From: a virus | Taxonomy: Duplodnaviria; Heunggongvirae; Uroviricota; Caudoviricetes | Direction: 5' to 3' (one strand) | Virus record (IMG/VR): IMGVR_UViG_3300042892_001069 | DNA: 64,000 nt | In this document: piece by piece, positions 1-64,000 of the stretch | Layout: every line of letters begins with the position of its first letter | Position numbering within the stretch: position 1 is the stretch's first letter | Made by a program: the position numbers and the translations under genes | The notes under the pieces: generated by a model | The model's input: only the letters and a program-made list of their open reading frames with translations | What the model was told of the DNA's origin: nothing | Databases searched by the model: none

Positions 1-1
1 A

Positions 2-1063
2 GGACAAATTGTAACAAGTTATTTTGATATTGACGGTAATCCATTTACATTTCCTGTTATTTTACCTGGCCCAAATAATTCAGCAGATGCTATTTACGAT
101 ATTGGATCAAGCACTAGACGTTTTAGAAACATATATGCCCAGTCATTTGTTGGTAGTTTTAACGGATCATTTACAGGATCACTATCAGGCAGCATCTCAG
201 GATCAGCGGCAAAGTTATCTAGTGCTACTACTTTTAGATTAATTGGCGATGTCGCAAGTGACAACGTAGAGTTTGACGGCCAGACCCCTCAAACTGGTCG
301 TCCGCCTGGCCTTATTGAATTTACTACATCTATCAGTCAAAACCTTATTACAGGAAAACCGCAAGTTACCCAATCAAATAATGATGATCAATTATTAGTA
401 TATAGATCGGGAGTTGACAGTGGACTTAAACGTGTTACAAAACAATCGTTTGTTTCTAATATTCCAACAGTTCCAATTGGGTGTTTAATGCCGTTTGCTG
501 GAACAGTATTACCAAACGGTTATTTGTTATGCGATGGAGGCGAAGTACGTATTAGTGAGTATCCAGAATTATTTGGAATAATTGGTTATACATATAAACG
601 ATTAGGCCTTCGCGGTAAAAACACGTTTGCGTTACCAGATTTACGTGGTAGATTCCCGATGGGACCAGATAGTATGGATAACGATACCACAGTTCCAGAT
701 AAAGACGATCCAACTATTTTAATTGACGCAGGCGGAGGCAGTGCTAATCGAGTTACTGCTACATCGGCAGATAATATTGGAGAAAGTAACGGTTCAGAAG
801 AGATTAGTATTCAAATCAATAATCTTCCAGAGCATAAACACACGCTTCAAAGCGAATCTGGATTACAATATTTTGCTGGTGGTAGCCCAACAGGCGCCGC
901 AGACGGCGGAACAATTTCAGGGTACGGTCTATCAGCCGGAGCAACTGGATACGGATTGCCAAATAGCGGCGGCGTATCAGCATCTCGAGTTGGTGATTCT
1001 ATCAGTACAATGAACCCGTACATTACAATGAATTATATTATTTTTACTGGTGTCCTACAATGA
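2..1063 (+). CDS. tail fibre protein with phage tail-collar domain (5'-truncated by window edge)
   Basis: Frame is open from base 2 (GQIVTSYF...), well upstream of the track ATG at 488. Contains collar motifs VPIGCLMPFAG, GYLLCDG, FALPDLRGRFPMG and the terminal MNPYITMNYII. Confidence 0.8.
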   Translation, partial: GQIVTSYFDIDGNPFTFPVILPGPNNSADAIYDIGSSTRRFRNIYAQSFVGSFNGSFTGSLSGSISGSAAKLSSATTFRLIGDVASDNVEFDGQTPQTGRPPGLIEFTTSISQNLITGKPQVTQSNNDDQLLVYRSGVDSGLKRVTKQSFVSNIPTVPIGCLMPFAGTVLPNGYLLCDGGEVRISEYPELFGIIGYTYKRLGLRGKNTFALPDLRGRFPMGPDSMDNDTTVPDKDDPTILIDAGGGSANRVTATSADNIGESNGSEEISIQINNLPEHKHTLQSESGLQYFAGGSPTGAADGGTISGYGLSAGATGYGLPNSGGVSASRVGDSISTMNPYITMNYIIFTGVLQ

Positions 1064-2910
1064 GCTACATAATCAACAAAACTGATGGATCTGTATTAAC
1101 AGAAATAGTCGACGGTACTGTTGACCAAACAGCTACTGATTTAACCCTAGTTGGAAAGAATGCCAGTAGTTATGGTGAAGCATTTAATGAAAATTTTGTT
1201 CACTTACTAGAAAATTTTGCCAATACTAGCTCGCCAAACAATCCAATTCAAGGACAACTATGGTTTGATACCAGTGAAAGCCGATTAAAAATCTACGACG
1301 GTTCAGGTTTTAAAGTAAGTGGTGGTAGTATTGTTTCCAATACTATCCCTTCAACTATTGGTCAAGGTGACATCTGGATCGATAGCAGACGTAAACAGTT
1401 ATATTTTAATGACGGCGTGTCTACAATACTAGCAGGCCCTCCATATTCAACGTTTCAGGGAATAACTGGTTGCGAAGTAGTTGACGTAACTGATACTAAC
1501 GATAACCCCCGAACTATTATTTTATTTAAAGTTGGTGGTATCTTATTAGGAATTTTTAGCAACAACCAATTTATTCCATCAGTAGACGGCGGCGGCTTAG
1601 GACTTGAGTTTCAAGGCCCGACCTTTAGTGCGTCTATTAATTACATCAGGGGAGATAGAGTAACATATAGAAGTAATCCAAATACTCCGCCTACTTTCAT
1701 TTATGAAGCAACAACATCAAGTGTGCCACTCGGCACCCTGCCTACAGATATCGCTTATTGGAAACAAGTAATTATTGCTCCTGGCTTTAACGCAAGTACA
1801 TTAACTAATTTAAAATTTGATGTTACTACTACTAGAGCAAATGCGTTAGTTGACAGTAACGGAGATTTAAAAACTGCAGATACTTTCATAAGTAATTCCG
1901 GCGATGCGTCTATCAACGGTACAGTAACTATTACTAACGTAGTTCCGTTGATTCTTGGCGGAAGCACACAATCGCAAGTAACAGTCAGTAACGCACTTTT
2001 TGAATTAGCATCAAATATATCTAATCAAAATTTCCAAGTCTCATCAAAAAATGCTGCCAACGGATTACAAGCTAGTATTTTTGTTAACGCTAATAACGAA
2101 TATGTTGGGATATATACGGACACTCCGACAACTACGTTGGATGTCAACGGTGATACTCGTATTAGAGGTAGCTTAACAGTTGAGGGCAATTTAACTTCCG
2201 TTAACACTATTAATATTGAAATAGCCGATAAATTAATTGAATTAGCAAAAGTTGCTTCGCCGTCAAATACTACAGCTGATGGCGGCGGGATATCTATAGA
2301 AGGTGGGTTAGACGGTGATAAAACCTTAACATGGTCGTCTACAATTCCGGGGTGGACAAGCTCAGAAAATTTTAATATTGCTAGTTCTAAAGCATACTAT
2401 ATTAATGGTATTCAAACATTAAACTACACAACTCTTGGTAGTTCGGTAGTTAATTCTAGTTTAACCGGAGTAGGCACATTAAGAACTTTACAAGTATACA
2501 GTAATTTAGCTTCTTGCGGAACTAGTATTGATGGAAACACAATTAGTTATACTAGTAATAGTTTTGCATCGGGCGATGTAGTATTGCTCCCTAAAGGAAC
2601 CGGGAACGTTGATGTTAGTAGTAGAAAAATCATCAATGTTTCAAACCCTCAAGACCCTACAGATGCTGTAAATTTACAAACAGTACAGTCATTAATTAGC
2701 AGTGCGCCATTAGGATTATCGGCTGATACTGCGTTTTTAGCCGGAGTTACGTTAGACGCCGACATTGGCACACAGATTATTGAGAAAGTTTATCCCGCAG
2801 TCACCCACCAAATTGGTACAGAATGTAGAATCTGGTGTATTGATCTAGGAATCGCAAAATTATATACAATAGCACCTAGTGGATTTTGGGCTTGGTCAGC
2901 CAATCTGTAA
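1060..2910 (+). CDS. tail fibre/baseplate-associated structural protein
   Basis: N-terminus (DGTVD...LVGKN...YGE..NENF..LLENFAN...GQLW.D) is paralogous to 2956..4491; S/T/G-rich beta-repeat body; ATGA overlap with the collar gene. Confidence 0.65.
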   Translation: MSYIINKTDGSVLTEIVDGTVDQTATDLTLVGKNASSYGEAFNENFVHLLENFANTSSPNNPIQGQLWFDTSESRLKIYDGSGFKVSGGSIVSNTIPSTIGQGDIWIDSRRKQLYFNDGVSTILAGPPYSTFQGITGCEVVDVTDTNDNPRTIILFKVGGILLGIFSNNQFIPSVDGGGLGLEFQGPTFSASINYIRGDRVTYRSNPNTPPTFIYEATTSSVPLGTLPTDIAYWKQVIIAPGFNASTLTNLKFDVTTTRANALVDSNGDLKTADTFISNSGDASINGTVTITNVVPLILGGSTQSQVTVSNALFELASNISNQNFQVSSKNAANGLQASIFVNANNEYVGIYTDTPTTTLDVNGDTRIRGSLTVEGNLTSVNTINIEIADKLIELAKVASPSNTTADGGGISIEGGLDGDKTLTWSSTIPGWTSSENFNIASSKAYYINGIQTLNYTTLGSSVVNSSLTGVGTLRTLQVYSNLASCGTSIDGNTISYTSNSFASGDVVLLPKGTGNVDVSSRKIINVSNPQDPTDAVNLQTVQSLISSAPLGLSADTAFLAGVTLDADIGTQIIEKVYPAVTHQIGTECRIWCIDLGIAKLYTIAPSGFWAWSANL

Positions 2911-2925
2911 TTGGGCCAAAATAGA

Positions 2926-2932
2926 ATAAATA
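2926..2932 (+). promoter_or_regulatory. T4-late-like promoter ATAAATA
   Basis: TAAATA core about 25 nt upstream of a structural gene; the motif recurs upstream of many virion genes here. Confidence 0.55.
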
Positions 2933-2955
2933 CTAAGAATAAGGAATGATGGAAA

Positions 2956-4491
2956 ATGCCATATACGATTAATCATTACAACGGAGATTTTGCTGTTACT
3001 GTTGCCGACGGCACAGTCGATACTAGCTATGCAGTTAAACTTGTCGGCAAAAACTACGCTGGTTACGGTGAACTTCAGAATGAAAATTTTCTAGCATTAC
3101 TAGAAAATTTTGCTAATGGCATTGAACCAGCAAGAAAAACAGCAGGTCAACTGTGGTATAACAGCACAGATAAAAAATTAAAGTTTTTTGACGGCAGCAA
3201 ATTTAAATCAACCGGCGGCGCTGAAATAACTGATAGTATTGAACCACTAGGGTTAGTTGAAGGCGATTTTTGGTGGAAGCGTAGTACTAAACAGCTATTC
3301 TCTAAAAACAACGTAGGTACATTTACGCTAATCGGTCCACAAGCTGCAGGAACAAATCAAACTGAAATGTTTTCTAGAGAGTTAACTGATACTAGAATCC
3401 CAGCGCAAAATCATCCAATAATTGAAGCAAGAGTAAATGGTCTTACTTCGTTTATTATTGCCCCAATTGATATGGTACCGTTTGATATTGATAAGGGTAT
3501 TGAAGGACAAAACATCGCAGGTTTTACCACAATTCATCCTGGTATTACACTAGCGTTAACTGAAGAATCAGATCCTGCGGATGCTATGTATGGTGTTACT
3601 GATTCAACAGATATTAGATTTTTTGGTACTGCTACTAACTCAGATAAGTTAGGAGGAATACTTGCATCAAACTTTGTAAGAAACGACCAAGCATCTGGAT
3701 TTACCCGTGTTGTTAGATTTGCCGATGCGGGTTATACAGTCGGCGATAGTTGGGCAACAAATGGGTTACTAGTTGATATTTCCGGAGCATATCCAAGAAT
3801 ACAAACTCAAGGATCGTCTTTACGAATTCAGACAAAAGCATCTGGTGTTATAAAGACTCCTATTAAATTAGTTGGCAACGCTATTCTAAACGGCGGTGAT
3901 GACAACGATGGGTTCACATACGATATTGGGTCACTTACTGTAAAATTTAACACAGTATATGCTAACGTATTTGACGGCGCAGCCACTAAAGCTGACAGCG
4001 TAAGTGTTGGCGGTATATATAGAACTGCCAGCGTTGATACAAGTGGAACAGGCACAGGAAATACAATTGTTGCTAGAGACTCTACTGGTAATATTAACGC
4101 TGTGTTATTCCAAGGAGTTGCTACTTCAGCTAATTATGCTGACTTGGCAGAAAAATATCTTGCTGATGCCGACTATGAAGTTGGCACAGTTGTAATGATT
4201 GGCGGCGACAAAGAAGTTACAGCAACGCAAGTTGGCTTCCGTGCTATTGGCGCAGTATCTGCTAACCCGGCATACATGATGAATAGCGAGTTAGAAGGCG
4301 GAACTTATATTGCTTTAAAAGGACGAGTTCCTGTTAAAGTGATAGGTCATATTGCCAAAGGTCAACGTTTAGTTGCTGGCGCTGACGGAACTGCTCAAGC
4401 TGCATTTGGTAATACAGTTGATTACTTTGCTATTGCGTTAGAAACTAGTGCCGACGTTGGAACACGATTAGTTGAAGCTTTAATTTTATAA
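2956..4491 (+). CDS. tail fibre protein with C-terminal intramolecular-chaperone-like domain
   Basis: Paralogous N-terminus; C-terminal YADLAEKY...GTVVMIGG...IALKGRVPVKV typical of tail-fibre chaperone/auto-cleaving domains. Confidence 0.65.
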   Translation: MPYTINHYNGDFAVTVADGTVDTSYAVKLVGKNYAGYGELQNENFLALLENFANGIEPARKTAGQLWYNSTDKKLKFFDGSKFKSTGGAEITDSIEPLGLVEGDFWWKRSTKQLFSKNNVGTFTLIGPQAAGTNQTEMFSRELTDTRIPAQNHPIIEARVNGLTSFIIAPIDMVPFDIDKGIEGQNIAGFTTIHPGITLALTEESDPADAMYGVTDSTDIRFFGTATNSDKLGGILASNFVRNDQASGFTRVVRFADAGYTVGDSWATNGLLVDISGAYPRIQTQGSSLRIQTKASGVIKTPIKLVGNAILNGGDDNDGFTYDIGSLTVKFNTVYANVFDGAATKADSVSVGGIYRTASVDTSGTGTGNTIVARDSTGNINAVLFQGVATSANYADLAEKYLADADYEVGTVVMIGGDKEVTATQVGFRAIGAVSANPAYMMNSELEGGTYIALKGRVPVKVIGHIAKGQRLVAGADGTAQAAFGNTVDYFAIALETSADVGTRLVEALIL

Positions 4492-4503
4492 TAGGATACA
4501 AAA

Positions 4504-5448
4504 ATGGCCGCAGGTATTGGACAAAAAATTGAAGCCACTGACTATAACAGTATTCAAAATAAAATTGCTGGAATTTTGGGAACTGGTAGTGGCACCTCTG
4601 GATACGGACAATCAGTAACTAGTTTAGCAATTGCCGCCGGTGATAAAATTAACCTTAGCGGTTGGCTAAATCTAAGAGCTGATTTACGTGCAGCACGAGA
4701 GCATCAATTAGGTACCGGTACAGTTAGTACAGGCAGCGCCAATGATGGCGTAAACTTATTAGTTCCTGTTACTAGTTTAGTAATAACTGAAGCACTTAGA
4801 AATCAATATGATTTATTTGCTGACACAGTTGTTTCAAACAAATTTTTATTAGGCTCTCCGGGGCAATTCTCAACTGAAACAGTTATTACCTTTTCAAAAT
4901 CAGGTGCTTGGAATAGTACAATATCTAATGTAATTACTATTTCTGGAAGTGCCAGCGGCGCAGGTACTGCTGAAAATATGAGATTCTTTTTTAATGCCGG
5001 CGGCAGTTTTCAATTACAGTCTAGTCGAAATGGACCCAGCGCCGGAGCAAAAGATGATGCGTGGACTACTATGTTAAGCCAGGCTGCAGTAGTTACAATG
5101 AATTATGCTACTACAACGTATTCTGGTTCAAATGGTACTGTATACGCCGTTGGATATAATACTCTTACTACATCAGATCAAGTAATCTTTCATAAACCAG
5201 CGCCAGCTGGCAACTACGCAGAAAACGATTATTTTATCTATGCTAGAAAATCAACTAACGGAGCCGATGTTATTTTCACATTACGATTCCAAGATGACGA
5301 CACTGGCGATCAAACAGGTACTGGTGTTCCGGTCGACGAGAACGTTAATGCCGCAGGCGGAACGCTCGACACTGCTGTAAATATGATTAGACCGTCTGGC
5401 ACAAACGTGTCAATCCTAGCCCCAACATCAAGCCAAACCGGAATGTAA
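4504..5448 (+). CDS. putative virion structural protein
   Basis: G/S/T-rich 314-aa ORF in the tail operon, with AGGA RBS. Confidence 0.5.
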   Translation: MAAGIGQKIEATDYNSIQNKIAGILGTGSGTSGYGQSVTSLAIAAGDKINLSGWLNLRADLRAAREHQLGTGTVSTGSANDGVNLLVPVTSLVITEALRNQYDLFADTVVSNKFLLGSPGQFSTETVITFSKSGAWNSTISNVITISGSASGAGTAENMRFFFNAGGSFQLQSSRNGPSAGAKDDAWTTMLSQAAVVTMNYATTTYSGSNGTVYAVGYNTLTTSDQVIFHKPAPAGNYAENDYFIYARKSTNGADVIFTLRFQDDDTGDQTGTGVPVDENVNAAGGTLDTAVNMIRPSGTNVSILAPTSSQTGM

Positions 5449-5499
5449 GCTCCCGCTGTAAAAAATAGATAATTACTTGATATACTCAAGAGGTTATCT

Positions 5500-5850
5500 A
5501 TGGACGAACGTCTAGAAAAAGCATATCAAGTTGTCAATTATATGACAACACTATCTTCGCAAAAAAGAGTAATTAAAGAAGAATTTGAGCAAAAATTGCT
5601 ACATTATGTAAATGGTAGCACATTTAAAATTACCCCAACTTTAATTAATTTTACAAAAACAGTCATTGATCTAGGACACACATCGGATGTGGCGTTTTTA
5701 GACGAAAATAATCTACCAGTTTTAATAGAAGATGTTCAAATATTTTTTAACACAATAGTTGAACAGTATTTTCAATCGCTTAACGATTACGCAATTAAGA
5801 TCGCAGCCATTAAGACTAAACGGTCATTAGTAGATATTACTTCACTATGA
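5500..5850 (+). CDS. hypothetical protein, first gene of glycosyltransferase cassette
   Basis: GAGG RBS; ATAATTA late-like motif at 5469; ATGA-coupled to the next gene. Confidence 0.6.
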   Translation: MDERLEKAYQVVNYMTTLSSQKRVIKEEFEQKLLHYVNGSTFKITPTLINFTKTVIDLGHTSDVAFLDENNLPVLIEDVQIFFNTIVEQYFQSLNDYAIKIAAIKTKRSLVDITSL

Positions 5851-6683
5851 CCCACGGCGCTGTTATATTTGCACAGAATAATGGAGCAATTGACTATGTT
5901 AAGATTGCAACATTTTCTGCTAAACAACTAAAACATTATTTAAACATACCGGTATCTCTTATAACTGACTCCCCAGACGCAGTTACAGATACTGACGTAT
6001 TTGATCAAATTATTGTTATTAGTTCTAATACCACACAAACAAAAAAGTTTCATGATGGTACATTATCATCAAAAAATCTAGTATGGAAAAATCAATCAAG
6101 AAGTCAAATATTTGATTTAACACCGTATGATACTACACTAGTAATTGACAGCGATTATATTATTAATTCATCAGTGCTATTGCCAACGTTTAACAGCAAC
6201 AGTAATTTTCAAATATATCGTTCTAGTTTAGATCTTGCTAGTTGGCGTAACACTAGTAGCTTTGATAGATTAAATCAGTATAGTATTCCATTTTATTGGG
6301 CTACTGTGTTCGTGTTTAAGAAAGACGAATTTACACAGGCATTTTTTAATATTGTAGATAATATTAAATTAAACTGGGAATATTATAGATTGCTGTATAC
6401 TATAGATTCAAAAGTATTTAGAAATGATTTTGCGTTTAGTATAGCAATTCATATCATGAATAATAACACTACTGGAGAGTTTGCGACCGCGCTTCCAGGG
6501 AGTATGACGTATATTTTAGATCGAGATTTGTTAGTAAGAATAGCAGAAGATAAAATGCAATTCTTAGTTGAAAAAGAAGGGTACCGTGGAGAGTACACGC
6601 TAGTCAAAACTACTGGTTTAGATGTTCATGTAATGAATAAATCTAGCCTACTTAGAGTAGTCGAAGGAGGCCAAGGTGTCTAA
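5847..6683 (+). CDS. GT-A fold glycosyltransferase-like protein (GT8-like)
   Basis: Rossmann-like start (GAVIFAQN...Y), PVSLITD, and LTPYDTTLVIDSD with a DxD motif; paralog of the next gene. Confidence 0.6.
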   Translation: MTHGAVIFAQNNGAIDYVKIATFSAKQLKHYLNIPVSLITDSPDAVTDTDVFDQIIVISSNTTQTKKFHDGTLSSKNLVWKNQSRSQIFDLTPYDTTLVIDSDYIINSSVLLPTFNSNSNFQIYRSSLDLASWRNTSSFDRLNQYSIPFYWATVFVFKKDEFTQAFFNIVDNIKLNWEYYRLLYTIDSKVFRNDFAFSIAIHIMNNNTTGEFATALPGSMTYILDRDLLVRIAEDKMQFLVEKEGYRGEYTLVKTTGLDVHVMNKSSLLRVVEGGQGV

Positions 6684-7518
6684 AGGATTTGTTGTACTTG
6701 CTCAGAATACTAAAACAATTGATTACGTAAAACAAGCGTATGCGCTTGCTCTTAGTATTAAGAATACGCAAAAAACAGTAACTAAGATATCGCTAGTTAC
6801 TAACGATCCAGTGCCTTTACACTACAAACATGTGTTTGATAAAATAATAGAAATTCCATGGGACGACCTTGCTACTAACCCAACTTGGAAGATTGAAAAT
6901 CGATGGAAGATATTCCATGTGTCGCCGTATGAAGAAACTATTGTGTTAGACACTGATATGTTATTTTTAGATGATATAAGCAGTTGGTGGGACTACTGTA
7001 GTAACAGTGATCTTAAATTTTGTTCAACTATTAAAAATTATAAAAATGAAATTGTAAAAACAGACTATGTTCATAGAAAAACATTTATCAATAATAAATT
7101 ATCTAATCCGTATGTAGCATTATTTTATTTTAAAAAATCAGATTTAGCACTTGAGTTTTTTAAAGTATTAGAATTTGTTGTTAAAAATTGGGAATATTGT
7201 TCAAAAATAGTTACCCTAACTAGTCCGCAAAAATGGCTTAGTATTGATCTAGCAACTGCTATAGCAATTAACATTATGGGGATAGAAGAGCAGGTAATTG
7301 ATCCTTGTTCGCCTCTTGAGTTTATCCATATGAAAGCGGCAATACAAGGATGGAATCCAGTCCCTACATCATGGCAAAATGTTGTTTCTTTTAATTTTGA
7401 AAACGGAGTTATGCTGGTTGGTAATTATCGTCAAGAGTTTTTGTTTCATTATGTAGAAAAAGATTTTCTAACAGATAAAATGATAGTAAAATTAGAAGGG
7501 CAAAAAATTTATGACTGA
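6676..7518 (+). CDS. GT-A fold glycosyltransferase-like protein (GT8-like)
   Basis: GFVVLAQN...Y, ISLVTN, and VSPYEETIVLDTD with a DxD motif. Confidence 0.6.
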   Translation: MSKGFVVLAQNTKTIDYVKQAYALALSIKNTQKTVTKISLVTNDPVPLHYKHVFDKIIEIPWDDLATNPTWKIENRWKIFHVSPYEETIVLDTDMLFLDDISSWWDYCSNSDLKFCSTIKNYKNEIVKTDYVHRKTFINNKLSNPYVALFYFKKSDLALEFFKVLEFVVKNWEYCSKIVTLTSPQKWLSIDLATAIAINIMGIEEQVIDPCSPLEFIHMKAAIQGWNPVPTSWQNVVSFNFENGVMLVGNYRQEFLFHYVEKDFLTDKMIVKLEGQKIYD

Positions 7519-8128
7519 TGAAATAGAATATCTCACCGACGACCAACTAGCATCTATTTCTGGAATTATTGACAACTTATACTATGTGTATTTTGTTGAA
7601 GGCGGTAAAATAGATGCCATTACAAATGAAAAACGAGAAAATAGTACTCTTAATTTTATCAAAGTAGAATATAATCGAATTGAAAAATTCCTAGTTGGCA
7701 AGGAAAATTTTTCTGAATATATAGTGTCGTTGATCGATAAAGATACACCGGTTATTGTTAAACCGTCCGAATCAATTAGTGCTAATACTCACTGGTTGTC
7801 AAAAATAACTGAAGTAGCAACCGATAACACTACCTTAACAGTTACGTGGAATGCTGTTAATAAATGCTGGGGATTTTCTCTTAATGAATCATCTAGAGAA
7901 CAAATTAAGCAAATTGGGTTAACGGCTCAACTATTATTTTTCATCACATTTAACAATAATCCAAATTTTTTAATTAGAACAATTAGTATAGACATGTTAG
8001 ACATATCTAACACTACGGCAATTGAAATTCCTTGGATTTCATTATCAGAACAAGATTATTATAATATAGCTGTTAGTACCCGACGATTCTTTGAATCTTA
8101 TGGAATTTTAAAGTATGAGCAAGATTAA
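7511..8128 (+). CDS. hypothetical protein
   Basis: 205-aa ORF overlapping both neighbours in the cassette. Confidence 0.6.
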   Translation: MTDEIEYLTDDQLASISGIIDNLYYVYFVEGGKIDAITNEKRENSTLNFIKVEYNRIEKFLVGKENFSEYIVSLIDKDTPVIVKPSESISANTHWLSKITEVATDNTTLTVTWNAVNKCWGFSLNESSREQIKQIGLTAQLLFFITFNNNPNFLIRTISIDMLDISNTTAIEIPWISLSEQDYYNIAVSTRRFFESYGILKYEQD

Positions 8129-9011
8129 AATTATTGAACAAGATGTTATATTTCTCAGCTATGACGAACCTAACGCTGAAAAAAATTACGCAGATTTATG
8201 TAATAAATTGCCCTGGGCCAAGCGTGTACATGGAGTTAAAGGCAGCGATGCCGCACACAAGGCCTGCGCCGCCCTAAGTGAAACAGAGTATTTTGTTACA
8301 GTTGATGCTGACAATATTGTAGATCCAGCGTTTTTTAATGTTGAGATAGATTTAGACGAATTAAAACTAACCTCAGACCACGTATTCAGTTGGTGCGGAA
8401 GTGTTCATGTAAACGGATTACGTTATGGCAATGGTGGCCTAAAATTATGGACACGTAAATTTGTTAATGAAATGAAAACTCACGAAAACAGCGACCCAGC
8501 CGACACTAAGGGATTAGTGGAGTTTTGTTTTGATGATCGGTATTATCAATTTAATGACAACTACAGTGAAAGCTATACTAACGCAAGTCCGTTTCAAGCA
8601 TGGAGAGCAGGTTTTCGCGAAGGTGTAAAAATGTCATTAGACCAAGGTGCTAGAGTAAAAGACCTTAAATCAGTTTGGTGGCAAAATTATGATCGATTAT
8701 TAATATGGTGTAATGTTGGTGAAGATGTTGAAAATGGGTTATGGTCAATGTATGGAGCAAGAGAGGGTGCGTACTTAACTAATTGCTCTGACTGGGATTA
8801 TGCTAATGTTCGAGACTTTGAATGGTTGACATCACAGTGGGAAAACACATATAGTAAGATAACAGAAGAAATGTTGCCGTATGAGATTATGGGAATAGGT
8901 GAAACATTAAAATATGAATGTGGATTAGAAATAGCAACCTTAGGTGTTGAAGGTAGTAAGTTTTTTAAAACAGTGTACAATAATACTCCTCGCAGAATAA
9001 GAAAACGATAA
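8115..9011 (+). CDS. GT-A (GT2-like) glycosyltransferase-like protein
   Basis: IFLSYDEPNA...RVHGVKG..AAH...FVTVDAD (DxD), YGNGGLKL, AWRAGFREGVK. Confidence 0.55.
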   Translation: MSKIKIIEQDVIFLSYDEPNAEKNYADLCNKLPWAKRVHGVKGSDAAHKACAALSETEYFVTVDADNIVDPAFFNVEIDLDELKLTSDHVFSWCGSVHVNGLRYGNGGLKLWTRKFVNEMKTHENSDPADTKGLVEFCFDDRYYQFNDNYSESYTNASPFQAWRAGFREGVKMSLDQGARVKDLKSVWWQNYDRLLIWCNVGEDVENGLWSMYGAREGAYLTNCSDWDYANVRDFEWLTSQWENTYSKITEEMLPYEIMGIGETLKYECGLEIATLGVEGSKFFKTVYNNTPRRIRKR

Positions 9012-10762
9012 TGTATGATATAATTTTTATTACAAACGGTAGCAATGCTAGTGTATCTCGATATAAACAGTTTAAGTTATTATATCCGTTAGCTAAACAA
9101 GCAACAACCTATGACGAAGCAAAATCAAAATCTTTTACAAAATTATTTTGGATAGTGTGGTACGATGTAGAAATATTGCCATCGTTTACATTTGATTATG
9201 TTATACCAGAATGGGATCAGCAGTACGTTCATGTCTTCAAGCACGATAATGCTTTTATTCACACTGGAATATGTGTAGCTTCAAAAGAAATTAACATTTC
9301 AAAACGAGAATTTGCCTATCGTTACATTATTAACAATAAAAAAGAAATAGACACTCAAGCTACTGTTACTAGAAAATACGAAATATTTTGTATAGATACA
9401 CATCAAGATTATTTAAACGCAATGGATTCCTGTACAACTGACATGTTTTGGATGACCTCAAGCAATATGACAATTGCTGATAATTTTAAATTTGATTTAT
9501 TGTTTGATCCGTTAGACGGAAAATATGATTATGATCGAAATGAAAATCATGCGTTCATACATAGAGAACAGGGAAAAGATACATTTGATGGTGTATTTTT
9601 ACTTTCTAAAAATAAACCATTAAGTAAAAGAGAAGTGGAATACCGTTTTCCAATTCAACGTAAAGAATGGGATATTGTTGCTAGCGGTCCAAAATTATAT
9701 GATCGTTTTAAACTGACCACATACAAAGAATATTTAACAGCAGTGTCACAGTCAACTACAGAACTGTTTTGGAATATTCCCAGTAATGTTATTCCTGTAT
9801 ATGATTTTAAATTTGATTTATATTTTAGTCAAAAAGATGAAGAATTTACTTATGATCGAAATACTAATCACGTATTTTTAAACGGGAAACATTTTGACGG
9901 TGTTACATTATATAGTAAACATTCTGTAATCACTGAACGTGAATTTACTAACAGATTTATAGCAAATAAAAAAGAATGGGAAGTAGTAGCATCTGTGCCC
10001 AAGCCGTTTGACATGGTTTTTATTTCATATAACGAATTAACGGCAGACGAAAATTATGCTAGATTATTAGAAAGATTTCCAAGAGCGTTACGGGTCCACG
10101 GAGTAAAAGGTATTCATCAAGCACATATTGAAGCAGCCAAATTAGCAACAACAGAAATGTTTTGGGTAGTAGATGCTGACGCAATAATTGAAGACACATT
10201 TAATTTTGAATTTGAATATATCCCATTTTATAATGTACAAAGTAGAAAAATGCTTAGAAACATTGTACACGTATGGCAAAGTAAAAATCCTATTAACGAC
10301 CTAGTATACGGCTACGGTGGCGTAAAATTATTACCCCGTGAGCTAACAATGAACATGTCTACAACTACTGCTGACATGACTACTAGTATTAGTTCTAAAT
10401 TTAAAGCTATGCCGACAATATCGAACATAACAGCATTTAATACAGATCCGTTTAATACTTGGAAATCAGCATTTAGAGAATGTGTTAAGTTGTCAAGTAA
10501 GGTAATTGACGGACAAGTGAGTAGTGAAACTGAAGATCGATTAAATGCGTGGTGTATATTAAACGAGTCAGCGGCATACGGATTTTATGCCTACGCAGGC
10601 GCACTCGCCGGCAAAGAGTACGGTCAAGAAAATGCCGGCAATATACCGGCATTGTCCTTAATTAATGACTTTGAGTGGTTACAAATTCAGTTTGAAACTA
10701 GTCCAGTAGCCATTGGAAAAATGTCAGCAATAACTTTGGCACACGCAACAGCAACTTCCTGA
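9011..10762 (+). CDS. tandem-repeat GT-A-like protein (three degenerate units plus one intact DxD domain)
   Basis: Four internal units with T(D/E/K)(M/L)FW...F.FD/E; only the last has FISYNE...RVHGVKG...VVDAD...YGYGGVKL...AFRECVK, paralogous to 8115..9011. Confidence 0.55.
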   Translation: MYDIIFITNGSNASVSRYKQFKLLYPLAKQATTYDEAKSKSFTKLFWIVWYDVEILPSFTFDYVIPEWDQQYVHVFKHDNAFIHTGICVASKEINISKREFAYRYIINNKKEIDTQATVTRKYEIFCIDTHQDYLNAMDSCTTDMFWMTSSNMTIADNFKFDLLFDPLDGKYDYDRNENHAFIHREQGKDTFDGVFLLSKNKPLSKREVEYRFPIQRKEWDIVASGPKLYDRFKLTTYKEYLTAVSQSTTELFWNIPSNVIPVYDFKFDLYFSQKDEEFTYDRNTNHVFLNGKHFDGVTLYSKHSVITEREFTNRFIANKKEWEVVASVPKPFDMVFISYNELTADENYARLLERFPRALRVHGVKGIHQAHIEAAKLATTEMFWVVDADAIIEDTFNFEFEYIPFYNVQSRKMLRNIVHVWQSKNPINDLVYGYGGVKLLPRELTMNMSTTTADMTTSISSKFKAMPTISNITAFNTDPFNTWKSAFRECVKLSSKVIDGQVSSETEDRLNAWCILNESAAYGFYAYAGALAGKEYGQENAGNIPALSLINDFEWLQIQFETSPVAIGKMSAITLAHATATS

Positions 10763-11355
10763 TGTTCTTTTTGTGTGCCGTTAGCACTACGTAGTTCAAT
10801 AAAGTGAATCCAGCTACGTAGAGTGCCATTCATATATAAACGACTTTCAATAAGCCCTTCGGGTAATACCGCTCGGGCTTGTTCTTTAGCTATGCCATTA
10901 GCAATAGCCCAATCATATTCTCTTTTAGCGGCATATATGACTCGTTGTTGAGCTCTGTACCATTCATTTTGTAACAGTTGATCATCAACGTCAACACTAT
11001 TCTGTCTGTTCTTTGGGTCTTGAAGTCTAGCTTCTCTTGTAACAAAATTGAGATCCTTTGTTGGGTCAGCATATCGTTGACTAAACTCTTGGAAACTAAA
11101 ACTACGATGACGTAAAATCTGACGAGCAATATCACGTGTTGTAGTAATTTCTATACAAGCAGACACCATTTCAAGTGGTGACCAATGTTGGTGTTTGACC
11201 AAATACTTGATTAATTTTTCACTTGTTTCTGTGTTGAGTTGATTGCTTGGATTGGACACTCGGGCGCAATACGCAATGAGTTCCTGCGCATCAGCTAGCC
11301 CTAAATTTTTAAATTCTTCTGTTGGTTGTGAATATGATAAGAGCTTAACATTCAT
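10687..11355 (-). CDS. thyX: FAD-dependent thymidylate synthase
   Basis: ThyX signature RHRSFSFQEFSQRY, plus HQHWSPLE and AKEQARAVLP. Confidence 0.95.
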   Translation of the reverse strand: MNVKLLSYSQPTEEFKNLGLADAQELIAYCARVSNPSNQLNTETSEKLIKYLVKHQHWSPLEMVSACIEITTTRDIARQILRHRSFSFQEFSQRYADPTKDLNFVTREARLQDPKNRQNSVDVDDQLLQNEWYRAQQRVIYAAKREYDWAIANGIAKEQARAVLPEGLIESRLYMNGTLRSWIHFIELRSANGTQKEHQEVAVACAKVIADIFPMATGLVSN

Positions 11356-11672
11356 AGTTTTTTATTTTTTAAAAATTTTTCAGTAGACTTTTCTATATCT
11401 TTTTTAACTTTAATAGTATCGAGTTTAAAATCAATATTATCAATACGTTTTTCGTATGCCTTAAATAATTCTGACAACGACTTTTCAAAAGATTCCCATC
11501 CATCTTTTTTTGTTTTAGCTGTAACTTTTATTTCCCAAGTCTTGCCATCTTTAAAATTAACCAGTACCGCATGGAGATACCTAAGGGGTAACACATTGAG
11601 TTTTACCTCTCCAAATACTTCTGGCCAATGCTCGATGACTTCTTTGGGAAGAATTCTTCCCGCAGTCATCAC
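11352..11672 (-). CDS. hypothetical protein
   Basis: ORF coupled by 4-nt overlaps to both neighbours. Confidence 0.6.
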   Translation of the reverse strand: MMTAGRILPKEVIEHWPEVFGEVKLNVLPLRYLHAVLVNFKDGKTWEIKVTAKTKKDGWESFEKSLSELFKAYEKRIDNIDFKLDTIKVKKDIEKSTEKFLKNKKL

Positions 11673-12262
11673 TTAACTTTTTTGGTCGGAACCAACTCCT
11701 CAGCCAAACGGCGCATGGCGGCAGCTTCTTTAGCTAACTTATCAGCTTGTGAACGATAAAATTTAGCTTGATCATCTGGGGTACCTGCTGGCGCAACTAC
11801 TGGCTTAGCAACATCAGGAGCACTAGCAATTGGTTGTTTAACAGGTGCTACTGTAGCAGTATCACCTGATCCTGGAGCAATTGATAATCCGTCTACAGCA
11901 ATACCGCGTTGTTCGGCAATGATCTGATTTAATTCAGAAAGTAAAATAGACACACCAATCGACGGTGTCATTTCAATTTGGTCAGTACCAATTTTAATTA
12001 GACGGCCTTTTGAATGTAGACTCGGCAACATACGACTGCCGTCTGGAAATTGTGTACGGTCTAATGCCTCGGCAAACTCATATGCTTCTTGAGCGGTTGC
12101 GCTTTCAACCAAATTAATAAGCGCATTATGATATTGATCATCTAAGCTTTCGGTTGCTACAACTAGTGCGCTATATGCGTCACCTGGTAGAGTTCTATAC
12201 GCAACTAGTACTTTTTTATTTGTTGCTTTAATTCTACCTACGTGTTTTAATGATTGTGCCAT
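11669..12262 (-). CDS. hypothetical protein
   Basis: Start moved to MAQSLKH (GGAG RBS); A/P-rich linker and C-terminal coiled coil. Confidence 0.65.
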   Translation of the reverse strand: MAQSLKHVGRIKATNKKVLVAYRTLPGDAYSALVVATESLDDQYHNALINLVESATAQEAYEFAEALDRTQFPDGSRMLPSLHSKGRLIKIGTDQIEMTPSIGVSILLSELNQIIAEQRGIAVDGLSIAPGSGDTATVAPVKQPIASAPDVAKPVVAPAGTPDDQAKFYRSQADKLAKEAAAMRRLAEELVPTKKVK

Positions 12263-12263
12263 A

Positions 12264-12497
12264 TTAGGCTCCTTGTTTAGATGCTTCTGCTTGTTTAGCA
12301 ACTTGATCTAAGAATGTTGTTAGCTTGTTATATGTTTGACCTACAACAGCCATTTCGTTTGGTTTAAATGCGCCGCGTGAGCTAGCAATATCGATAATAA
12401 CTTTCATTGCGTTAAGATCGTTAATATTAAGTTCAGCCGCATTTTCTTGCGGTTGTTCGGTTGTTGCTTCTTTACTTGTTTCCACTTGATCGGTCAT
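12264..12497 (-). CDS. small hypothetical protein
   Basis: AAGGAG RBS; ATAAATT late-like motif upstream. Confidence 0.65.
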   Translation of the reverse strand: MTDQVETSKEATTEQPQENAAELNINDLNAMKVIIDIASSRGAFKPNEMAVVGQTYNKLTTFLDQVAKQAEASKQGA

Positions 12498-12528
12498 GGT
12501 ATCTCCTTAAATTAAGTGTGTATATAAT

Positions 12529-12816
12529 TTATCTCGATTGTAAATGTGGACAGGCAATTGTGAAGAAACTAAGTTCTTTTTCACTTTCAAAACCGATTCT
12601 TGTAGTATATACAATTGTGTTTGTATAGTCTAAAGTTAGATCTTGTCCAATGTAATACCTATTATTTAGGTTATGCGTTATCCACTGATTAACTAGTTTA
12701 ATAAATGTAGGTGTATGTTTTTCTATTACAGTGTATTTAAAATGGGGAGCGGCAAACTCAACCCTCCGAATATCAAAATAATTTAAAGGGTTAGGCTTGC
12801 CATTCTTTAAAGCCAT
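12529..12816 (-). CDS. hypothetical protein
   Basis: ORF starts immediately after the vWA gene stop. Confidence 0.55.
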   Translation of the reverse strand: MALKNGKPNPLNYFDIRRVEFAAPHFKYTVIEKHTPTFIKLVNQWITHNLNNRYYIGQDLTLDYTNTIVYTTRIGFESEKELSFFTIACPHLQSR

Positions 12817-14013
12817 TTACGCCATTTCCTTAACTTCTTCGTAGTAAGCGTATTCGCCCCAAGGCGGCACAATTGTATTATTTCCATGAATAATAAAAAT
12901 TGTATCGCAGTACGTTTCGTCACCCCATGAGCTCCATGGATATCCATCAGTAAACATGATAAACTTTTTAGGATTAATATCGTGCTCTTTCATGTAATCC
13001 CAGTTAGCATCGAACTCAGTGCCGCCGCCACCCATAACTTCATAGTCGTCAAACTCATCCATGGTGTAGCCATCAAAGTCTGCTTCGTTATACACCTTAG
13101 TATCAAAGCACCAAACTTTAATTTTAAAGTCTTTATACTCTTCCATAATGCCTTTAATTTCTGTTAGGAAATCTTTTGCTTGCTCGTCGCCAATAGAGCC
13201 AGACATGTCAATTGACACGCAGATATCAATTGTTTCTTGGAATTGAGTTCCTGGAAGAATAGCACTCATGTGCCAGCCTTTGCGGTTAGGACGCATAAAG
13301 CTATAATCGTTTTTAATAGTACTTTGAATTTGTTGACGCAGAATTTCACGCCAATTCATCTTAGGCTCAGTAAGCTCTTTAATCATCCGCTGTACACTTG
13401 CGGGGGTATTTCCAGCACCCGCTGCCTGTGCCGCTTGCATAGTTGCCTCACGGATTTCATCACGAATTTGTTTAAGCTCGTCTTTAGTATACGATGGTTT
13501 ATTTTGTCCATCTTTGCCACCGCCGTCTTCACCCCAGTCAATGTGGTCGTCTAGTAACTGTCCGATAGCATCTAATTCTTTCTCGTCCATCTCATCAAAA
13601 ATTTGGTCGTATACTTCTTCAGCACCCATGCCGTAATACTTAGGGTCATGAAAGATTGTAATACCTTTAATTTGGTGGTCACCAATATGGTCACGAACTA
13701 ATTGTCCGTTTACACAATAGTCAGCGGCAATGTTAAAAATCTTAGCATTGCGCCCTTCTTTACGACCCATATGGTCAAATACATTATGAAGGATTTCGTG
13801 AGCAATAACAAACTCTACTTGCTTGGTAGTTAATGGCGTAAAAAATTCTCGATTAAAATAAATGGTTCGTCCGTCTGTTGCGGCAGTGCCCATCCAATCA
13901 GAGCCTTCTTCAATTTTTAAGCGGGTAGCCATGTTGCCAAAGAACGGATGGCGAAGTAGCAACCCTACCCGGGCTACAATAATTTTATCAATAATTGGGT
14001 CATTGTGCGACAT
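12817..14013 (-). CDS. vWA-domain protein with N-terminal HExxH metallopeptidase-like domain (MoxR partner)
   Basis: TAATDG and AHEILH in the N-terminus; MIDAS elements IDMSGS, GGGGTEF and FTDGY. Confidence 0.85.
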   Translation of the reverse strand: MSHNDPIIDKIIVARVGLLLRHPFFGNMATRLKIEEGSDWMGTAATDGRTIYFNREFFTPLTTKQVEFVIAHEILHNVFDHMGRKEGRNAKIFNIAADYCVNGQLVRDHIGDHQIKGITIFHDPKYYGMGAEEVYDQIFDEMDEKELDAIGQLLDDHIDWGEDGGGKDGQNKPSYTKDELKQIRDEIREATMQAAQAAGAGNTPASVQRMIKELTEPKMNWREILRQQIQSTIKNDYSFMRPNRKGWHMSAILPGTQFQETIDICVSIDMSGSIGDEQAKDFLTEIKGIMEEYKDFKIKVWCFDTKVYNEADFDGYTMDEFDDYEVMGGGGTEFDANWDYMKEHDINPKKFIMFTDGYPWSSWGDETYCDTIFIIHGNNTIVPPWGEYAYYEEVKEMA

Positions 14014-14043
14014 ATCTACTCCTATTATTTGCTATATGTATAT

Positions 14044-14072
14044 ATTATAACAGGACCCGAAGGTCCTGTCAA
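14044..14072 (-). promoter_or_regulatory. sigma70 promoter TTGACA-17-TATAAT overlapping a TTCG-loop hairpin
   Basis: Minus strand reads TTGACA GGACCTTCGGGTCCTGT TATAAT; inverted repeat ACAGGACC/GGTCCTGT at 14050-14069. Confidence 0.85.
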
Positions 14073-14088
14073 TTGGTTTTGAAACCTA

Positions 14089-15189
14089 TTAACGACTTTC
14101 TTTTTCAGTAGCCGCCGCAATGTACTTACCAAATTTAGCGTGGAACGCATCAAAGCACTCGATTTCATCTGGATCCAGCGGCAGTTTGTATGTACTCAAT
14201 GCCAATTTAGTACCCATAATAACCAATTCTGTTTCAAAGTTTTTCATAATGAATTCAAAGAAGTTATTAACTTGTTTGTTCCAATCTTTAGCACCTTTGT
14301 CGCAACTATCTTTAAGCTCGTAACACAATGCTACTGTAAGAGAATACATAGCTGAGATCTCTTTTGAGTCCATTGTTTTAACCTTTCCGCTTAGAATGTC
14401 TGTAGGATTAGGCATTTTACTTGCGTGTTTACGATGTGCCATAAACTTAATAGCAAGGCCTTCGCCGATTGAACCCGAAGTTAGATCAGTTAGGGTATCA
14501 GCATCAGTGTCGTCATCTACTAGAAGTTCGCTAACAAAAGACCAACTACGTGGAGTAGCAAACGCACGTGAGCTAGATTTAGGTTCAAAGTCGTACAGGT
14601 CTTTTTTGCTAAAAGTCAAAAAGCCAACTACGTCCTTATGAATCTTATTAAGTACAGCCCACTCGTTCCAGTCTTCCCATTCAACAGTCATCTCCAAGTG
14701 GACAAAGCGGTTAGCCAACGGAGCAGGCATACGATAAGTAACACCCTTGTCAGTTTCACGATTCCCAGCGGCAACCATTACAACGTTATCTGGCAGTTCA
14801 TACGTACCAACTTTACGATTCAACACTAGCTGATAAGCCGCAGCCTGTACGCTAGGAGCCGCACTATTCATTTCATCCATGAACAGGATAATCTGTTTAT
14901 GGTTTTTAGCAAATTCTTTGCTAGGCAATTCGCTGGGAGGAGCCCAAACCATTGTACCAGTATTTGAGTCAAAGTACGGAATACCTTTAATGTCAGTGGG
15001 TTCCCAAAGACTCAAACGAACATCAATTACGTGAGCTTCAAGTTCCTCACCTAGTTGTTTAATAATATCAGACTTGCCAATACCTGGAGGACCCCACAGG
15101 AAGATTGGACGCTTGTTTTTAAAAGCCTTACGTAGAGACTTTTTAGCATTTTTTGGGCCAACTGTGCGGCTAATAATTTCTGCTGCCAT
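14089..15189 (-). CDS. MoxR-family AAA+ ATPase
   Basis: Walker A GPPGIGKS, Walker B LFMDEMN, AAGNR, LANRF, TPRSW; adjacent to the vWA gene. Confidence 0.88.
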   Translation of the reverse strand: MAAEIISRTVGPKNAKKSLRKAFKNKRPIFLWGPPGIGKSDIIKQLGEELEAHVIDVRLSLWEPTDIKGIPYFDSNTGTMVWAPPSELPSKEFAKNHKQIILFMDEMNSAAPSVQAAAYQLVLNRKVGTYELPDNVVMVAAGNRETDKGVTYRMPAPLANRFVHLEMTVEWEDWNEWAVLNKIHKDVVGFLTFSKKDLYDFEPKSSSRAFATPRSWSFVSELLVDDDTDADTLTDLTSGSIGEGLAIKFMAHRKHASKMPNPTDILSGKVKTMDSKEISAMYSLTVALCYELKDSCDKGAKDWNKQVNNFFEFIMKNFETELVIMGTKLALSTYKLPLDPDEIECFDAFHAKFGKYIAAATEKESR

Positions 15190-15238
15190 TTTACATTTCC
15201 TTAAAGTTTGCGGGGTTAAAAATTTACTTTATGTAGCT

Positions 15239-15267
15239 ATTATACAGCTACCCCGAGGAAGTGTCAA
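15239..15267 (-). promoter_or_regulatory. sigma70 promoter TTGACA-17-TATAAT
   Basis: Perfect consensus upstream of the MoxR gene; the -10 box is flanked by the inverted repeat GTAGCT/AGCTAC. Confidence 0.85.
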
Positions 15268-15671
15268 GTGTTATTTTCAGAATCTATTTCTTTTTGTCGC
15301 TCATTCATAGCTTTAATTAAGCCAAACTTTCTAATGTCGTCGGAAAACAACATTAGCTCAAAACTCTTTTTTTCCGAAAAAACAGTAATGCTTTGATTAG
15401 TTAACAGATATGGACAGTCAATATATCTTTCCAAAAAGATAATTGTTTGGGGACTAAGTTCAATTGGCTCAGTAAATGGAATTTCATATTCCTTCAATTC
15501 CAATTCGCCCGTCAAAAACATATACCCTTCTTCACTAAGGCGAAAGGCAGTTTGTTTGTTTACTCGATTTGATTGCCACCATTTATGTGAATATAGATTT
15601 ACATTAGTTTCATCTACACTCTTACCCCACTGTTGTAGGAATATTTTAGTTAGCAAATCTCTAGTTATCAT
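15264..15671 (-). CDS. hypothetical protein
   Basis: 135-aa ORF, ATGA-coupled. Confidence 0.6.
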   Translation of the reverse strand: MITRDLLTKIFLQQWGKSVDETNVNLYSHKWWQSNRVNKQTAFRLSEEGYMFLTGELELKEYEIPFTEPIELSPQTIIFLERYIDCPYLLTNQSITVFSEKKSFELMLFSDDIRKFGLIKAMNERQKEIDSENNT

Positions 15672-15952
15672 TTTACAATGGTGCCAGATGTTAACTTAAC
15701 AACTTGGAAATTTTCAGTACCAAATGTTAGATTTAATTTCTTAGCAAGATTTACAGCGTGGCCGGGATTAGAGAAGCTAGTCTTTTTATATTTAGGACCT
15801 GGATAACTTGTGAGGCTGTTAAATGACTTTAAATTAAAAGGTTCATTTTTATAGAAGACCGCCCAAATGGCTTCAGCTTCTAAAACTTGTTCAGCTTTAT
15901 AAGTTTTTTTATTTGTGTACTCTAATAGTACTTTAGGTTTTGGTCGACTCAT
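15668..15952 (-). CDS. hypothetical basic protein
   Basis: Start MSRPKPK with GAGG RBS; ATAAATA at 15982-15988 upstream. Confidence 0.65.
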   Translation of the reverse strand: MSRPKPKVLLEYTNKKTYKAEQVLEAEAIWAVFYKNEPFNLKSFNSLTSYPGPKYKKTSFSNPGHAVNLAKKLNLTFGTENFQVVKLTSGTIVK

Positions 15953-15990
15953 TATATGCATACCTCAGTAATATACGCATATATTTATCC

Positions 15991-16239
15991 TTATTTAGGA
16001 AGTTCAAACCCACCACCGTCCATCTCTACAGATACAATTTCAGTATCTACACTACGTTTAAGAGCATTAAACATGATTTCGTAGTCTTGATTTATTTTAT
16101 CCATCATTTCAGCAAGTGCTAAACTAAGCATCCTAGCCTGTGGTAAAGACATTTTAACTTCTTTACTTTGAGATTGTTCTGCGCTTCTAACCTGCTGTAC
16201 AAATTGTGTAATAGGACTTAGATTAATCTGATTTTGCAT
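15991..16239 (-). CDS. hypothetical protein
   Basis: 82-aa ORF overlapping the upstream gene. Confidence 0.55.
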   Translation of the reverse strand: MQNQINLSPITQFVQQVRSAEQSQSKEVKMSLPQARMLSLALAEMMDKINQDYEIMFNALKRSVDTEIVSVEMDGGGFELPK

Positions 16240-16702
16240 TTGACAGTACCTGTTTCATTTCAATTTCTGATTTAAATGGACCTTTGTATGGATACCGCTC
16301 AACAGTAATTGCTTTGGGACAAAAACTTTTAACCCAGCCTTTATCAAATTTGATTACATAGTAGCCGGCACAATACAAACTTTTACTAGCGTTTGATTTA
16401 GTAAACAACGGCAGTTTACGTCTTACATCATACATGCTGTTGTACGGATTACAGCTGGTTGGATAATTGTGACATTCGTGAGGAGCAGAATGTGTTACTT
16501 TAACTTTGGTGCTAGTTAAAAAAAACTCTTCTCCAAACTGTTTAGTTAGGTCTTGTTTTTTATTAAACATAACTTCACCCTTAGTGCTACTTAAAACAAA
16601 TTTATTGTTTTCTTTTTTATGTAGGGTAGCAATCTTAGTACCGTCTTGTTCTACAATCCAAAATTTACCATCTACAATAGGCTTTGCGTGTATCTCTGTC
16701 AT
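16223..16702 (-). CDS. hypothetical protein
   Basis: 159-aa ORF in the minus-strand operon. Confidence 0.65.
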   Translation of the reverse strand: MTEIHAKPIVDGKFWIVEQDGTKIATLHKKENNKFVLSSTKGEVMFNKKQDLTKQFGEEFFLTSTKVKVTHSAPHECHNYPTSCNPYNSMYDVRRKLPLFTKSNASKSLYCAGYYVIKFDKGWVKSFCPKAITVERYPYKGPFKSEIEMKQVLSNAKSD

Positions 16703-16851
16703 TTTTTAAACCATCCTTTAATTGTTTGTAACAAATTATAATATCTAAAATGATAATTTGTTAGCACGGGTTGATGATGCGGACACCGACCTTGCCGCCA
16801 GTCGCAATCTGCTTTAATTTCTTTGTAACAAACTGCACATTTTTGTCTCAT
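16699..16851 (-). CDS. 50-aa Cys/His-rich small protein (not in ORF track)
   Basis: Translated by hand: MRQKCAVCYKEIKADCDWRQGRCPHHQPVLTNYHFRYYNLLQTIKGWFKK; ATGA overlaps at both ends fill the gap exactly. Confidence 0.7.
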   Translation of the reverse strand: MRQKCAVCYKEIKADCDWRQGRCPHHQPVLTNYHFRYYNLLQTIKGWFKK

Positions 16852-17870
16852 TTGCTTTCCTCTGTAAGTTTACGCCACGTAACTGCTTGTTCAGAAAATC
16901 TTGCCTGAAATGGTTCCGCATATGATTGTATATTATCGGCAATCTTTTTCATATCGTAACTATTACAGAACTTTAGCATACGTATACCTACTTGCGTAAT
17001 GTCTTTAGGAACAGCATACGTATCGATAGTTTCTTTAATTAATGCTTTAATGTTGTCCGGTTGTGCTGTTAAATCACATAACTGTACATTACGTTGATAG
17101 TCTTCTAGTACACGATGTTCTTGTCCATTGTGGTCGGACCATCTCTGCAACATGAGATTGTTCCACGCATATCCTTTGCTAGTACGATCCTCAAATGCTT
17201 CAGTAAGTCCAACTTTATTCTTTGTACCTTTAACCCGCACTCCTGGATACGCACTAAAGACATTGTCACTAGTGTCGCCACGCATACATTTTTCAAACAA
17301 TAGCCATTCTGGATTTGGAACTTCTTTAGGCTCTTTTGTCTTTTTATCTATAACAAGTTTACCTTTTTTATCAAATATGCCATTAATAGTGTGAGTCTCT
17401 TCAGCAACACCGTTATACTGTTTTACATTGCTTGCTAGTAGTTGATAAAAGTCTCTATCAGTGCTAATGATCACATGCTCTGCCATCGGGTGAGCTTGTA
17501 TAAAGCCCGCAATCAAATCATCAGCTTCTAATTGATTATGCTGGAGTACAGTACAGTTAGTTTTTTCTGTAATAAAATTCTTAAACTCATCAAAGGCTTC
17601 CCAAAAGATCTTTTCTTCTTCTGCTTCTTTTACTGTATGTGCAGCACGAGCTTCTGCCCGATTAGCTTTATACGGGGCATAAAAGTCCTTACGCCAGCTA
17701 CGACCTTCGAGGCAGAATACTACATGAGTACCACCAAAATCTTGCCATGCTTTTTTAATACTGTTAAAGGTAATATGAAAAGCCATGCCAAGTTTAATCT
17801 CAGCATTGCCTTGTACTACGTGTCTAGCACGAAAAAATGTGTTAGCAGTATCAACTAAAATATATGTCAT
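16848..17870 (-). CDS. rnh: T4 RNase H-like 5'-3' exonuclease/flap endonuclease
   Basis: YILVDTAN..FRA, EADDLIA, STDRDFYQL and GDTSDNV acidic motifs. Confidence 0.88.
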   Translation of the reverse strand: MTYILVDTANTFFRARHVVQGNAEIKLGMAFHITFNSIKKAWQDFGGTHVVFCLEGRSWRKDFYAPYKANRAEARAAHTVKEAEEEKIFWEAFDEFKNFITEKTNCTVLQHNQLEADDLIAGFIQAHPMAEHVIISTDRDFYQLLASNVKQYNGVAEETHTINGIFDKKGKLVIDKKTKEPKEVPNPEWLLFEKCMRGDTSDNVFSAYPGVRVKGTKNKVGLTEAFEDRTSKGYAWNNLMLQRWSDHNGQEHRVLEDYQRNVQLCDLTAQPDNIKALIKETIDTYAVPKDITQVGIRMLKFCNSYDMKKIADNIQSYAEPFQARFSEQAVTWRKLTEESK

Positions 17871-18277
17871 TCTATTTGTGCTCTATTATTACCAAGTCTT
17901 GTTACATTAACATAACCGGCAGTTCTATCTTTAGATTCCATGCCTTCGCCTTGAATCATAGAACTATACAAATCTCTAAACCACCGATCTACAATTTGTT
18001 CATCTGGATCGCCGTCAAAACCGTATCCAGCTTGTTTCAATTGTACTATAAACAAGTCATTCCAGTCAAGCTCAAAAAAGCCATTTCTTGGATTATCTTT
18101 ATTAACTTTAGTATCTAAGACACTAACCCACGGCTCTCCACGAGCTGTAGCACGTTCTTTTGGCAACATCTTAGCAATAAGTTCTTCTTCTTTAGCTTTA
18201 GTAGTTTCTAACTGTGCTTGTTCTTTTTCGGCAAGTAATTTATCAATGCCAAATAGTTTTCTAATAAATTGTTTCAT
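17867..18277 (-). CDS. hypothetical protein
   Basis: Start MKQFIRK coupled (TAATG) to the queE stop. Confidence 0.6.
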   Translation of the reverse strand: MKQFIRKLFGIDKLLAEKEQAQLETTKAKEEELIAKMLPKERATARGEPWVSVLDTKVNKDNPRNGFFELDWNDLFIVQLKQAGYGFDGDPDEQIVDRWFRDLYSSMIQGEGMESKDRTAGYVNVTRLGNNRAQIE

Positions 18278-19131
18278 TAAGTTCCCCACTCATTTTTAAA
18301 TAGTGGCACTTGTAGTCTGTCACTATATCGTAAGCCATGTTTCATAGCCAATAATGCTACATTTTTATTATTCATTGCGTAGACACTTTCTACCCCGCCT
18401 ACTGGCATTAGATAAACATGTCCTTTAAAGCCAGCTTTTCGGAATTCAATAATTGCGTTTTGAGCATCGTTAAAGTCTTGTTCAGTGGCAATGACAAATT
18501 TCAAATATGCTGTGCCCACTTCTTCGTATTCACAAACTACTTCTGGAAGGATTGCTTCTTCCCACTTTTCTCCACTACATGGCAGTTTAGCACTTACACT
18601 AAATGTAAGTTCTCTGCCTACTACACTATTCCACTTTTTTAGGAATCCTTTAAACTCTGGAGTAAGTTTTTGAGTACCATTTGTTTCAAAAGTAATTTCT
18701 TTCAAATCACGCATCTTAGTATTGCTAATCAAGTCCGGATACGCACGTTGCCAACCTAGCAACGGTTCGCCACCTGTAATAACAAGATGTTCATATTCCC
18801 AATGATCCTGCGGAAGAATTTCCATAATACGATCGACAATAGCTTCGCTTGTAAGCATAGGCGATAAATCTTTAAAGTCTGGATGCCAACTGGCATAACT
18901 GTCACAGCCTGTACTGACTAACGGCAAGTCTTCATATTTTGTAAAAGGTGTAATCATAGTATGGGTTGCCGCAATATCAATTGCTTCGTGGCTCATTTCA
19001 CCGCGAGGCATACCAAAGCCACTACATTTAAAGTTACAGCCAAATGTGCGTAGAAATACAGACGGTACACCCATGTAGCGTCCTTCACCTTGGATGCTGT
19101 AAAACAGTTCCGCAATTTTAATTTTTGACAT
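18277..19131 (-). CDS. queE: 7-carboxy-7-deazaguanine synthase (radical SAM)
   Basis: ELFYSIQGEG...VFLRTFGCNFKC...GCDS, VITGGEPLL, FETNGT, SVSAKL, YSDRLQ. Confidence 0.9.
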   Translation of the reverse strand: MSKIKIAELFYSIQGEGRYMGVPSVFLRTFGCNFKCSGFGMPRGEMSHEAIDIAATHTMITPFTKYEDLPLVSTGCDSYASWHPDFKDLSPMLTSEAIVDRIMEILPQDHWEYEHLVITGGEPLLGWQRAYPDLISNTKMRDLKEITFETNGTQKLTPEFKGFLKKWNSVVGRELTFSVSAKLPCSGEKWEEAILPEVVCEYEEVGTAYLKFVIATEQDFNDAQNAIIEFRKAGFKGHVYLMPVGGVESVYAMNNKNVALLAMKHGLRYSDRLQVPLFKNEWGT

Positions 19132-19459
19132 GTTCTTTCCTAAATTCTTCTACATCACTAATTGCTAATTTTAATGTTTCTGCGTAGTTAAACGCACCTT
19201 GTTTTTTTAAACAAACAGTTGACTCTGTATCAATGTAGCCTTTAGCTAGTAAAGTCCATATATGATACCAACGTGTTTTAGACCAAAAGTTAGTCTTAGT
19301 TGTAGTATAGATGGTAACTGAAATGTCGTGGTCATCAGCTTCTACCCATACGTTGTGTTCGTGACCACTATCTCCACACTCGCATGTAACACGATATACT
19401 TTTGAGTCGCCCCAATCGTTATGTTTTAAGATACCCTCGGCCGGTAGTTGATAATTCAT
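19118..19459 (-). CDS. hypothetical protein with CxC...H motif
   Basis: Start MNYQLP, ATGA-coupled; VTCECGDSGHEH. Confidence 0.55.
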   Translation of the reverse strand: MNYQLPAEGILKHNDWGDSKVYRVTCECGDSGHEHNVWVEADDHDISVTIYTTTKTNFWSKTRWYHIWTLLAKGYIDTESTVCLKKQGAFNYAETLKLAISDVEEFRKEHVKN

Positions 19460-19674
19460 TCTACGTCCTCTCCAAACCATTCATCAACCATTTGTTCTGC
19501 TTCGGCTTGTGTAAGTGCCGGCACAAAAATTCTAGCATTTTGCCCAACAGTATGTTGAATATTAAATTTTACAACTCCTGCCGGAATACCGTTAAATTCA
19601 CGTTCTACAATAAATTCTTGTAAATTCTTTGCTCTATGAATTAGTTGAGCAGTTAAATCTTTTGCAGTTGTCAT
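19456..19674 (-). CDS. hypothetical protein
   Basis: Coupled to the folE stop. Confidence 0.55.
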   Translation of the reverse strand: MTTAKDLTAQLIHRAKNLQEFIVEREFNGIPAGVVKFNIQHTVGQNARIFVPALTQAEAEQMVDEWFGEDVE

Positions 19675-20369
19675 CTTGAATACTCCTGTTGTAGTTTAAT
19701 ATTATCAAAGAATTCTTTCTTTGTGCCCTGGTCGGTATTAAAGGAACCACGAAGAACTGTAGTTTGTGTTAAACTACTATGCGCCATAATACCTCTATTC
19801 TCACAACATCCGTGAGTTGCTTGTATATAGACAGCTACATTATCACTATCAGTTGCTTTTTGAATTTCTCTAGCAATATCGTTACACAGTTCTTCTTGTA
19901 AAGTACCACGACGAGCGCACCACTGTGCTATTCGAGTGTATTTGCTTAATCCAATTAATTTATTAGCGGCAATGATTCCGATATAAGCAACGCCAGACAC
20001 AGGCTGGTGATGATGACTACACATACTACGAAGCTCACTTCTAACCACAAGCATACCTTCATAGCGGTCCGATGAATCATTTGGAAAAGCTGTTGCGTCT
20101 GGTGGTGTTTCATATCTACCTGCCATTATTTCGTTAAAATACATTTTAGCAAGCCTGCGGGCTGTACCTTTACTGTTTGGATCGTTTTCTCGATCAATAA
20201 GCAACGTATCTAGCACATGTTCAAATGCTTCGGTTGCTTCATTAATAAGTTGTTCTTTGTATTCATCGCGAATGTATTCGCTAATGTTATCACCGGCCCA
20301 AAATCGTTTGTTATCAGACTTCATGGTCTGGCGAAGGGCTTGTGCTAAATTTTTACTTGTGTCTGACAT
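19671..20369 (-). CDS. folE: GTP cyclohydrolase I
   Basis: DPNSKGTARRLAK, SMCSHHHQP, IGLSKYTR, LQEEL, HGCCENRG, TTVLRG. Confidence 0.95.
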   Translation of the reverse strand: MSDTSKNLAQALRQTMKSDNKRFWAGDNISEYIRDEYKEQLINEATEAFEHVLDTLLIDRENDPNSKGTARRLAKMYFNEIMAGRYETPPDATAFPNDSSDRYEGMLVVRSELRSMCSHHHQPVSGVAYIGIIAANKLIGLSKYTRIAQWCARRGTLQEELCNDIAREIQKATDSDNVAVYIQATHGCCENRGIMAHSSLTQTTVLRGSFNTDQGTKKEFFDNIKLQQEYSR

Positions 20370-20419
20370 TTAATCTCCGATGTTAAGGCAGTGGATTGCC
20401 ATATGTGTATTATACAATC

Positions 20420-20644
20420 TTATTTAGGTTGTTGTATATCTTTTTGAATACTTTGTATTCTAGCTTGCCTACACGCTTCTCGCATTTCTGTAGTAAAGTC
20501 TGGACTTATTTCCGAAATACTACAATTGATCCAAACTCCGTCGGATTTTTTTGGTAGTGTTAAAAACATTATTGGTATAACTATTAAAAACACAATAATA
20601 CCTACTGCTATTTTTATATTTTCTCGCTTAGTAATATTTGACAT
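20420..20644 (-). CDS. small membrane protein
   Basis: One N-terminal hydrophobic helix followed by a two-Cys soluble part. Confidence 0.55.
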   Translation of the reverse strand: MSNITKRENIKIAVGIIVFLIVIPIMFLTLPKKSDGVWINCSISEISPDFTTEMREACRQARIQSIQKDIQQPK

Positions 20645-20871
20645 AAATCAGCATCTCTCTTTGATTTGAAATAAAATTCTAGTTTTTCGTCACTTGGGTG
20701 ACTAGTAAATTTGCCGCCGGGTAATCCAAATACTTCTAACACATCTATACATGCTTCATTCCACCAATAGTTGGCTTGTCCTTTCCAAGGAATTGCCACA
20801 ACATATTGATATCCTTCGTCACGGGCCGGAATTCGGCTGTCCCAGTTAGCATGTTTCTTACTTCCTCGCAT
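20614..20871 (-). CDS. hypothetical protein
   Basis: Likely start MRGSKK; overlaps the HIT gene end. Confidence 0.5.
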   Translation of the reverse strand: MRGSKKHANWDSRIPARDEGYQYVVAIPWKGQANYWWNEACIDVLEVFGLPGGKFTSHPSDEKLEFYFKSKRDADLCQILLSEKI

Positions 20872-21232
20872 AATTGCCTTTTTCTGGAATAACATGCCGA
20901 ACGCCGCCACGGGGATCTTCCATATCTCCCTTGCGTCGAGGAATCATATGTACATGTGGATACATTACTGTTTGGCCAGCCGCTTCTCCAACGTTTTGTC
21001 CAACGTTAAATGCGTCCCATCGGTTTGATTCAATGCCGTCGAACCCAAATTTGTAAGCGGCCTTATAACATTCCCAAAGGTTAGGCCCGCTAGTACTAGT
21101 AGGTACAAATAACAAATGACCGGCAGTCACTGGGTACGCATCTTTAAATACCCAAAAGTCTTTTGCTCGGTATTCTATTTCAGTCCACGGTGCCCGACGT
21201 TCGTCAAGGGCTTGTTCTAGATCTGTTCTCAT
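20858..21232 (-). CDS. HIT-family nucleotide hydrolase
   Basis: DAYPVTAGHLLFVP, FNVGQNVGEAAGQTV, YPHVHMIPR (first triad His replaced). Confidence 0.85.
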   Translation of the reverse strand: MRTDLEQALDERRAPWTEIEYRAKDFWVFKDAYPVTAGHLLFVPTSTSGPNLWECYKAAYKFGFDGIESNRWDAFNVGQNVGEAAGQTVMYPHVHMIPRRKGDMEDPRGGVRHVIPEKGNYARK

Positions 21233-21386
21233 CTTCTAAAAATTTAATTTCGTCTTTAATATAATCACGATATTCTGTAAGTACTCCTAATTTCCTGCCA
21301 GAGTCGCCCATTGATCTAAGAGTTTCTAAATCTTGATCTATAATTTTTAGTTTTTCTTTAAGATTTTCTATGGTCAAGTCGCTCAT
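21204..21386 (-). CDS. small coiled-coil hypothetical protein
   Basis: 60-aa coupled ORF. Confidence 0.5.
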   Translation of the reverse strand: MSDLTIENLKEKLKIIDQDLETLRSMGDSGRKLGVLTEYRDYIKDEIKFLEDENRSRTSP

Positions 21387-21580
21387 TTGCTAGTTCCAAA
21401 TCGTAAGCCGCTAGCACTACCTAGCAGAATTGCAAATGCCGCCCAAGTTTCCCAGGTGTATGGAATGTGTAGTATAGGAAATAGTGTGTTTAAACTCCAT
21501 ATACCTAACAGCGGTCCGATAGCAATAGCAAATACTATTAGAATAATACCTAAAATTAATTTAATTAATGCTGAGGTCAT
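21383..21580 (-). CDS. small two-helix membrane protein
   Basis: Start MTSALIK, ATGA-coupled to the PRTase stop; two hydrophobic segments. Confidence 0.6.
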   Translation of the reverse strand: MTSALIKLILGIILIVFAIAIGPLLGIWSLNTLFPILHIPYTWETWAAFAILLGSASGLRFGTSK

Positions 21581-22095
21581 AACCAAAAATCCTCCCAAGG
21601 ATAAACTAACCAACAATCTTCTTCTGCTTTGTTAACTTCCCATACTGTATAGTCAACTTCTTCATTACTGGCCGTATTGGTTGTAAGCGTGGCAAATTTA
21701 ACATTATAACCCCATACAAAGTTCCAACGTTCATCATTTGGTAAACACACTGACTGCCAGTCTTGTTTGATCCAAGCAATAGTAGAACCTTGATCGTTAA
21801 TATCGTCAACAATTAAAATATTTTTACACAAGGGATCGCCGACATTTGCGGCATTATAACCAAATGCGTCTTCAGCCATTCCACAATTAGTAACAGTATC
21901 ACCGCCATCTCGTAGACTTACATCTAATGACTTCATTGGCACATCTAAATATTGACTAAGCAATACGGCAGGAACTAGCCCACCACGAGTAAGACCTACA
22001 ATATAATCAGGGCGCCAGTTGCTATTGTTAATTTGTCTAGCAATGTCCAAACAAGCGCCTTCTACTTGTTGCCAAGTATAATAAACTTTTTTCAT
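21577..22095 (-). CDS. type I phosphoribosyltransferase, xanthine/guanine (Gpt)-like
   Basis: YTWQQV, IVGLTRGGLVPA, PRPP-binding loop ILIVDDINDQGST, WLVYPWE. Confidence 0.85.
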   Translation of the reverse strand: MKKVYYTWQQVEGACLDIARQINNSNWRPDYIVGLTRGGLVPAVLLSQYLDVPMKSLDVSLRDGGDTVTNCGMAEDAFGYNAANVGDPLCKNILIVDDINDQGSTIAWIKQDWQSVCLPNDERWNFVWGYNVKFATLTTNTASNEEVDYTVWEVNKAEEDCWLVYPWEDFWL

Positions 22096-22328
22096 GCTGT
22101 TAAACTGTTCGCTAACGTTTGTAATTCTTCTTTAGTCATAAAGAAATTGTAAGTTTGACTATCGGCAACTTTGCCGTCTTTTAAACTTTCTTGAATAATA
22201 TCAAGACTAAACAGACCTTTAGGACTGAGTACTTCATGTTTTACTGTACGTACACGAAAACCTTCGTTTTCTTTAATTGTCATTTCTTTGCGTGTATGCG
22301 CAACTGATTCATGTAGTTCCATTTTCAT
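22092..22328 (-). CDS. hypothetical protein
   Basis: GGAG RBS before MKMELHE; coupled to the PRTase start. Confidence 0.55.
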   Translation of the reverse strand: MKMELHESVAHTRKEMTIKENEGFRVRTVKHEVLSPKGLFSLDIIQESLKDGKVADSQTYNFFMTKEELQTLANSLTA

Positions 22329-22734
22329 CTCCTTTAATCGCTTCAAATGTTCTATACTTACCCAAAGCTGTGATGTATTCATCATACAACTTCTTTAGCT
22401 TTGGATGTTTAGCTTCTAGTTTAACATCTCGTTCGGGAATAGTCAACACCCGTTCAATTGTGTTTAGCCGTTCTTCTAAGTCTTGCCCGTTAAGGACCAA
22501 GTTACCTTTAATGTCTACTGTTGGAGGATTGGTTTGATTAATTCTGATAGCTTCGTTCGGAACAGTAGTACCAGTAGTCCATGTATTTGTATAGCTTGTA
22601 CCATTACTACCAGAGGACGTTAACAACTGTCCTGCGGTACTGTTAGTAGTGTAAACTTTACCAACAGTCAACGGAGGTATTGCACCATACCCGGGACTAA
22701 CCGTGCTGTTTACGGGTTTCAAGATAGTTGTCAT
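22309..22734 (-). CDS. hypothetical S/T-rich protein
   Basis: Low-complexity N-terminus; C-terminal HPKLKKLYDEY helix resembles that of 23142..23513. Confidence 0.55.
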   Translation of the reverse strand: MTTILKPVNSTVSPGYGAIPPLTVGKVYTTNSTAGQLLTSSGSNGTSYTNTWTTGTTVPNEAIRINQTNPPTVDIKGNLVLNGQDLEERLNTIERVLTIPERDVKLEAKHPKLKKLYDEYITALGKYRTFEAIKGDENGTT

Positions 22735-23182
22735 TATGAATCCATTTGTTATCAACAAGAAATCCCCACTCTCGTTTTTGCGGACCCGGCATAAACAATG
22801 TCCAAGCAGTTACCCCTTCTTTTAATTCAATCCGGTGATAGCTGTTTGGATTACACACTCGGAAATGACCAGGCGCTCGCCAATATTTAATTTCGTTAAC
22901 CTTTTCGCCAATTGTGTTAAACACAGGAACCCATTCATAATAGCCACCACTTAATATTAATGTAGCATACGGCCACGGATGATCATGGACGTCATCGGGA
23001 TCACCTTTTAGGAATTTATGAAGGAATACATTAAATGGAAAACGTTTACGATCTTTAAGAAACAAGTAGTATCGTTCTAAGTATGGCTCGTTACATATCC
23101 TATCCATAATGACAAGTTTACGGCCTCGTTTATCTAGCCAGTTAAGGCTTAGCTCTTTTATCTTTTGGAGTATCATAATCAT
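22697..23182 (-). CDS. cupin-fold protein
   Basis: Cupin metal motifs LHKF...HDHPW...GGYYE and YHRIEL...WTLF. Confidence 0.75.
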   Translation of the reverse strand: MIMILQKIKELSLNWLDKRGRKLVIMDRICNEPYLERYYLFLKDRKRFPFNVFLHKFLKGDPDDVHDHPWPYATLILSGGYYEWVPVFNTIGEKVNEIKYWRAPGHFRVCNPNSYHRIELKEGVTAWTLFMPGPQKREWGFLVDNKWIHNDNYLETRKQHG

Positions 23183-23513
23183 CTTTTACAAGTTTATAAA
23201 CAGTTTTAAATTTATCAAACGCTATTCGCAATCCTGGGTATTCTTGACACATCTTTTCTACTCTATCCCACTCAGGAAATGTATTAACCCATTCTTCGGG
23301 CAAACTGATCTTAAACGTATCACATGTTGATATTGATGATATTGATGATATTGATGATATAGTACCTGACCCTATACTAATAGTTGGGGAGGAGTTACTA
23401 TATGAATAACTGGTAGTGTTGGATGGAAAAGTTATAGTTCCAACACTACTAGTTAATGTAATAGTATCATCTAATGTTATCGAGTAAGTGTCTTGCGCTG
23501 AAGAATTGTTCAT
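23142..23513 (-). CDS. hypothetical S/T-rich protein
   Basis: Likely start MNNSS; C-terminal YPGLRIAFDKF helix. Confidence 0.5.
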   Translation of the reverse strand: MNNSSAQDTYSITLDDTITLTSSVGTITFPSNTTSYSYSNSSPTISIGSGTISSISSISSISTCDTFKISLPEEWVNTFPEWDRVEKMCQEYPGLRIAFDKFKTVYKLVKDDYDTPKDKRAKP

Positions 23514-24564
23514 GTAATGCCTCCACTTGTTTTTGTATTTGTGGCAATCTAGTATTATAGTTATCCATGTGTTGAATAATAGCAAAACACAAATTTGAAC
23601 GCCATATTTTGTATGCTTCAAAATTTTCAGTCCACGCACTAGGATACTTAAATGTATCAAATGCCATCTCACTGTAACTGAGTCTATCTGGTACCAATGG
23701 GATAGCATCTACCACTGCACCCTCATACCAACTAATGCCTAGAGTTTCTTGTAGGTTAGCACTGAAGACCATCTTAGCTTGACCTAGTAATGTATGATAC
23801 TCATGCTTAGTAAGTTGCGTATCTTGACAAACAACAAACTCATATTGCGGCAGATGTTTAGCCAAGTCTCTAAAAATTTCAACTTGTTTCTCTGGAGCAA
23901 TACGGTGCGGAAACAAGATCATGTCTCGTTTCTTCATGCCTTTATAAGGAGCAAGTGTATCTTGGAAATACTCCATAGGCCAACCGGTACGTACGATCTT
24001 TGGTTCTTCACCTTTTAAGATTTCGTCAAGGTGCTCACTAAACCAAGGATTTTCTGTAGGATAATCATTTAGTAAATTTGTATAGAACATTTTAATATGG
24101 AAATCTGTGGCAAAGTAGTTGTGGTCAAATGCGTGAAAGAAACTCTTCTCAGCATTTCTAACCCAAGGCTTGTTGCCAACAAGACGACCTAAGAAGTCTT
24201 GCGGATCATAACTGCCAGCATGCCATAAGCCGTGTGTTGTTACTGGAATGCCCAGCAGTTCACTCATGTACTTTAAGTTTATGATACCAGGATGCCAAGC
24301 ATCAGTAAAGATAAAGTGATCGCCGGGATGAACGGATCCGTTACAAAATAACCGACCCATCTGTTCAACTTGACTAGCCTTGTAGATATTAGTGCCGCCA
24401 AAGTTGAGAAATGCCCCAGGAGTGGTAGCACTAGGAATGTCCGTAGGACCTGATATAATGTTGACATGGTGTCCAGCCTTTATAAGTAACTCCGGTACAT
24501 GAGTCTTCCACTGACCTGTGTACCGGGTGTCTACTGCTTCTAAATCAACGAGGAAAACAGTCAT
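23467..24564 (-). CDS. GT-B fold glycosyltransferase (GT4-like)
   Basis: FPHRIAPEKQ and ETLGISWYEG...PLVPDR match the GT-B C-terminal motifs (R...K; E-x7-E). Confidence 0.75.
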   Translation of the reverse strand: MTVFLVDLEAVDTRYTGQWKTHVPELLIKAGHHVNIISGPTDIPSATTPGAFLNFGGTNIYKASQVEQMGRLFCNGSVHPGDHFIFTDAWHPGIINLKYMSELLGIPVTTHGLWHAGSYDPQDFLGRLVGNKPWVRNAEKSFFHAFDHNYFATDFHIKMFYTNLLNDYPTENPWFSEHLDEILKGEEPKIVRTGWPMEYFQDTLAPYKGMKKRDMILFPHRIAPEKQVEIFRDLAKHLPQYEFVVCQDTQLTKHEYHTLLGQAKMVFSANLQETLGISWYEGAVVDAIPLVPDRLSYSEMAFDTFKYPSAWTENFEAYKIWRSNLCFAIIQHMDNYNTRLPQIQKQVEALHEQFFSARHLLDNIR

Positions 24565-24821
24565 TAACTTTCTTGTCTGTTATATGCTGGGCGCGGATTT
24601 TTGCCCAAATACGGCTTACGTTCACCATTCCAAGGCTTACGTGGGCGTGTGCTACGTTCATAAGATTGCCAAACCTTTGCACCTCTATTATAAAGATCTG
24701 CCTCGTTAAACGGCAACATCTCAATGCGACAGAAATCTAACAATTTTTCAAGATCATCAAAGATCCGAACAACGTCAGGGCGATTTTCAAAATATGCGTA
24801 GTCTTTGTAATTCTTAGCCAT
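24564..24821 (-). CDS. hypothetical protein
   Basis: 85-aa ORF, TAATG-coupled. Confidence 0.55.
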   Translation of the reverse strand: MAKNYKDYAYFENRPDVVRIFDDLEKLLDFCRIEMLPFNEADLYNRGAKVWQSYERSTRPRKPWNGERKPYLGKNPRPAYNRQES

Positions 24822-24836
24822 AATAGCCTCTTCTAG

Positions 24837-25226
24837 TTAGTACTTAATAAATGAACCATTTTCTCCGTCTTCGGAGACCTCAATCCAAACCTCACGGCCC
24901 GGATACTTATTGGAGATAGTGTCATACAAATCACCTGACATCATCTCACAACTTTTGTAGTCTAGTTGGAGTGTACCTTCTGCGTACAGTTTTTCCAACC
25001 AGCGTTTAAACTGAATGAATTCGATATCTCGATCATCGTGTGTAACACCAATCCAAACTTTAAAGTGGAAGATGTGACGATGCGGATAGCCTAGGAAACT
25101 TACGTCATACTCATCACCTGTGGCAAGTGTGGGATCTGTAAGTGCGGCTGGATATTTGTGGATGCCTTCTTTGCGAAAGGTTACCCAAATCATTTTGTTT
25201 GGTCTAATGTCTTGTCGAATATTCAT
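24837..25226 (-). CDS. QueD-like T-fold protein (LxxxHRHxF variant)
   Basis: LGYPHRHIFHF, DRDIEFIQFK, SCEM, EVSEDGENG; lacks the canonical QueD CxxxHGH; start MNIRQ is ATGA-coupled. Confidence 0.8.
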   Translation of the reverse strand: MNIRQDIRPNKMIWVTFRKEGIHKYPAALTDPTLATGDEYDVSFLGYPHRHIFHFKVWIGVTHDDRDIEFIQFKRWLEKLYAEGTLQLDYKSCEMMSGDLYDTISNKYPGREVWIEVSEDGENGSFIKY

Positions 25227-25459
25227 GTGATGATTAATCCTGATATATAAATTGCAGTTAAAATTGTATTTAGAGCTACTAGACTCCACCTCTTCCATAA
25301 CACACACATGATAGCTATTCCGCCGTTACCAACGATGAAGAACCATTTGTTAAGCGGGTATATGTCATATGCTGTTAGTACGGCTCCAACTACAACAATG
25401 CTTGGGAATATCCACTCCCAAATAATACTAGTATGTTGAGTATCTTGTTTGATAATCAT
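25223..25459 (-). CDS. small three-helix membrane protein
   Basis: Three hydrophobic segments, with a GAVLTAYDIYPLN motif. Confidence 0.6.
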   Translation of the reverse strand: MIIKQDTQHTSIIWEWIFPSIVVVGAVLTAYDIYPLNKWFFIVGNGGIAIMCVLWKRWSLVALNTILTAIYISGLIIT

Positions 25460-25980
25460 TTTAATATTTTATCGTTTTTGTAGGCTGTCCAGGGTGTGAA
25501 CTTGCTACGGTCTTTGAGAGTGTGTAGACTATGTGACCACACACCGGGATTAGTAGCGTTAAAATCTTTGTCATCAATTTTAAGCATTGTATTATAATTC
25601 CACAATTTAATATATGGAATTGGAACTCTTATCTGCGGAATAAAGTTGTTATGCTCATTCAATCCACCGTCATTAAATTCTTCTACTGCGCTTAGTGGAA
25701 TATCAAGACTACATAGGTAGCCTTCGCCTAGGAAATACTCAATCATATCTTCCCAACGTTTCCAGCCAGTATAGTCGTTAAATGCGGGATTAAAACTGTG
25801 GTTAGCACCAAAGAAGATATGCTCACAATCATTACCGATAGCATGAAAAGCAATTTGATCAATTTCTTGAACTCCAGTAACAAATAGAGTTTTTAATCCG
25901 TAAGCAGGTGTATGTTCAATTTCAGTGCCAATAAAAAATGAAACTGTTTCGCTTACACCTGTAGTATAATCACGCTTCAT
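25456..25980 (-). CDS. hypothetical protein in deazaguanine locus
   Basis: Start MKRDYTTG; GTEIEHTPAYGLKTLFV, HIFFGANHSF, GVWSH. Confidence 0.65.
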   Translation of the reverse strand: MKRDYTTGVSETVSFFIGTEIEHTPAYGLKTLFVTGVQEIDQIAFHAIGNDCEHIFFGANHSFNPAFNDYTGWKRWEDMIEYFLGEGYLCSLDIPLSAVEEFNDGGLNEHNNFIPQIRVPIPYIKLWNYNTMLKIDDKDFNATNPGVWSHSLHTLKDRSKFTPWTAYKNDKILK

Positions 25981-26215
25981 TCTTTTTACCTTCTTCGTAT
26001 TTTTTAACCATTCGAAATACATCTTCCATTCGTTCAGCAAATATATCCGGACTAGTCTGCGCAGTTTTACTCATATCGTATTCACTAGGGTAGTGACGCA
26101 GGCAACTTCTAGCTCGGTCTTTAATTGCTTTTGGAACTCGCGGAGTAGTTAGAATCTCTAGTAGAAACCTTTGAGTCTGAACTACTGCTCGATATCTTTC
26201 GTCTGGTAATGTCAT
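25970..26215 (-). CDS. hypothetical protein
   Basis: MTLPDERYRAV...LRHYP; coupled to the TGT-like gene. Confidence 0.6.
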   Translation of the reverse strand: MTLPDERYRAVVQTQRFLLEILTTPRVPKAIKDRARSCLRHYPSEYDMSKTAQTSPDIFAERMEDVFRMVKKYEEGKKNEA

Positions 26216-27849
26216 TTTACTATTGCTTCTAGTTCGTCAAGTTTATTAATTGCGGATTCGTTAAATTCGCTATCTTCTATTGATTGTACAGTATCAGGTG
26301 TCACTTCGTCAAACAGATTGGCAAATGACGTACTAGCATTAACAGTTTTCTTGCCACTAGCACCGCGAGTACCAATAATATCCATCCAATACTTATTATA
26401 TTCTTCAACTAGTTGATCTGCTCGTCCTCGATCACTTGTTTCAAATATAGCATTAACAATGTCTTTGAAAAACATATGTTCGTATTGCTTAGACGATTTT
26501 CTATTAGCGTCTAACACACTCATCATAGCAGGCATGTTACCAGCATCGTACTGGCGATTAGCTTCTTGAACTGCGTTAACGTGCATCCAAACATTATGGC
26601 CCATCATTACAGCATAGCTAAATGAATCCCAACTTGTTTTGTTACTAACTTTGCCCAACTTATTAAGATCTGGGGTTTTAATCCAATCGGCCGGATTCAT
26701 TGGATCTGGATTTATAACTCCCGGTTTAGGAGTACCTGCTCCGTAGATACAAATTTCTTTCATAGTAACTTGATCTATGATTGGACTTGATTCAAACAAT
26801 TTAAAGATATTGTCTTGTATTACAGCGTCTTTGAACAATCGGGTGTCTGTTGCGTATTTTTTGTCGTCCGCAGAAGACTGCATACGGTAGACCCATTTCT
26901 TTCTATCTTCGGTTTCTGTATTGATGTAGATCTGTCCATTTGCGGTGGCAAGGAACGGACTTGCGCAGTCAAAAGAGATGGTAAATTGCTCATTATGATA
27001 TTTCCTTACAGCACGTTGAATGTCAGTGAGCAGTACAGCCCACTCCAATTTTGATGTTCCTAAGAAGTGCATCCAATCTTGTTCACCCTTCTCAAGTAAC
27101 CCATCAAATCTTAATGCCACAAGGCGTTTTAACACCAAGTGTACGTCACACATATTTTGTCCACCCATACCCCAACCGTTAAAGTGACGGTCGCCGTATT
27201 GTTTGGGATCACAGTATTTTTTCATACGCTGATACCAATCCTCGGCATCGGCGTGATTTTCACCCTGCAGCACATTTAAAAATTTACAATTACCATTTCT
27301 ATTATTAACAAAATAATCATTGTTAATATATGTGCCTTGAACTGCTTCCATGTATGTACTGATACCAGTTGCCGCAACCCCAGCAGGGCTACGAGCAACC
27401 CATGCCGGAATATCAAGCCCCATACCGTAGTCCATTAGTGTGTCCATCCAAGTAAGTACTTGTTGGCGCTTCTTCATAGCCTTTGGACAATTAGGATCTT
27501 TCCAATCAGCTGGCCAAACACCTTTACCAATTTGGAATCCGCCAGAGTCACCTAACACCCAACTTGTAGATCTATTACGATTGCGAAACATGTCTTCGCT
27601 TTCGTCTTGTTTATTTAAATCAAGATTAGCGTGACCTGCTGAATACAAGCAATGATCGTAATAAAATGCGCCCTTGTCTGGTTCAAGATAGTTAAGACTT
27701 TCGATACCATTGGCAAAACTTGCCGGAATGCGAGCAGGGTCTACATAATTACTATATCGTTGCTTACCGATAAACGTAGAATAGAATCCTGACGTAGCTG
27801 GTAAGAAGTACGCATAGTCATTTTGCGTTGCTGTTAGATTCTTATTCAA
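26212..27849 (-). CDS. TGT/DpdA-like base-exchange transglycosylase
   Basis: TGT-family motifs LGDSGGFQ, GLDIP, NVLQG, GWGMGG, MHFLG, SFDCASP, GHN; no CxCxxC zinc motif; TTG start. Confidence 0.8.
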   Translation of the reverse strand: MNKNLTATQNDYAYFLPATSGFYSTFIGKQRYSNYVDPARIPASFANGIESLNYLEPDKGAFYYDHCLYSAGHANLDLNKQDESEDMFRNRNRSTSWVLGDSGGFQIGKGVWPADWKDPNCPKAMKKRQQVLTWMDTLMDYGMGLDIPAWVARSPAGVAATGISTYMEAVQGTYINNDYFVNNRNGNCKFLNVLQGENHADAEDWYQRMKKYCDPKQYGDRHFNGWGMGGQNMCDVHLVLKRLVALRFDGLLEKGEQDWMHFLGTSKLEWAVLLTDIQRAVRKYHNEQFTISFDCASPFLATANGQIYINTETEDRKKWVYRMQSSADDKKYATDTRLFKDAVIQDNIFKLFESSPIIDQVTMKEICIYGAGTPKPGVINPDPMNPADWIKTPDLNKLGKVSNKTSWDSFSYAVMMGHNVWMHVNAVQEANRQYDAGNMPAMMSVLDANRKSSKQYEHMFFKDIVNAIFETSDRGRADQLVEEYNKYWMDIIGTRGASGKKTVNASTSFANLFDEVTPDTVQSIEDSEFNESAINKLDELEAIVK

Positions 27850-28045
27850 TTCGACCCCATTTAATTTTTAACCATATTCTTTCATGAATATAATAATCTA
27901 CACTTAAGAGAATATGTAGTGCTGTGGCAAAGCCTGTAGCACTACTAATATCTCCAGTAAACAAGTATGTCCATAGAATAGTAAACAACCATGCTGTCAC
28001 ACGGTATGTTAACATTCTTACTACGGTTCTTTTCTTAGTTTCCAT
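27842..28045 (-). CDS. small membrane protein (DUF2061-like)
   Basis: K.T...TYR at the N-terminus, YYIHERIW at the C-terminus, two hydrophobic helices. Confidence 0.6.
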   Translation of the reverse strand: METKKRTVVRMLTYRVTAWLFTILWTYLFTGDISSATGFATALHILLSVDYYIHERIWLKIKWGRIE

Positions 28046-28776
28046 TACTTAGATTGTGCTGGAAGAATATAATTGTATTCAGCAAGACCGCTGTCAACTG
28101 TAATTTGTAGTGCGCCTTGATCAGTAATCTTCATAGTAATGTCACCACTTAGATTTAAAATACTCATCATTTGATTAACAGGCCATGACCATGCTTGTTT
28201 TAATTTACCAGTAATACCTGCTTGGAAAATAAATGATCCAGCGTGTGTGCTAGCATCACCAAAGCTAAACACTAGATTATCGTCTTTAGTTGTTATTTGA
28301 AATACAGTTTCTTCAGTATGGGCTTGTGCTTGGAACTTCAAACGTTGAATACTTGCAACGCTTGGTTGGAATTCAATATCCCATGAAGAACCTTTGTATT
28401 TTACAGACTTAAGACGTTCGTTAATAATGTCTTGATTCATAAACCGATAGTCATTTTCAAAGTCGTTAGCCGCATTAACAAAGTGTAATCCTGTTGGAAT
28501 TTCTTCACCGTTGCGTTGTTGTTTAACTACACTGATTTGTGCGTTCTCTTTGTATTCTGGACACTTGAGGTGAATATCCAACTTGTTCAAGTTAGGCATA
28601 CCAAACGTACCTTCAAAGTCGCCAACTGGTTTGTGTGTCTTGGCATTAACAATAACTGAACGATCCTCTGCCATCGATTCAATTTTTGTTTCTGTGTCAG
28701 TAGCACTAATTTTCACTAATGGCAAAAAGCCAAGTGAATGTGTATGCGCTACTAGGTCTTGTAAAAAGTCTTTCAT
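28045..28776 (-). CDS. putative DNA sliding clamp
   Basis: 243 aa (clamp-subunit size), beta-rich, two genes from polB; PolB ends in a clamp-binding-like SLFEF motif; an RFC-like loader is in the window. Confidence 0.55.
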   Translation of the reverse strand: MKDFLQDLVAHTHSLGFLPLVKISATDTETKIESMAEDRSVIVNAKTHKPVGDFEGTFGMPNLNKLDIHLKCPEYKENAQISVVKQQRNGEEIPTGLHFVNAANDFENDYRFMNQDIINERLKSVKYKGSSWDIEFQPSVASIQRLKFQAQAHTEETVFQITTKDDNLVFSFGDASTHAGSFIFQAGITGKLKQAWSWPVNQMMSILNLSGDITMKITDQGALQITVDSGLAEYNYILPAQSK

Positions 28777-28797
28777 ATTGATTCTCCGTGTTTATCT

Positions 28798-28826
28798 ATT
28801 ATATTTAGGTTTGTGACAAAAGTCAA
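28798..28826 (-). promoter_or_regulatory. composite promoter: TTGACT-17-TATAAT with overlapping CTAAATA late motif
   Basis: Minus strand reads TTGACT TTTGTCACAAACCTAAA TATAAT. Confidence 0.75.
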
Positions 28827-29596
28827 GCATTTTTTCGTATTTGATGATTGTATTTCACCGTTTCTTCAACTAATGTAATTGGCGACCCAATTGTGTTAGC
28901 CCATTGTATAAATGCTTCAGTGTCTTTGGGGAAACAATGACCTCCCCAACCACGTTCTCCATCTGGCCCAGGAACAACTGTATGTCCAGCACCAATCCGT
29001 TGATCGTTAGCCAATATGTGTCTAACAATTTCATAATCCATTCCTGTCTTTTCACAAATATCATTTATTTGATTAAAGAAACTTGTTTTAAGAGCAAGGA
29101 ATGAATTAGTTGAGTATTTGACTAAACATGCTTCTTTAGCAGAGCAGTTAAACACTAGTTTACAGTGTGGTAGTGTTGTCTGGAATAGTTCTTGCCAGAA
29201 ATATTCAGGATCCTCACCACCTAACACAATATACTTTTGATTTAAGAAATCATCATTGGCACTTCTTGCTTTTAAAAATTCTGGACTATATGTTATAGCA
29301 AGAGTTGAGTACACTTGTTCAAAACCGTCAGCAATGCCGGGAGTCACTGTACTTTTAATTAGTACTGGCATGAATATCGGCACTTGATCTAGTATGCTAG
29401 CAATTATGCTAGCATCGCAAATTCCATTTTCAGTAGTTGGGGTCGGCGCACATATAATCAATCCGTCAGCATCGTGATGATCTTTAATTTGATCTTCAGA
29501 ATACTTTGGATCAACAATAATAATTTCGTGTTGATTTTTAAAAGCATTGTATACTGCTTTACCAACAAATCCATATCCGGCAATAATTATTTTCAT
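28823..29596 (-). CDS. ugd: UDP-glucose/GDP-mannose dehydrogenase family protein lacking the C-terminal domain
   Basis: AGYGFVG, ICAPTP, IKSTV, SPEFL, KYSTN, DQRIG and catalytic GGHCFPKD; the protein ends soon after. Confidence 0.85.
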   Translation of the reverse strand: MKIIIAGYGFVGKAVYNAFKNQHEIIIVDPKYSEDQIKDHHDADGLIICAPTPTTENGICDASIIASILDQVPIFMPVLIKSTVTPGIADGFEQVYSTLAITYSPEFLKARSANDDFLNQKYIVLGGEDPEYFWQELFQTTLPHCKLVFNCSAKEACLVKYSTNSFLALKTSFFNQINDICEKTGMDYEIVRHILANDQRIGAGHTVVPGPDGERGWGGHCFPKDTEAFIQWANTIGSPITLVEETVKYNHQIRKNA

Positions 29597-29597
29597 A

Positions 29598-32267
29598 TTA
29601 GAACTCAAATAAACTGTTAAATGTATTCTTTTCTTCTGTGCTAGTAACGTCCCACTTCAATACACCGATCAAGTTGTCTAACTTGTTGTCAATGATTGTT
29701 TGTTCCATTTCGGCATGATCAAACGGCAAGTCCTTAAACCATTGTGGCAACCGTAGTTCGTCTACTGGGTACGCAACACTAGTGTATCCAAGCGGGTTTT
29801 GTTTAAGTTTACAAACAATAACCTTAGCACCGTCAGTAACTGCCATACTGTACTTGTCGTTAAACATACGCTTGAGAGTATTCCAGTTAATACTTGCTCT
29901 TACATGCCCCGGCATATTAGCTTTACCTGCTTTAGCTTCTTTAGCTTGATACTCGGTAATTTTGTTAGCACGTTTAGGACTGCCTTTTTCCCAACCTGGA
30001 CGACTTTTAAATCGCAATCTAAATTCACTAATGTGTGCTAATACATCTGCTTCGGTGGCACCTGTTAAAACTTTTTCAAGTATGTCACTTAAGAAGTCCT
30101 GAATAAATTCTGGCGTATCACTACGCTTCAAATCAAGGCCCATGGCCTTTATCTTACCAGGTTTACCATCTACGTCTGCTCGCTTACCTTCTTTGTCATA
30201 GTATAATACAGCATACCGCTTTTTTGTAATGAATAAACTCTTAGAGCCAACAATTTCACGACCGGCTTTAATAACTTCGCCACGAGTCTTAGGACAATGG
30301 AACGCATCCAACATAAACTGTGGGAATGTAGTGTTTACTTCCTCGGCAATTTGGTCATACAACTGTATAACACTTTCTTTAGTCCATGGCACATGCCCTG
30401 CAGCAATTTCTTTTTCTAGTGTTTTATACGCACTGAAGTAACATGAGTCGGTATCACCATAGATAATTGCTTTGCCTGTATGATTATATTCGCCTGCGAT
30501 AATCTCATTTACCTTACTTGCCATGTGATGTGCGATAGCACGGCCAGTAAGAGTGGTAGATTGACCGATGCGTTTATCAAAAAAGCGACAGCCAGGATTA
30601 AGAATGGCGCCGTATAGTGAATTAAGGTTAATCTTTTTAACCAATTGTCGCTTGTCCCAGTATTCTTCTTCAATTTTATTGCCGGCATTGATTGCCTCCT
30701 TTAGTTTAGCTTGCATTTCCTTTCGCTCGCTATACCACCGCTTTAACAATCCGGGAATAATACCTTCATTTTCATAAGTGAAAATCGTACCATTAGCACT
30801 TAGCATCCATGGTTGGTTGCTTTCGTAAATCAATCGATACACTTCTGCGGCACTGAGAACATCGCTATCACCATTCTCCCAGTCAATGGTAATGTCAGTG
30901 CCAATTTCTTGACCCATTACTGCTGTGTACTCTACGCTACCAAACATACCTTCCCACGCCGCCGCAAAACTTTTACCTTTGGCAGTTTGATTATCGATAT
31001 ATTCTTGTGTTTTTGTTTGGCGTAACTGTCCAATGATAGTCTCCGGACCCATGTTAAGTGCTCTAATGGCACTTGGATACAGTGAATTAATGTCTAATGA
31101 GCCAACCCAGTCTTGGATACCTTCTTTAGGATACGCAACATAAGCACCAGCGGCACCTTCGTTATCCTCACGCTCTTCCATTTTAATACGATTAGGTACC
31201 TGGAATCCCCTACGATGACATTCGTTAATAATAGCTTGTTCAGTTACAGCTACCGCACCCATTGTGGTCTGTAGCAATACAGTACATTCATGTGCCAGTG
31301 TATTAGCAAGATCCATAAACTTGAGCTTCTTATCAAGATCGTCTAGCAGTTGGCAGTCGTTAATGTTGTATTCAACAAATGTACGGAAGTCATTGTTGTA
31401 TAGTTGATCCAATGTGCCTTCGTATTGTGTTTTACGCTGGCCTAATTCATATTCGGCAATAGCATCTAGTCTATATGTGTGACGTTCTTCATAGGTATAC
31501 TTACGATACAGTTCAAGACTATCTAAATGTACACGACCAATAAAGTCATAGGTTACTGCTTGACGCCCATATTTTTCATATTCTCTACGTTTAGGAAACT
31601 GATTAAACAAACAGAAACGTCGGGTATCTTCTTTGCTCAATACTTTGGTTACACGATTAACAGTGTATGGAATATCAAATCCTTCTGAGTTCCAACCACT
31701 CAATATGTCAGCATCTTTAATTAAATCTAAAAACACGTCTAACATCTCTGCTTCAGAAGCGTACAACATAACATTGTCAAAATCTTTAACTGCGTCTTTA
31801 GCCTCATCCATAGTCATGGTCTTTGGCGGAATTGCCAAACAGATCATTGTGTCCATCCATTGTAGCTTAACTGCTATAGCAGTAATGGGCATAAACGCAT
31901 CGTCTGGACTAGCGTAGCCACGCTCTGGATCAAAGTCGACTTCAATGTCGAAAAATGCTACATTTAGCTTTGGTGCGTCTTGATTAAGATAGTGTTCACT
32001 TAGACAAACAAAGATTGGATTGATATCACTTTCAAATACCTGCTTACCTGAATTGATTGCTTGTTCTTTGCGTAGCTCTTTTGTGTTTTTACAAACAATA
32101 CGTGATACTGGATCACCGTATATACTTTGAAATTTGCCTCTAGGGTCTTTGACGTAAAACGTGTGTTTTACGGGTATGTCGCGAAATTCTCTTTCGCCTT
32201 TCTTATTACGTTCAACCACTCGGATAATATCGTTCTCGCGGTCAAACCATGCGTCTACATAGCTCAT
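29598..32267 (-). CDS. family B DNA polymerase (T4 gp43-like)
   Basis: ExoI FDIEV, ExoII GWNSEGFD, motif A DINSLYPS, motif B KINLNSLYG, motif C YGDTDS; start MSYVDA after GGAG. Confidence 0.97.
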   Translation of the reverse strand: MSYVDAWFDRENDIIRVVERNKKGEREFRDIPVKHTFYVKDPRGKFQSIYGDPVSRIVCKNTKELRKEQAINSGKQVFESDINPIFVCLSEHYLNQDAPKLNVAFFDIEVDFDPERGYASPDDAFMPITAIAVKLQWMDTMICLAIPPKTMTMDEAKDAVKDFDNVMLYASEAEMLDVFLDLIKDADILSGWNSEGFDIPYTVNRVTKVLSKEDTRRFCLFNQFPKRREYEKYGRQAVTYDFIGRVHLDSLELYRKYTYEERHTYRLDAIAEYELGQRKTQYEGTLDQLYNNDFRTFVEYNINDCQLLDDLDKKLKFMDLANTLAHECTVLLQTTMGAVAVTEQAIINECHRRGFQVPNRIKMEEREDNEGAAGAYVAYPKEGIQDWVGSLDINSLYPSAIRALNMGPETIIGQLRQTKTQEYIDNQTAKGKSFAAAWEGMFGSVEYTAVMGQEIGTDITIDWENGDSDVLSAAEVYRLIYESNQPWMLSANGTIFTYENEGIIPGLLKRWYSERKEMQAKLKEAINAGNKIEEEYWDKRQLVKKINLNSLYGAILNPGCRFFDKRIGQSTTLTGRAIAHHMASKVNEIIAGEYNHTGKAIIYGDTDSCYFSAYKTLEKEIAAGHVPWTKESVIQLYDQIAEEVNTTFPQFMLDAFHCPKTRGEVIKAGREIVGSKSLFITKKRYAVLYYDKEGKRADVDGKPGKIKAMGLDLKRSDTPEFIQDFLSDILEKVLTGATEADVLAHISEFRLRFKSRPGWEKGSPKRANKITEYQAKEAKAGKANMPGHVRASINWNTLKRMFNDKYSMAVTDGAKVIVCKLKQNPLGYTSVAYPVDELRLPQWFKDLPFDHAEMEQTIIDNKLDNLIGVLKWDVTSTEEKNTFNSLFEF

Positions 32268-32279
32268 TAGTTCTCCATA

Positions 32280-32297
32280 TGTCATTTAGGGCTGACA
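32280..32297 (-). promoter_or_regulatory. putative translational operator hairpin of polB
   Basis: TGTCA-GCCCTAAA-TGACA (5-bp stem, 8-nt loop) 3 nt upstream of the GGAG RBS. Confidence 0.45.
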
Positions 32298-32348
32298 AAC
32301 ACCAACGTTGCGGATTATGGCCCGCCTGCCATCTATAGTATACTACTT

Positions 32349-32606
32349 TTAGATACGTTTTGTAATATCTAAAATTGCCTCAATCTCGGCCCAATCTTCA
32401 TTATGCGAACTCCAATCACCTTTATGAGCAATCTTAATAGCACGATTAATCACGCTTGGTTTAATTTGTAATTCTTCTGCCACTGCCTTAACTGTTTCTT
32501 TTAAGCCTTCTGTTAGATCTTCAACTTCTCGAAGTACAGTACTACCTTCCGAAATCAACCGCTCTAGTTTTGCCTTTTCTTCTGCGCCATAATTACGTCC
32601 TGACAT
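32349..32606 (-). CDS. small DNA-binding protein (T4 DsbA-like)
   Basis: 85-aa helical protein; LKETVKAVAEELQIKPSVINRAIKIAHK pattern resembles the DsbA family. Confidence 0.5.
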   Translation of the reverse strand: MSGRNYGAEEKAKLERLISEGSTVLREVEDLTEGLKETVKAVAEELQIKPSVINRAIKIAHKGDWSSHNEDWAEIEAILDITKRI

Positions 32607-32629
32607 GTGATATCTCCTTGTATAAGCCT

Positions 32630-32658
32630 ATTATACTTTACTTATCTTGTAATAGCAA
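32630..32658 (-). promoter_or_regulatory. sigma70 promoter TTGCTA-17-TATAAT with internal ATAAGTA
   Basis: Exact 17-nt spacer, upstream of an AAGGAG RBS. Confidence 0.65.
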
Positions 32659-32680
32659 CCACTTAGAAATTTTAGAGGTG

Positions 32681-32707
32681 AAAATGGCAGAACGAATCTG
32701 CCATTTT
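32681..32707. terminator. intrinsic terminator after internal-head gene block
   Basis: AAAATGGCAG-aacgaat-CTGCCATTTT perfect 10-bp inverted repeat. Confidence 0.8.
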
Positions 32708-32716
32708 AGTTAGCTA

Positions 32717-34732
32717 TTAACCTAATTTCTTTTGAACGTCGGCTAATCCTTTTTGTATTTCTGGATTTTTAGAAGTACTCAACTCTTTGATTAAAGCGTC
32801 AATTTGAGCTTTCAACGCAGCCAATTCTGCGTCATCCGCTGAGGTATCAGGTACAGCTGGTGTATCAGGTGTAGCTGGAGGATTTGGATTTCCCCCACCA
32901 CCGCCTGGTACTGGAGGTTTAACTGGAGTATTAGGTTTAACTGGATCATTATTACCAAGTTTGCCTGCGGTGTATCCGCCTGCTAGTCCAGCGGCACCTA
33001 CACCTAAAGCTGCCTTACCTGGACTAACTCTTGCGGCACGTTTTCCAACTACAGCACCAGTTCTACCTAAACGTGCAGCACCTTTAAATAAGTTACCCCA
33101 CAGACTTTCTTCTAATTCATCGTACCCTTCTGCCATAGCAGGCTCATATGTCTTGCCAGTACCGGCTAGCTGTCTGCCATTGTTAACCAAGATTTCTTTT
33201 GTTTCTGGATCGATGATTGTTTTATCTTTTGCGATAATTACAACTTCGTTACCTACTTTACCAATTTCAGCACCAAGCTGTTTTGCTGTTTCTGCGGTTG
33301 CTAGTTCTTCGGGTGTCGGTTCGACAACTGGTGGAATTTCTTGACTAGGTTCTTCAAGCATTGTTAATCGTTGTTGTAAATCTCTCATAGTTTCTGCTAG
33401 TGATTTCATTTGTGCACTCTCTTTCATTCCTGCTTTCTTATATGTTTCTGGGCCCGGTATACCGTCAGCAGTAATACCTTGCTTTTGTTGCCATGCTTGT
33501 AATTTTTGTTTAGTCTCTGGCCCCATGACACCATCCGGCTTAGCACCAATTATTTGTTGTAATCTTTGTAGATCGGACAACGCACCGCCGGCTTTACGGT
33601 CTTTACTACCTTGGCCGCTGTCGGTTGGGTTGTCGTATTTGTCAGTAGCACCGCTTAGTTCACGACCAGCTTGCCAAGCACCTAGACCAACGGCTGGAAT
33701 CCAACCTAGACCTGGTACTAATGAAAACGCACCCGATAATCCGTTTAGTGCGGCCCCAAGATAGTCGCCCTTCTTATAGCTGTCATAAGCACCTTGAGCA
33801 CCAAGTACTGCTCCAACGCCTGGTAATGCTCGACCTAATAGTTTACTACCAGCGCCAGCTGCCTTAGCACCAGTAGTCGCCGCCGGAGTCACCGCTGTCT
33901 TGGCTACACTTGATGTAGTAGGAGCAACAGATGACGGAGCAACAGGTGTTGGTGTAGTTGGCGGAGTATATCCAGCCCTACCAGCTTGAACATTTTGTCC
34001 AGCTGAGCCGTATGATGATAGCGGTTTTTCTCCTGCTATTTTTGCGGCCCGTGCACGAATTCTATCTTCAGCGGAATCAGAAAACAATTCATCTAATTGA
34101 TAACCAAATGATTCAACTAGGCTTTGAGCAATGCTACCTTTGAAGTTGATACTTTCTTTAACCTTGTTCTGTGGTAAGTTTGGATTTGAACCTGGTATAT
34201 ACGCATCGCCGTCTGTATCTGTTGCTGCAACGTTGCCTTTAGCGTCAGTAGTTAATCTACTACCATCACCCATATCTCTTGTAGTCGGCCCCGCTGGTCT
34301 AGCACCCTGACCACGTTTTGCTTTTAGCGCAATATATTTGTCAACTAATTCGAGTAGTTTCTTTAATTTTTCCATTAAGGCAGCATCGGCATCGGCAGTT
34401 TGTTTATACTGTTTCCAAGTAACGCCTTCTGGGAAATCAATGTACTTTCCGTCTGGTGTAATAACACCGTCAATACTGGCCGGATTCCAACCTGATCGAT
34501 TTTCAGTATTGCCCTGCCACGGAACAATGCGAGTGCCTGGCATCTCGCCTTCTCCGCCTTGTGAAGATTCATGCCAAAATGCTCCGTCTGGAGTTTGCAT
34601 TACTGGATTCTTATTACCAAGATTTCCTTTGTGGAAATGTGTTGGCTTAAAAACTGTAGGAGCCGCTGCCTCTTTGATATACGTACCAGCTTGAATCGCT
34701 TCTAATTTATTAACTAATGATCTATAGTCCAT
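32717..34732 (-). CDS. putative internal virion/ejection protein with peptidoglycan-binding domain
   Basis: PG_binding_1-like LQ..IG...DGVMGPET...LQAWQQ..GITADGIPGPET; Gly/Ala-rich hydrophobic hairpins; late motif upstream. Confidence 0.65.
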   Translation of the reverse strand: MDYRSLVNKLEAIQAGTYIKEAAAPTVFKPTHFHKGNLGNKNPVMQTPDGAFWHESSQGGEGEMPGTRIVPWQGNTENRSGWNPASIDGVITPDGKYIDFPEGVTWKQYKQTADADAALMEKLKKLLELVDKYIALKAKRGQGARPAGPTTRDMGDGSRLTTDAKGNVAATDTDGDAYIPGSNPNLPQNKVKESINFKGSIAQSLVESFGYQLDELFSDSAEDRIRARAAKIAGEKPLSSYGSAGQNVQAGRAGYTPPTTPTPVAPSSVAPTTSSVAKTAVTPAATTGAKAAGAGSKLLGRALPGVGAVLGAQGAYDSYKKGDYLGAALNGLSGAFSLVPGLGWIPAVGLGAWQAGRELSGATDKYDNPTDSGQGSKDRKAGGALSDLQRLQQIIGAKPDGVMGPETKQKLQAWQQKQGITADGIPGPETYKKAGMKESAQMKSLAETMRDLQQRLTMLEEPSQEIPPVVEPTPEELATAETAKQLGAEIGKVGNEVVIIAKDKTIIDPETKEILVNNGRQLAGTGKTYEPAMAEGYDELEESLWGNLFKGAARLGRTGAVVGKRAARVSPGKAALGVGAAGLAGGYTAGKLGNNDPVKPNTPVKPPVPGGGGGNPNPPATPDTPAVPDTSADDAELAALKAQIDALIKELSTSKNPEIQKGLADVQKKLG

Positions 34733-34755
34733 TCCAATCTTCCTTGATATTCTAT

Positions 34756-35844
34756 TTATTTCTTAGGCACACAGTTAGGAACAGACTTACCGCCCTTCTT
34801 CTTCATGCCTACTTGTTTATAATTTTTCCAGCAAGGATCTTTGTCCTCGCCAATATTCTTATCTATGCCACGACTAGCAACACCACCACGCTTGCGTTTT
34901 GCTGCAAGTTCTTCTATGCCATGGCGAATTTGTTCTATGTTTTGTTCAAGGCCCATAAACATTCCGCCTTGAGCTTTTGTACATATTTCTTCCCATGCTA
35001 CTAGACTATCGCTGTCTGCTAGTTGTGCTAGTTCTTTTAATTGAGCACGGGCACTCATAATACGGCCTTTAAGGCTCATCGGATTAGCTTTTTCGTGCCC
35101 GTAGATTGTTGGATCGTTTGGATCACCAGTCATGTCAATAGGCATTTCGGCAATTGCGGATTCTTTCATCATAACACGATCAGCAATAGTTTGTGCGTAT
35201 TGATTAATTAGTTGACGTTTGTGTAATTGTTTTTCTATAGCTTCTTCATCAAGCTCTTGAAGATAGCCTTTTAGTAATGATTCTGTTCTAATTGGAGTTG
35301 GTTGTTGCTTAGGTGAAGCATAGTGTTGCATGGCCATTTGTACTGGTAACGCAACTTTATGTGGACTAGCACCTTCGCTAATGATAGATAAAAATCTACT
35401 CATACCAGTTTCTTCAGTTGTATATTTTTGATCAAGAGCAACAGGAGCGGCTGCTGGAGCACCTGGCTCTGGAGCATCGTATTCGGCCGCCGCATCAATA
35501 CCTTTAGCTGTTAATGCCGCTGCCATTTGCGCCAGTTTTTGTTTCATTGCGTTAGTTGCCGCAGTAACTTCTGGACTAACAACAGCGAATGTATTAGCAC
35601 CGCCACCGCCACGTATGGCATCTGCGCCGTCTATCTGTGCTCTAAGTCGATTATATTCAAGTTGTTCTGGAGATAGGGTTGACGCAGGAGCGGCTGGTGT
35701 TGTAGGCGCAGTAGGAGCTACCGGCGCAGGTTGATTTAATTCAGCTTCTTTAACAACTCGAAGAAATCGAGCCATGCTGTCAGCACCTACTACAGGCTTT
35801 GTAGCAACTCCATCCAACGCCTGTAGTATGCGCTTCATGTCCAT
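34756..35844 (-). CDS. putative internal head protein
   Basis: Modular; repeated RFL.(V/I)(V/I).E elements; terminal CWKNYKQVGMKKKGGKSVPNCVP motif. Confidence 0.5.
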   Translation of the reverse strand: MDMKRILQALDGVATKPVVGADSMARFLRVVKEAELNQPAPVAPTAPTTPAAPASTLSPEQLEYNRLRAQIDGADAIRGGGGANTFAVVSPEVTAATNAMKQKLAQMAAALTAKGIDAAAEYDAPEPGAPAAAPVALDQKYTTEETGMSRFLSIISEGASPHKVALPVQMAMQHYASPKQQPTPIRTESLLKGYLQELDEEAIEKQLHKRQLINQYAQTIADRVMMKESAIAEMPIDMTGDPNDPTIYGHEKANPMSLKGRIMSARAQLKELAQLADSDSLVAWEEICTKAQGGMFMGLEQNIEQIRHGIEELAAKRKRGGVASRGIDKNIGEDKDPCWKNYKQVGMKKKGGKSVPNCVPKK

Positions 35845-35848
35845 TGGA

Positions 35849-37339
35849 TTATCCCAATAGACGCTTGGTCAACGCACGTAATTGATCAACTTCGTTTGAT
35901 TCTTTAACAATAACATTTTCGTTAAGATTTAAACGACCAGCTAATTCACGCATACGATTTAATTCTGAACTTTCTTTAACAGTTTCTTTCTTAGCTTGTA
36001 TTGCGGCGTCTTTCATTAATTCTTTTTCGTCGCCGTCGTTATCTAAATCTGCGTAGTCTGGCTTTTTACCTTTCTTAGCTTCGGCAACTGCTTGGGCAAC
36101 ATATGATTCATTCTTACCACGAAGTTTAGCTAATACTGCTCCAGCAATCTTTTTGCCTTTCTCGCCACCGCCTGCTGATTTTTCAATCTTAGAAAAGTTT
36201 TTACCTGGCTTACCAATGTCTTTACCAGCGGCAGCTTTCTTAGCAGAGTAGTCTCCTGTAGAAGATTCTTCAACCTTCTTACCACCTTTTTCATCTTTAC
36301 CAAGACGTCCGGCAATAACATCACCACGTGTTACTTTATCGTATGGCTTAGCATTGTTAGCTAAATTACCATCACCTTTCTTTTTAGCTTCGTAAACACC
36401 TTGACCGTAGCTATGACCACCTTGTGCCTCGTCAACTTCTTTTTCTTTTGGAGCATTAGGATCAACTTTCTTACCATCTTTAACACGAGTCACTGTGCCT
36501 GGATTTTTCTTTTCGTAGTCTTTAGAATCCTTAGCGGCAGCTTTGTCAGAAGCTTTGTCGCCGGCCTTGTCAGCAGCCGAGCGTGACTTAGCTTGACTCT
36601 TTGGTTCGGTATGCGGCTCATCAGTAAAACGTTTTGGGTTGTGTGTATGACGTGTTACACCTTTTGATGGACGAGTAATTTCTCCACCAGTCGATGACAT
36701 TTCTTCACCAATGCCTTTACTTGCTTCTTCCTCTTCTTTGCTAACAATGCCATCACCGTTCTTATCTAAACGTTTGTGTGCTGCATGAGTAGCTTTAGTT
36801 AGACGCTTGTATTTTTCAATTTTCTTTTCAACCTTATCAGGGACTGGCATACCCATAGTTAATCTCATACCAGTGCCGCCACATTCTGTACAAGATTCTT
36901 CTTTGCCACCACCGATCATTCTAGCTTCTTCAACTTTGTCTTTGGCTTTTTCAGCTTGCTTTACTTTAAGCTCTTTGATCTTAGCCTTAGCTTCCATTAG
37001 CTTGTGCTTAAGAGCACGTTTTTGACCCTCAGAAAGAACATCGCTATTGTCTAATTTATGACCATACTCGCTAAATTCCATCTCGTATTCAAGATAGTGA
37101 TATACTGAAGCAATGTAATCAGCGGCTTTAGTAATCTTAGCTTGTACCCAACCTTCTAGTTGAGCGTTGTCTTCTAGCTTTTTAAATAGCTTGAAACTGT
37201 AGTTGGCTAGTTTGTACAAATCAGCTTTGGCCATTGCGCCTTCTTCGTCTGTTTGTCCTGGCTCTAAGCCCATTACTTGACCGCCCATTTCTGGTTGTGT
37301 TGGTTCCATTTCTGGGCTCATTTGATCTAATTCTGGCAT
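35849..37339 (-). CDS. Lys/Glu-rich putative internal head protein
   Basis: MAKADL...WVQAKITKAADYI module; short basic modules separated by hydrophobic-x-E sites; CTAAATA upstream. Confidence 0.55.
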   Translation of the reverse strand: MPELDQMSPEMEPTQPEMGGQVMGLEPGQTDEEGAMAKADLYKLANYSFKLFKKLEDNAQLEGWVQAKITKAADYIASVYHYLEYEMEFSEYGHKLDNSDVLSEGQKRALKHKLMEAKAKIKELKVKQAEKAKDKVEEARMIGGGKEESCTECGGTGMRLTMGMPVPDKVEKKIEKYKRLTKATHAAHKRLDKNGDGIVSKEEEEASKGIGEEMSSTGGEITRPSKGVTRHTHNPKRFTDEPHTEPKSQAKSRSAADKAGDKASDKAAAKDSKDYEKKNPGTVTRVKDGKKVDPNAPKEKEVDEAQGGHSYGQGVYEAKKKGDGNLANNAKPYDKVTRGDVIAGRLGKDEKGGKKVEESSTGDYSAKKAAAGKDIGKPGKNFSKIEKSAGGGEKGKKIAGAVLAKLRGKNESYVAQAVAEAKKGKKPDYADLDNDGDEKELMKDAAIQAKKETVKESSELNRMRELAGRLNLNENVIVKESNEVDQLRALTKRLLG

Positions 37340-37367
37340 GGTATGTAACTCCGTTATCTTTATATAT

Positions 37368-37787
37368 TTAGCGTTTTATGCTTCCACCGGTCATTAAATT
37401 CGCCTTCATATCAAGGGCGTTTTTAGCGGTGCCGTCTTTGTTTTTAGGTTGTTTAGGTGGTTTATTTTTGTATACAGCACCGACGCTTACATTAGCTGCA
37501 CTTGTAGCACCTGCTGTTGCGGATTCACTAACCGGTGAACCTGTTTCGTGAACTGAGGCTTTTTTACCTTTATTCTGTAGAGAACGAGCAACTGCTTGCG
37601 CATGACTCTTGCTGGAAAACACCTTCCATGTTTTACCATCAATAGCAACTGCGTAATTATTAGTTTCGTGCCCCAGTTCGTGCTCCATCTCATCACGTTT
37701 GAAGTCACGCTTGCCTTGATCGCTGAATCCTGTACGATTGTCGTCGTACTCGCGGGGACTTTCTTTTAATAGTTCTCTAAGTTTCAT
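37368..37787 (-). CDS. putative internal head protein
   Basis: Start MKLRELLKE; internal VSESATAGAT. Confidence 0.55.
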   Translation of the reverse strand: MKLRELLKESPREYDDNRTGFSDQGKRDFKRDEMEHELGHETNNYAVAIDGKTWKVFSSKSHAQAVARSLQNKGKKASVHETGSPVSESATAGATSAANVSVGAVYKNKPPKQPKNKDGTAKNALDMKANLMTGGSIKR

Positions 37788-37788
37788 A

Positions 37789-38082
37789 TTATTTTCCAAT
37801 ACCATTATCGCCGGTTAAGTATGGCAAACTAAACCATAATCTAAACCATTCCGGTGTTCCTGGTTTGATGTTGTGATCCTTCATATATTGTCCACGTTCG
37901 TTTCCAGCAACGCTAATATTGCTTCCTTGATTAACACGCAGTTCATGTAATCTTGCTGCCCCGCCAAGCCCGCCTAGTCCTGATAATGCTTTCAATTCGT
38001 GAATAGGATCGTCAGGCGCAAGATAGCAATCTTCATCACTGTCTTGATTTAAATTCTGTGCTGTGATCCGGTATTGTTTCAT
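37789..38082 (-). CDS. hypothetical protein
   Basis: Start MKQYRIT, ATGA-coupled to dps; IKPGTPEWFRLWF. Confidence 0.6.
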   Translation of the reverse strand: MKQYRITAQNLNQDSDEDCYLAPDDPIHELKALSGLGGLGGAARLHELRVNQGSNISVAGNERGQYMKDHNIKPGTPEWFRLWFSLPYLTGDNGIGK

Positions 38083-38516
38083 TTTAAACTTGCTCTTAAC
38101 ATCCAACTGTGCTTTTTATGTGCGTCTTGTCGATCAGCTAAAAAATTGCTTAGTCCGTGATCACCTGAGTTTTCAGCCATAGTAAATGTAATTTTAAATA
38201 TATCAGCCATCTTGTCACTGTCTGATAGTAATTCACGTAACATCTGTTCGAACGGCAATATTTCGTTTTCATCGTCGACTTTAGACAGCATACTAAAACG
38301 TTCTAAACTTGCCGGAGTATAAATCTGTAGGGCACGTAATTGTTCAGCAAAAGTATCAATGCTTCCGTAAGTTTCTTCGTAGATAGATCCAAACAATTCA
38401 TGTAGTTGACCAAACAATGGCCCTTCTACATTCCAGTGAAAGTTTTGTGCTTTTATTGTAAAGGCGTATTCACTTGCGAATGCTGTTTTTAATGCTAAAT
38501 GATATTTCTCGTCCAC
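38079..38516 (-). CDS. dps: Dps/ferritin-like DNA protection protein
   Basis: KAQNFHWNVEGPLFGQLHELF..IYEE...DTFAEQLR and HKKHSWML; GTG start after GGAG. Confidence 0.92.
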   Translation of the reverse strand: MDEKYHLALKTAFASEYAFTIKAQNFHWNVEGPLFGQLHELFGSIYEETYGSIDTFAEQLRALQIYTPASLERFSMLSKVDDENEILPFEQMLRELLSDSDKMADIFKITFTMAENSGDHGLSNFLADRQDAHKKHSWMLRASLK

Positions 38517-38517
38517 G

Positions 38518-41500
38518 TTATACTCCGTATTGATTTCGTTTGGGTTTTGCGACAGTGCTAGTCTTATGTGTGTCATCTAGCTCTTTACTCTTCATGTCGC
38601 CTTTGTTTAAGTCTTGATAACTTGCCCCAACAACTTTGTAGGCTTGTTTTAACATATCTTGTTCTTCTTGAGTATACGGATGAGTAGACTTGCTCTTACC
38701 AATCCAGCTTTTGGCTTTCATGTCTATTGGAGTTTTTCCATCAGCACTAGCAACAGCCATACCTAACCTGTAACCGGTGTAATCGCCGCTCATACGTTCA
38801 CTGTCACCGTAAGTGTTTAATCCCTTAGTTGATTGTTGCTTACGTTTAGAAATCTTTTGTTGAGTCGACTCCTCTAAAGATTTTTCCATCTCTTGTATCT
38901 GCTCGGCTAGTTGACGCTCTTTTAACTTAGCGGCAATTGGAGCAGGAATATCTTTATCTATTTTATCAATCGATGACATAGTTGGTTTTATCTCTTGTGG
39001 TGTATTTACCGGTTCTGTAGATACAGGAAGTTCAGTAGGCTCTTCTGTTGGAGGCTTAATTTTCATTTCCTTTCTAGCAGTAACCATTAGTTTTTTAATC
39101 CAAGGAACACCTAGTTTTCTAACATCGAATGCTTGAGTCCACACACGTAATGCTTTATCGTCTGGCAGTAATAATGCTTTCCTACATTGCGTAAAGCTAA
39201 TACCAGTTCCGCCTTGTTCTTCTTCACGGCTTGTTTCTATAGTTTCAAAGGTAACATCATTGTGACTACCTGGAAAACGTGGATCCTTCATGCGTTTTGC
39301 CAATACATCCATCCATTTTTTCATACCAAGATAACGGTCAGACCCTACCATAAGGATAATATGATTGTAAGGGCTATCTGGGGGTAACACTAATTCTTTT
39401 TCTATTTTCTTTACTGGGCTTCCGCCATCCTGCCATATTTGAAACATGTCGGTACGGTTAGGATATAATTTTTGCCAAGTTGCTAGTTTCATTTCTGGAG
39501 GGATTGGATCGTCTGGCCCAACAGTAGGGCTGATGTAAACAAACGGGTCACCGTCTACTTCATCTGCCTTGTCTAGCACTAGTCCAATTAATTGTTCGTG
39601 TCCCTTATGCCCTACGAAACTGCCAGCTGTTATAACTGCTGTTCTTGTGCGTTGTGCTCCACCAGCGGCTTTTCGTGCGTCTCTAGCAGCCGTAATAGCA
39701 TCTTGTTTATTGGCAATTAGTTGTCGTTGTTCTGTACTGGTTACTTTAATTGGTCCAAGACGAGTATTAAGAACAATACCTTCGTAGTCCTTACCCAGCA
39801 TGTCTTTACCAACAATATTAGGATCAGAAATAATTTCTTTTTCTAAAGCTAGTGCTACTGGCTGTAACGCGGCAGCTACCTGACGCTTACGATCGTTAAT
39901 ACCTTTTTCTTTGCTGTTTAACATAGATTTAAGTTCTTCTATGTTTTCTAACGGCGGCACAATACCAGTAACGTCCAACGCACCATTTTGTGTTAATGCG
40001 TTGTTAATAAACATTACACTACCTTGTTGTCCTAATCCAGTTAGGGCCTTAACAAGTTGGCCGGCATTTTTAACATCTTCACCGCTAGACGCATCGGATA
40101 TATGGAATGGCACTAGTGCTAGTTCTACGCCTTTTGGAAGTTTGTCATAATGAATTCCGACAAACTTTAATTTACCTTCTTCTGTTTCTGTGGCAAACGG
40201 CAAAAATAATACTTCACATGTAACTTGTTTGTTAATTAAAAACTCTGGCCCTAATCGGTCATCTACAAGTTCAATAGCTTTCATCATTTCTTCAAACAAC
40301 TGATCAAATAACTGCGCCCGGCCAAGAATCTCTGGATCAGTAGTACCCTTCTCTTGATGATACTTGGCAAAGTTTGCTTCATATCTCGGAGGTGTTCGAC
40401 TAGTACCCATAAAAGGTTTACCATCGGCATTCTTACCAAAGCGGCCACCAAAGCCGTCTACTTTAACATTCAATGGAATATTTTGTATTTTAAAGTTACC
40501 GTTACCGTCATGAATTTCGTCTAGCAAATCTAATAAATCAGCCGGCGGTAAATTACGTAAATGCGGCATGCCTTTTCTAAGTTTGGCAGCAACTTCAGCT
40601 TCTGCTAACGGTTGTTTGGTTGAATTCTTATTTAGAAACTCTTGCTCGTAGTTTTTGCTCATTTCTACAGCACGATCACGTAGCTCACCAACACGCTCAT
40701 TTGGTAAGTTAATATGTTCTAACATATAGTCTAATGCGGCAAATTTAATTTTTCTGTCTCTAGCAGGATCGTTCTTGGTAATCATTTGACTACCTTTCTC
40801 AAACAGAATATCTAAGAATCGATTAATTACTTCTGTCTTTTGTGTATCATCATAGTTTTTAGCAAGTAGACCAACAGTACCAATAAAACTATCTTGTGCT
40901 GATCGTTCTTGCTTGCTTGGCTTATGACCAAAGAACGCTTCAAAGTGTGAACCAATTGATTTATCATACGCTCTGTCTTTTGGCTCTAACAATTGCTTAA
41001 CAGGAATACCGTCCTGTACCATAGGTTCGCCAGTTGCCGGATCCATATATGGAACATACTTACGGCTTAGTCCACCCCCCTGACCACCCGATACTGCAAA
41101 ACTAAAGTCTGCGTCTGTCACTGGCTCTGGACTAATTTTTGTACCTTTCTTAAGAACTCTAGCAACATATTTGGTACTAGCTTGTGCGTAAGGCATTGCA
41201 CGGTTGAGATATTTGTGAAACACCCCTTTAATATTTTGTTGTATGTCGTCCCAGTGCGAACTATGACTATACGCATACCATTCATCTGGTTGTCCAGTTG
41301 CTGGATCGTACTTGCCAAATTCAAAATCAATTTGTAGTTTAACCGGTAACTTTTCTAAGTTAACTTCCCACATACTTGAGTATTGGTTGTTACCAGGTTT
41401 GAAACCAACAAAGGTTGCTGGACCAAGTTGTTTACCGATCATGCCTGTTAAAAACTCTTTAACGCTCGGGTCTAACTCAACTGGTGCTTGGGTATCAATA

Positions 41501-41853
41501 TCACCAACTTTAGGTTTTAATTTTACAAATTGGTCGTCTGCAATCTTTTTATCAAAGAAGTGAAAACTACTTCCGCTTAAATATGATCCACTAGCAAATG
41601 CTGCCTCGGGCCATATTGGTTTGCCATATTGTTGTGAAAATGCGTTATTAATATTAATCATTAGATCGCTTAACACATCTAAAACTGCAGTTCTATTATG
41701 AACTTCTAAGTCTAGATCTTCTGCTTGATGGACACCCTGCATGCCTTGCCACCCGGCTGACGTCTTACCTGCTTCGTCGTGGCTGGCTAGATTGCCGCCT
41801 TCGAACAGTATTAGATGTTTTTTAGTATTAACAAATAGTTCACGTAATAACAT
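38518..41853 (-). CDS. multidomain protein: polbeta-type nucleotidyltransferase + ATP-dependent ligase-like domain + HIGH-motif nucleotidyltransferase
   Basis: LSGSS...GDID...QID; NVKVDG...CEVLF...EGIVL...IK; GSFVGHKGH...MVGSDR; starts MLLRELF. Confidence 0.65.
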   Translation of the reverse strand: MLLRELFVNTKKHLILFEGGNLASHDEAGKTSAGWQGMQGVHQAEDLDLEVHNRTAVLDVLSDLMININNAFSQQYGKPIWPEAAFASGSYLSGSSFHFFDKKIADDQFVKLKPKVGDIDTQAPVELDPSVKEFLTGMIGKQLGPATFVGFKPGNNQYSSMWEVNLEKLPVKLQIDFEFGKYDPATGQPDEWYAYSHSSHWDDIQQNIKGVFHKYLNRAMPYAQASTKYVARVLKKGTKISPEPVTDADFSFAVSGGQGGGLSRKYVPYMDPATGEPMVQDGIPVKQLLEPKDRAYDKSIGSHFEAFFGHKPSKQERSAQDSFIGTVGLLAKNYDDTQKTEVINRFLDILFEKGSQMITKNDPARDRKIKFAALDYMLEHINLPNERVGELRDRAVEMSKNYEQEFLNKNSTKQPLAEAEVAAKLRKGMPHLRNLPPADLLDLLDEIHDGNGNFKIQNIPLNVKVDGFGGRFGKNADGKPFMGTSRTPPRYEANFAKYHQEKGTTDPEILGRAQLFDQLFEEMMKAIELVDDRLGPEFLINKQVTCEVLFLPFATETEEGKLKFVGIHYDKLPKGVELALVPFHISDASSGEDVKNAGQLVKALTGLGQQGSVMFINNALTQNGALDVTGIVPPLENIEELKSMLNSKEKGINDRKRQVAAALQPVALALEKEIISDPNIVGKDMLGKDYEGIVLNTRLGPIKVTSTEQRQLIANKQDAITAARDARKAAGGAQRTRTAVITAGSFVGHKGHEQLIGLVLDKADEVDGDPFVYISPTVGPDDPIPPEMKLATWQKLYPNRTDMFQIWQDGGSPVKKIEKELVLPPDSPYNHIILMVGSDRYLGMKKWMDVLAKRMKDPRFPGSHNDVTFETIETSREEEQGGTGISFTQCRKALLLPDDKALRVWTQAFDVRKLGVPWIKKLMVTARKEMKIKPPTEEPTELPVSTEPVNTPQEIKPTMSSIDKIDKDIPAPIAAKLKERQLAEQIQEMEKSLEESTQQKISKRKQQSTKGLNTYGDSERMSGDYTGYRLGMAVASADGKTPIDMKAKSWIGKSKSTHPYTQEEQDMLKQAYKVVGASYQDLNKGDMKSKELDDTHKTSTVAKPKRNQYGV

Positions 41854-42227
41854 TAATAATCCTTGTATTTTCCGTCACTATGATGTTTTTTAAAATCTTC
41901 TAGCATTTTTTTACAAACTGCTTTGCAAGTTTTATCTTCTAATGTTTCTGGTAATTCTTTAATAGGGTATTCTTCAACGTATTGACTATAGCACTCTTTG
42001 ACCGCAGATTTAAAAATCATCGGATCAATTTTTTGTTTAGCCTTAATATGTTTAACGCATTTAGCAATAAGCGGATAGAGATGACGACGATACATGTCAT
42101 CATCGTTATTCATAAAAAATGTTAGGTCTTCAACAAGATCGAAGTCAATTTTAGTGCCGTCAACCTCTTTCTTGACAAACTCTAATTCTTTAACATCTTT
42201 GCCTTCTAATAGTTCTGTAATACGCAT
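41853..42227 (-). CDS. putative internal head protein
   Basis: Starts MRITELLE; ATAAATA upstream; TAATG-coupled to the large gene. Confidence 0.55.
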   Translation of the reverse strand: MRITELLEGKDVKELEFVKKEVDGTKIDFDLVEDLTFFMNNDDDMYRRHLYPLIAKCVKHIKAKQKIDPMIFKSAVKECYSQYVEEYPIKELPETLEDKTCKAVCKKMLEDFKKHHSDGKYKDY

Positions 42228-42318
42228 TTTTTAGCCCGTTATTTTTAGTCGCAACAATACTTTGCGGATATACTATTTATCGCAAACGTCTTTATACAAT
42301 ATAGCTTTGATTTCGCAG

Positions 42319-42951
42319 TTAAGCCTTAACAACCCGTTCTATTTTGTTAATAGAACCGCCTAAATGCATTTTTGTCATGAGTAATATGTTATCACCAGTT
42401 AGATAAAAGTGAGTACCGCCCCAACTGCGATCTTTTAGTAGATCTCGCCTACAGCTCTTAGTTAATTTTAACTTTGGAGTTTTTTCAGCCCACTCAACAA
42501 ATGCGCTGTGATTTTGTATAGTTTTGCCCAGGGTAATTCTAAATTCATACGGAATTTTAGGCATAATTACAGTATCCTTAACAAGAGCATTGCCGTCAAC
42601 CGGTACACTTATGTATTTTACTTTATCTTTATCGACTTTGATCAATCTATCAATGTCTGATTTTAAATTAGTATAGACAGAGATATATGGAAATTCTACC
42701 CGCACTTCAATATTTTTTAATTTATTAATTTGATGTTGAAGTTTAAATGCGTAGTCTAGTTGCTCTTGAGTCTTTGGGGGCGTTTGATGATTAGTCCAAC
42801 CCGATGATTGTTGAGCAACTGTTGTCTTTTTTAACTGTTCTAACGTTGAGGACATATCCCCACTTCTAAATGCTCCCGCTATTGAACATACCAGTACGAT
42901 TTTATACTGGTATGTTCCTTTAAACAAACTTTTTGTTGTCTTAGTTAGCAT
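42319..42951 (-). CDS. hypothetical protein
   Basis: 210-aa ORF overlapping the clpA stop. Confidence 0.6.
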   Translation of the reverse strand: MLTKTTKSLFKGTYQYKIVLVCSIAGAFRSGDMSSTLEQLKKTTVAQQSSGWTNHQTPPKTQEQLDYAFKLQHQINKLKNIEVRVEFPYISVYTNLKSDIDRLIKVDKDKVKYISVPVDGNALVKDTVIMPKIPYEFRITLGKTIQNHSAFVEWAEKTPKLKLTKSCRRDLLKDRSWGGTHFYLTGDNILLMTKMHLGGSINKIERVVKA

Positions 42952-45202
42952 TTTCCAACATGTTGTCGGTGGTCAACAACGGTACCTTAACTGTTTTAGG
43001 TTTAGCAACTAACATAATCTTATCGTCTTGTACCGTAATAGTTAGCCAGCCACCACCTTTTAAGTCACCAAACAACATCATACGAGCAAGGTCACGTTTA
43101 ATTTCCTTGTCAATAACACGTTGTAGTGGACGAGCACCCATCTTAGCATCAAAGCCTTTATCAATAAGCCAATTAATAGCTTCCTTATCAATTTTAATAC
43201 GGATTGCTTTCTCTTTAACTTGCTCTTTTAATGTGTCTATGAACTTCATGACTACCTTAGTCATTGTTTCTTTGCCTAACTTGTTAAAGGTAATAACGCC
43301 GTCTAACCGATTACGGAATTCCGGTGTAAAGAATTTCTTTAAATCTTTGTCGCTGTAATCTTTTTCCTGGGTACCAAAACCAATAACATTCTTTTCGGCG
43401 TCTTGTGCCCCAGCATTGGTAGTAAGAATAAGAATTAAGTTGCGGCAGTCAGCTTGTTTGCCATTTGAACCTGTAATAAAACCGTTATCCATCATTTGTA
43501 ATAATACTGTACTCACATCTGGATGCGATTTTTCAACTTCGTCAAATAATAGAACAGCATTTGGGTTCTCTTGAACTTGGGTAATCAATAGCCCGGCATT
43601 TTCTTCAAAGCCGACATACCCCGGGGGACTACCAATCAGCTTACTAATGCTATGCTTCTCCTGATATTCTGACATATCAAAACGCAACAACTTAACACCC
43701 AGGTGCTTGGCTAGCGACTTAGCAGTTTCGGTCTTGCCGCAACCAGTTGGCCCCATAAATACAAAACTTCCAATTGGCTTGTTATCTGATTTTAGACCTG
43801 CTTGTGCTACAACGATCTTGTCAACTACTTCAGTTAGCGCAAGGTCTTGCCCATAAACCTCTTCTCCAAGTTTATCTTGTAGAGTGGCAAGTGTTTGACT
43901 TTCAGTTTCCATAACTTGCTCTTCGGGCAAGTTAATAATCTTACTTAATTCATGTTGAATTTCACGCTCAGTAACATTGCGGTCGTCTGCTAGTTTTAAA
44001 TTAAAACGTGAACAAGCTAAGTCAATTAAATCAATTGCCTTATCTGGCAATTTCTTATCTGTTTGATATTTAACGGATAGTTTAATTGCCGCATGTAACG
44101 CATCGTCTTTAATTTTAACTTTGTGAAATTCTTCGTAGTACTTCTTAATACCTTTAAGAATTTGTAGAGTTACTTCTACAGTTGGTTCATCAACTGTGAT
44201 ACGTTGGAATCGACGCATAAGCGCACGATCCTTTTCAAAGTGCTTGCGATACTCTTCCCAGGTAGTACTGGCCACAACTTTAATGTTGCCTTTGCTTAGA
44301 GCCGGTTTCATCATGTTAGCGAGATCGTTAGCTGAGTTACCAGCAGATCCTGCGCCAGAAATCATATGTGCCTCGTCAATGAACAGCACAGTCTTACCTT
44401 TCTTGGTGAGTGCCTTAAGTACTTGTTTAAACCGTTCTTCAAAGTCACCGCGATATTTACTACCAGCAAGCATCGCACTAATATCCAGGTTATAAACTGT
44501 ATAGTCTTTTAAGAAGTCTGGAACAGCACCCTTGACAATATTGTAGGCAAGTCCTTCTGCTATAGCAGTCTTACCTACACCTGGATCTCCAACGAGAATT
44601 ACGTTGTTCTTATTACGACGTCCCATCGCCAACGCAATGTTTTCTAACTCGTCAATTCGACCAATAACTGGATCGATCTTATTTTTCTTAACAGAGTCGT
44701 TTAAGTTTGTGGTAAATGATGCTAGTGCTCTGCTACTAGAATTATCTTGTTCCTCTACTTCATCCTGTTCGACTGAGTTGTTAATGTAATCGGCAAATTT
44801 ATCTTTATCAATGTTTGCTTGACCAATATAAAAATGCGCCCAACTACGCTTCTCGCCGATCATTGCAAGGAACACATCAGTTGGTTCGATCCGTTGACGT
44901 CCATTAAATAACACTTGTGTAAACGCACGATTAAGTACACGTTCAACTGATTGGGTTTTCTTTGGCTTAACTACTACATCTTGTACAGTAATTTCGGCAC
45001 ACTTATGTTGAAGATACTCGCCAAGATTTTTTCTTAGATGCTCGGCATCGGCACCGTACCCTTGAATAGTATTAGTAAACGACTCCTCTAACAACATTGC
45101 AAATAATAAATGCTCTATAGTTAGATATTCGTGATGTAATTTTTTAGCAGTATCAATTGCTTTTTCAAAAACTGCTTGTAAATTGTCGCTTGGTTCAACC
45201 AT
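42941..45202 (-). CDS. clpA: ClpA-type ATP-dependent Clp protease ATPase subunit
   Basis: Clp N-domain HEYLTIEHLL, NBD1 GDPGVGKT/FIDEAH, NBD2 GPTGCGKT/LFDEVEK, IGF ClpP-docking loop; too short for a ClpB middle domain. Confidence 0.92.
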   Translation of the reverse strand: MVEPSDNLQAVFEKAIDTAKKLHHEYLTIEHLLFAMLLEESFTNTIQGYGADAEHLRKNLGEYLQHKCAEITVQDVVVKPKKTQSVERVLNRAFTQVLFNGRQRIEPTDVFLAMIGEKRSWAHFYIGQANIDKDKFADYINNSVEQDEVEEQDNSSSRALASFTTNLNDSVKKNKIDPVIGRIDELENIALAMGRRNKNNVILVGDPGVGKTAIAEGLAYNIVKGAVPDFLKDYTVYNLDISAMLAGSKYRGDFEERFKQVLKALTKKGKTVLFIDEAHMISGAGSAGNSANDLANMMKPALSKGNIKVVASTTWEEYRKHFEKDRALMRRFQRITVDEPTVEVTLQILKGIKKYYEEFHKVKIKDDALHAAIKLSVKYQTDKKLPDKAIDLIDLACSRFNLKLADDRNVTEREIQHELSKIINLPEEQVMETESQTLATLQDKLGEEVYGQDLALTEVVDKIVVAQAGLKSDNKPIGSFVFMGPTGCGKTETAKSLAKHLGVKLLRFDMSEYQEKHSISKLIGSPPGYVGFEENAGLLITQVQENPNAVLLFDEVEKSHPDVSTVLLQMMDNGFITGSNGKQADCRNLILILTTNAGAQDAEKNVIGFGTQEKDYSDKDLKKFFTPEFRNRLDGVITFNKLGKETMTKVVMKFIDTLKEQVKEKAIRIKIDKEAINWLIDKGFDAKMGARPLQRVIDKEIKRDLARMMLFGDLKGGGWLTITVQDDKIMLVAKPKTVKVPLLTTDNMLENAN

Positions 45203-45683
45203 TTAATTTCCTTTGTTTTTTCCGTGCCATTTGTAATTTTAAATCACTTACGTATTCTGTAAATGTAATCCCATCTAAATGATCCAATTCATGTTGGAAA
45301 CATCTGGAGTCAATGCCATCAAGTTCTATTATACACTGTTTGCCAGCGTTGTCAAGATAAGCGGCAGTAATTTTATTATGTCTTTTAACTTTGAGCCAAA
45401 GATTTGGAAAACTTAAACAGCCTTCCTCAGCTTCTTCTAGATCATTATCCCCAAGCATAACCCATGGATTAAAGCATCCAAGTTCATGTCCGTCTGTAGT
45501 ACGCATAACAAACACTCTGCGTAGCAGTCCAACTTGATTAGCGGCAAGACCGATTCCTTTGTTAGCTTTCATTATTTCTAACATCTCTTGTTCTACTACC
45601 GCGGCATTAATGTGATTTTTAAAATCCCAAGGTTCAGCTTTTTGTTTAAGTATTGGATCAGACTCGTGAATTAATTTCATCAT
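45195..45683 (-). CDS. def: peptide deformylase
   Basis: GIGLAANQ, EGCLS, QHELDH. Confidence 0.95.
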   Translation of the reverse strand: MMKLIHESDPILKQKAEPWDFKNHINAAVVEQEMLEIMKANKGIGLAANQVGLLRRVFVMRTTDGHELGCFNPWVMLGDNDLEEAEEGCLSFPNLWLKVKRHNKITAAYLDNAGKQCIIELDGIDSRCFQHELDHLDGITFTEYVSDLKLQMARKKQRKLNG

Positions 45684-46527
45684 TGAGTTGTTTTAACCTT
45701 GCTACTAAATCTGGATCAGTTACTGCTGGCGCCTTAATATTTACTACAATTACAAATCTTCCTTTGTATCCAGAATGAGGATTAGTAAATCCTTGTCCTG
45801 CGCTGGCAAATTCTGTACCAACGTTTATTCCGGGGCGCAGGTCAAGTGGCATAGTATTGCCGGTAATTGACACGGCAACTTTTTGACAGCCAACCATTGC
45901 TTCTATCGGTGTAACGTCTATAGTTGTATAGAGGTCGTCACCACGGCGCTCAAATTTGCCGGCAGGGTCGCCCAACACAACAATAGTTACATTCAAATGA
46001 CCTCGAGGCGCATGGGGGAAACTATCGTCACCTAATCCTGCGTATCTAATAGTTTCACCGTGGGTAATTCCGGGAGGCACATTGATAACAACAGTTTGTG
46101 GTTTGCCACTAGGCAATCTATAGTTAGCTTCTAACTGTTTCCCCAAGTAAGAATCTAGCAAGCTGATTTGACATTGAATATTTAAGTCTCGGTTGCGCCG
46201 TTGATTCCCGCCACGCATATGACCAAAAATATCACCAAACGGGTGACCTTGACCAAACGGATTTCCACCGCCACCAAACATATCACCAAACGGATCTCCT
46301 GTGGTGAATCGAACTTGTGGACCACCGCCGTACATACGTTGTTGATCGTATTCGGCTTTCTTTTGGGCGTTACTTAATACATCGTACGCAACACTTATAT
46401 CTTTGAATTTGGCTTGATCACCGCCTTTGTCCGGGTGGTGTTTATTAGCCAAGCTTCTGTAGGCTTTTTTAATTTCGTCTGGGCTAGCTTGTTCGCCAAC
46501 ACCTAAGGTTTGGTAATAGTCAGTCAT
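45658..46527 (-). CDS. dnaJ: DnaJ/CbpA-type co-chaperone (no Zn finger)
   Basis: J domain YYQTLG...IKKAYR...HHPDKGG, G/F-rich linker, DnaJ C-terminal domain. Confidence 0.92.
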   Translation of the reverse strand: MTDYYQTLGVGEQASPDEIKKAYRSLANKHHPDKGGDQAKFKDISVAYDVLSNAQKKAEYDQQRMYGGGPQVRFTTGDPFGDMFGGGGNPFGQGHPFGDIFGHMRGGNQRRNRDLNIQCQISLLDSYLGKQLEANYRLPSGKPQTVVINVPPGITHGETIRYAGLGDDSFPHAPRGHLNVTIVVLGDPAGKFERRGDDLYTTIDVTPIEAMVGCQKVAVSITGNTMPLDLRPGINVGTEFASAGQGFTNPHSGYKGRFVIVVNIKAPAVTDPDLVARLKQLNDEINSRV

Positions 46528-46558
46528 GGTCGTAAAAAAGGCTCCATTAATAGTATTA

Positions 46559-46587
46559 ATTATACTATCTTAAATGGAGCCTGTCAA
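46559..46587 (-). promoter_or_regulatory. sigma70 promoter TTGACA-17-TATAAT embedded in a terminator-like inverted repeat
   Basis: Arms AGGCTCCATT (46539-46548) and AATGGAGCCT (46573-46582), inner ATAGTAT/ATACTAT, followed by a T-run on the minus strand. Confidence 0.8.
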
Positions 46588-46595
46588 GAGTTTGA

Positions 46596-46817
46596 TTACT
46601 TCTTTTTAGGATCTGGCTTAGTACCTTCTACAGTAGTGCCTTCCACTTTCTTGTGAACTTTAATTTTCTTACAAACTTGGACTGGTTTTCCGGCTTTGTC
46701 GTTTACAACTTTTCCGGCCTTGTCCGTTTTGTCTTTACAAACTTCTTTAATCTCCGCGGCAGCGTATACGTTGCCCACTAATGCTAAACTTGCTACTAAT
46801 GCTAATAATAATTTCAT
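46596..46817 (-). CDS. small secreted Lys-rich protein
   Basis: Signal peptide MKLLLALVASLALVGNVYA, then two Cys; AAGGA RBS. Confidence 0.7.
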   Translation of the reverse strand: MKLLLALVASLALVGNVYAAAEIKEVCKDKTDKAGKVVNDKAGKPVQVCKKIKVHKKVEGTTVEGTKPDPKKK

Positions 46818-46827
46818 TTTAGTTTCC

Positions 46828-47376
46828 TTATAGAACTGGATCAGCTTCTTGCGCTGGCCCAAATTTACCGTTGCTTGCCATTACTGGTGCTTTTGATGCT
46901 ACTGGTGTTGTCCCCCAGCTCGGTGCCGTGTTAACTGGCCCAGACGTTGGTGCTCCAAAGCCTGAACCGCCACCAAAGCTACTTGGCGCTGGTGAATTAA
47001 AACCGCCGGAGTTGCCGAAGCCTCCTGATTGCGGTTGGCTAAATGTTGAAGACCCGCCCGCAAATCCTGCTCCTGATGTTTGTGCCCCACCATTATTTGC
47101 CCCACCTAATTTTTCTTGTGTACGACCAAATGCCGCAATACCTAATACTGCGCCCATAGCAATGTGGAATAAACCAGCACCTTGTAGTGTTAGCGGGTTC
47201 CATTGTACCATATTTGCTGTGTGTAATACTGCGTGTAACAGTGACCATAGTACAGGGAATAATACAAAGTCACATGTACATACAACCATGTACATCCAGC
47301 CCATCATCGGACGCCATTTACTGTTCATCCAATCTTCTTTTTTTAATTCGCTTGCGCTTTTAACTTCTTCGCTCAT
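46828..47376 (-). CDS. holin-like membrane protein (GTA 3TM-holin-like) with G/S/F-rich tail
   Basis: W..SKWRPMMGWMY...DF.LFP...W.PLTLQGAGLFHIAMGAVLG...GRTQEK. Confidence 0.65.
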   Translation of the reverse strand: MSEEVKSASELKKEDWMNSKWRPMMGWMYMVVCTCDFVLFPVLWSLLHAVLHTANMVQWNPLTLQGAGLFHIAMGAVLGIAAFGRTQEKLGGANNGGAQTSGAGFAGGSSTFSQPQSGGFGNSGGFNSPAPSSFGGGSGFGAPTSGPVNTAPSWGTTPVASKAPVMASNGKFGPAQEADPVL

Positions 47377-47396
47377 TTGTCGCTCCTATTATCTGT

Positions 47397-47960
47397 TTAA
47401 AACCAAAGGAATAAGCCGTTTAGACTTAATATTATTCCAAACCCTGCTACAGCAAAACTGCCCCAGAACATAGCCATGCTTACTGCTAAAATACTTGCCG
47501 ACAGCACAACAATCGCCAACTGGTAAGCTGTTGAAGCATAACCGATCCACGGACTAGAATGTTTTGCTATCTCGCGCTCTGCTTCCATTTTACGGGCATT
47601 GACAGCAATTTCTTTCTTGTCAGCATCCATACGCTCTGCTTCTGCTTTGAATTCCGCTTTTAGTTTAGGGTCGTTAGTTGTTTTACTTGCAATTTCAAAA
47701 CTAACTAAACGATTGTTCTTAGCTTGATACTGTGCCCACGCATTGTTTGCGCCTAGTGTATTGCTCAATACTGTGCTGGACAATTTACCACTGTACCAGG
47801 CGTTAACTGCTAGTAACAATGCGAATACGGAAATGACCATACCTGCTTTGTCTTTTAATTTTGCCTCACGTTCGCTACGTGAACCTACCGGCGGTTTTGG
47901 TTCATCCGGATTTTTTGGTTGTTTAGTTACTAAATTTAGTACTGAATCTATTAATGCCAT
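47397..47960 (-). CDS. membrane protein (DUF4337-like)
   Basis: N-terminal TM, A.NAWAQYQAK motif, coiled coil, two C-terminal TM helices. Confidence 0.6.
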   Translation of the reverse strand: MALIDSVLNLVTKQPKNPDEPKPPVGSRSEREAKLKDKAGMVISVFALLLAVNAWYSGKLSSTVLSNTLGANNAWAQYQAKNNRLVSFEIASKTTNDPKLKAEFKAEAERMDADKKEIAVNARKMEAEREIAKHSSPWIGYASTAYQLAIVVLSASILAVSMAMFWGSFAVAGFGIILSLNGLFLWF

Positions 47961-47985
47961 TATTCGCTCCTACTATAATGTACTA

Positions 47986-48606
47986 TTATTTAACTGATTC
48001 GAAGATTTTCTTCTGCTCCTTGTACCATTCTTGCCATGCTTCTAGTTTAGCCGCATTTTCATGGCAGCTACCGTAGTTTTCAACAACTCTGTCTAAGAGT
48101 TGACTGGCTTTAACTTCACTGGGGGTTCCATCAGTTGAGGCGGCACGCTCGGCCACTTCATTACGACTGGCGCTGTCGTGCAAGCTGATAGTAGACTTAG
48201 GCAAACTACAACTAGCATCCAATTGCTTACCCGCAACTTCTTTAATGATTTCTCTATTGACATAAACGTTTTCCTTCACTACTTTTATCTTAGTAATTAC
48301 TTTTTCTTGTATAACTGTGTTGACCTGCTGACTTTTCTCTTCGGCAACCTTAACTTTTGCTTCTAATTCTGCTACACGAGATAACCACGCTTGTTGTACA
48401 CCGTGCCCGCCATAGAAGTATGCTCCTACTACTAACAACACAACACCAACTAATTCTGCTGGGAGTTTATACTGACCCATCATAGGAATCCACGTTACAA
48501 GTTTACTGGCAATGTAAAGAGAAACTCCTGCAGTTAGAATTATGTAATAAATCCAAACAAACAGACTATCTGGAATAAGGCTCAACATCCATTGAATTTG
48601 TCCCAT
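47986..48606 (-). CDS. putative inner-membrane spanin (Rz-like)
   Basis: N-terminal TM helices, then a coiled coil and a C-terminal region with two Cys; lies next to the endolysin. Confidence 0.5.
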   Translation of the reverse strand: MGQIQWMLSLIPDSLFVWIYYIILTAGVSLYIASKLVTWIPMMGQYKLPAELVGVVLLVVGAYFYGGHGVQQAWLSRVAELEAKVKVAEEKSQQVNTVIQEKVITKIKVVKENVYVNREIIKEVAGKQLDASCSLPKSTISLHDSASRNEVAERAASTDGTPSEVKASQLLDRVVENYGSCHENAAKLEAWQEWYKEQKKIFESVK

Positions 48607-48612
48607 AGTGGC

Positions 48613-49242
48613 TTAGCCGTGTAGAACGTGAATAGCGTGGTTGTAGTGCTTAATACGATCTTCTAATCCAATAGTACCGCCATTGATACGTTTTGTTAAC
48701 GTTAGCATGTCACTTGAGTCTGCCCATTGATTTAAATTGTTGGCCTCCCAGAACCAGCAAGCTGATTGAATTGCGCCTTCAAAGGTTGCTAGAAATTCTG
48801 GAAGTTCTTCTACAGGAGTTTCGATACTATCAGCAAAGTTTTGATAATTTTGCTTACCAGTTAACTGAATAAGACCGCGACCGCAATAACGGAAACCGTC
48901 ACCGCTGGCTTCATCGCCGTTACCCATACGATTTCCGTATACACGATTAGCAATCATTTCTGGTTTTTGTGCGTAAGCATTTGCTAGTTCATCAGTTGGA
49001 AAGTACTTAGGAAATACTTTACGTAGTGTTACCGCACGATAATTTAAGTTTTCTTTTAATGCTTTGTACCCGCCTGACTCGTGCGCGGTCTGTGCTAGAA
49101 ATGCTGCCACTCGATTAGTAGTATTAATTTCGTAATCTGGAAGAATCTTGCAAAGTGCTTCATACCAATGAGACACATACTGATTGCCAGGGATAATCTG
49201 TGCTAGTTTTTCTGGTGTAAATTCAAAATCAAAATCTGACAT
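48613..49242 (-). CDS. GH19 (chitinase-like) endolysin
   Basis: AAFLAQTAHESGG, YCGRGLIQLTGKQNY, ACWFW, TKRINGG. Confidence 0.9.
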   Translation of the reverse strand: MSDFDFEFTPEKLAQIIPGNQYVSHWYEALCKILPDYEINTTNRVAAFLAQTAHESGGYKALKENLNYRAVTLRKVFPKYFPTDELANAYAQKPEMIANRVYGNRMGNGDEASGDGFRYCGRGLIQLTGKQNYQNFADSIETPVEELPEFLATFEGAIQSACWFWEANNLNQWADSSDMLTLTKRINGGTIGLEDRIKHYNHAIHVLHG

Positions 49243-49979
49243 TATAGTTTCCTTTTAAGAGCAACGGCCCAGCCGCTGTTTTCAAATATAAATGTATCAC
49301 CAATTTTGGTAATATTGTAGGGTCCAATATACTTAGACAAAAACATGACTTCAGCCATACTTGAGCTTTCTAACATAATAGGACCTTGTACTGCGTCATA
49401 CACTTGTTGGCGGGTGCCGCTAGTAATAATATTAAATTTTACTAAATCACCGTAGCTCTTTTTAAAGCTAATCGATTCGTCAAGTAAATTAATTTCTTCA
49501 GCATAACTATTTCTAAAGAAGTTGCTAAAGTTTTCCAACATATTTTCTTCTGTAGCAATGTTGTAAGATTCAGCGTCTGTTGGAATAGCTAATTCTAAAT
49601 TCTCTAATGATGCTTCTTGGCTTTTAAAACTTTTAAAATATCTAAATCGCATATTAGGTTCGTCACACAATCTCTTAACACCGTCTAACACTGCGTTAAT
49701 TTGACTAGCAACGTGTCTGCTACGCTCTAACTCAACAAACACTCGATATTTGCCATCGTCCATTTCGCCCGGAGTAATATCTGCGTCAAGAACAAAGTCA
49801 TAGCCCATCTCAATAAAATTTTCAAGATCTCTAGCAGGATCTTCGCCGTCGACGGTAAATGCTACTACAACAATATCTTCGTCGTCGCCAATTTTACTTT
49901 TATACGAATCAATCTCAAACACTTTTTTAACAAAGTGTCTTAAGTCAGTAGCACGTAAACTTTCTGTAATGTGTTTCAT
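49242..49979 (-). CDS. hypothetical protein
   Basis: 245-aa ORF, TAATG-coupled to the endolysin. Confidence 0.65.
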   Translation of the reverse strand: MKHITESLRATDLRHFVKKVFEIDSYKSKIGDDEDIVVVAFTVDGEDPARDLENFIEMGYDFVLDADITPGEMDDGKYRVFVELERSRHVASQINAVLDGVKRLCDEPNMRFRYFKSFKSQEASLENLELAIPTDAESYNIATEENMLENFSNFFRNSYAEEINLLDESISFKKSYGDLVKFNIITSGTRQQVYDAVQGPIMLESSSMAEVMFLSKYIGPYNITKIGDTFIFENSGWAVALKRKL

Positions 49980-49981
49980 AA

Positions 49982-50557
49982 TTATACCGGTGGAGCCGCG
50001 GCTGCGCCTGCTGGAGCAGGCATACCGCCAGGAGCAGGAGCCGCACCACCCGGTGCCGCAGGAGCAGGCATACCGCCAGGAGCAGGTGTTCCTGCTTTAG
50101 GAGCAGTGGCTTCTTGATCTTGATTTTCGTTCTTCATCTTGTCCATGTAGCCTTTGTATATATCAAAGGCTACTTTCTTTGGCATTTGAATTTCAACAAT
50201 CCAAATAGGTTTATGATCTAATTTACCTTTTTTAGTGCCCGGGCGAAGGTCATCTGGTGTGCGGATCTTTCTAGGCTCGATCAAATGGCTCTTTTCATAT
50301 GATATTTTACAACCTAAGTCTAATAATCGTTTAGCGCCATCTGGATCTGGCATTTTATTCTTTGGCCACATAAAACTAGCAGTTATCCAATGACGGTCTA
50401 CAATTGGACCCGATGCTAGTTCACCATCTTCCCAATTATCATACACATATAGATCCATCACGTCAAGCACACGCTCAAAGTCTTTCAATACACTGATGCT
50501 AGTGTTGTTTTCGTATAGATCATCTATGTTACGGATTATGTCTAAAATATCATGCAT
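49982..50557 (-). CDS. hypothetical protein with P/A-rich tail
   Basis: 191 aa; CTAAATA upstream. Confidence 0.65.
   Translation of the reverse strand: MHDILDIIRNIDDLYENNTSISVLKDFERVLDVMDLYVYDNWEDGELASGPIVDRHWITASFMWPKNKMPDPDGAKRLLDLGCKISYEKSHLIEPRKIRTPDDLRPGTKKGKLDHKPIWIVEIQMPKKVAFDIYKGYMDKMKNENQDQEATAPKAGTPAPGGMPAPAAPGGAAPAPGGMPAPAGAAAAPPV
50013..50086. repeat. 26-bp exact direct repeat (encodes PAPGGMPAP)
   Basis: ggagcaggcataccgccaggagcagg at 50013-50038 and 50061-50086. Confidence 0.85.
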
Positions 50558-50646
50558 GAGAGTTCCTAGAATTCATTATACTTATTTAGCTGGTTTGAAA
50601 TCATAAGCTAACAGTTTATTATTCTAGGTATCGGTTAAATAATAGT

Positions 50647-50713
50647 GTAGGACCTCTGTAGTAATCGAGGCGGTCGCTACAAGTCCTACTTTTACATTAC
50701 ATTAAAGTAGGAG
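50647..50713 (+). promoter_or_regulatory. structured phoH 5' leader with competing stems
   Basis: GTAGGAC(50647-53)/GTCCTAC(50683-89) competes with TCCTACTTT(50684-92)/AAAGTAGGA(50704-12), which covers the AGGAG RBS. Confidence 0.55.
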
Positions 50714-50721
50714 CAACTTAG

Positions 50722-51438
50722 ATGACAAAAAGAGTGAAAAAACGCTTTACATCAGAAGTTAAAGTCATTGACTTTCAACCATACCTTCCTCAAAAGAAGC
50801 AACGTGTTAGCCTTCAGGCGCGAAATGCCAACCAGAAGATTTACATACAAAAACTCCAAGACGAACAAAAAAGCATTATATTTGCTATTGGGCCAGCAGG
50901 CACAGGCAAAACTATGCTAGCAGTTCAACATGGAATTAAATTGTTTCAAGAAGGTGTAGTAGACAAGATTATTGTGACTAGACCCGCCGTTTCCGTAGAT
51001 GAAGATTTAGGATTTTTGCCAGGTACGCTAAATGAAAAGATGGCCCCGTGGACAAGACCAATATTTGACGTACTTGGAGAATATTATAAACAAACAGACA
51101 TAGCTAAAATGCTAGAGGATGGAACTATTGAGATTAGCCCGCTTGCTTATATGCGAGGCAGAACATTTAAAAATGCTTACATTATTGCTGACGAGTGCCA
51201 GAATACTACAGCTAATCAAATGAAGATGCTACTTACACGCTTAGGTGAAGGATCTAAGATGGTAGTGACAGGAGATTTAGCCCAAGCAGATCGTATGAAC
51301 GATAATGGTCTAATAGAATTTTGCAATTTATTATCGAAGAAACCTGGACTTAAACACATTGATATAGTCCAGTTCGATCATAAAGATATTGAAAGACACG
51401 ATGCCGTTAAGGAGGTGTTGTCAATATACGGTGATTAA
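50722..51438 (+). CDS. phoH: PhoH-family ATPase
   Basis: GPAGTGKT, TRPAV...LGFLPG...KM.PW, AYMRGRTF, ADECQN, LTRLGEGSKMVVTGD. Confidence 0.95.
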   Translation: MTKRVKKRFTSEVKVIDFQPYLPQKKQRVSLQARNANQKIYIQKLQDEQKSIIFAIGPAGTGKTMLAVQHGIKLFQEGVVDKIIVTRPAVSVDEDLGFLPGTLNEKMAPWTRPIFDVLGEYYKQTDIAKMLEDGTIEISPLAYMRGRTFKNAYIIADECQNTTANQMKMLLTRLGEGSKMVVTGDLAQADRMNDNGLIEFCNLLSKKPGLKHIDIVQFDHKDIERHDAVKEVLSIYGD

Positions 51439-51461
51439 AAAAGGGCCTTCGGGCCCTTTTT
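51438..51461. terminator. bidirectional intrinsic terminator
   Basis: AAAAAGGGCC-TTCG-GGCCCTTTTT between convergent phoH and clamp loader genes. Confidence 0.9.
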
Positions 51462-51463
51462 GT

Positions 51464-52378
51464 TTACAAGTGACTTAATCTTATCAGGGTTGCGGCTAAG
51501 TTAATTTCAGCATCACTGACCAACGCATGATCTGCTAGTCCTGCTTTAATAATAAGGATAGCTTTATCTTGAGTTGGCTCGTCACCAAATATAGTAATGT
51601 TGTCGTATAGCCAACGATAAATTTCTTCCATCTCTTCTGGACGAGCTTGGCTACATACTAGCTTACGTGCCTCACTAATCTTCCCAGCTTTAAACAACGC
51701 AACCATTTCAAGTTTGTAATCAGCTTGACCGCTGTCACCTTTTTCCGGGCTGTGTAATTTACCATCTAAACTATTCATTTGAACAGTATTAATACACTTA
51801 CGCAAATCTGGATACGTTGCTTTAACAAACGTGTCTAAAGTGTCTAGTTCAAACTCTACTGCTTCTGTAATCAGAATCTCAGCAATACGGGCAGTGAATT
51901 CAGTAATGTCTACACGTTCAATATGAAAGCCTTGGCAACGGCTATGTAACGCAGGAATAATTCTATTAGGATAGTTACAAGTAAGAATAAACCTAGCAGT
52001 AGTATGATACTCCTCCATAACACCTCGCAATGCTGCCTGTGCGTTTGGACTTAGATAATCTGCCTCGTCTAGTAATACTACTTTAAAATCACCAAACGGA
52101 ATCATCTGTACAAAATTAACAATCTTGTCACGAACATCCTCAACTGAGTTAGTCCGACTTGCGTTAATTTCTAAAATATCGTATTCATTTAACTCAAGTT
52201 CATTAAACAAAATTTTAGCTAGAGTAGTTTTGCCAATGCCGGCGTTGCCACTAAACAACAAATGAGGGATTGATTTTTGTTTAATCCATCCTTGTACTTG
52301 TTCTTTCTGGTGGTTATCTCTAAACACGTATCCGTCAACAGTGGCCGGTCTATATTTCTCTACCCATAATTCTTTCAT
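51464..52378 (-). CDS. clamp loader small subunit (RFC/gp44-like)
   Basis: True start MKELWVEKYRP; GNAGIGKT, EINAS, LLDEAD, HSRC, DLRKCIN. Confidence 0.92.
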   Translation of the reverse strand: MKELWVEKYRPATVDGYVFRDNHQKEQVQGWIKQKSIPHLLFSGNAGIGKTTLAKILFNELELNEYDILEINASRTNSVEDVRDKIVNFVQMIPFGDFKVVLLDEADYLSPNAQAALRGVMEEYHTTARFILTCNYPNRIIPALHSRCQGFHIERVDITEFTARIAEILITEAVEFELDTLDTFVKATYPDLRKCINTVQMNSLDGKLHSPEKGDSGQADYKLEMVALFKAGKISEARKLVCSQARPEEMEEIYRWLYDNITIFGDEPTQDKAILIIKAGLADHALVSDAEINLAATLIRLSHL

Positions 52379-52542
52379 ACCAACTCCTCTACAATGCCCA
52401 ACACTTCTGCCATTATGAGGCAAACTCCTGCCATTAGCAAGTTGCCTGTAATCAGGCACCCGCCTGCTACAATACGAATAGCACTCTTTACAAGGCTAAC
52501 ATAAAAATGCCCCTTGCTTGTATCTTTAGGTTGTATTTCCAT
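52375..52542 (-). CDS. 55-aa membrane protein (not in ORF track)
   Basis: Translated by hand: MEIQPKDTSKGHFYVSLVKSAIRIVAGGCLITGNLLMAGVCLIMAEVLGIVEELV; GGAG RBS; ATGA-coupled to the clamp loader. Confidence 0.7.
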   Translation of the reverse strand: MEIQPKDTSKGHFYVSLVKSAIRIVAGGCLITGNLLMAGVCLIMAEVLGIVEELV

Positions 52543-52559
52543 AATCACTCCTTTTATAC

Positions 52560-52588
52560 ATTATACAGGTAAGAACAGGGCTAGTCAA
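52560..52588 (-). promoter_or_regulatory. sigma70 promoter TTGACT-17-TATAAT, -35 box in the loop of a hairpin
   Basis: Inverted repeat AACAGGGCTA/TAGCCCTGTT (52574-52598) around a TTGAC loop. Confidence 0.8.
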
Positions 52589-52616
52589 TAGCCCTGTTGC
52601 TCAAAGCAATTACACA

Positions 52617-53015
52617 TTAATAATGCGGACGCATAAAATCTTCTGGACTGTGAGTCGAACCGTGACTAGGAGTACTGTGTGCTCCGGAATAAAAATCATT
52701 TGGTTGTTCGTCAGTACTTAGAAGAATAGCCTTAGTATCGACTCGACGAATAACAAACTCATTGCCGTCATCTCCCCTAACAGTGACCCCGCGGGTCCAA
52801 CGACCGTGTTCAATTAGAATCCACTCTCCTACTTGGACATCCTTTTGGTCTTTACCAATAGCCCAAACTTTGCCCCAACGCGGTTTAACGCCTTCACTTT
52901 TTCCGTCGTCACTTCGGATAATAATGCCACCTGAAGTTTTTTGCTCTTCGAAATTCATGTCTGTAATTAAGACATTATCTCGAATTGGAATAAGTTTTCC
53001 TTGTACTACATTCAT
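52617..53015 (-). CDS. groES: GroES-like co-chaperonin
   Basis: LIPIRDNVLI...KTSGGIII...GKVWAIG...VQVGEWIL. Confidence 0.85.
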   Translation of the reverse strand: MNVVQGKLIPIRDNVLITDMNFEEQKTSGGIIIRSDDGKSEGVKPRWGKVWAIGKDQKDVQVGEWILIEHGRWTRGVTVRGDDGNEFVIRRVDTKAILLSTDEQPNDFYSGAHSTPSHGSTHSPEDFMRPHY

Positions 53016-53290
53016 TCGTTGCCCTCTGGATCTTGATCGACTACAGTTTTAGGTACAGGAGTACGTGATACTTGCTTGTCAGCAACAGCACCTGCTCCAG
53101 TTGGAACCGCAATTGTATCTTCAACCTTGCGAATAATTTTGCCACCTGGGCCTAATTCGTCGCCGCGAGCATTAACTTTTACGTTGCCCACTGCTACTGT
53201 CATTTCGTTTTGCATAACCAATTTAGTCATGTCAATTTCTTTACCTTGCATTGTACGGTAAACTGATCTTTGTTGTTCTTTCATTGCCAT
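53012..53290 (-). CDS. hypothetical protein
   Basis: YRTMQGKEIDM...AVGNVKVNARGDELGPGG; GAGG RBS. Confidence 0.65.
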   Translation of the reverse strand: MAMKEQQRSVYRTMQGKEIDMTKLVMQNEMTVAVGNVKVNARGDELGPGGKIIRKVEDTIAVPTGAGAVADKQVSRTPVPKTVVDQDPEGNE

Positions 53291-53316
53291 ATTAATCTCC
53301 TCGATTATACTAGTAC

Positions 53317-53826
53317 TTATCTCAGGAATTCCTGCCAGTCTAAATTATATTTGACTGAATCTATTTCGTGTACTCCTAGCAAGAATAGCACAAAACTAGC
53401 CACGCTAGATCCACGTCCTACACCCCAAACTACGTTATTTTCGCTACATGTATCAACAAAATGCTTAATCCATTGTAGTAATGAAATCATACCCCGTTGT
53501 TTGTAAGCAGTGATTTCTGCGGTAACACGGTCACGTTCAGTATCGGTATTACATCTAGCAAGACAATAATCTTCAACATCAAACTCTAAGCATTCTTTTG
53601 GCATAAACCAATCACTTTGTAGTGCTTGGTCAAAATCCTCAATTGCAATTTGATTTAATTGTTCATTAAACCGATTAAATTCAAAACCAGTGGTCCTTTC
53701 CAATTGTTCAATATCGTCAGCATAATCTACAGTAACTTTTTTTAGATTAGTTAGCTTGCCCTGATAAAGGACTTTGAATATGTCTTGTGAATTGAAAATA
53801 GGATTACCGAATTGATCTAGGCGCAT
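53317..53826 (-). CDS. stand-alone fragment of DNA polymerase III alpha (DnaE) palm region
   Basis: RV..EI..Y...GM...WGVGRGSSVASFVLFLLGVHEIDSVKYNL..QEFLR aligns with DnaE GPGRGS...IDP.KYDL.FERFL; stops before the PDID catalytic motif. Confidence 0.8.
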   Translation of the reverse strand: MRLDQFGNPIFNSQDIFKVLYQGKLTNLKKVTVDYADDIEQLERTTGFEFNRFNEQLNQIAIEDFDQALQSDWFMPKECLEFDVEDYCLARCNTDTERDRVTAEITAYKQRGMISLLQWIKHFVDTCSENNVVWGVGRGSSVASFVLFLLGVHEIDSVKYNLDWQEFLR

Positions 53827-53833
53827 AGCCTAT

Positions 53834-53862
53834 ATTTTAACTTACATTGATCAATTTGTCAA
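53834..53862 (-). promoter_or_regulatory. sigma70 promoter TTGACA-17-TAAAAT
   Basis: Lies within the last codons of 53837..54067, directly upstream of the DnaE fragment. Confidence 0.65.
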
Positions 53863-54067
53863 GATCTTTATTACGAGAATTCATCATTTTTTCGTATTCT
53901 CGAAGCCTGCGGTTCGCCATTTCTGACTTATAAGTATCTAGCATCATAGCAACTTGTTGCTGTAGCTCAAAATTGTGTGTGCTAAAATACTTACGAGTTA
54001 AGTCGTTAATTTTGGATTCAATTTCTGAATCCTTAAATTGCGATAGGTCACCGGCTAATGGATGCAT
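53837..54067 (-). CDS. hypothetical protein
   Basis: 76-aa helical ORF. Confidence 0.6.
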   Translation of the reverse strand: MHPLAGDLSQFKDSEIESKINDLTRKYFSTHNFELQQQVAMMLDTYKSEMANRRLREYEKMMNSRNKDLDKLINVS

Positions 54068-54070
54068 ATA

Positions 54071-55933
54071 TTAAGCAAACACTGCGCCATTATTTCCAAC
54101 ACAGAACCATTTGTTATTAATGTATTGTAATAAACAACCTTGTCCAATAGTATCAAGTAGTATTGTGCCAGCGCCGCCCCATCCTGGGTTTACTACAGAA
54201 ATAGTCATAGTACTATCACCAGCGGTGTACATAAACGCCTTGGTTTGACCATCCTTGCCTTCCATTAATGTAGCAGTGGCAGGTGTTGTGGTAGCAGTAA
54301 AGTATGAAGCTGTTTTTGCTAAACTTGCTGCCGCTCCGGAGACTAAATTTTCACTTCCTGTAAAATAAAATCCGCCAACACTTACTGGATATGCGGCACC
54401 CAATAGAGATGTGTCAAGCATCCCGCCGCCTTCTAGGCCGTATAAGAATAGTATCTTTGGAGTGTCTGAGCTTACTCGCAATTCAATATATGCCCCTACA
54501 GTTCCAGCAGTGCCTTGAATAGTTACTCCTGTGGTGTACGGAGTTATTGATGATGGTACTGATGTATCAGGCGTTGTTGAAAAACGTAATGGTGCTTGAG
54601 CGTTACTAGCGTTGCTTAGATTGAATCGATATTTTTTACCTGGAACAAGTTCTATATCAAATTCTGCTCCGCTATCTGTTCTTAACGCAACACCGTCTAA
54701 GAAAAATACTTCTTGTGTTCCTGAACCGTTGTCATCAATAGTAACAGCATATTCAACTAGGTCGTAGTTGTTAGTCCAAGTAGATGTACCGGCGTCGTAT
54801 CTTAAAGCATCACCGCTAGCCGGTAATACAATATTAACGTCAGTAACATCATTAAGATTGTTATTACTGTTTTTCCATTCAGTGCCATCGTATTTTAAAA
54901 TTTGATTAGCAGTTAACGCAGTAGCAGTGTCAACGTTAGAAATATCATTAATGTTAGCAATAGTTATACTAGTTGTGGATAATGACGTATTACCTTCAAC
55001 TGTAAGATTTCCTCTAATTACTACTTCGTTTGTGACAGTACTGCCCAGTACAACGTTGCCACCCACGTTTAATCGTTTATTAACGCCCACACCGCCGGCA
55101 ATAATTACAGCGCCAGTTGTTTTAGAAGTTGATTCAGTAGTACCTGCTACATTTAAATTTAATCCAATATTGGCACTCTTAGCAATTCCAACGCCACCAC
55201 TAAGTTTAACAGCGCCAGTAGACGACGAAGTTGATTCAGTTGTACCAGTTGCGTTTAAAGTTCCGCCTATGGTTACGTTACCAAAAGAAGTAATTAATTC
55301 ACCAAGTGTAGTATAATTTCCAATGACACGCATGAATACAGTGTCACCGTCGTACGTCCAAACATCGACTACTGTATGAACTGGATCAGTAACTCCTGGA
55401 GTATACCCAGTCAATGTAACTGTTTGGTTTACTATACCGTTTGATTGATCAAACACTACGGACCCGCCGCTATTTGAGAATTGAACAGTCCATGCGCTTA
55501 AGCCATTACTTAATAAATGAATACGCATACTAGTAAATTGTACTGGAGTATTTCTCCAATTAGCAAATGTAATTAATGAATTTTGAGATATTTTAAAAAC
55601 TTGTAGCGCACCAGAGTTTTCAGAAACGCCACTAAAGTGAATAGTATGTTGATTACCGGTAAACGTAGTTTCCCCAGCATCTGGAACTAAACCGTTAAAG
55701 TTGCTGTATAATCCATTCTTAATGGTACTACCTAACAAGTCGTTAGCAACAGTATCAGTACCATCTAGTGTTTGTTTTAATACTGATTTAAGTTGTAAAT
55801 CAGTCAAGTCTGCTTGAGCCTCGCTTAACGAAGCTTTAATTGCGGCAAAATTTCCACGAAATCCCTCGCTGTCGTTATCCTGGCCAGCAATTGGAAATGA
55901 TTCGTTAATTGCGGCGTAATTTAAATTGCTCAT
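54071..55933 (-). CDS. tail fibre/baseplate-associated protein
   Basis: FPIAGQDNDSEGFRGNF N-terminus, repeated TTESTSxxTGA(V/I)xxxGGVG beta-units, D/N-rich repeats. Confidence 0.65.
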   Translation of the reverse strand: MSNLNYAAINESFPIAGQDNDSEGFRGNFAAIKASLSEAQADLTDLQLKSVLKQTLDGTDTVANDLLGSTIKNGLYSNFNGLVPDAGETTFTGNQHTIHFSGVSENSGALQVFKISQNSLITFANWRNTPVQFTSMRIHLLSNGLSAWTVQFSNSGGSVVFDQSNGIVNQTVTLTGYTPGVTDPVHTVVDVWTYDGDTVFMRVIGNYTTLGELITSFGNVTIGGTLNATGTTESTSSSTGAVKLSGGVGIAKSANIGLNLNVAGTTESTSKTTGAVIIAGGVGVNKRLNVGGNVVLGSTVTNEVVIRGNLTVEGNTSLSTTSITIANINDISNVDTATALTANQILKYDGTEWKNSNNNLNDVTDVNIVLPASGDALRYDAGTSTWTNNYDLVEYAVTIDDNGSGTQEVFFLDGVALRTDSGAEFDIELVPGKKYRFNLSNASNAQAPLRFSTTPDTSVPSSITPYTTGVTIQGTAGTVGAYIELRVSSDTPKILFLYGLEGGGMLDTSLLGAAYPVSVGGFYFTGSENLVSGAAASLAKTASYFTATTTPATATLMEGKDGQTKAFMYTAGDSTMTISVVNPGWGGAGTILLDTIGQGCLLQYINNKWFCVGNNGAVFA

Positions 55934-58707
55934 ATTGTTATCCTATCGTTTCTAAATATAAGGTATTTATCCCCTATCTCGTCACCAACTGCATCAATTA
56001 TATATCGATCAGAGGTGTAGTCTAATAATTTAAAATCAAACCCACTAAACTTGATGTTTAATATTATGTCATCCGCCGTTCCTACTTTACAATAACACAG
56101 CGGAACAGCTAACTGGAAATCTAGTTCCTGTCTTGCGCCCGGCTGAATACTGCGCATCCATAACGGCAAGTAGTTGCGTTCTAATTCTAATGGTATTTGA
56201 TTACCGGAGTTGTCTATCCTGTAACTTGATTTAATGCGGTCTCTCCACAAAGAAATACTATTAGGATAATATGTACCTAAATTTGGGTTTGATATTTCGT
56301 ACCCGTCTTGGTCAATACTTAATGTTGGATCAGGGCGATTTGCAGAGTTACCAACTTGTTCCATACGAGCACGTTTTACTGCTGCCATAGGATCACTTAA
56401 ACTATATCCCGCTGACCATATGTCGTTGTTTGTATCAATGGTTATACTAGAAGATCGTAACCCTAAATTCTTTATAGAATTAGGAAGCACATTTCCGTTT
56501 GGTTCTAACGGGTCAACCATTTGTACGTATACAACTTCGTATACCTCGTCGCGTGTTCCCGGAATAATAGCAGTAGCTTTTTTAACAGCACCAAATTGGA
56601 ATCTCTTGCGTTTATGATTTAGCCCCATGGCTGACACATAGGCTGCAGCCTCTGTAGTTTCAATCCCGGCAAATATCAACATTGATAATTCTTGCTGAAT
56701 TCCAAAGTTTTCGTCGTTTGGTCTGTAAATACTTTCTGGAGTAAACACACTAGCACTATTAATAAACCCCTTCCATCTTGCCCGTTGATCTAATTTTAAG
56801 AACGGTTTAGTTCTTAAGTTGCCGTATACTGCTCGATTTGGAGTGTCTACAGTAATTGAAAACGTTCTAGTAGTTGCGCTATACCCAAATTGATCTTTTG
56901 CTTCGACTGTAAATACAAATTTACGATCTATAGTAGTTTCGCCATTGTCAAATGACGTAAACGTCTTTGTAGAAACTTGTGGCGGTTGGTCAAAGAATCT
57001 AGTAAGTCCTGGATTGCCAGGTTTATAGAATTGATTGGCCTTGCCAATAATTTCTCCATCTTGTGTTAGACCTAGGCCAGGTGGCAGACTGCCACTAATT
57101 TTTGAATATAATACTGTTGCGCCTGATATACTAGTAGCGGCTTGTACTTTTAAAGTAGACACAAAGTTAGCATTGATTGAACCTAAATCAAGAGGAGTGA
57201 TCCAAGTTATTACACTTTCTACTTCACCGATTATACTGACCGTAAATACTCTCGGTGATCGTGCGTATTCACCTTTATCAGAAAATCTAGTTGCGGTTAT
57301 AGTAAATTTGTAATCTTTAGTAATTGCTGGCTGGTAAGGTGAAATACCATAAATTTCACCAGTAATGATATCAAAGTTTAAACCAGGAGGCAGTTGACTT
57401 AAATCACCGATAAAGAATGTAATGCCGCTTGGTAATGATAGTTGTAACGGTTGTACAACAGTAAGTCGATATTCGTTATTGCCTAATGACGCTACATGTG
57501 ATATTTGATATTTTCGGTAGTCAGGTGCCGCTATAACTTCTTCAGTTAACGGATCAGTGATGGTGAACAATCCGCCAAACGTTAACCATTGTCCAATTAC
57601 TGGAGCAATTTGCGTATTTGTTATAGTGATACTGTAACCATCAGTTTTATTATCAGTGTAAATTTTACCTAAAGTAACTGCTGAAATATCACTGTTTATT
57701 TCTTCTAATGAATAGATAACTTGATCTGTGTCGTAGGTATCTAATATTAATGTTATATAATTATTTGCTCTGTACAACCCAAGATTGCGTTTAGTGAGCC
57801 ATATTGGCGCACGTAAGTAAGTAGCATCTGCTGTGAATAAACTTGTACCGTCTAACAACGAAACGTTGTCTGATCTAAAATAATCATCCCCTACTACAAA
57901 AATTGCAAATTTTCTTTTTGATCTATACTCTGTACGCGGCATAGTAGTGCCAGTAGTTGGATTAGTAGTATAGGTAATAATAGTTTCTGGAGTAACATCA
58001 CCGTCAGTGATACTAACTACAAATTCGTAATTTCTATTAAGTTTTTTTGGTCTTACTGCAGGTACACTGTAATCAAAAAATACAGTATCGTAAATATAAC
58101 TGTCGTAACCATTTGTCGGACGTGATCCAAAATCAAACGCAACAGAATCGTAGTACCCGTCATCATACGTGCCTGCTCCGTCTTCGGGCTTAATTGATAC
58201 TGCAGGTTCCACCAACCCTGTGATTTTACCGTCGGGTGATAATGATAATCCTGGAGGTAGTTGTCCGTCATTATCGGCAATAAAGAAACTTAATCTTTGC
58301 CCAGCCGCAGTGTCTCGGTCAAATGCCTCAATTTGAAAATCTACGTAACTTGAGTCCAATACAAAATATTGAAGCTGATTAGTGTTGATGGCTAACGAGC
58401 CAGATGGTGTAATAAATTCGGGAGCATCGGGCCCTTGGATAGTTATAAAAAATGTTCTATCTGATATTTGCCCGTTTTTTTCTGCTCTAATACAAAATTC
58501 GTAGGTAGTGTCTCTAGAAACTTCGTATGGAGTTCCTACAATTTTTAATCCTGAAATTCTAAGACCGCCGGGAAGTTTTCCCGATATGACTCTAAAATTA
58601 GAAACACCTGCTGATAGATCAACAGGTAAATTAAGTTCTTGAGTAGACCTTTCTTGGAATGTTCCAAAGGAGTATCCTGATAGTGCGGTCCATACTACTA
58701 GTGCCAT
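55930..58707 (-). CDS. baseplate wedge protein with Ig-like repeats
   Basis: Repeated G.LPPGL.L...G.I.G Ig-like units; terminal DKYLIF. Confidence 0.7.
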   Translation of the reverse strand: MALVVWTALSGYSFGTFQERSTQELNLPVDLSAGVSNFRVISGKLPGGLRISGLKIVGTPYEVSRDTTYEFCIRAEKNGQISDRTFFITIQGPDAPEFITPSGSLAINTNQLQYFVLDSSYVDFQIEAFDRDTAAGQRLSFFIADNDGQLPPGLSLSPDGKITGLVEPAVSIKPEDGAGTYDDGYYDSVAFDFGSRPTNGYDSYIYDTVFFDYSVPAVRPKKLNRNYEFVVSITDGDVTPETIITYTTNPTTGTTMPRTEYRSKRKFAIFVVGDDYFRSDNVSLLDGTSLFTADATYLRAPIWLTKRNLGLYRANNYITLILDTYDTDQVIYSLEEINSDISAVTLGKIYTDNKTDGYSITITNTQIAPVIGQWLTFGGLFTITDPLTEEVIAAPDYRKYQISHVASLGNNEYRLTVVQPLQLSLPSGITFFIGDLSQLPPGLNFDIITGEIYGISPYQPAITKDYKFTITATRFSDKGEYARSPRVFTVSIIGEVESVITWITPLDLGSINANFVSTLKVQAATSISGATVLYSKISGSLPPGLGLTQDGEIIGKANQFYKPGNPGLTRFFDQPPQVSTKTFTSFDNGETTIDRKFVFTVEAKDQFGYSATTRTFSITVDTPNRAVYGNLRTKPFLKLDQRARWKGFINSASVFTPESIYRPNDENFGIQQELSMLIFAGIETTEAAAYVSAMGLNHKRKRFQFGAVKKATAIIPGTRDEVYEVVYVQMVDPLEPNGNVLPNSIKNLGLRSSSITIDTNNDIWSAGYSLSDPMAAVKRARMEQVGNSANRPDPTLSIDQDGYEISNPNLGTYYPNSISLWRDRIKSSYRIDNSGNQIPLELERNYLPLWMRSIQPGARQELDFQLAVPLCYCKVGTADDIILNIKFSGFDFKLLDYTSDRYIIDAVGDEIGDKYLIFRNDRITI

Positions 58708-58720
58708 GAATAATCCTAAA

Positions 58721-60112
58721 TTAGTTTAATGCTACCCAACCACCTGTAGTTCCGTCAGTGTTACCTTCAAATTTACCAGTAGTAGTATTGAATATAATCA
58801 TGCCAATGGATGGACTAGGAATAGCAGTGTCTCGCGCGGTGTTATCAGCAAACACACCAGTTTTTATTGCTACACTAGCGTTTACTGTTCCTGTTACCGC
58901 AAGTACCCCGTTAGTGGTTGTTGTACTGTTGTTGATTTTTACCACAGAAGTTAGTGTACCGCTGGAATTTCTAACACTAACAGTCAACGCACCTGGCACA
59001 ATATTAGTAGAAACTGCGCCGTCAACGCTAGCTGTCATTAATACACTACCTACAGAAGTTGTACCGTCATATCCGCTAAACGAAAAATCAAAAAGATCGT
59101 CACCGTTCTGAACTGTGGTCGGTACAGCATATGTACCACGGCCTCTTTGAACGCTAAAGTTCTGTCCGTCTTGTCCGCTAAAGAATGAATTTATACCAAC
59201 TACTGAGTTACCAAAGAAACTTGTTTGTGGATTAACAGTCGATGTAATTAATAGCTGACCAGTACCGGTGTCTGTTGCTGAAATATACGGGCCAATAACA
59301 GTCATACCAGTATCTAATACTCTTAGATTATTACGCAGTATTCCATCGGTGCCTGTGGTAAAAATATTAATACTTGATGGAACTACATTATTTGACACAG
59401 TTTTAAATGCGTTGGATGTAATTTGAGAAGCAAGTATATATTGATCGCCGTCGTACCCTTGAAAAATAACACTGCCAAGATTGTCTTGACTGACAATAGT
59501 TGTTGGTGAGGTGTATGTTCCTCGAGATTTATTAAAAGCTATAGAATTAGCAGTTGATGTGTTTACACTAGTGTTAAGAGCTATTAACGCTCTAGGACTA
59601 GTGCCGGCAGTCATTTCAAAAGCACCGTTTTCAATGTTTAAAAGATTTGTAGTCTCATTCCATGTTAAACTTTGAGTACCAGACACTGCTGTACCGGTAG
59701 CTGAGTAATACGCAAGACCGCCACCGGTTCCGCTGTTAATAGTACCACTGGCTGATACTACTGCGTCAATTCTGTTTCCACTATCTTGCGGAGTGGTATT
59801 GTAGGTAAAGGTAATTCCAGTGTGAACACCCGCAACCAGTGCCGCCGCAACATCGTCTTGCGCTCGTTCAGCAAGATAATATTTGTTAGTTACGCCTTCT
59901 GCAATGTCGTTAGTATCTAGTACTATTGCGCCAGATTCACCGTTAACACTAACTACTCTAACAACAGGAACGCCACCGGTAGTAGATCCATCACCGATAT
60001 ATAACGGGCTAACCTGCGCTGATAAATTATCAGTTACATAGACTAGTTCTCCCGGTGCTAATGGAGTTGTTGCTCTTTGAGAGTTTATCCCTCTTCTTAA
60101 TTGTAATGCCAT
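58721..60112 (-). CDS. tail fibre protein (Mtd-N-like start)
   Basis: MALQLRRG...LAPGELVY...LYIGDG N-terminus; twice-repeated RGTY..PT.V...D.L unit. Confidence 0.65.
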   Translation of the reverse strand: MALQLRRGINSQRATTPLAPGELVYVTDNLSAQVSPLYIGDGSTTGGVPVVRVVSVNGESGAIVLDTNDIAEGVTNKYYLAERAQDDVAAALVAGVHTGITFTYNTTPQDSGNRIDAVVSASGTINSGTGGGLAYYSATGTAVSGTQSLTWNETTNLLNIENGAFEMTAGTSPRALIALNTSVNTSTANSIAFNKSRGTYTSPTTIVSQDNLGSVIFQGYDGDQYILASQITSNAFKTVSNNVVPSSINIFTTGTDGILRNNLRVLDTGMTVIGPYISATDTGTGQLLITSTVNPQTSFFGNSVVGINSFFSGQDGQNFSVQRGRGTYAVPTTVQNGDDLFDFSFSGYDGTTSVGSVLMTASVDGAVSTNIVPGALTVSVRNSSGTLTSVVKINNSTTTTNGVLAVTGTVNASVAIKTGVFADNTARDTAIPSPSIGMIIFNTTTGKFEGNTDGTTGGWVALN

Positions 60113-60126
60113 ATTCTTCTCCTACC

Positions 60127-60642
60127 TTAAAAGGTTCCTAAATCAAAAGTACTTGTAGTCGGAGCAGTAAATGTTCCAAAATCACCAAAGTTTGCGTTCA
60201 ATGCGGTTTGAATTTGATTGTTAAGCGTTCTAACATCAAAGCCCCATACCGTTGCTCTGACGTCACCACTTGCGCCTGGGCTACCTGCTCCAATGACATT
60301 ATAGCCATTTAGGCTCAAACTACCACCCAGTGTAGGACTAGTATCAGTTGCTACCTCTACTACTGATGCTATATTAATAGTAGTAGCGTTGGCAGTTAGT
60401 GAAATTCCCGAGCTTCCTGTTAATGTTTTAAATTTTAATTTATTATCAGTATAACTAGCAAATATTGCAGTACCGCTACCAAGATTTTCGCCACCTACTC
60501 CGGTAGCAAACGTAGCATTGATTAAATCAAATGTGCCGTTAACTTTAGTAAACGCAGTAAGTAAATCATCACCTGTACCGTCGTTAGGGTACTTGCCTAA
60601 TTTTAGTTTTAAATTGTCTGGTATTATAAAGCCGTTTGCCAT
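60127..60642 (-). CDS. T4 gp9/gp10-like baseplate protein
   Basis: LGKYPNDGTGDDLLTAFTKVN signature; CTAAATA upstream. Confidence 0.65.
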   Translation of the reverse strand: MANGFIIPDNLKLKLGKYPNDGTGDDLLTAFTKVNGTFDLINATFATGVGGENLGSGTAIFASYTDNKLKFKTLTGSSGISLTANATTINIASVVEVATDTSPTLGGSLSLNGYNVIGAGSPGASGDVRATVWGFDVRTLNNQIQTALNANFGDFGTFTAPTTSTFDLGTF

Positions 60643-60695
60643 GGTTTTCGCTCTCTTTTAAGTATTTAGCTAGTTTGCCGTTGCTGGGCAATAGG

Positions 60696-63600
60696 TTAAG
60701 TTATTATACCCCACGCTCCGCCCGTCTGTTGCCAAGCACCGTCTGTAAAGATTAAAGTACAGAAGCCACCAATACTACCATAATAACTATCATCAGAATT
60801 GTCGTATACGCTGAATGGCAACAATGTGCCAACGCCTATATTACGACTATTGGCAACTAATACACTTACGTCAGTCGGAACAACACCATTTTGCGCCACT
60901 AGATACATGATCTGTCCTTCCGTACCGTTGGCCAGTGTGTAAACACCGTCTGTTAGTTTGTTAATAGTTTTAGTTAGGTCTATGGCTGTTGGCGTTTCCT
61001 GTACTACACTGCCAATCGTCCAAGTAATAGTAGTTCCACCGGGACCACCAACAAAGGTGTCAGGCATTTGGCCTATCGCATCGTCAACCGTTACATCACC
61101 GCTAGAACTAAGGCTAGTGGTTGAATTAATAACTCCGCCAGATACCACAACACTGAATGTCACTACATCTAATGTAAACGGTCCATATGTACCATTAGTC
61201 AGTCCAGTTAGCACAGAATCGTGATTTAATGTTTCCACAGGGCCATTGGTTGTTGGCAATATCACGCCAGTCTTGGCCACTGTAGATAGAGCACTACCTG
61301 GAATATACGCTGTGCTTTGTACTGTGGCGTCTGGGAATGTTAAGTTACCATCTGCACCAAACACCCAATCTTTGTTAATTCCTGAAAGGGGAGATGTTCT
61401 AACAGTCACACTTCTGCCTACTACTGCGTTGGCAAAAATACCAAACGTATTAGTTGGCCCTGTAATCAATTCATACAGCCCCGTGCCTTGAGGAAACGTC
61501 ATTATTCCGTTAGTGCCCAAAGTCCAAGTTGCCTCAGTACCAAAGCCAGCACGTAGTTTAATTTTTTGGTAGGGGCCGCCAAAGATATTTAATGCACTGT
61601 TGGCACTGTTGACTCCGTAATCAACTGACTCAACATAAGCATTACCACCAGTGTTTAGAATTATTTTGCCGCCGTTAACTTGGAGATTTCCTGGAGCAGT
61701 TAATTTACCATCTGTGCCAAATGTCCAAGTCTTGTCTCCGTATACTCCAAACGGACTTTCATTTACCACTGTAATAGTACCTGTGCCTGGAGTGAGTGTT
61801 GCGGCATTACAGGTTAACAAACTTGTATTGGCAATGGCAGTCAATGGTGTTGTGCTTGGAGTAAATGCTCCGGTGTAGACTGCTGTGTTCTTTACAATAC
61901 GTAGATTGCTAATCTTGCCAACAAAGTTATCGCCTGGCTCAGCCCCTCCTGGTATATTTCCAATAGTAACTGCTCCAGCGTTGTCGCCCATGTCTAATGG
62001 ATCTGCCGCAGTAGTTCCTACACTAACACCATTTTGATACATGGTTATAGTTGTGCCGTTCCATACCACAGCAATGTGAACCCACTGATTTAATGGTAGC
62101 GGAGTAGAACTGTTTACTGTCTTTCCGCCAATATTTGGGCCGCCACCGCTGCCCATACCAGTGTCGAATGTTACGGTTTCATTGTTTAAAATCAACTGAT
62201 AAGAAGCATAGTCGACATTCTTTGTTCCGCCTTTCTGTACGATGACGGCATTTTTAGTTGGATAGTATTCAGTCTCATATAGCCAAGCCTCAATAGTAAA
62301 CGATGTAGAGTTACCTAATCTTAAATTCGCACTGTCTGCGATTGTAATAACTTGACTACTGCTAAACTGATAGCTATAATAAGGTATGTGATTAGTTATA
62401 ACATCTAATGATGTTACAGTTTGTAAATCTCCAGGTACTGTTAACGCACCAGCTGTGTCAAACTCCCAAACGTTAGTCACAGTATCGGATGTGGTTATTT
62501 GTATGCTACCGTCAACCGTAGTACGCACATTGTGATCGTCTGTGCCCAAGAAGATACTGGTCTCGGTCAAATCACCTGTGGTCAAGTGTAGGTGATGGTC
62601 AGCATCAAAAGTGGGTGCGCTGGCATTGATCAAGCCTGATTCAACACCTACGTTCGCAGGGTCGTAGTTATCAGATTCAGGTGATACACGCACAGTAAAT
62701 TCATAGGCGTCACTGTCGATGAGAATAGTAAATTCGCCACCGGTGCCAGTTAATGCCACCGTACCAGAATTTGAATCACCTATGCCAGCATCGGTTGGAT
62801 AGATCCACCAGTATAGTGTTTGATCAGCATACGTATCTGAATAAACATAGAAAGTGAGAGTATCACCGACTTGAGCAGTATTGACGTAATAATTTATCTC
62901 TATGCCGTTGTCAGTATAAATGTAAGAGCCGCCGCCTTTGATCACCAACTTCTGGCTGGCCACTGAAGGGCTTGCTGGTGTTAGTTGAATAGTTGGATTG
63001 CTGGTAACATACCCTTCTGAGATAGTGCCACCCGCTGGTAATGTCACTGTACCAGTTGATTCTAATACCAGTTGATTGCCGTTGTTAACCAAACTGTTGT
63101 TGCTACCGGGTGCTGAATACAGTGTGCCTATTAGGAAATCACTGCTGTCAACGGTTGGTGTAACAGTGGCCACGGTTATGTTTGAAATATTGTCAGTGTC
63201 AGTCTTGCCTGCGTTGACCACTGTGATGTCGCTGGCTCCTGTGTCTAATATACCAGTAAGACTTGAGGCTTTGAAATCCCATGCGCCCACTGCGAACGGG
63301 TCGCCTGCGGCAGGCAACTGTGCTATTAGAGCACGGAAGTCACCTGGATTTGTCCCAAGGCCACCGGCAAGTGCTACATAATCTTGTTTGACCGCTAGGT
63401 TGCTTCCGCCGCCTTGACTAGACAAGAAGTCGGAACCACTGACTGAAAGCGTATCTATATTATCTAATAGTCGTTGCCATACTACTGTACCATCTAGATT
63501 ATATTTGGCCACTACACAGGAAACGTCAATAGGATCGCCGGGCCCTGGATTGGGCACAGTTGTAGTGAACAGTGAACCAGACAGATAAAGTTTATCATCA

Positions 63601-64000
63601 GGACCAACTACTATGCTGGTAGCAATTGATCCACAGTCACCCTCTACACGACGACTCCACTGTTTGACACCCGCACTGTTGAATTTAACTAGATTCATAC
63701 AAATACCGGCTGCACCAGGACCAGGACCGTCGACTTCGTATTGTCCGCAGACATAGACGTTACCCTCACTGTCAATGTCAGCATCTGCTCCAGTACTGTC
63801 ATATCCCTCGTCAAACAATATGGCCTTTTGCCACTGTATTTCTCCTGCGCTGTTGTACTTGACCACTAACATGTGGTTGTCTTCACTGCCTGCCGCAGAG
63901 GATACACTGGCCACGTTAACAACCATGTCGTCAACGCCATTAACTCCGCCAAACGAATCACCTGGCAGAGTCATAATTGTATCACCGATAGTTCTGTTAC
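60696..64000 (-). CDS. large tail fibre with beta-propeller-like repeats and LamG/concanavalin-like domain (runs off window edge)
   Basis: Frame stays open to base 64000; VVKYNSAGEIQWQK repeats; FTIEAW...WVHIAVV...YQNG...GKISNLRI LamG pattern. Confidence 0.75.
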   Translation of the reverse strand, partial: NRTIGDTIMTLPGDSFGGVNGVDDMVVNVASVSSAAGSEDNHMLVVKYNSAGEIQWQKAILFDEGYDSTGADADIDSEGNVYVCGQYEVDGPGPGAAGICMNLVKFNSAGVKQWSRRVEGDCGSIATSIVVGPDDKLYLSGSLFTTTVPNPGPGDPIDVSCVVAKYNLDGTVVWQRLLDNIDTLSVSGSDFLSSQGGGSNLAVKQDYVALAGGLGTNPGDFRALIAQLPAAGDPFAVGAWDFKASSLTGILDTGASDITVVNAGKTDTDNISNITVATVTPTVDSSDFLIGTLYSAPGSNNSLVNNGNQLVLESTGTVTLPAGGTISEGYVTSNPTIQLTPASPSVASQKLVIKGGGSYIYTDNGIEINYYVNTAQVGDTLTFYVYSDTYADQTLYWWIYPTDAGIGDSNSGTVALTGTGGEFTILIDSDAYEFTVRVSPESDNYDPANVGVESGLINASAPTFDADHHLHLTTGDLTETSIFLGTDDHNVRTTVDGSIQITTSDTVTNVWEFDTAGALTVPGDLQTVTSLDVITNHIPYYSYQFSSSQVITIADSANLRLGNSTSFTIEAWLYETEYYPTKNAVIVQKGGTKNVDYASYQLILNNETVTFDTGMGSGGGPNIGGKTVNSSTPLPLNQWVHIAVVWNGTTITMYQNGVSVGTTAADPLDMGDNAGAVTIGNIPGGAEPGDNFVGKISNLRIVKNTAVYTGAFTPSTTPLTAIANTSLLTCNAATLTPGTGTITVVNESPFGVYGDKTWTFGTDGKLTAPGNLQVNGGKIILNTGGNAYVESVDYGVNSANSALNIFGGPYQKIKLRAGFGTEATWTLGTNGIMTFPQGTGLYELITGPTNTFGIFANAVVGRSVTVRTSPLSGINKDWVFGADGNLTFPDATVQSTAYIPGSALSTVAKTGVILPTTNGPVETLNHDSVLTGLTNGTYGPFTLDVVTFSVVVSGGVINSTTSLSSSGDVTVDDAIGQMPDTFVGGPGGTTITWTIGSVVQETPTAIDLTKTINKLTDGVYTLANGTEGQIMYLVAQNGVVPTDVSVLVANSRNIGVGTLLPFSVYDNSDDSYYGSIGGFCTLIFTDGAWQQTGGAWGIIT

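Follow-up and report, generated by a model that had tools for sequence, protein, structure and literature searches.

Which modified base could be the product of a phage locus that encodes a 7-deazaguanine pathway without QueC and that has a glycosyltransferase among the pathway genes? In the 64-kb window (the whole stretch of 64,000 nucleotides that was analyzed), the minus strand from 18277 to 29608 encodes QueE, FolE, a QueD paralog, a TGT-fold transglycosylase, a GT4-type glycosyltransferase, a nucleotide-sugar dehydrogenase, a phosphoribosyltransferase (PRTase), a HIT-family protein and a cupin; every gene named in a preliminary description of the locus was recovered, and all genes discussed here lie on that one strand. 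The locus ends at a putative clamp-like gene (28045..28776; phrog_12062, a family without a function) and at the gene for the family B DNA polymerase PolB (29598..32285; PF00136 4.8e-37, PF03104 3.9e-19), i.e., it adjoins DNA replication genes. The clamp-like assignment follows from position, the Phosso gene at the matching position being annotated as a sliding clamp. PolB is closest to that of Sinorhizobium phage Phosso (48%), followed by Agrobacterium phage Atu_ph07 (45%), and the locus is probably a DNA-modification module of an uncultured jumbo phage. The best explanation, which we favor without regarding it as secure, is a DpdL-type deazaguanine module to which a GT4 has been added, leading to glycosylated 2'-deoxy-7-deazaguanosine (dDG).

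The QueC-less deazaguanine pathway

The core of the pathway is already known, being the published QueC-less, DpdL-type route to 7-deazaguanine. FolE, GTP cyclohydrolase I, is encoded at 19671..20369 (PF01227 1.9e-40, NF006824 4e-42), and a QueE-like radical-SAM enzyme, 7-carboxy-7-deazaguanine (CDG) synthase, at 18277..19131 (phrog_2076 2e-50; TIGR03365 1e-17, below its cut-off), the latter gene being kept adjacent to the locus in relatives. A tblastn search of the 64-kb window for QueC, QueF, YhhQ, Gat and phage QueD, with phage QueC and phage QueD among the queries, gave no match, which confirms the earlier statement that the window has neither queC nor queF. The companion statement, that it has no canonical queD, is correct for the window but is an effect of where the window ends, because a PTPS/QueD with the CxxxHGY motif is encoded ~50 kb from the glycosyltransferase in 6 of 10 partial or complete relatives. 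The CxxxHGY type of QueD is common to phiST, ACP17, Phosso, PA5oct and the relatives of the present phage, and no QueC is found in the complete genomes of the four named phages. One 98%-complete relative encodes a PP-loop protein of 311 aa whose similarity to the N-terminus of QueC is weak (25 bits), so an amide route is conceivable. The 120-aa protein encoded at 19118..19480, overlapping the start of queE, was considered as the QueD, but is not detectable as such (no Pfam or PDB profile match). It belongs to a family without a name that comprises 302 clusters of relatives, with an invariant CxC (C33 and C35), and was present in 26 of the 80 related loci that we fetched, adjoining QueE in most; this and the other counts from the 80 loci are lower bounds, many loci ending at contig edges.

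The QueD paralog (24837..25226) is a QueD-like T-fold protein whose LGYPHRHIF motif fits the LxxxHRHxF signature of DpdL (Cui et al., NAR 2023, PMC10516641). It aligns with the motif-bearing genes, presumed to be DpdL, of ACP17 and phiST (tblastn 5e-40 and 9e-8, respectively), and L45, H49, H51 and F53 are invariant. DpdL is the mark of phages that lack QueC, for instance phiST, in which the guanine-derived nucleoside of the DNA is fully dDG, but the activity of DpdL as a CDG decarboxylase is itself only proposed, and expression of dpdL and dpdA of ACP17 in E. coli gave no detectable dDG (Cui et al. 2023, PMC10516641).

The 545-aa DpdA-like transglycosylase is encoded at 26212..27849. Its sequence profile did not reach TGT by sequence alone; its AlphaFold2 model (pLDDT 81) gave 170 PDB matches at E <= 0.001, the best 50 of which are all tRNA-guanine transglycosylases at probability 1.00. 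D101 (GDSGGFQ), D146 and D294 (FDC) are invariant, and homologs are found in PA5oct, Phosso and Vibrio phage 2.275.O, the last of which has QueC and no detectable DpdL or glycosyltransferase homolog. With FolE, QueE, DpdL and DpdA identified, the earlier reading of the locus as a QueC-less deazaguanine DNA-modification locus is supported, and its suggestion of a decarboxylated CDG derivative becomes the best prediction, by a route already published for DpdL and dDG in phiST (PMC10516641). The present locus resembles phiST in its FolE, CxxxHGY QueD, QueE, DpdL with LxxxHRHxF and TGT-superfamily transglycosylase, in the absence of QueC (PMC10516641), and in having the pathway genes beside replication genes. 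However, phiST is without the GT4, the X194 protein described below and the dehydrogenase, its DpdL is 31% identical, and its DpdA3 has 259 aa compared with 545 aa, with no BLAST similarity.

The glycosyltransferase and its neighbors

The glycosyltransferase (23467..24564) appears to be a GT4-like GT-B enzyme, judging from its motifs, weak Pfam matches and language-model neighbors. E273 and E281 of the EX7E motif, R221 and K226 are invariant across all lineages, including PA5oct, ACP17 and Phosso; PF00534 was matched in 4 of 19 family members (best 2.5e-4), and the Atlas neighbors carry PF00534 and PF13692. The preliminary description had made its reading depend on whether the glycosyltransferase keeps company with the deazaguanine genes, and it does so in phages, IMG/VR stretches and prokaryotic loci. 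Close homologs occur in 17 phage records, all 17 with DpdL, and none was found in a DpdL-less phage; a further 5 of the 22 records with a match are distant (28% identity) and have a different sugar context. In six cultured phage lineages, among them PA5oct, ACP17, Phosso, X1 and BCSR5, the gene adjoins DpdA or DpdL, and a relative is encoded in at least 598 IMG/VR stretches. DpdL is present in 76 of the 80 related loci, X194 in 75 and DpdA in 69. A DpdA-like gene also adjoins the glycosyltransferase in 24 of 33 loci from prokaryote genomes, with cultured Magnetospirillum, Pelagibacterium, Azospirillum, Shimia and Sulfitobacter among the carriers of the pair. The gene identities, TGT fold, conserved catalytic residues and co-occurrence are observed directly, and the GT4 is likely to be a conserved, previously undescribed member of the deazaguanine module. 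The main text of Cui et al. (PMC10516641) does not mention a glycosyltransferase.

Two small proteins accompany the enzymes. X194, a 174-aa alpha/beta protein (25456..25980), has no recognized fold or family, and a structure search with its AlphaFold2 model (pLDDT 82) gave no convincing match. Among 50,697 phage records its homologs are confined to PA5oct-like phages and ACP17, and it accompanies the glycosyltransferase and DpdL in three lineages, the present one and two others, in which it is probably part of the module. The 85-aa protein (24564..24821), with no Pfam match, is present in 72 of the 80 loci and, where there is a DpdL, always lies between DpdL and the glycosyltransferase.

Two cultured phages have comparable arrangements. 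In the Pseudomonas jumbo phage PA5oct (Wroclawvirus), which also lacks QueC, the gene order is PolB, clamp-like protein, DpdA (34% identity), glycosyltransferase (39%) and DpdL (51%), followed by PRTase, QueE and a 5'-3' exonuclease. Its X194 (45%), however, is ~27 kb from the cluster, there is no nucleotide-sugar dehydrogenase or HIT protein, and no PA5oct-like phage is among the cupin records listed. PA5oct DNA has been found experimentally to be resistant at G-containing sites, and the PA5oct paper does not give the chemical identity of the modified G. The tightest version of the module is that of Acidovorax phage ACP17, a DpdL phage according to Cui et al. (2023, PMC10516641), where a single gene run encodes QueD, FolE, an X194 homolog, a TGT-like protein (presumed DpdA3), the glycosyltransferase, a motif-bearing DpdL and QueE. 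Unlike the present phage, ACP17 has a T4-like backbone and no dehydrogenase, PRTase or HIT protein, and its transglycosylase (424 aa) is no more than a remote relative of the present DpdA (hhalign probability 23%, E 9e-4).

The short nucleotide-sugar dehydrogenase (28823..29608; PF00984 5.5e-23, PF03721 4e-11, TIGR03026 2e-41) has the NAD and central domains with the catalytic GGHCFPKD but not the C-terminal UDP-binding domain, its TIGR03026 match spanning model positions 72-298 of 413. It is present in 36 of 56 spanning relatives, in 20 at the present position and in 16 after the glycosyltransferase, and 20 are without it; in several relatives it follows the glycosyltransferase directly, one such copy being full length (414 aa). 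It is absent from one 98%-complete relative and from all four cultured phage genomes searched, three of which (PA5oct, ACP17 and Phosso) carry the GT4. The dehydrogenase is thus an optional accessory. Of the pair once singled out as co-located, the glycosyltransferase does co-occur with the locus, and since the dehydrogenase is optional, the sugar acid proposed earlier is at most a lineage variant.

Could the glycosyltransferase be unrelated to the modified base? The product might be plain dDG (or dCDG) as in phiST, with the GT4 and dehydrogenase acting on virion proteins, the host envelope or another base and co-located through early/middle expression shared with the replication genes. We consider this unlikely, although several points speak for it: phiST makes dDG with DpdL and no glycosyltransferase, the dehydrogenase is optional, and the distant homologs of PhiXhv-12-like phages adjoin GlmS and a deacetylase rather than deazaguanine genes. 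There is also no obvious sugar acceptor. Since dDG lacks a hydroxyl group, the sugar would have to be attached at N2, at O6 or at a carbon, and no DNA base of that kind is known. Against independence of glycosyltransferase and base stand the confinement of close homologs to DpdL phages and its constant place next to DpdA or DpdL in phages whose backbones otherwise share little, an arrangement that recurs in bacterial chromosomal cassettes whose flanks have no phage genes. In addition, the window has ThyX, and a partial screen detected no pyrimidine hydroxymethylase to supply another acceptor.

Phosphoribosyltransferase, HIT protein and cupin

The 6-oxopurine (xanthine/guanine-type) PRTase is encoded at 21577..22095 (PF00156 1.2e-15), its best named matches being xanthine and purine PRTases (NF006613 8e-12, below its cut-off; PDB 1vdm, a purine PRTase, 1.6e-15). 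This Gpt-like enzyme could make a nucleotide from free 7-deazaguanine or CDG for incorporation by PolB, with the HIT protein and the glycosyltransferase acting on nucleotide intermediates. TubE of tubercidin biosynthesis, which performs a PRTase-type step on a free 7-deazapurine to give a nucleotide, provides an analogy. Such a nucleotide-pool route would fit the position of the locus within replisome genes, the placing of the PRTase inside it (and beside queE in PA5oct), the adjacent HIT protein (20858..21232; motif PHVHMIP, PF01230 3e-07), which belongs to a nucleotide-hydrolase family, and the ADG nucleoside detected in cells infected by Campylobacter phage CP220, as cited by Cui et al. (PMC10516641). 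It is nevertheless improbable: the PRTase is in 40 and the HIT gene in 34 of the 80 related loci, PA5oct is the only one of five GT-carrying phages with a PRTase homolog (ACP17, Phosso, X1 and BCSR5 have none), and none of the five has the HIT protein, whereas DpdA with intact catalytic aspartates is retained everywhere. The PRTase is accounted for just as well by salvage of the guanine that DpdA sets free. The PRTase is an accessory, its possible role being guanine salvage or deazaguanine nucleotide formation.

The cupin (22697..23182; phrog_4786 5e-37, 'cysteine dioxygenase-like') is widespread in phages of other kinds, with 103 records that come mostly from mycobacteriophages and Burkholderia phages, and the 40 of these that were listed include no DpdL phage. 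Cupin and HIT protein, both counted as parts of the locus in the preliminary description, are passengers of the present lineage outside the conserved module.

A possible sugar on deazaguanine in DNA

What follows is inferred in each chemical step, in the DNA target and most of all in the acceptor of the glycosyltransferase. GTP would be converted to CDG by FolE, then by a CxxxHGY QueD whose gene lies beyond the window, then by QueE; DpdL would decarboxylate CDG to 7-deazaguanine, and the TGT-fold DpdA would exchange guanine in phage DNA for it after replication, the exchanged base protecting G-containing sites from restriction enzymes. The retaining-type GT4 would most likely add a sugar from an NDP-sugar, either to deazaguanine in DNA or to the free base before insertion, and the product would be glycosylated dDG. 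The dehydrogenase would be an optional helper that in some lineages may alter either the donor or the sugar attached, and the PRTase might recycle the guanine released by DpdA. Because the GT4 accompanies the deazaguanine genes in many phages and also in some bacteria, the DNA of the present phage may carry a sugar-bearing purine, and a sugar on deazaguanine DNA is plausible.

Mannosyl- and galactosyl-queuosine in tRNA are glycosylated 7-deazaguanines, and the statement that none had been described therefore stands only for DNA, where we found no description of a sugar-bearing 7-deazaguanine in the literature. Among natural products, huimycin and dapiramicin A are 7-deazapurines that bear a sugar, with HuiG taking UDP-GlcNAc as donor and a free 7-deazapurine base as acceptor (bioRxiv 10.64898/2026.04.15.718813). 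In these compounds and in the queuosines a glycosyltransferase decorates a 7-deazaguanine derivative, as proposed here, but not in DNA, and the acceptors, the amino group of O-methylated preQ0 and a cyclopentenediol, are unlike dDG. A search of five related phage records for the QTMAN_N domain (PF12038) found none. The proposed reaction is reminiscent of phage T4, whose alpha- and beta-glucosyltransferases glucosylate hydroxymethylcytosine in DNA: there too a GT-B enzyme of the phage takes sugar from a UDP-sugar and places it on a non-canonical base that is already part of the DNA, blocking restriction. The T4 base, however, is a pyrimidine with a hydroxymethyl acceptor and is built at the nucleotide level with no transglycosylase exchange, and the enzymes belong to another GT family.

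That the pathway instead modifies tRNA or makes a free glycosylated deazapurine, as the tRNA-guanine transglycosylase fold and the UDP-GlcNAc-dependent step of huimycin biosynthesis (bioRxiv 10.64898/2026.04.15.718813) might suggest, is highly improbable, given that the DpdA gene, inside the replication module, has the clamp-like gene on one side and the pathway genes on the other, that PA5oct with the same DpdA, glycosyltransferase and DpdL has restriction-resistant DNA, that every phage known with 7-deazaguanines in DNA encodes DpdA (Cui et al. 2023, PMC10516641), and that in M. aberrantis a CoiA-nuclease-domain gene is directly upstream of the glycosyltransferase-DpdL-DpdA triad, with PTPS downstream, as in modification-restriction islands. 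If the proposed glycosylation of dDG is correct, the DNA of this phage would carry a glycosylated deazaguanine new to the literature, built on a core route that has itself already been published.

Layout of the locus and its phage lineage

The deazaguanine and glycosyltransferase genes form a single co-directional block on the minus strand (18277-29608), bounded by a 5'-3' exonuclease gene (16848-17870) and by PolB (29598-32285, minus strand). Reading from the PolB end, the block begins with a short nucleotide-sugar dehydrogenase (28823-29608), a clamp-like gene (28045-28776), a small DUF2061 protein, a 545-aa protein resembling tRNA-guanine transglycosylase (TGT; 26212-27849), an 81-aa protein, the 174-aa protein X194 (25456-25980), a 78-aa membrane protein, DpdL, a QueD paralog (24837-25226), an 85-aa protein and a 365-aa glycosyltransferase, GT, probably of GT4 type (23467-24564). 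Beyond GT come a cupin, a 6-oxopurine PRTase and a HIT protein, and the exonuclease-side end is occupied by FolE, a 120-aa CxC protein and QueE, all likewise on the minus strand. The gene content that a preliminary description had assigned to the locus was thus confirmed, and tblastn found no match to QueC or QueF in the 64 kb.

The locus has no megablast match among 50,697 phage records. The nearest relatives of its PolB are those of Sinorhizobium phage Phosso (48% identity) and Agrobacterium phage Atu_ph07 (45%), followed by other jumbo phages. More than 8000 metagenomic homologs of GT exist, the best 120 listed being 80-96% identical, and at least 598 IMG/VR stretches, on contigs of up to 353 kb, encode a relative. 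The window phage is a member of an abundant, uncultured jumbo-phage lineage. Immediately beyond the locus (10687-14013 and 14089-15189, minus strand) the window encodes ThyX (PF02511, 6.6e-45), a MoxR-type AAA ATPase and a DUF2201 protein of the metallopeptidase/VWA-like kind, and a ClpB-type double AAA chaperone (753 aa) is encoded near a DnaJ protein (289 aa) at 42941-46527 (minus strand).

The closest IMG/VR relative, IMGVR_UViG_3300009151_000044, was compared over 14089-32606 of the window. Most flanking genes are 94-100% identical (PolB 97%, clamp-like gene 98%, DpdA 95%, exonuclease 96%). The stretch from X194 to QueE is 69-85% identical (X194 69%, DpdL 77%, GT 80%, FolE 84%, QueE 83%), and in the middle of it the 85-aa gene is 98% identical. 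It looks as if the modification cassette has been swapped by recombination.

The core genes and their probable DpdL-type pathway

DpdL was defined as a QueD paralog in which the CxxxHGH motif is replaced by LxxxHRHxF, and the phages that bear it have FolE, QueD, QueE and a DpdA, the TGT-fold DNA (deaza)guanine transglycosylase, without QueC; decarboxylation of 7-carboxy-7-deazaguanine (CDG) to 7-deazaguanine was proposed as its role (Cui, Hutinet et al., NAR 2023, PMC10516641). In the DpdL-bearing Cellulophaga phage phiST, 2'-deoxy-7-deazaguanosine (dDG) takes the place of all dG (PMC10516641). Part of this gene set lies in the window. FolE (PF01227, 1.9e-40) and QueE (phrog_2076, 2e-50; TIGR03365, 1e-17) are present, and the DpdL motif is LGYPHRHIF, of which L45, H49, H51 and F53 are invariant in an alignment of 12 sequences; among these are the phiST and ACP17 genes that bear the motif and presumably encode the DpdL of those phages.

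Is QueC truly missing from this pathway? The preliminary description had said so from the window, and the statement holds there. Phage queries for QueC, QueF, YhhQ, the QueC-linked amidotransferase and phage QueD gave no tblastn match in the 64-kb window, and QueC (PF06508) was likewise not found in four complete phage genomes (PA5oct, ACP17, Phosso and phiST). Vibrio phage 2.275.O has a related DpdA together with QueC and QueF, and searches of it detected homologs of neither DpdL nor GT. In G001, a 98%-complete relative, a 311-aa PP-loop protein (locus L088, 994-1926, minus strand) matches the QueC model at positions 4-68 only, with 25 bits; from its sequence it is not a full QueC and is read as an ATP-dependent amidation-type enzyme.

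The second absence claimed there, that of QueD, is probably an effect of the window's edge: in 6 of 10 related IMG/VR records a PTPS/QueD protein scores above the Pfam cut-off, about 50 kb from GT (45-55 kb where the distance was calculated) and on the side that lies past position 64000 of the window. This QueD carries CxxxHGY, with another of its zinc histidines replaced by tyrosine as well, and the same variant occurs in phiST, ACP17, Phosso and one of the two PA5oct copies, which makes it the usual QueD in phages with DpdL. In two relatives (loci L086 and L087, from G003 and G001) the gene directly after this QueD looks, by sequence alone, like 3-deoxy-8-phosphooctulonate synthase (KdsA), and if that reading is true, these phages encode a sugar-acid (Kdo) step too. 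The 120-aa gene upstream of queE (19118-19480, minus strand), which overlaps the queE start and whose family comprises 302 clusters, was considered as a divergent QueD and rejected, since only CxC (C33 and C35) is invariant and no PTPS, Pfam or PDB profile matches; it has no known domain.

Decarboxylation by DpdL is a proposed step, and expression of ACP17 dpdL and dpdA in E. coli gave no detectable dDG (PMC10516641). We consider it quite probable that DpdL-type exchange of deazaguanine into DNA operates in the window phage. The core of the locus is an already published pathway.

Transglycosylase and glycosyltransferase

The AlphaFold model of the window DpdA (pLDDT 81) gave 170 matches at E <= 0.001 in a fold search of the PDB, and all 50 listed are tRNA-guanine transglycosylases with a probability of 1.00. 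Sequence searches of Pfam, NCBIfam and the PDB, including that of a 31-sequence profile against the PDB, returned no match, TGT included, so its kinship with TGT is shown by the fold search only. Three aspartates are invariant in the 31 sequences, D101 (in GDSGGFQ), D146 and D294 (in FDC), which we take to correspond, in bacterial TGT, to the general acid/base, the aspartate that recognises the base and the nucleophile, respectively; a CxCxxC zinc motif was not seen among the invariant residues. BLAST-level relatives of this DpdA occur only in PA5oct-like phages, Phosso and Vibrio phage 2.275.O. There was no tblastn match in phiST (the CGPG_00065 phage) or ACP17, and hhalign aligned it with the transglycosylase-like gene of ACP17, presumed to be DpdA3, at a probability of 23% and an E of 9e-4, with DSGG, LLG and (F/Y)D in register; the match to the X1 gene was not significant. 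The window DpdA may belong to DpdA3 or to a separate subfamily that also takes in the proteins of PA5oct, Phosso and Vibrio phage 2.275.O. Five restriction enzymes whose sites contain G meet resistance in PA5oct DNA, and END nucleases, which sense modified G, attack this phage (PMC12191111).

Across 80 IMG/VR loci (L005-L084), DpdA falls into two classes, 59-95% and 38-42% identical to that of the window, the adjoining GT is 77-87% identical and X194 35-83%; a pressure to diversify or to be swapped may act on the transglycosylase.

The window GT has no Pfam match of its own. PF00534 matches 4 of 19 family members (best 2.5e-4) and PF20706 matches one, and the Atlas neighbours of GT bear PF00534 and PF13692 (scores 0.96-0.99). 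Its profile finds a single weak match in the PDB, WlaC (6eji, E 0.19). QTMAN_N (PF12038) is absent from the Pfam matches of the 19 homologs and gave no match at E <= 1 in PA5oct, ACP17, Phosso, X1 or the 98%-complete relative. E273 and E281 of an EX7E motif, taken here as the C-terminal GT4 motif, and R221 and K226, presumably diphosphate-binding basic residues, are invariant in 19 sequences from four lineages. Because these residues are kept in every lineage, GT is probably an active enzyme.

Co-occurrence of GT with the deazaguanine locus, which the preliminary description had proposed as a test of its reading, was borne out. DpdL is present in 17 of the 22 phage records with a GT match, and in the remaining five the match is a paralog of 28% identity that adjoins GlmS and a deacetylase. 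The gene order differs from phage to phage: DpdA, GT, DpdL in PA5oct; QueD, FolE, X194 homolog, transglycosylase, GT, DpdL, QueE in ACP17; DpdL, GT in Phosso; and GT, DpdA, DpdL, QueE in X1. In BCSR5, GT is followed by a 446-aa gene at the place of DpdA in X1, by position a candidate DpdA. DpdL phages without GT also exist (phiST, RHph_I1_18 and others), which indicates a one-way dependence, of GT on the DpdL system. With good confidence, GT belongs to the deazaguanine module.

In Xanthomonas phage X1 (L104, 2843-3376), FolE is separated from the GT-DpdA-DpdL-QueE run by a PAPS-reductase-family (PP-loop) gene, whose product might be an additional tailoring enzyme. In Xanthomonas phage PhiXhv-12 (L106, 3669-6903) a distant GT paralog (28%) comes after GlmS and a gene resembling a GlcNAc deacetylase; deazaguanine genes are absent from its surroundings, and it may belong to a different sugar-based system.

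A scan of one genome per species found 33 prokaryote loci with GT, including phage contigs binned into MAGs; a DpdA-like gene adjoins GT in 24 of them, and DpdL is also present in 19. Cultured bacteria with such loci include Magnetospirillum aberrantis, M. sulfuroxidans, Pelagibacterium mangrovi, P. luteolum, Azospirillum isscasi, Shimia ponticola and Sulfitobacter. In M. aberrantis SpK (contig00038, 2244-12053), a 519-aa protein with a CoiA nuclease domain is followed by GT, DpdL and DpdA, with a PTPS gene about 400 bp further on, and further upstream lie genes for a HEPN protein of the LA2681 type and for a two-component system of sensor kinase and response regulator. This cassette looks like a candidate modification-restriction island built on the GT-DpdL-DpdA triad, rather than a prophage.

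Neighbouring genes and a possible sugar on deazaguanine

Which of the other genes could take part in the modification? The cupin was rejected as a pathway part: its homologs occur in 103 phage records of other kinds, with no DpdL phage among the 40 listed. HIT and PRTase were rejected as core parts, since HIT was found in none of five GT-carrying phages, and PRTase, which resembles xanthine/guanine PRTases, recurs only in PA5oct, where it adjoins queE. An attractive role for PRTase would be to recycle guanine set free by DpdA in the direction of GTP, from which the pathway itself starts; alternatively, it could form a deazaguanine nucleotide.

X194 is limited to the window lineage, PA5oct-like phages and ACP17. 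Its model (pLDDT 82) found only weak STAS-like or alpha/beta matches and one unnamed homolog in searches by Foldseek against the PDB, VIA-align wide and AlphaFold DB clusters, the best structural Z, up to 7.8, being in the range typical of models without a clear match, and nothing was found in the Atlas. The small genes before GT in X1 and BCSR5 were rejected as its kin; they share a GxEVE...TLF...HIY start with it, but hhalign was not significant.

The dehydrogenase matches PF03721 (4e-11) and PF00984 (5.5e-23) and has the catalytic-cysteine motif GGHCFPKD. At 261 aa it stops after the central domain, with TIGR03026 matching over model positions 72-298 of 413, and the C-terminal UDP-binding domain is absent. 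Those of the relatives are mostly 255-280 aa, and in one distant relative a full-length form of 414 aa comes immediately after GT. The preliminary description had paired this gene with GT as the source of a sugar acid; its co-occurrence with the locus proved to be optional only. Among 56 relatives spanning both positions, it lies between PolB and the clamp-like gene in 20 and after GT (directly in several) in 16, which makes 36, and is missing from the other 20. It was not found in the 98%-complete relative, PA5oct, ACP17, Phosso or Vibrio phage 2.275.O. Missing from so many relatives and from PA5oct, ACP17 and Phosso, it was rejected as a core part and is an optional helper. Its recurring place beside GT fits an NDP-sugar donor that varies in identity between lineages.

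What, then, might GT do? To our knowledge, DNA glycosylations are on pyrimidines. The substituents known on 7-deazaguanine in DNA are small: cyano, amido, aminomethyl (plus methyl and formyl forms), carboxyl, formamidino (archaeosine) and hydrogen. Since dDG has no hydroxyl, the main difficulty for attachment of a sugar by GT is a chemical one. In huimycin biosynthesis a glycosyltransferase glycosylates a free 7-deazapurine base from UDP-GlcNAc (bioRxiv 10.64898/2026.04.15.718813), which makes an N-glycoside conceivable here. That GT puts a sugar on deazaguanine, in DNA or before insertion, is possible, at somewhat less than an even chance. A fuller proposal, which we hold more tentatively still, is that the window lineage, PA5oct, ACP17, Phosso, X1, BCSR5 and some alphaproteobacterial chromosomal cassettes would carry a sugar-bearing 7-deazaguanine in DNA, made by a dedicated GT4 with the help of X194, and that the lineages with the short dehydrogenase would oxidise the attached hexose to a uronic acid after transfer. 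If sugar-bearing 7-deazaguanine is real, it would mark the first description of a glycosylated purine in DNA.

A literature search found no paper linking DpdL with a glycosyltransferase and, for the most part at the level of titles and abstracts, none on glycosylated deazaguanine in DNA. The main text of the study that defined DpdL mentions no glycosyltransferase (PMC10516641). The core pathway is known, and GT in the deazaguanine module is the unpublished part. A role for GT may also explain why no dDG was detected from ACP17 dpdL and dpdA in E. coli. In ACP17, GT is flanked by the DpdL gene with the motif and the gene for the transglycosylase, and just before them comes the X194 homolog. Because the same module is present in cultured phages and bacteria, the prediction is directly testable. 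At least 598 IMG/VR stretches and thousands of GT homologs in metagenomes show how abundant the lineage is. That a GT4 is tied to the DpdA and DpdL genes in phages unrelated to each other, and in bacterial islands too, leads to the prediction of a new class of hypermodified purines, which bears on phage escape from restriction and CRISPR and on target recognition by modification-sensing nucleases.
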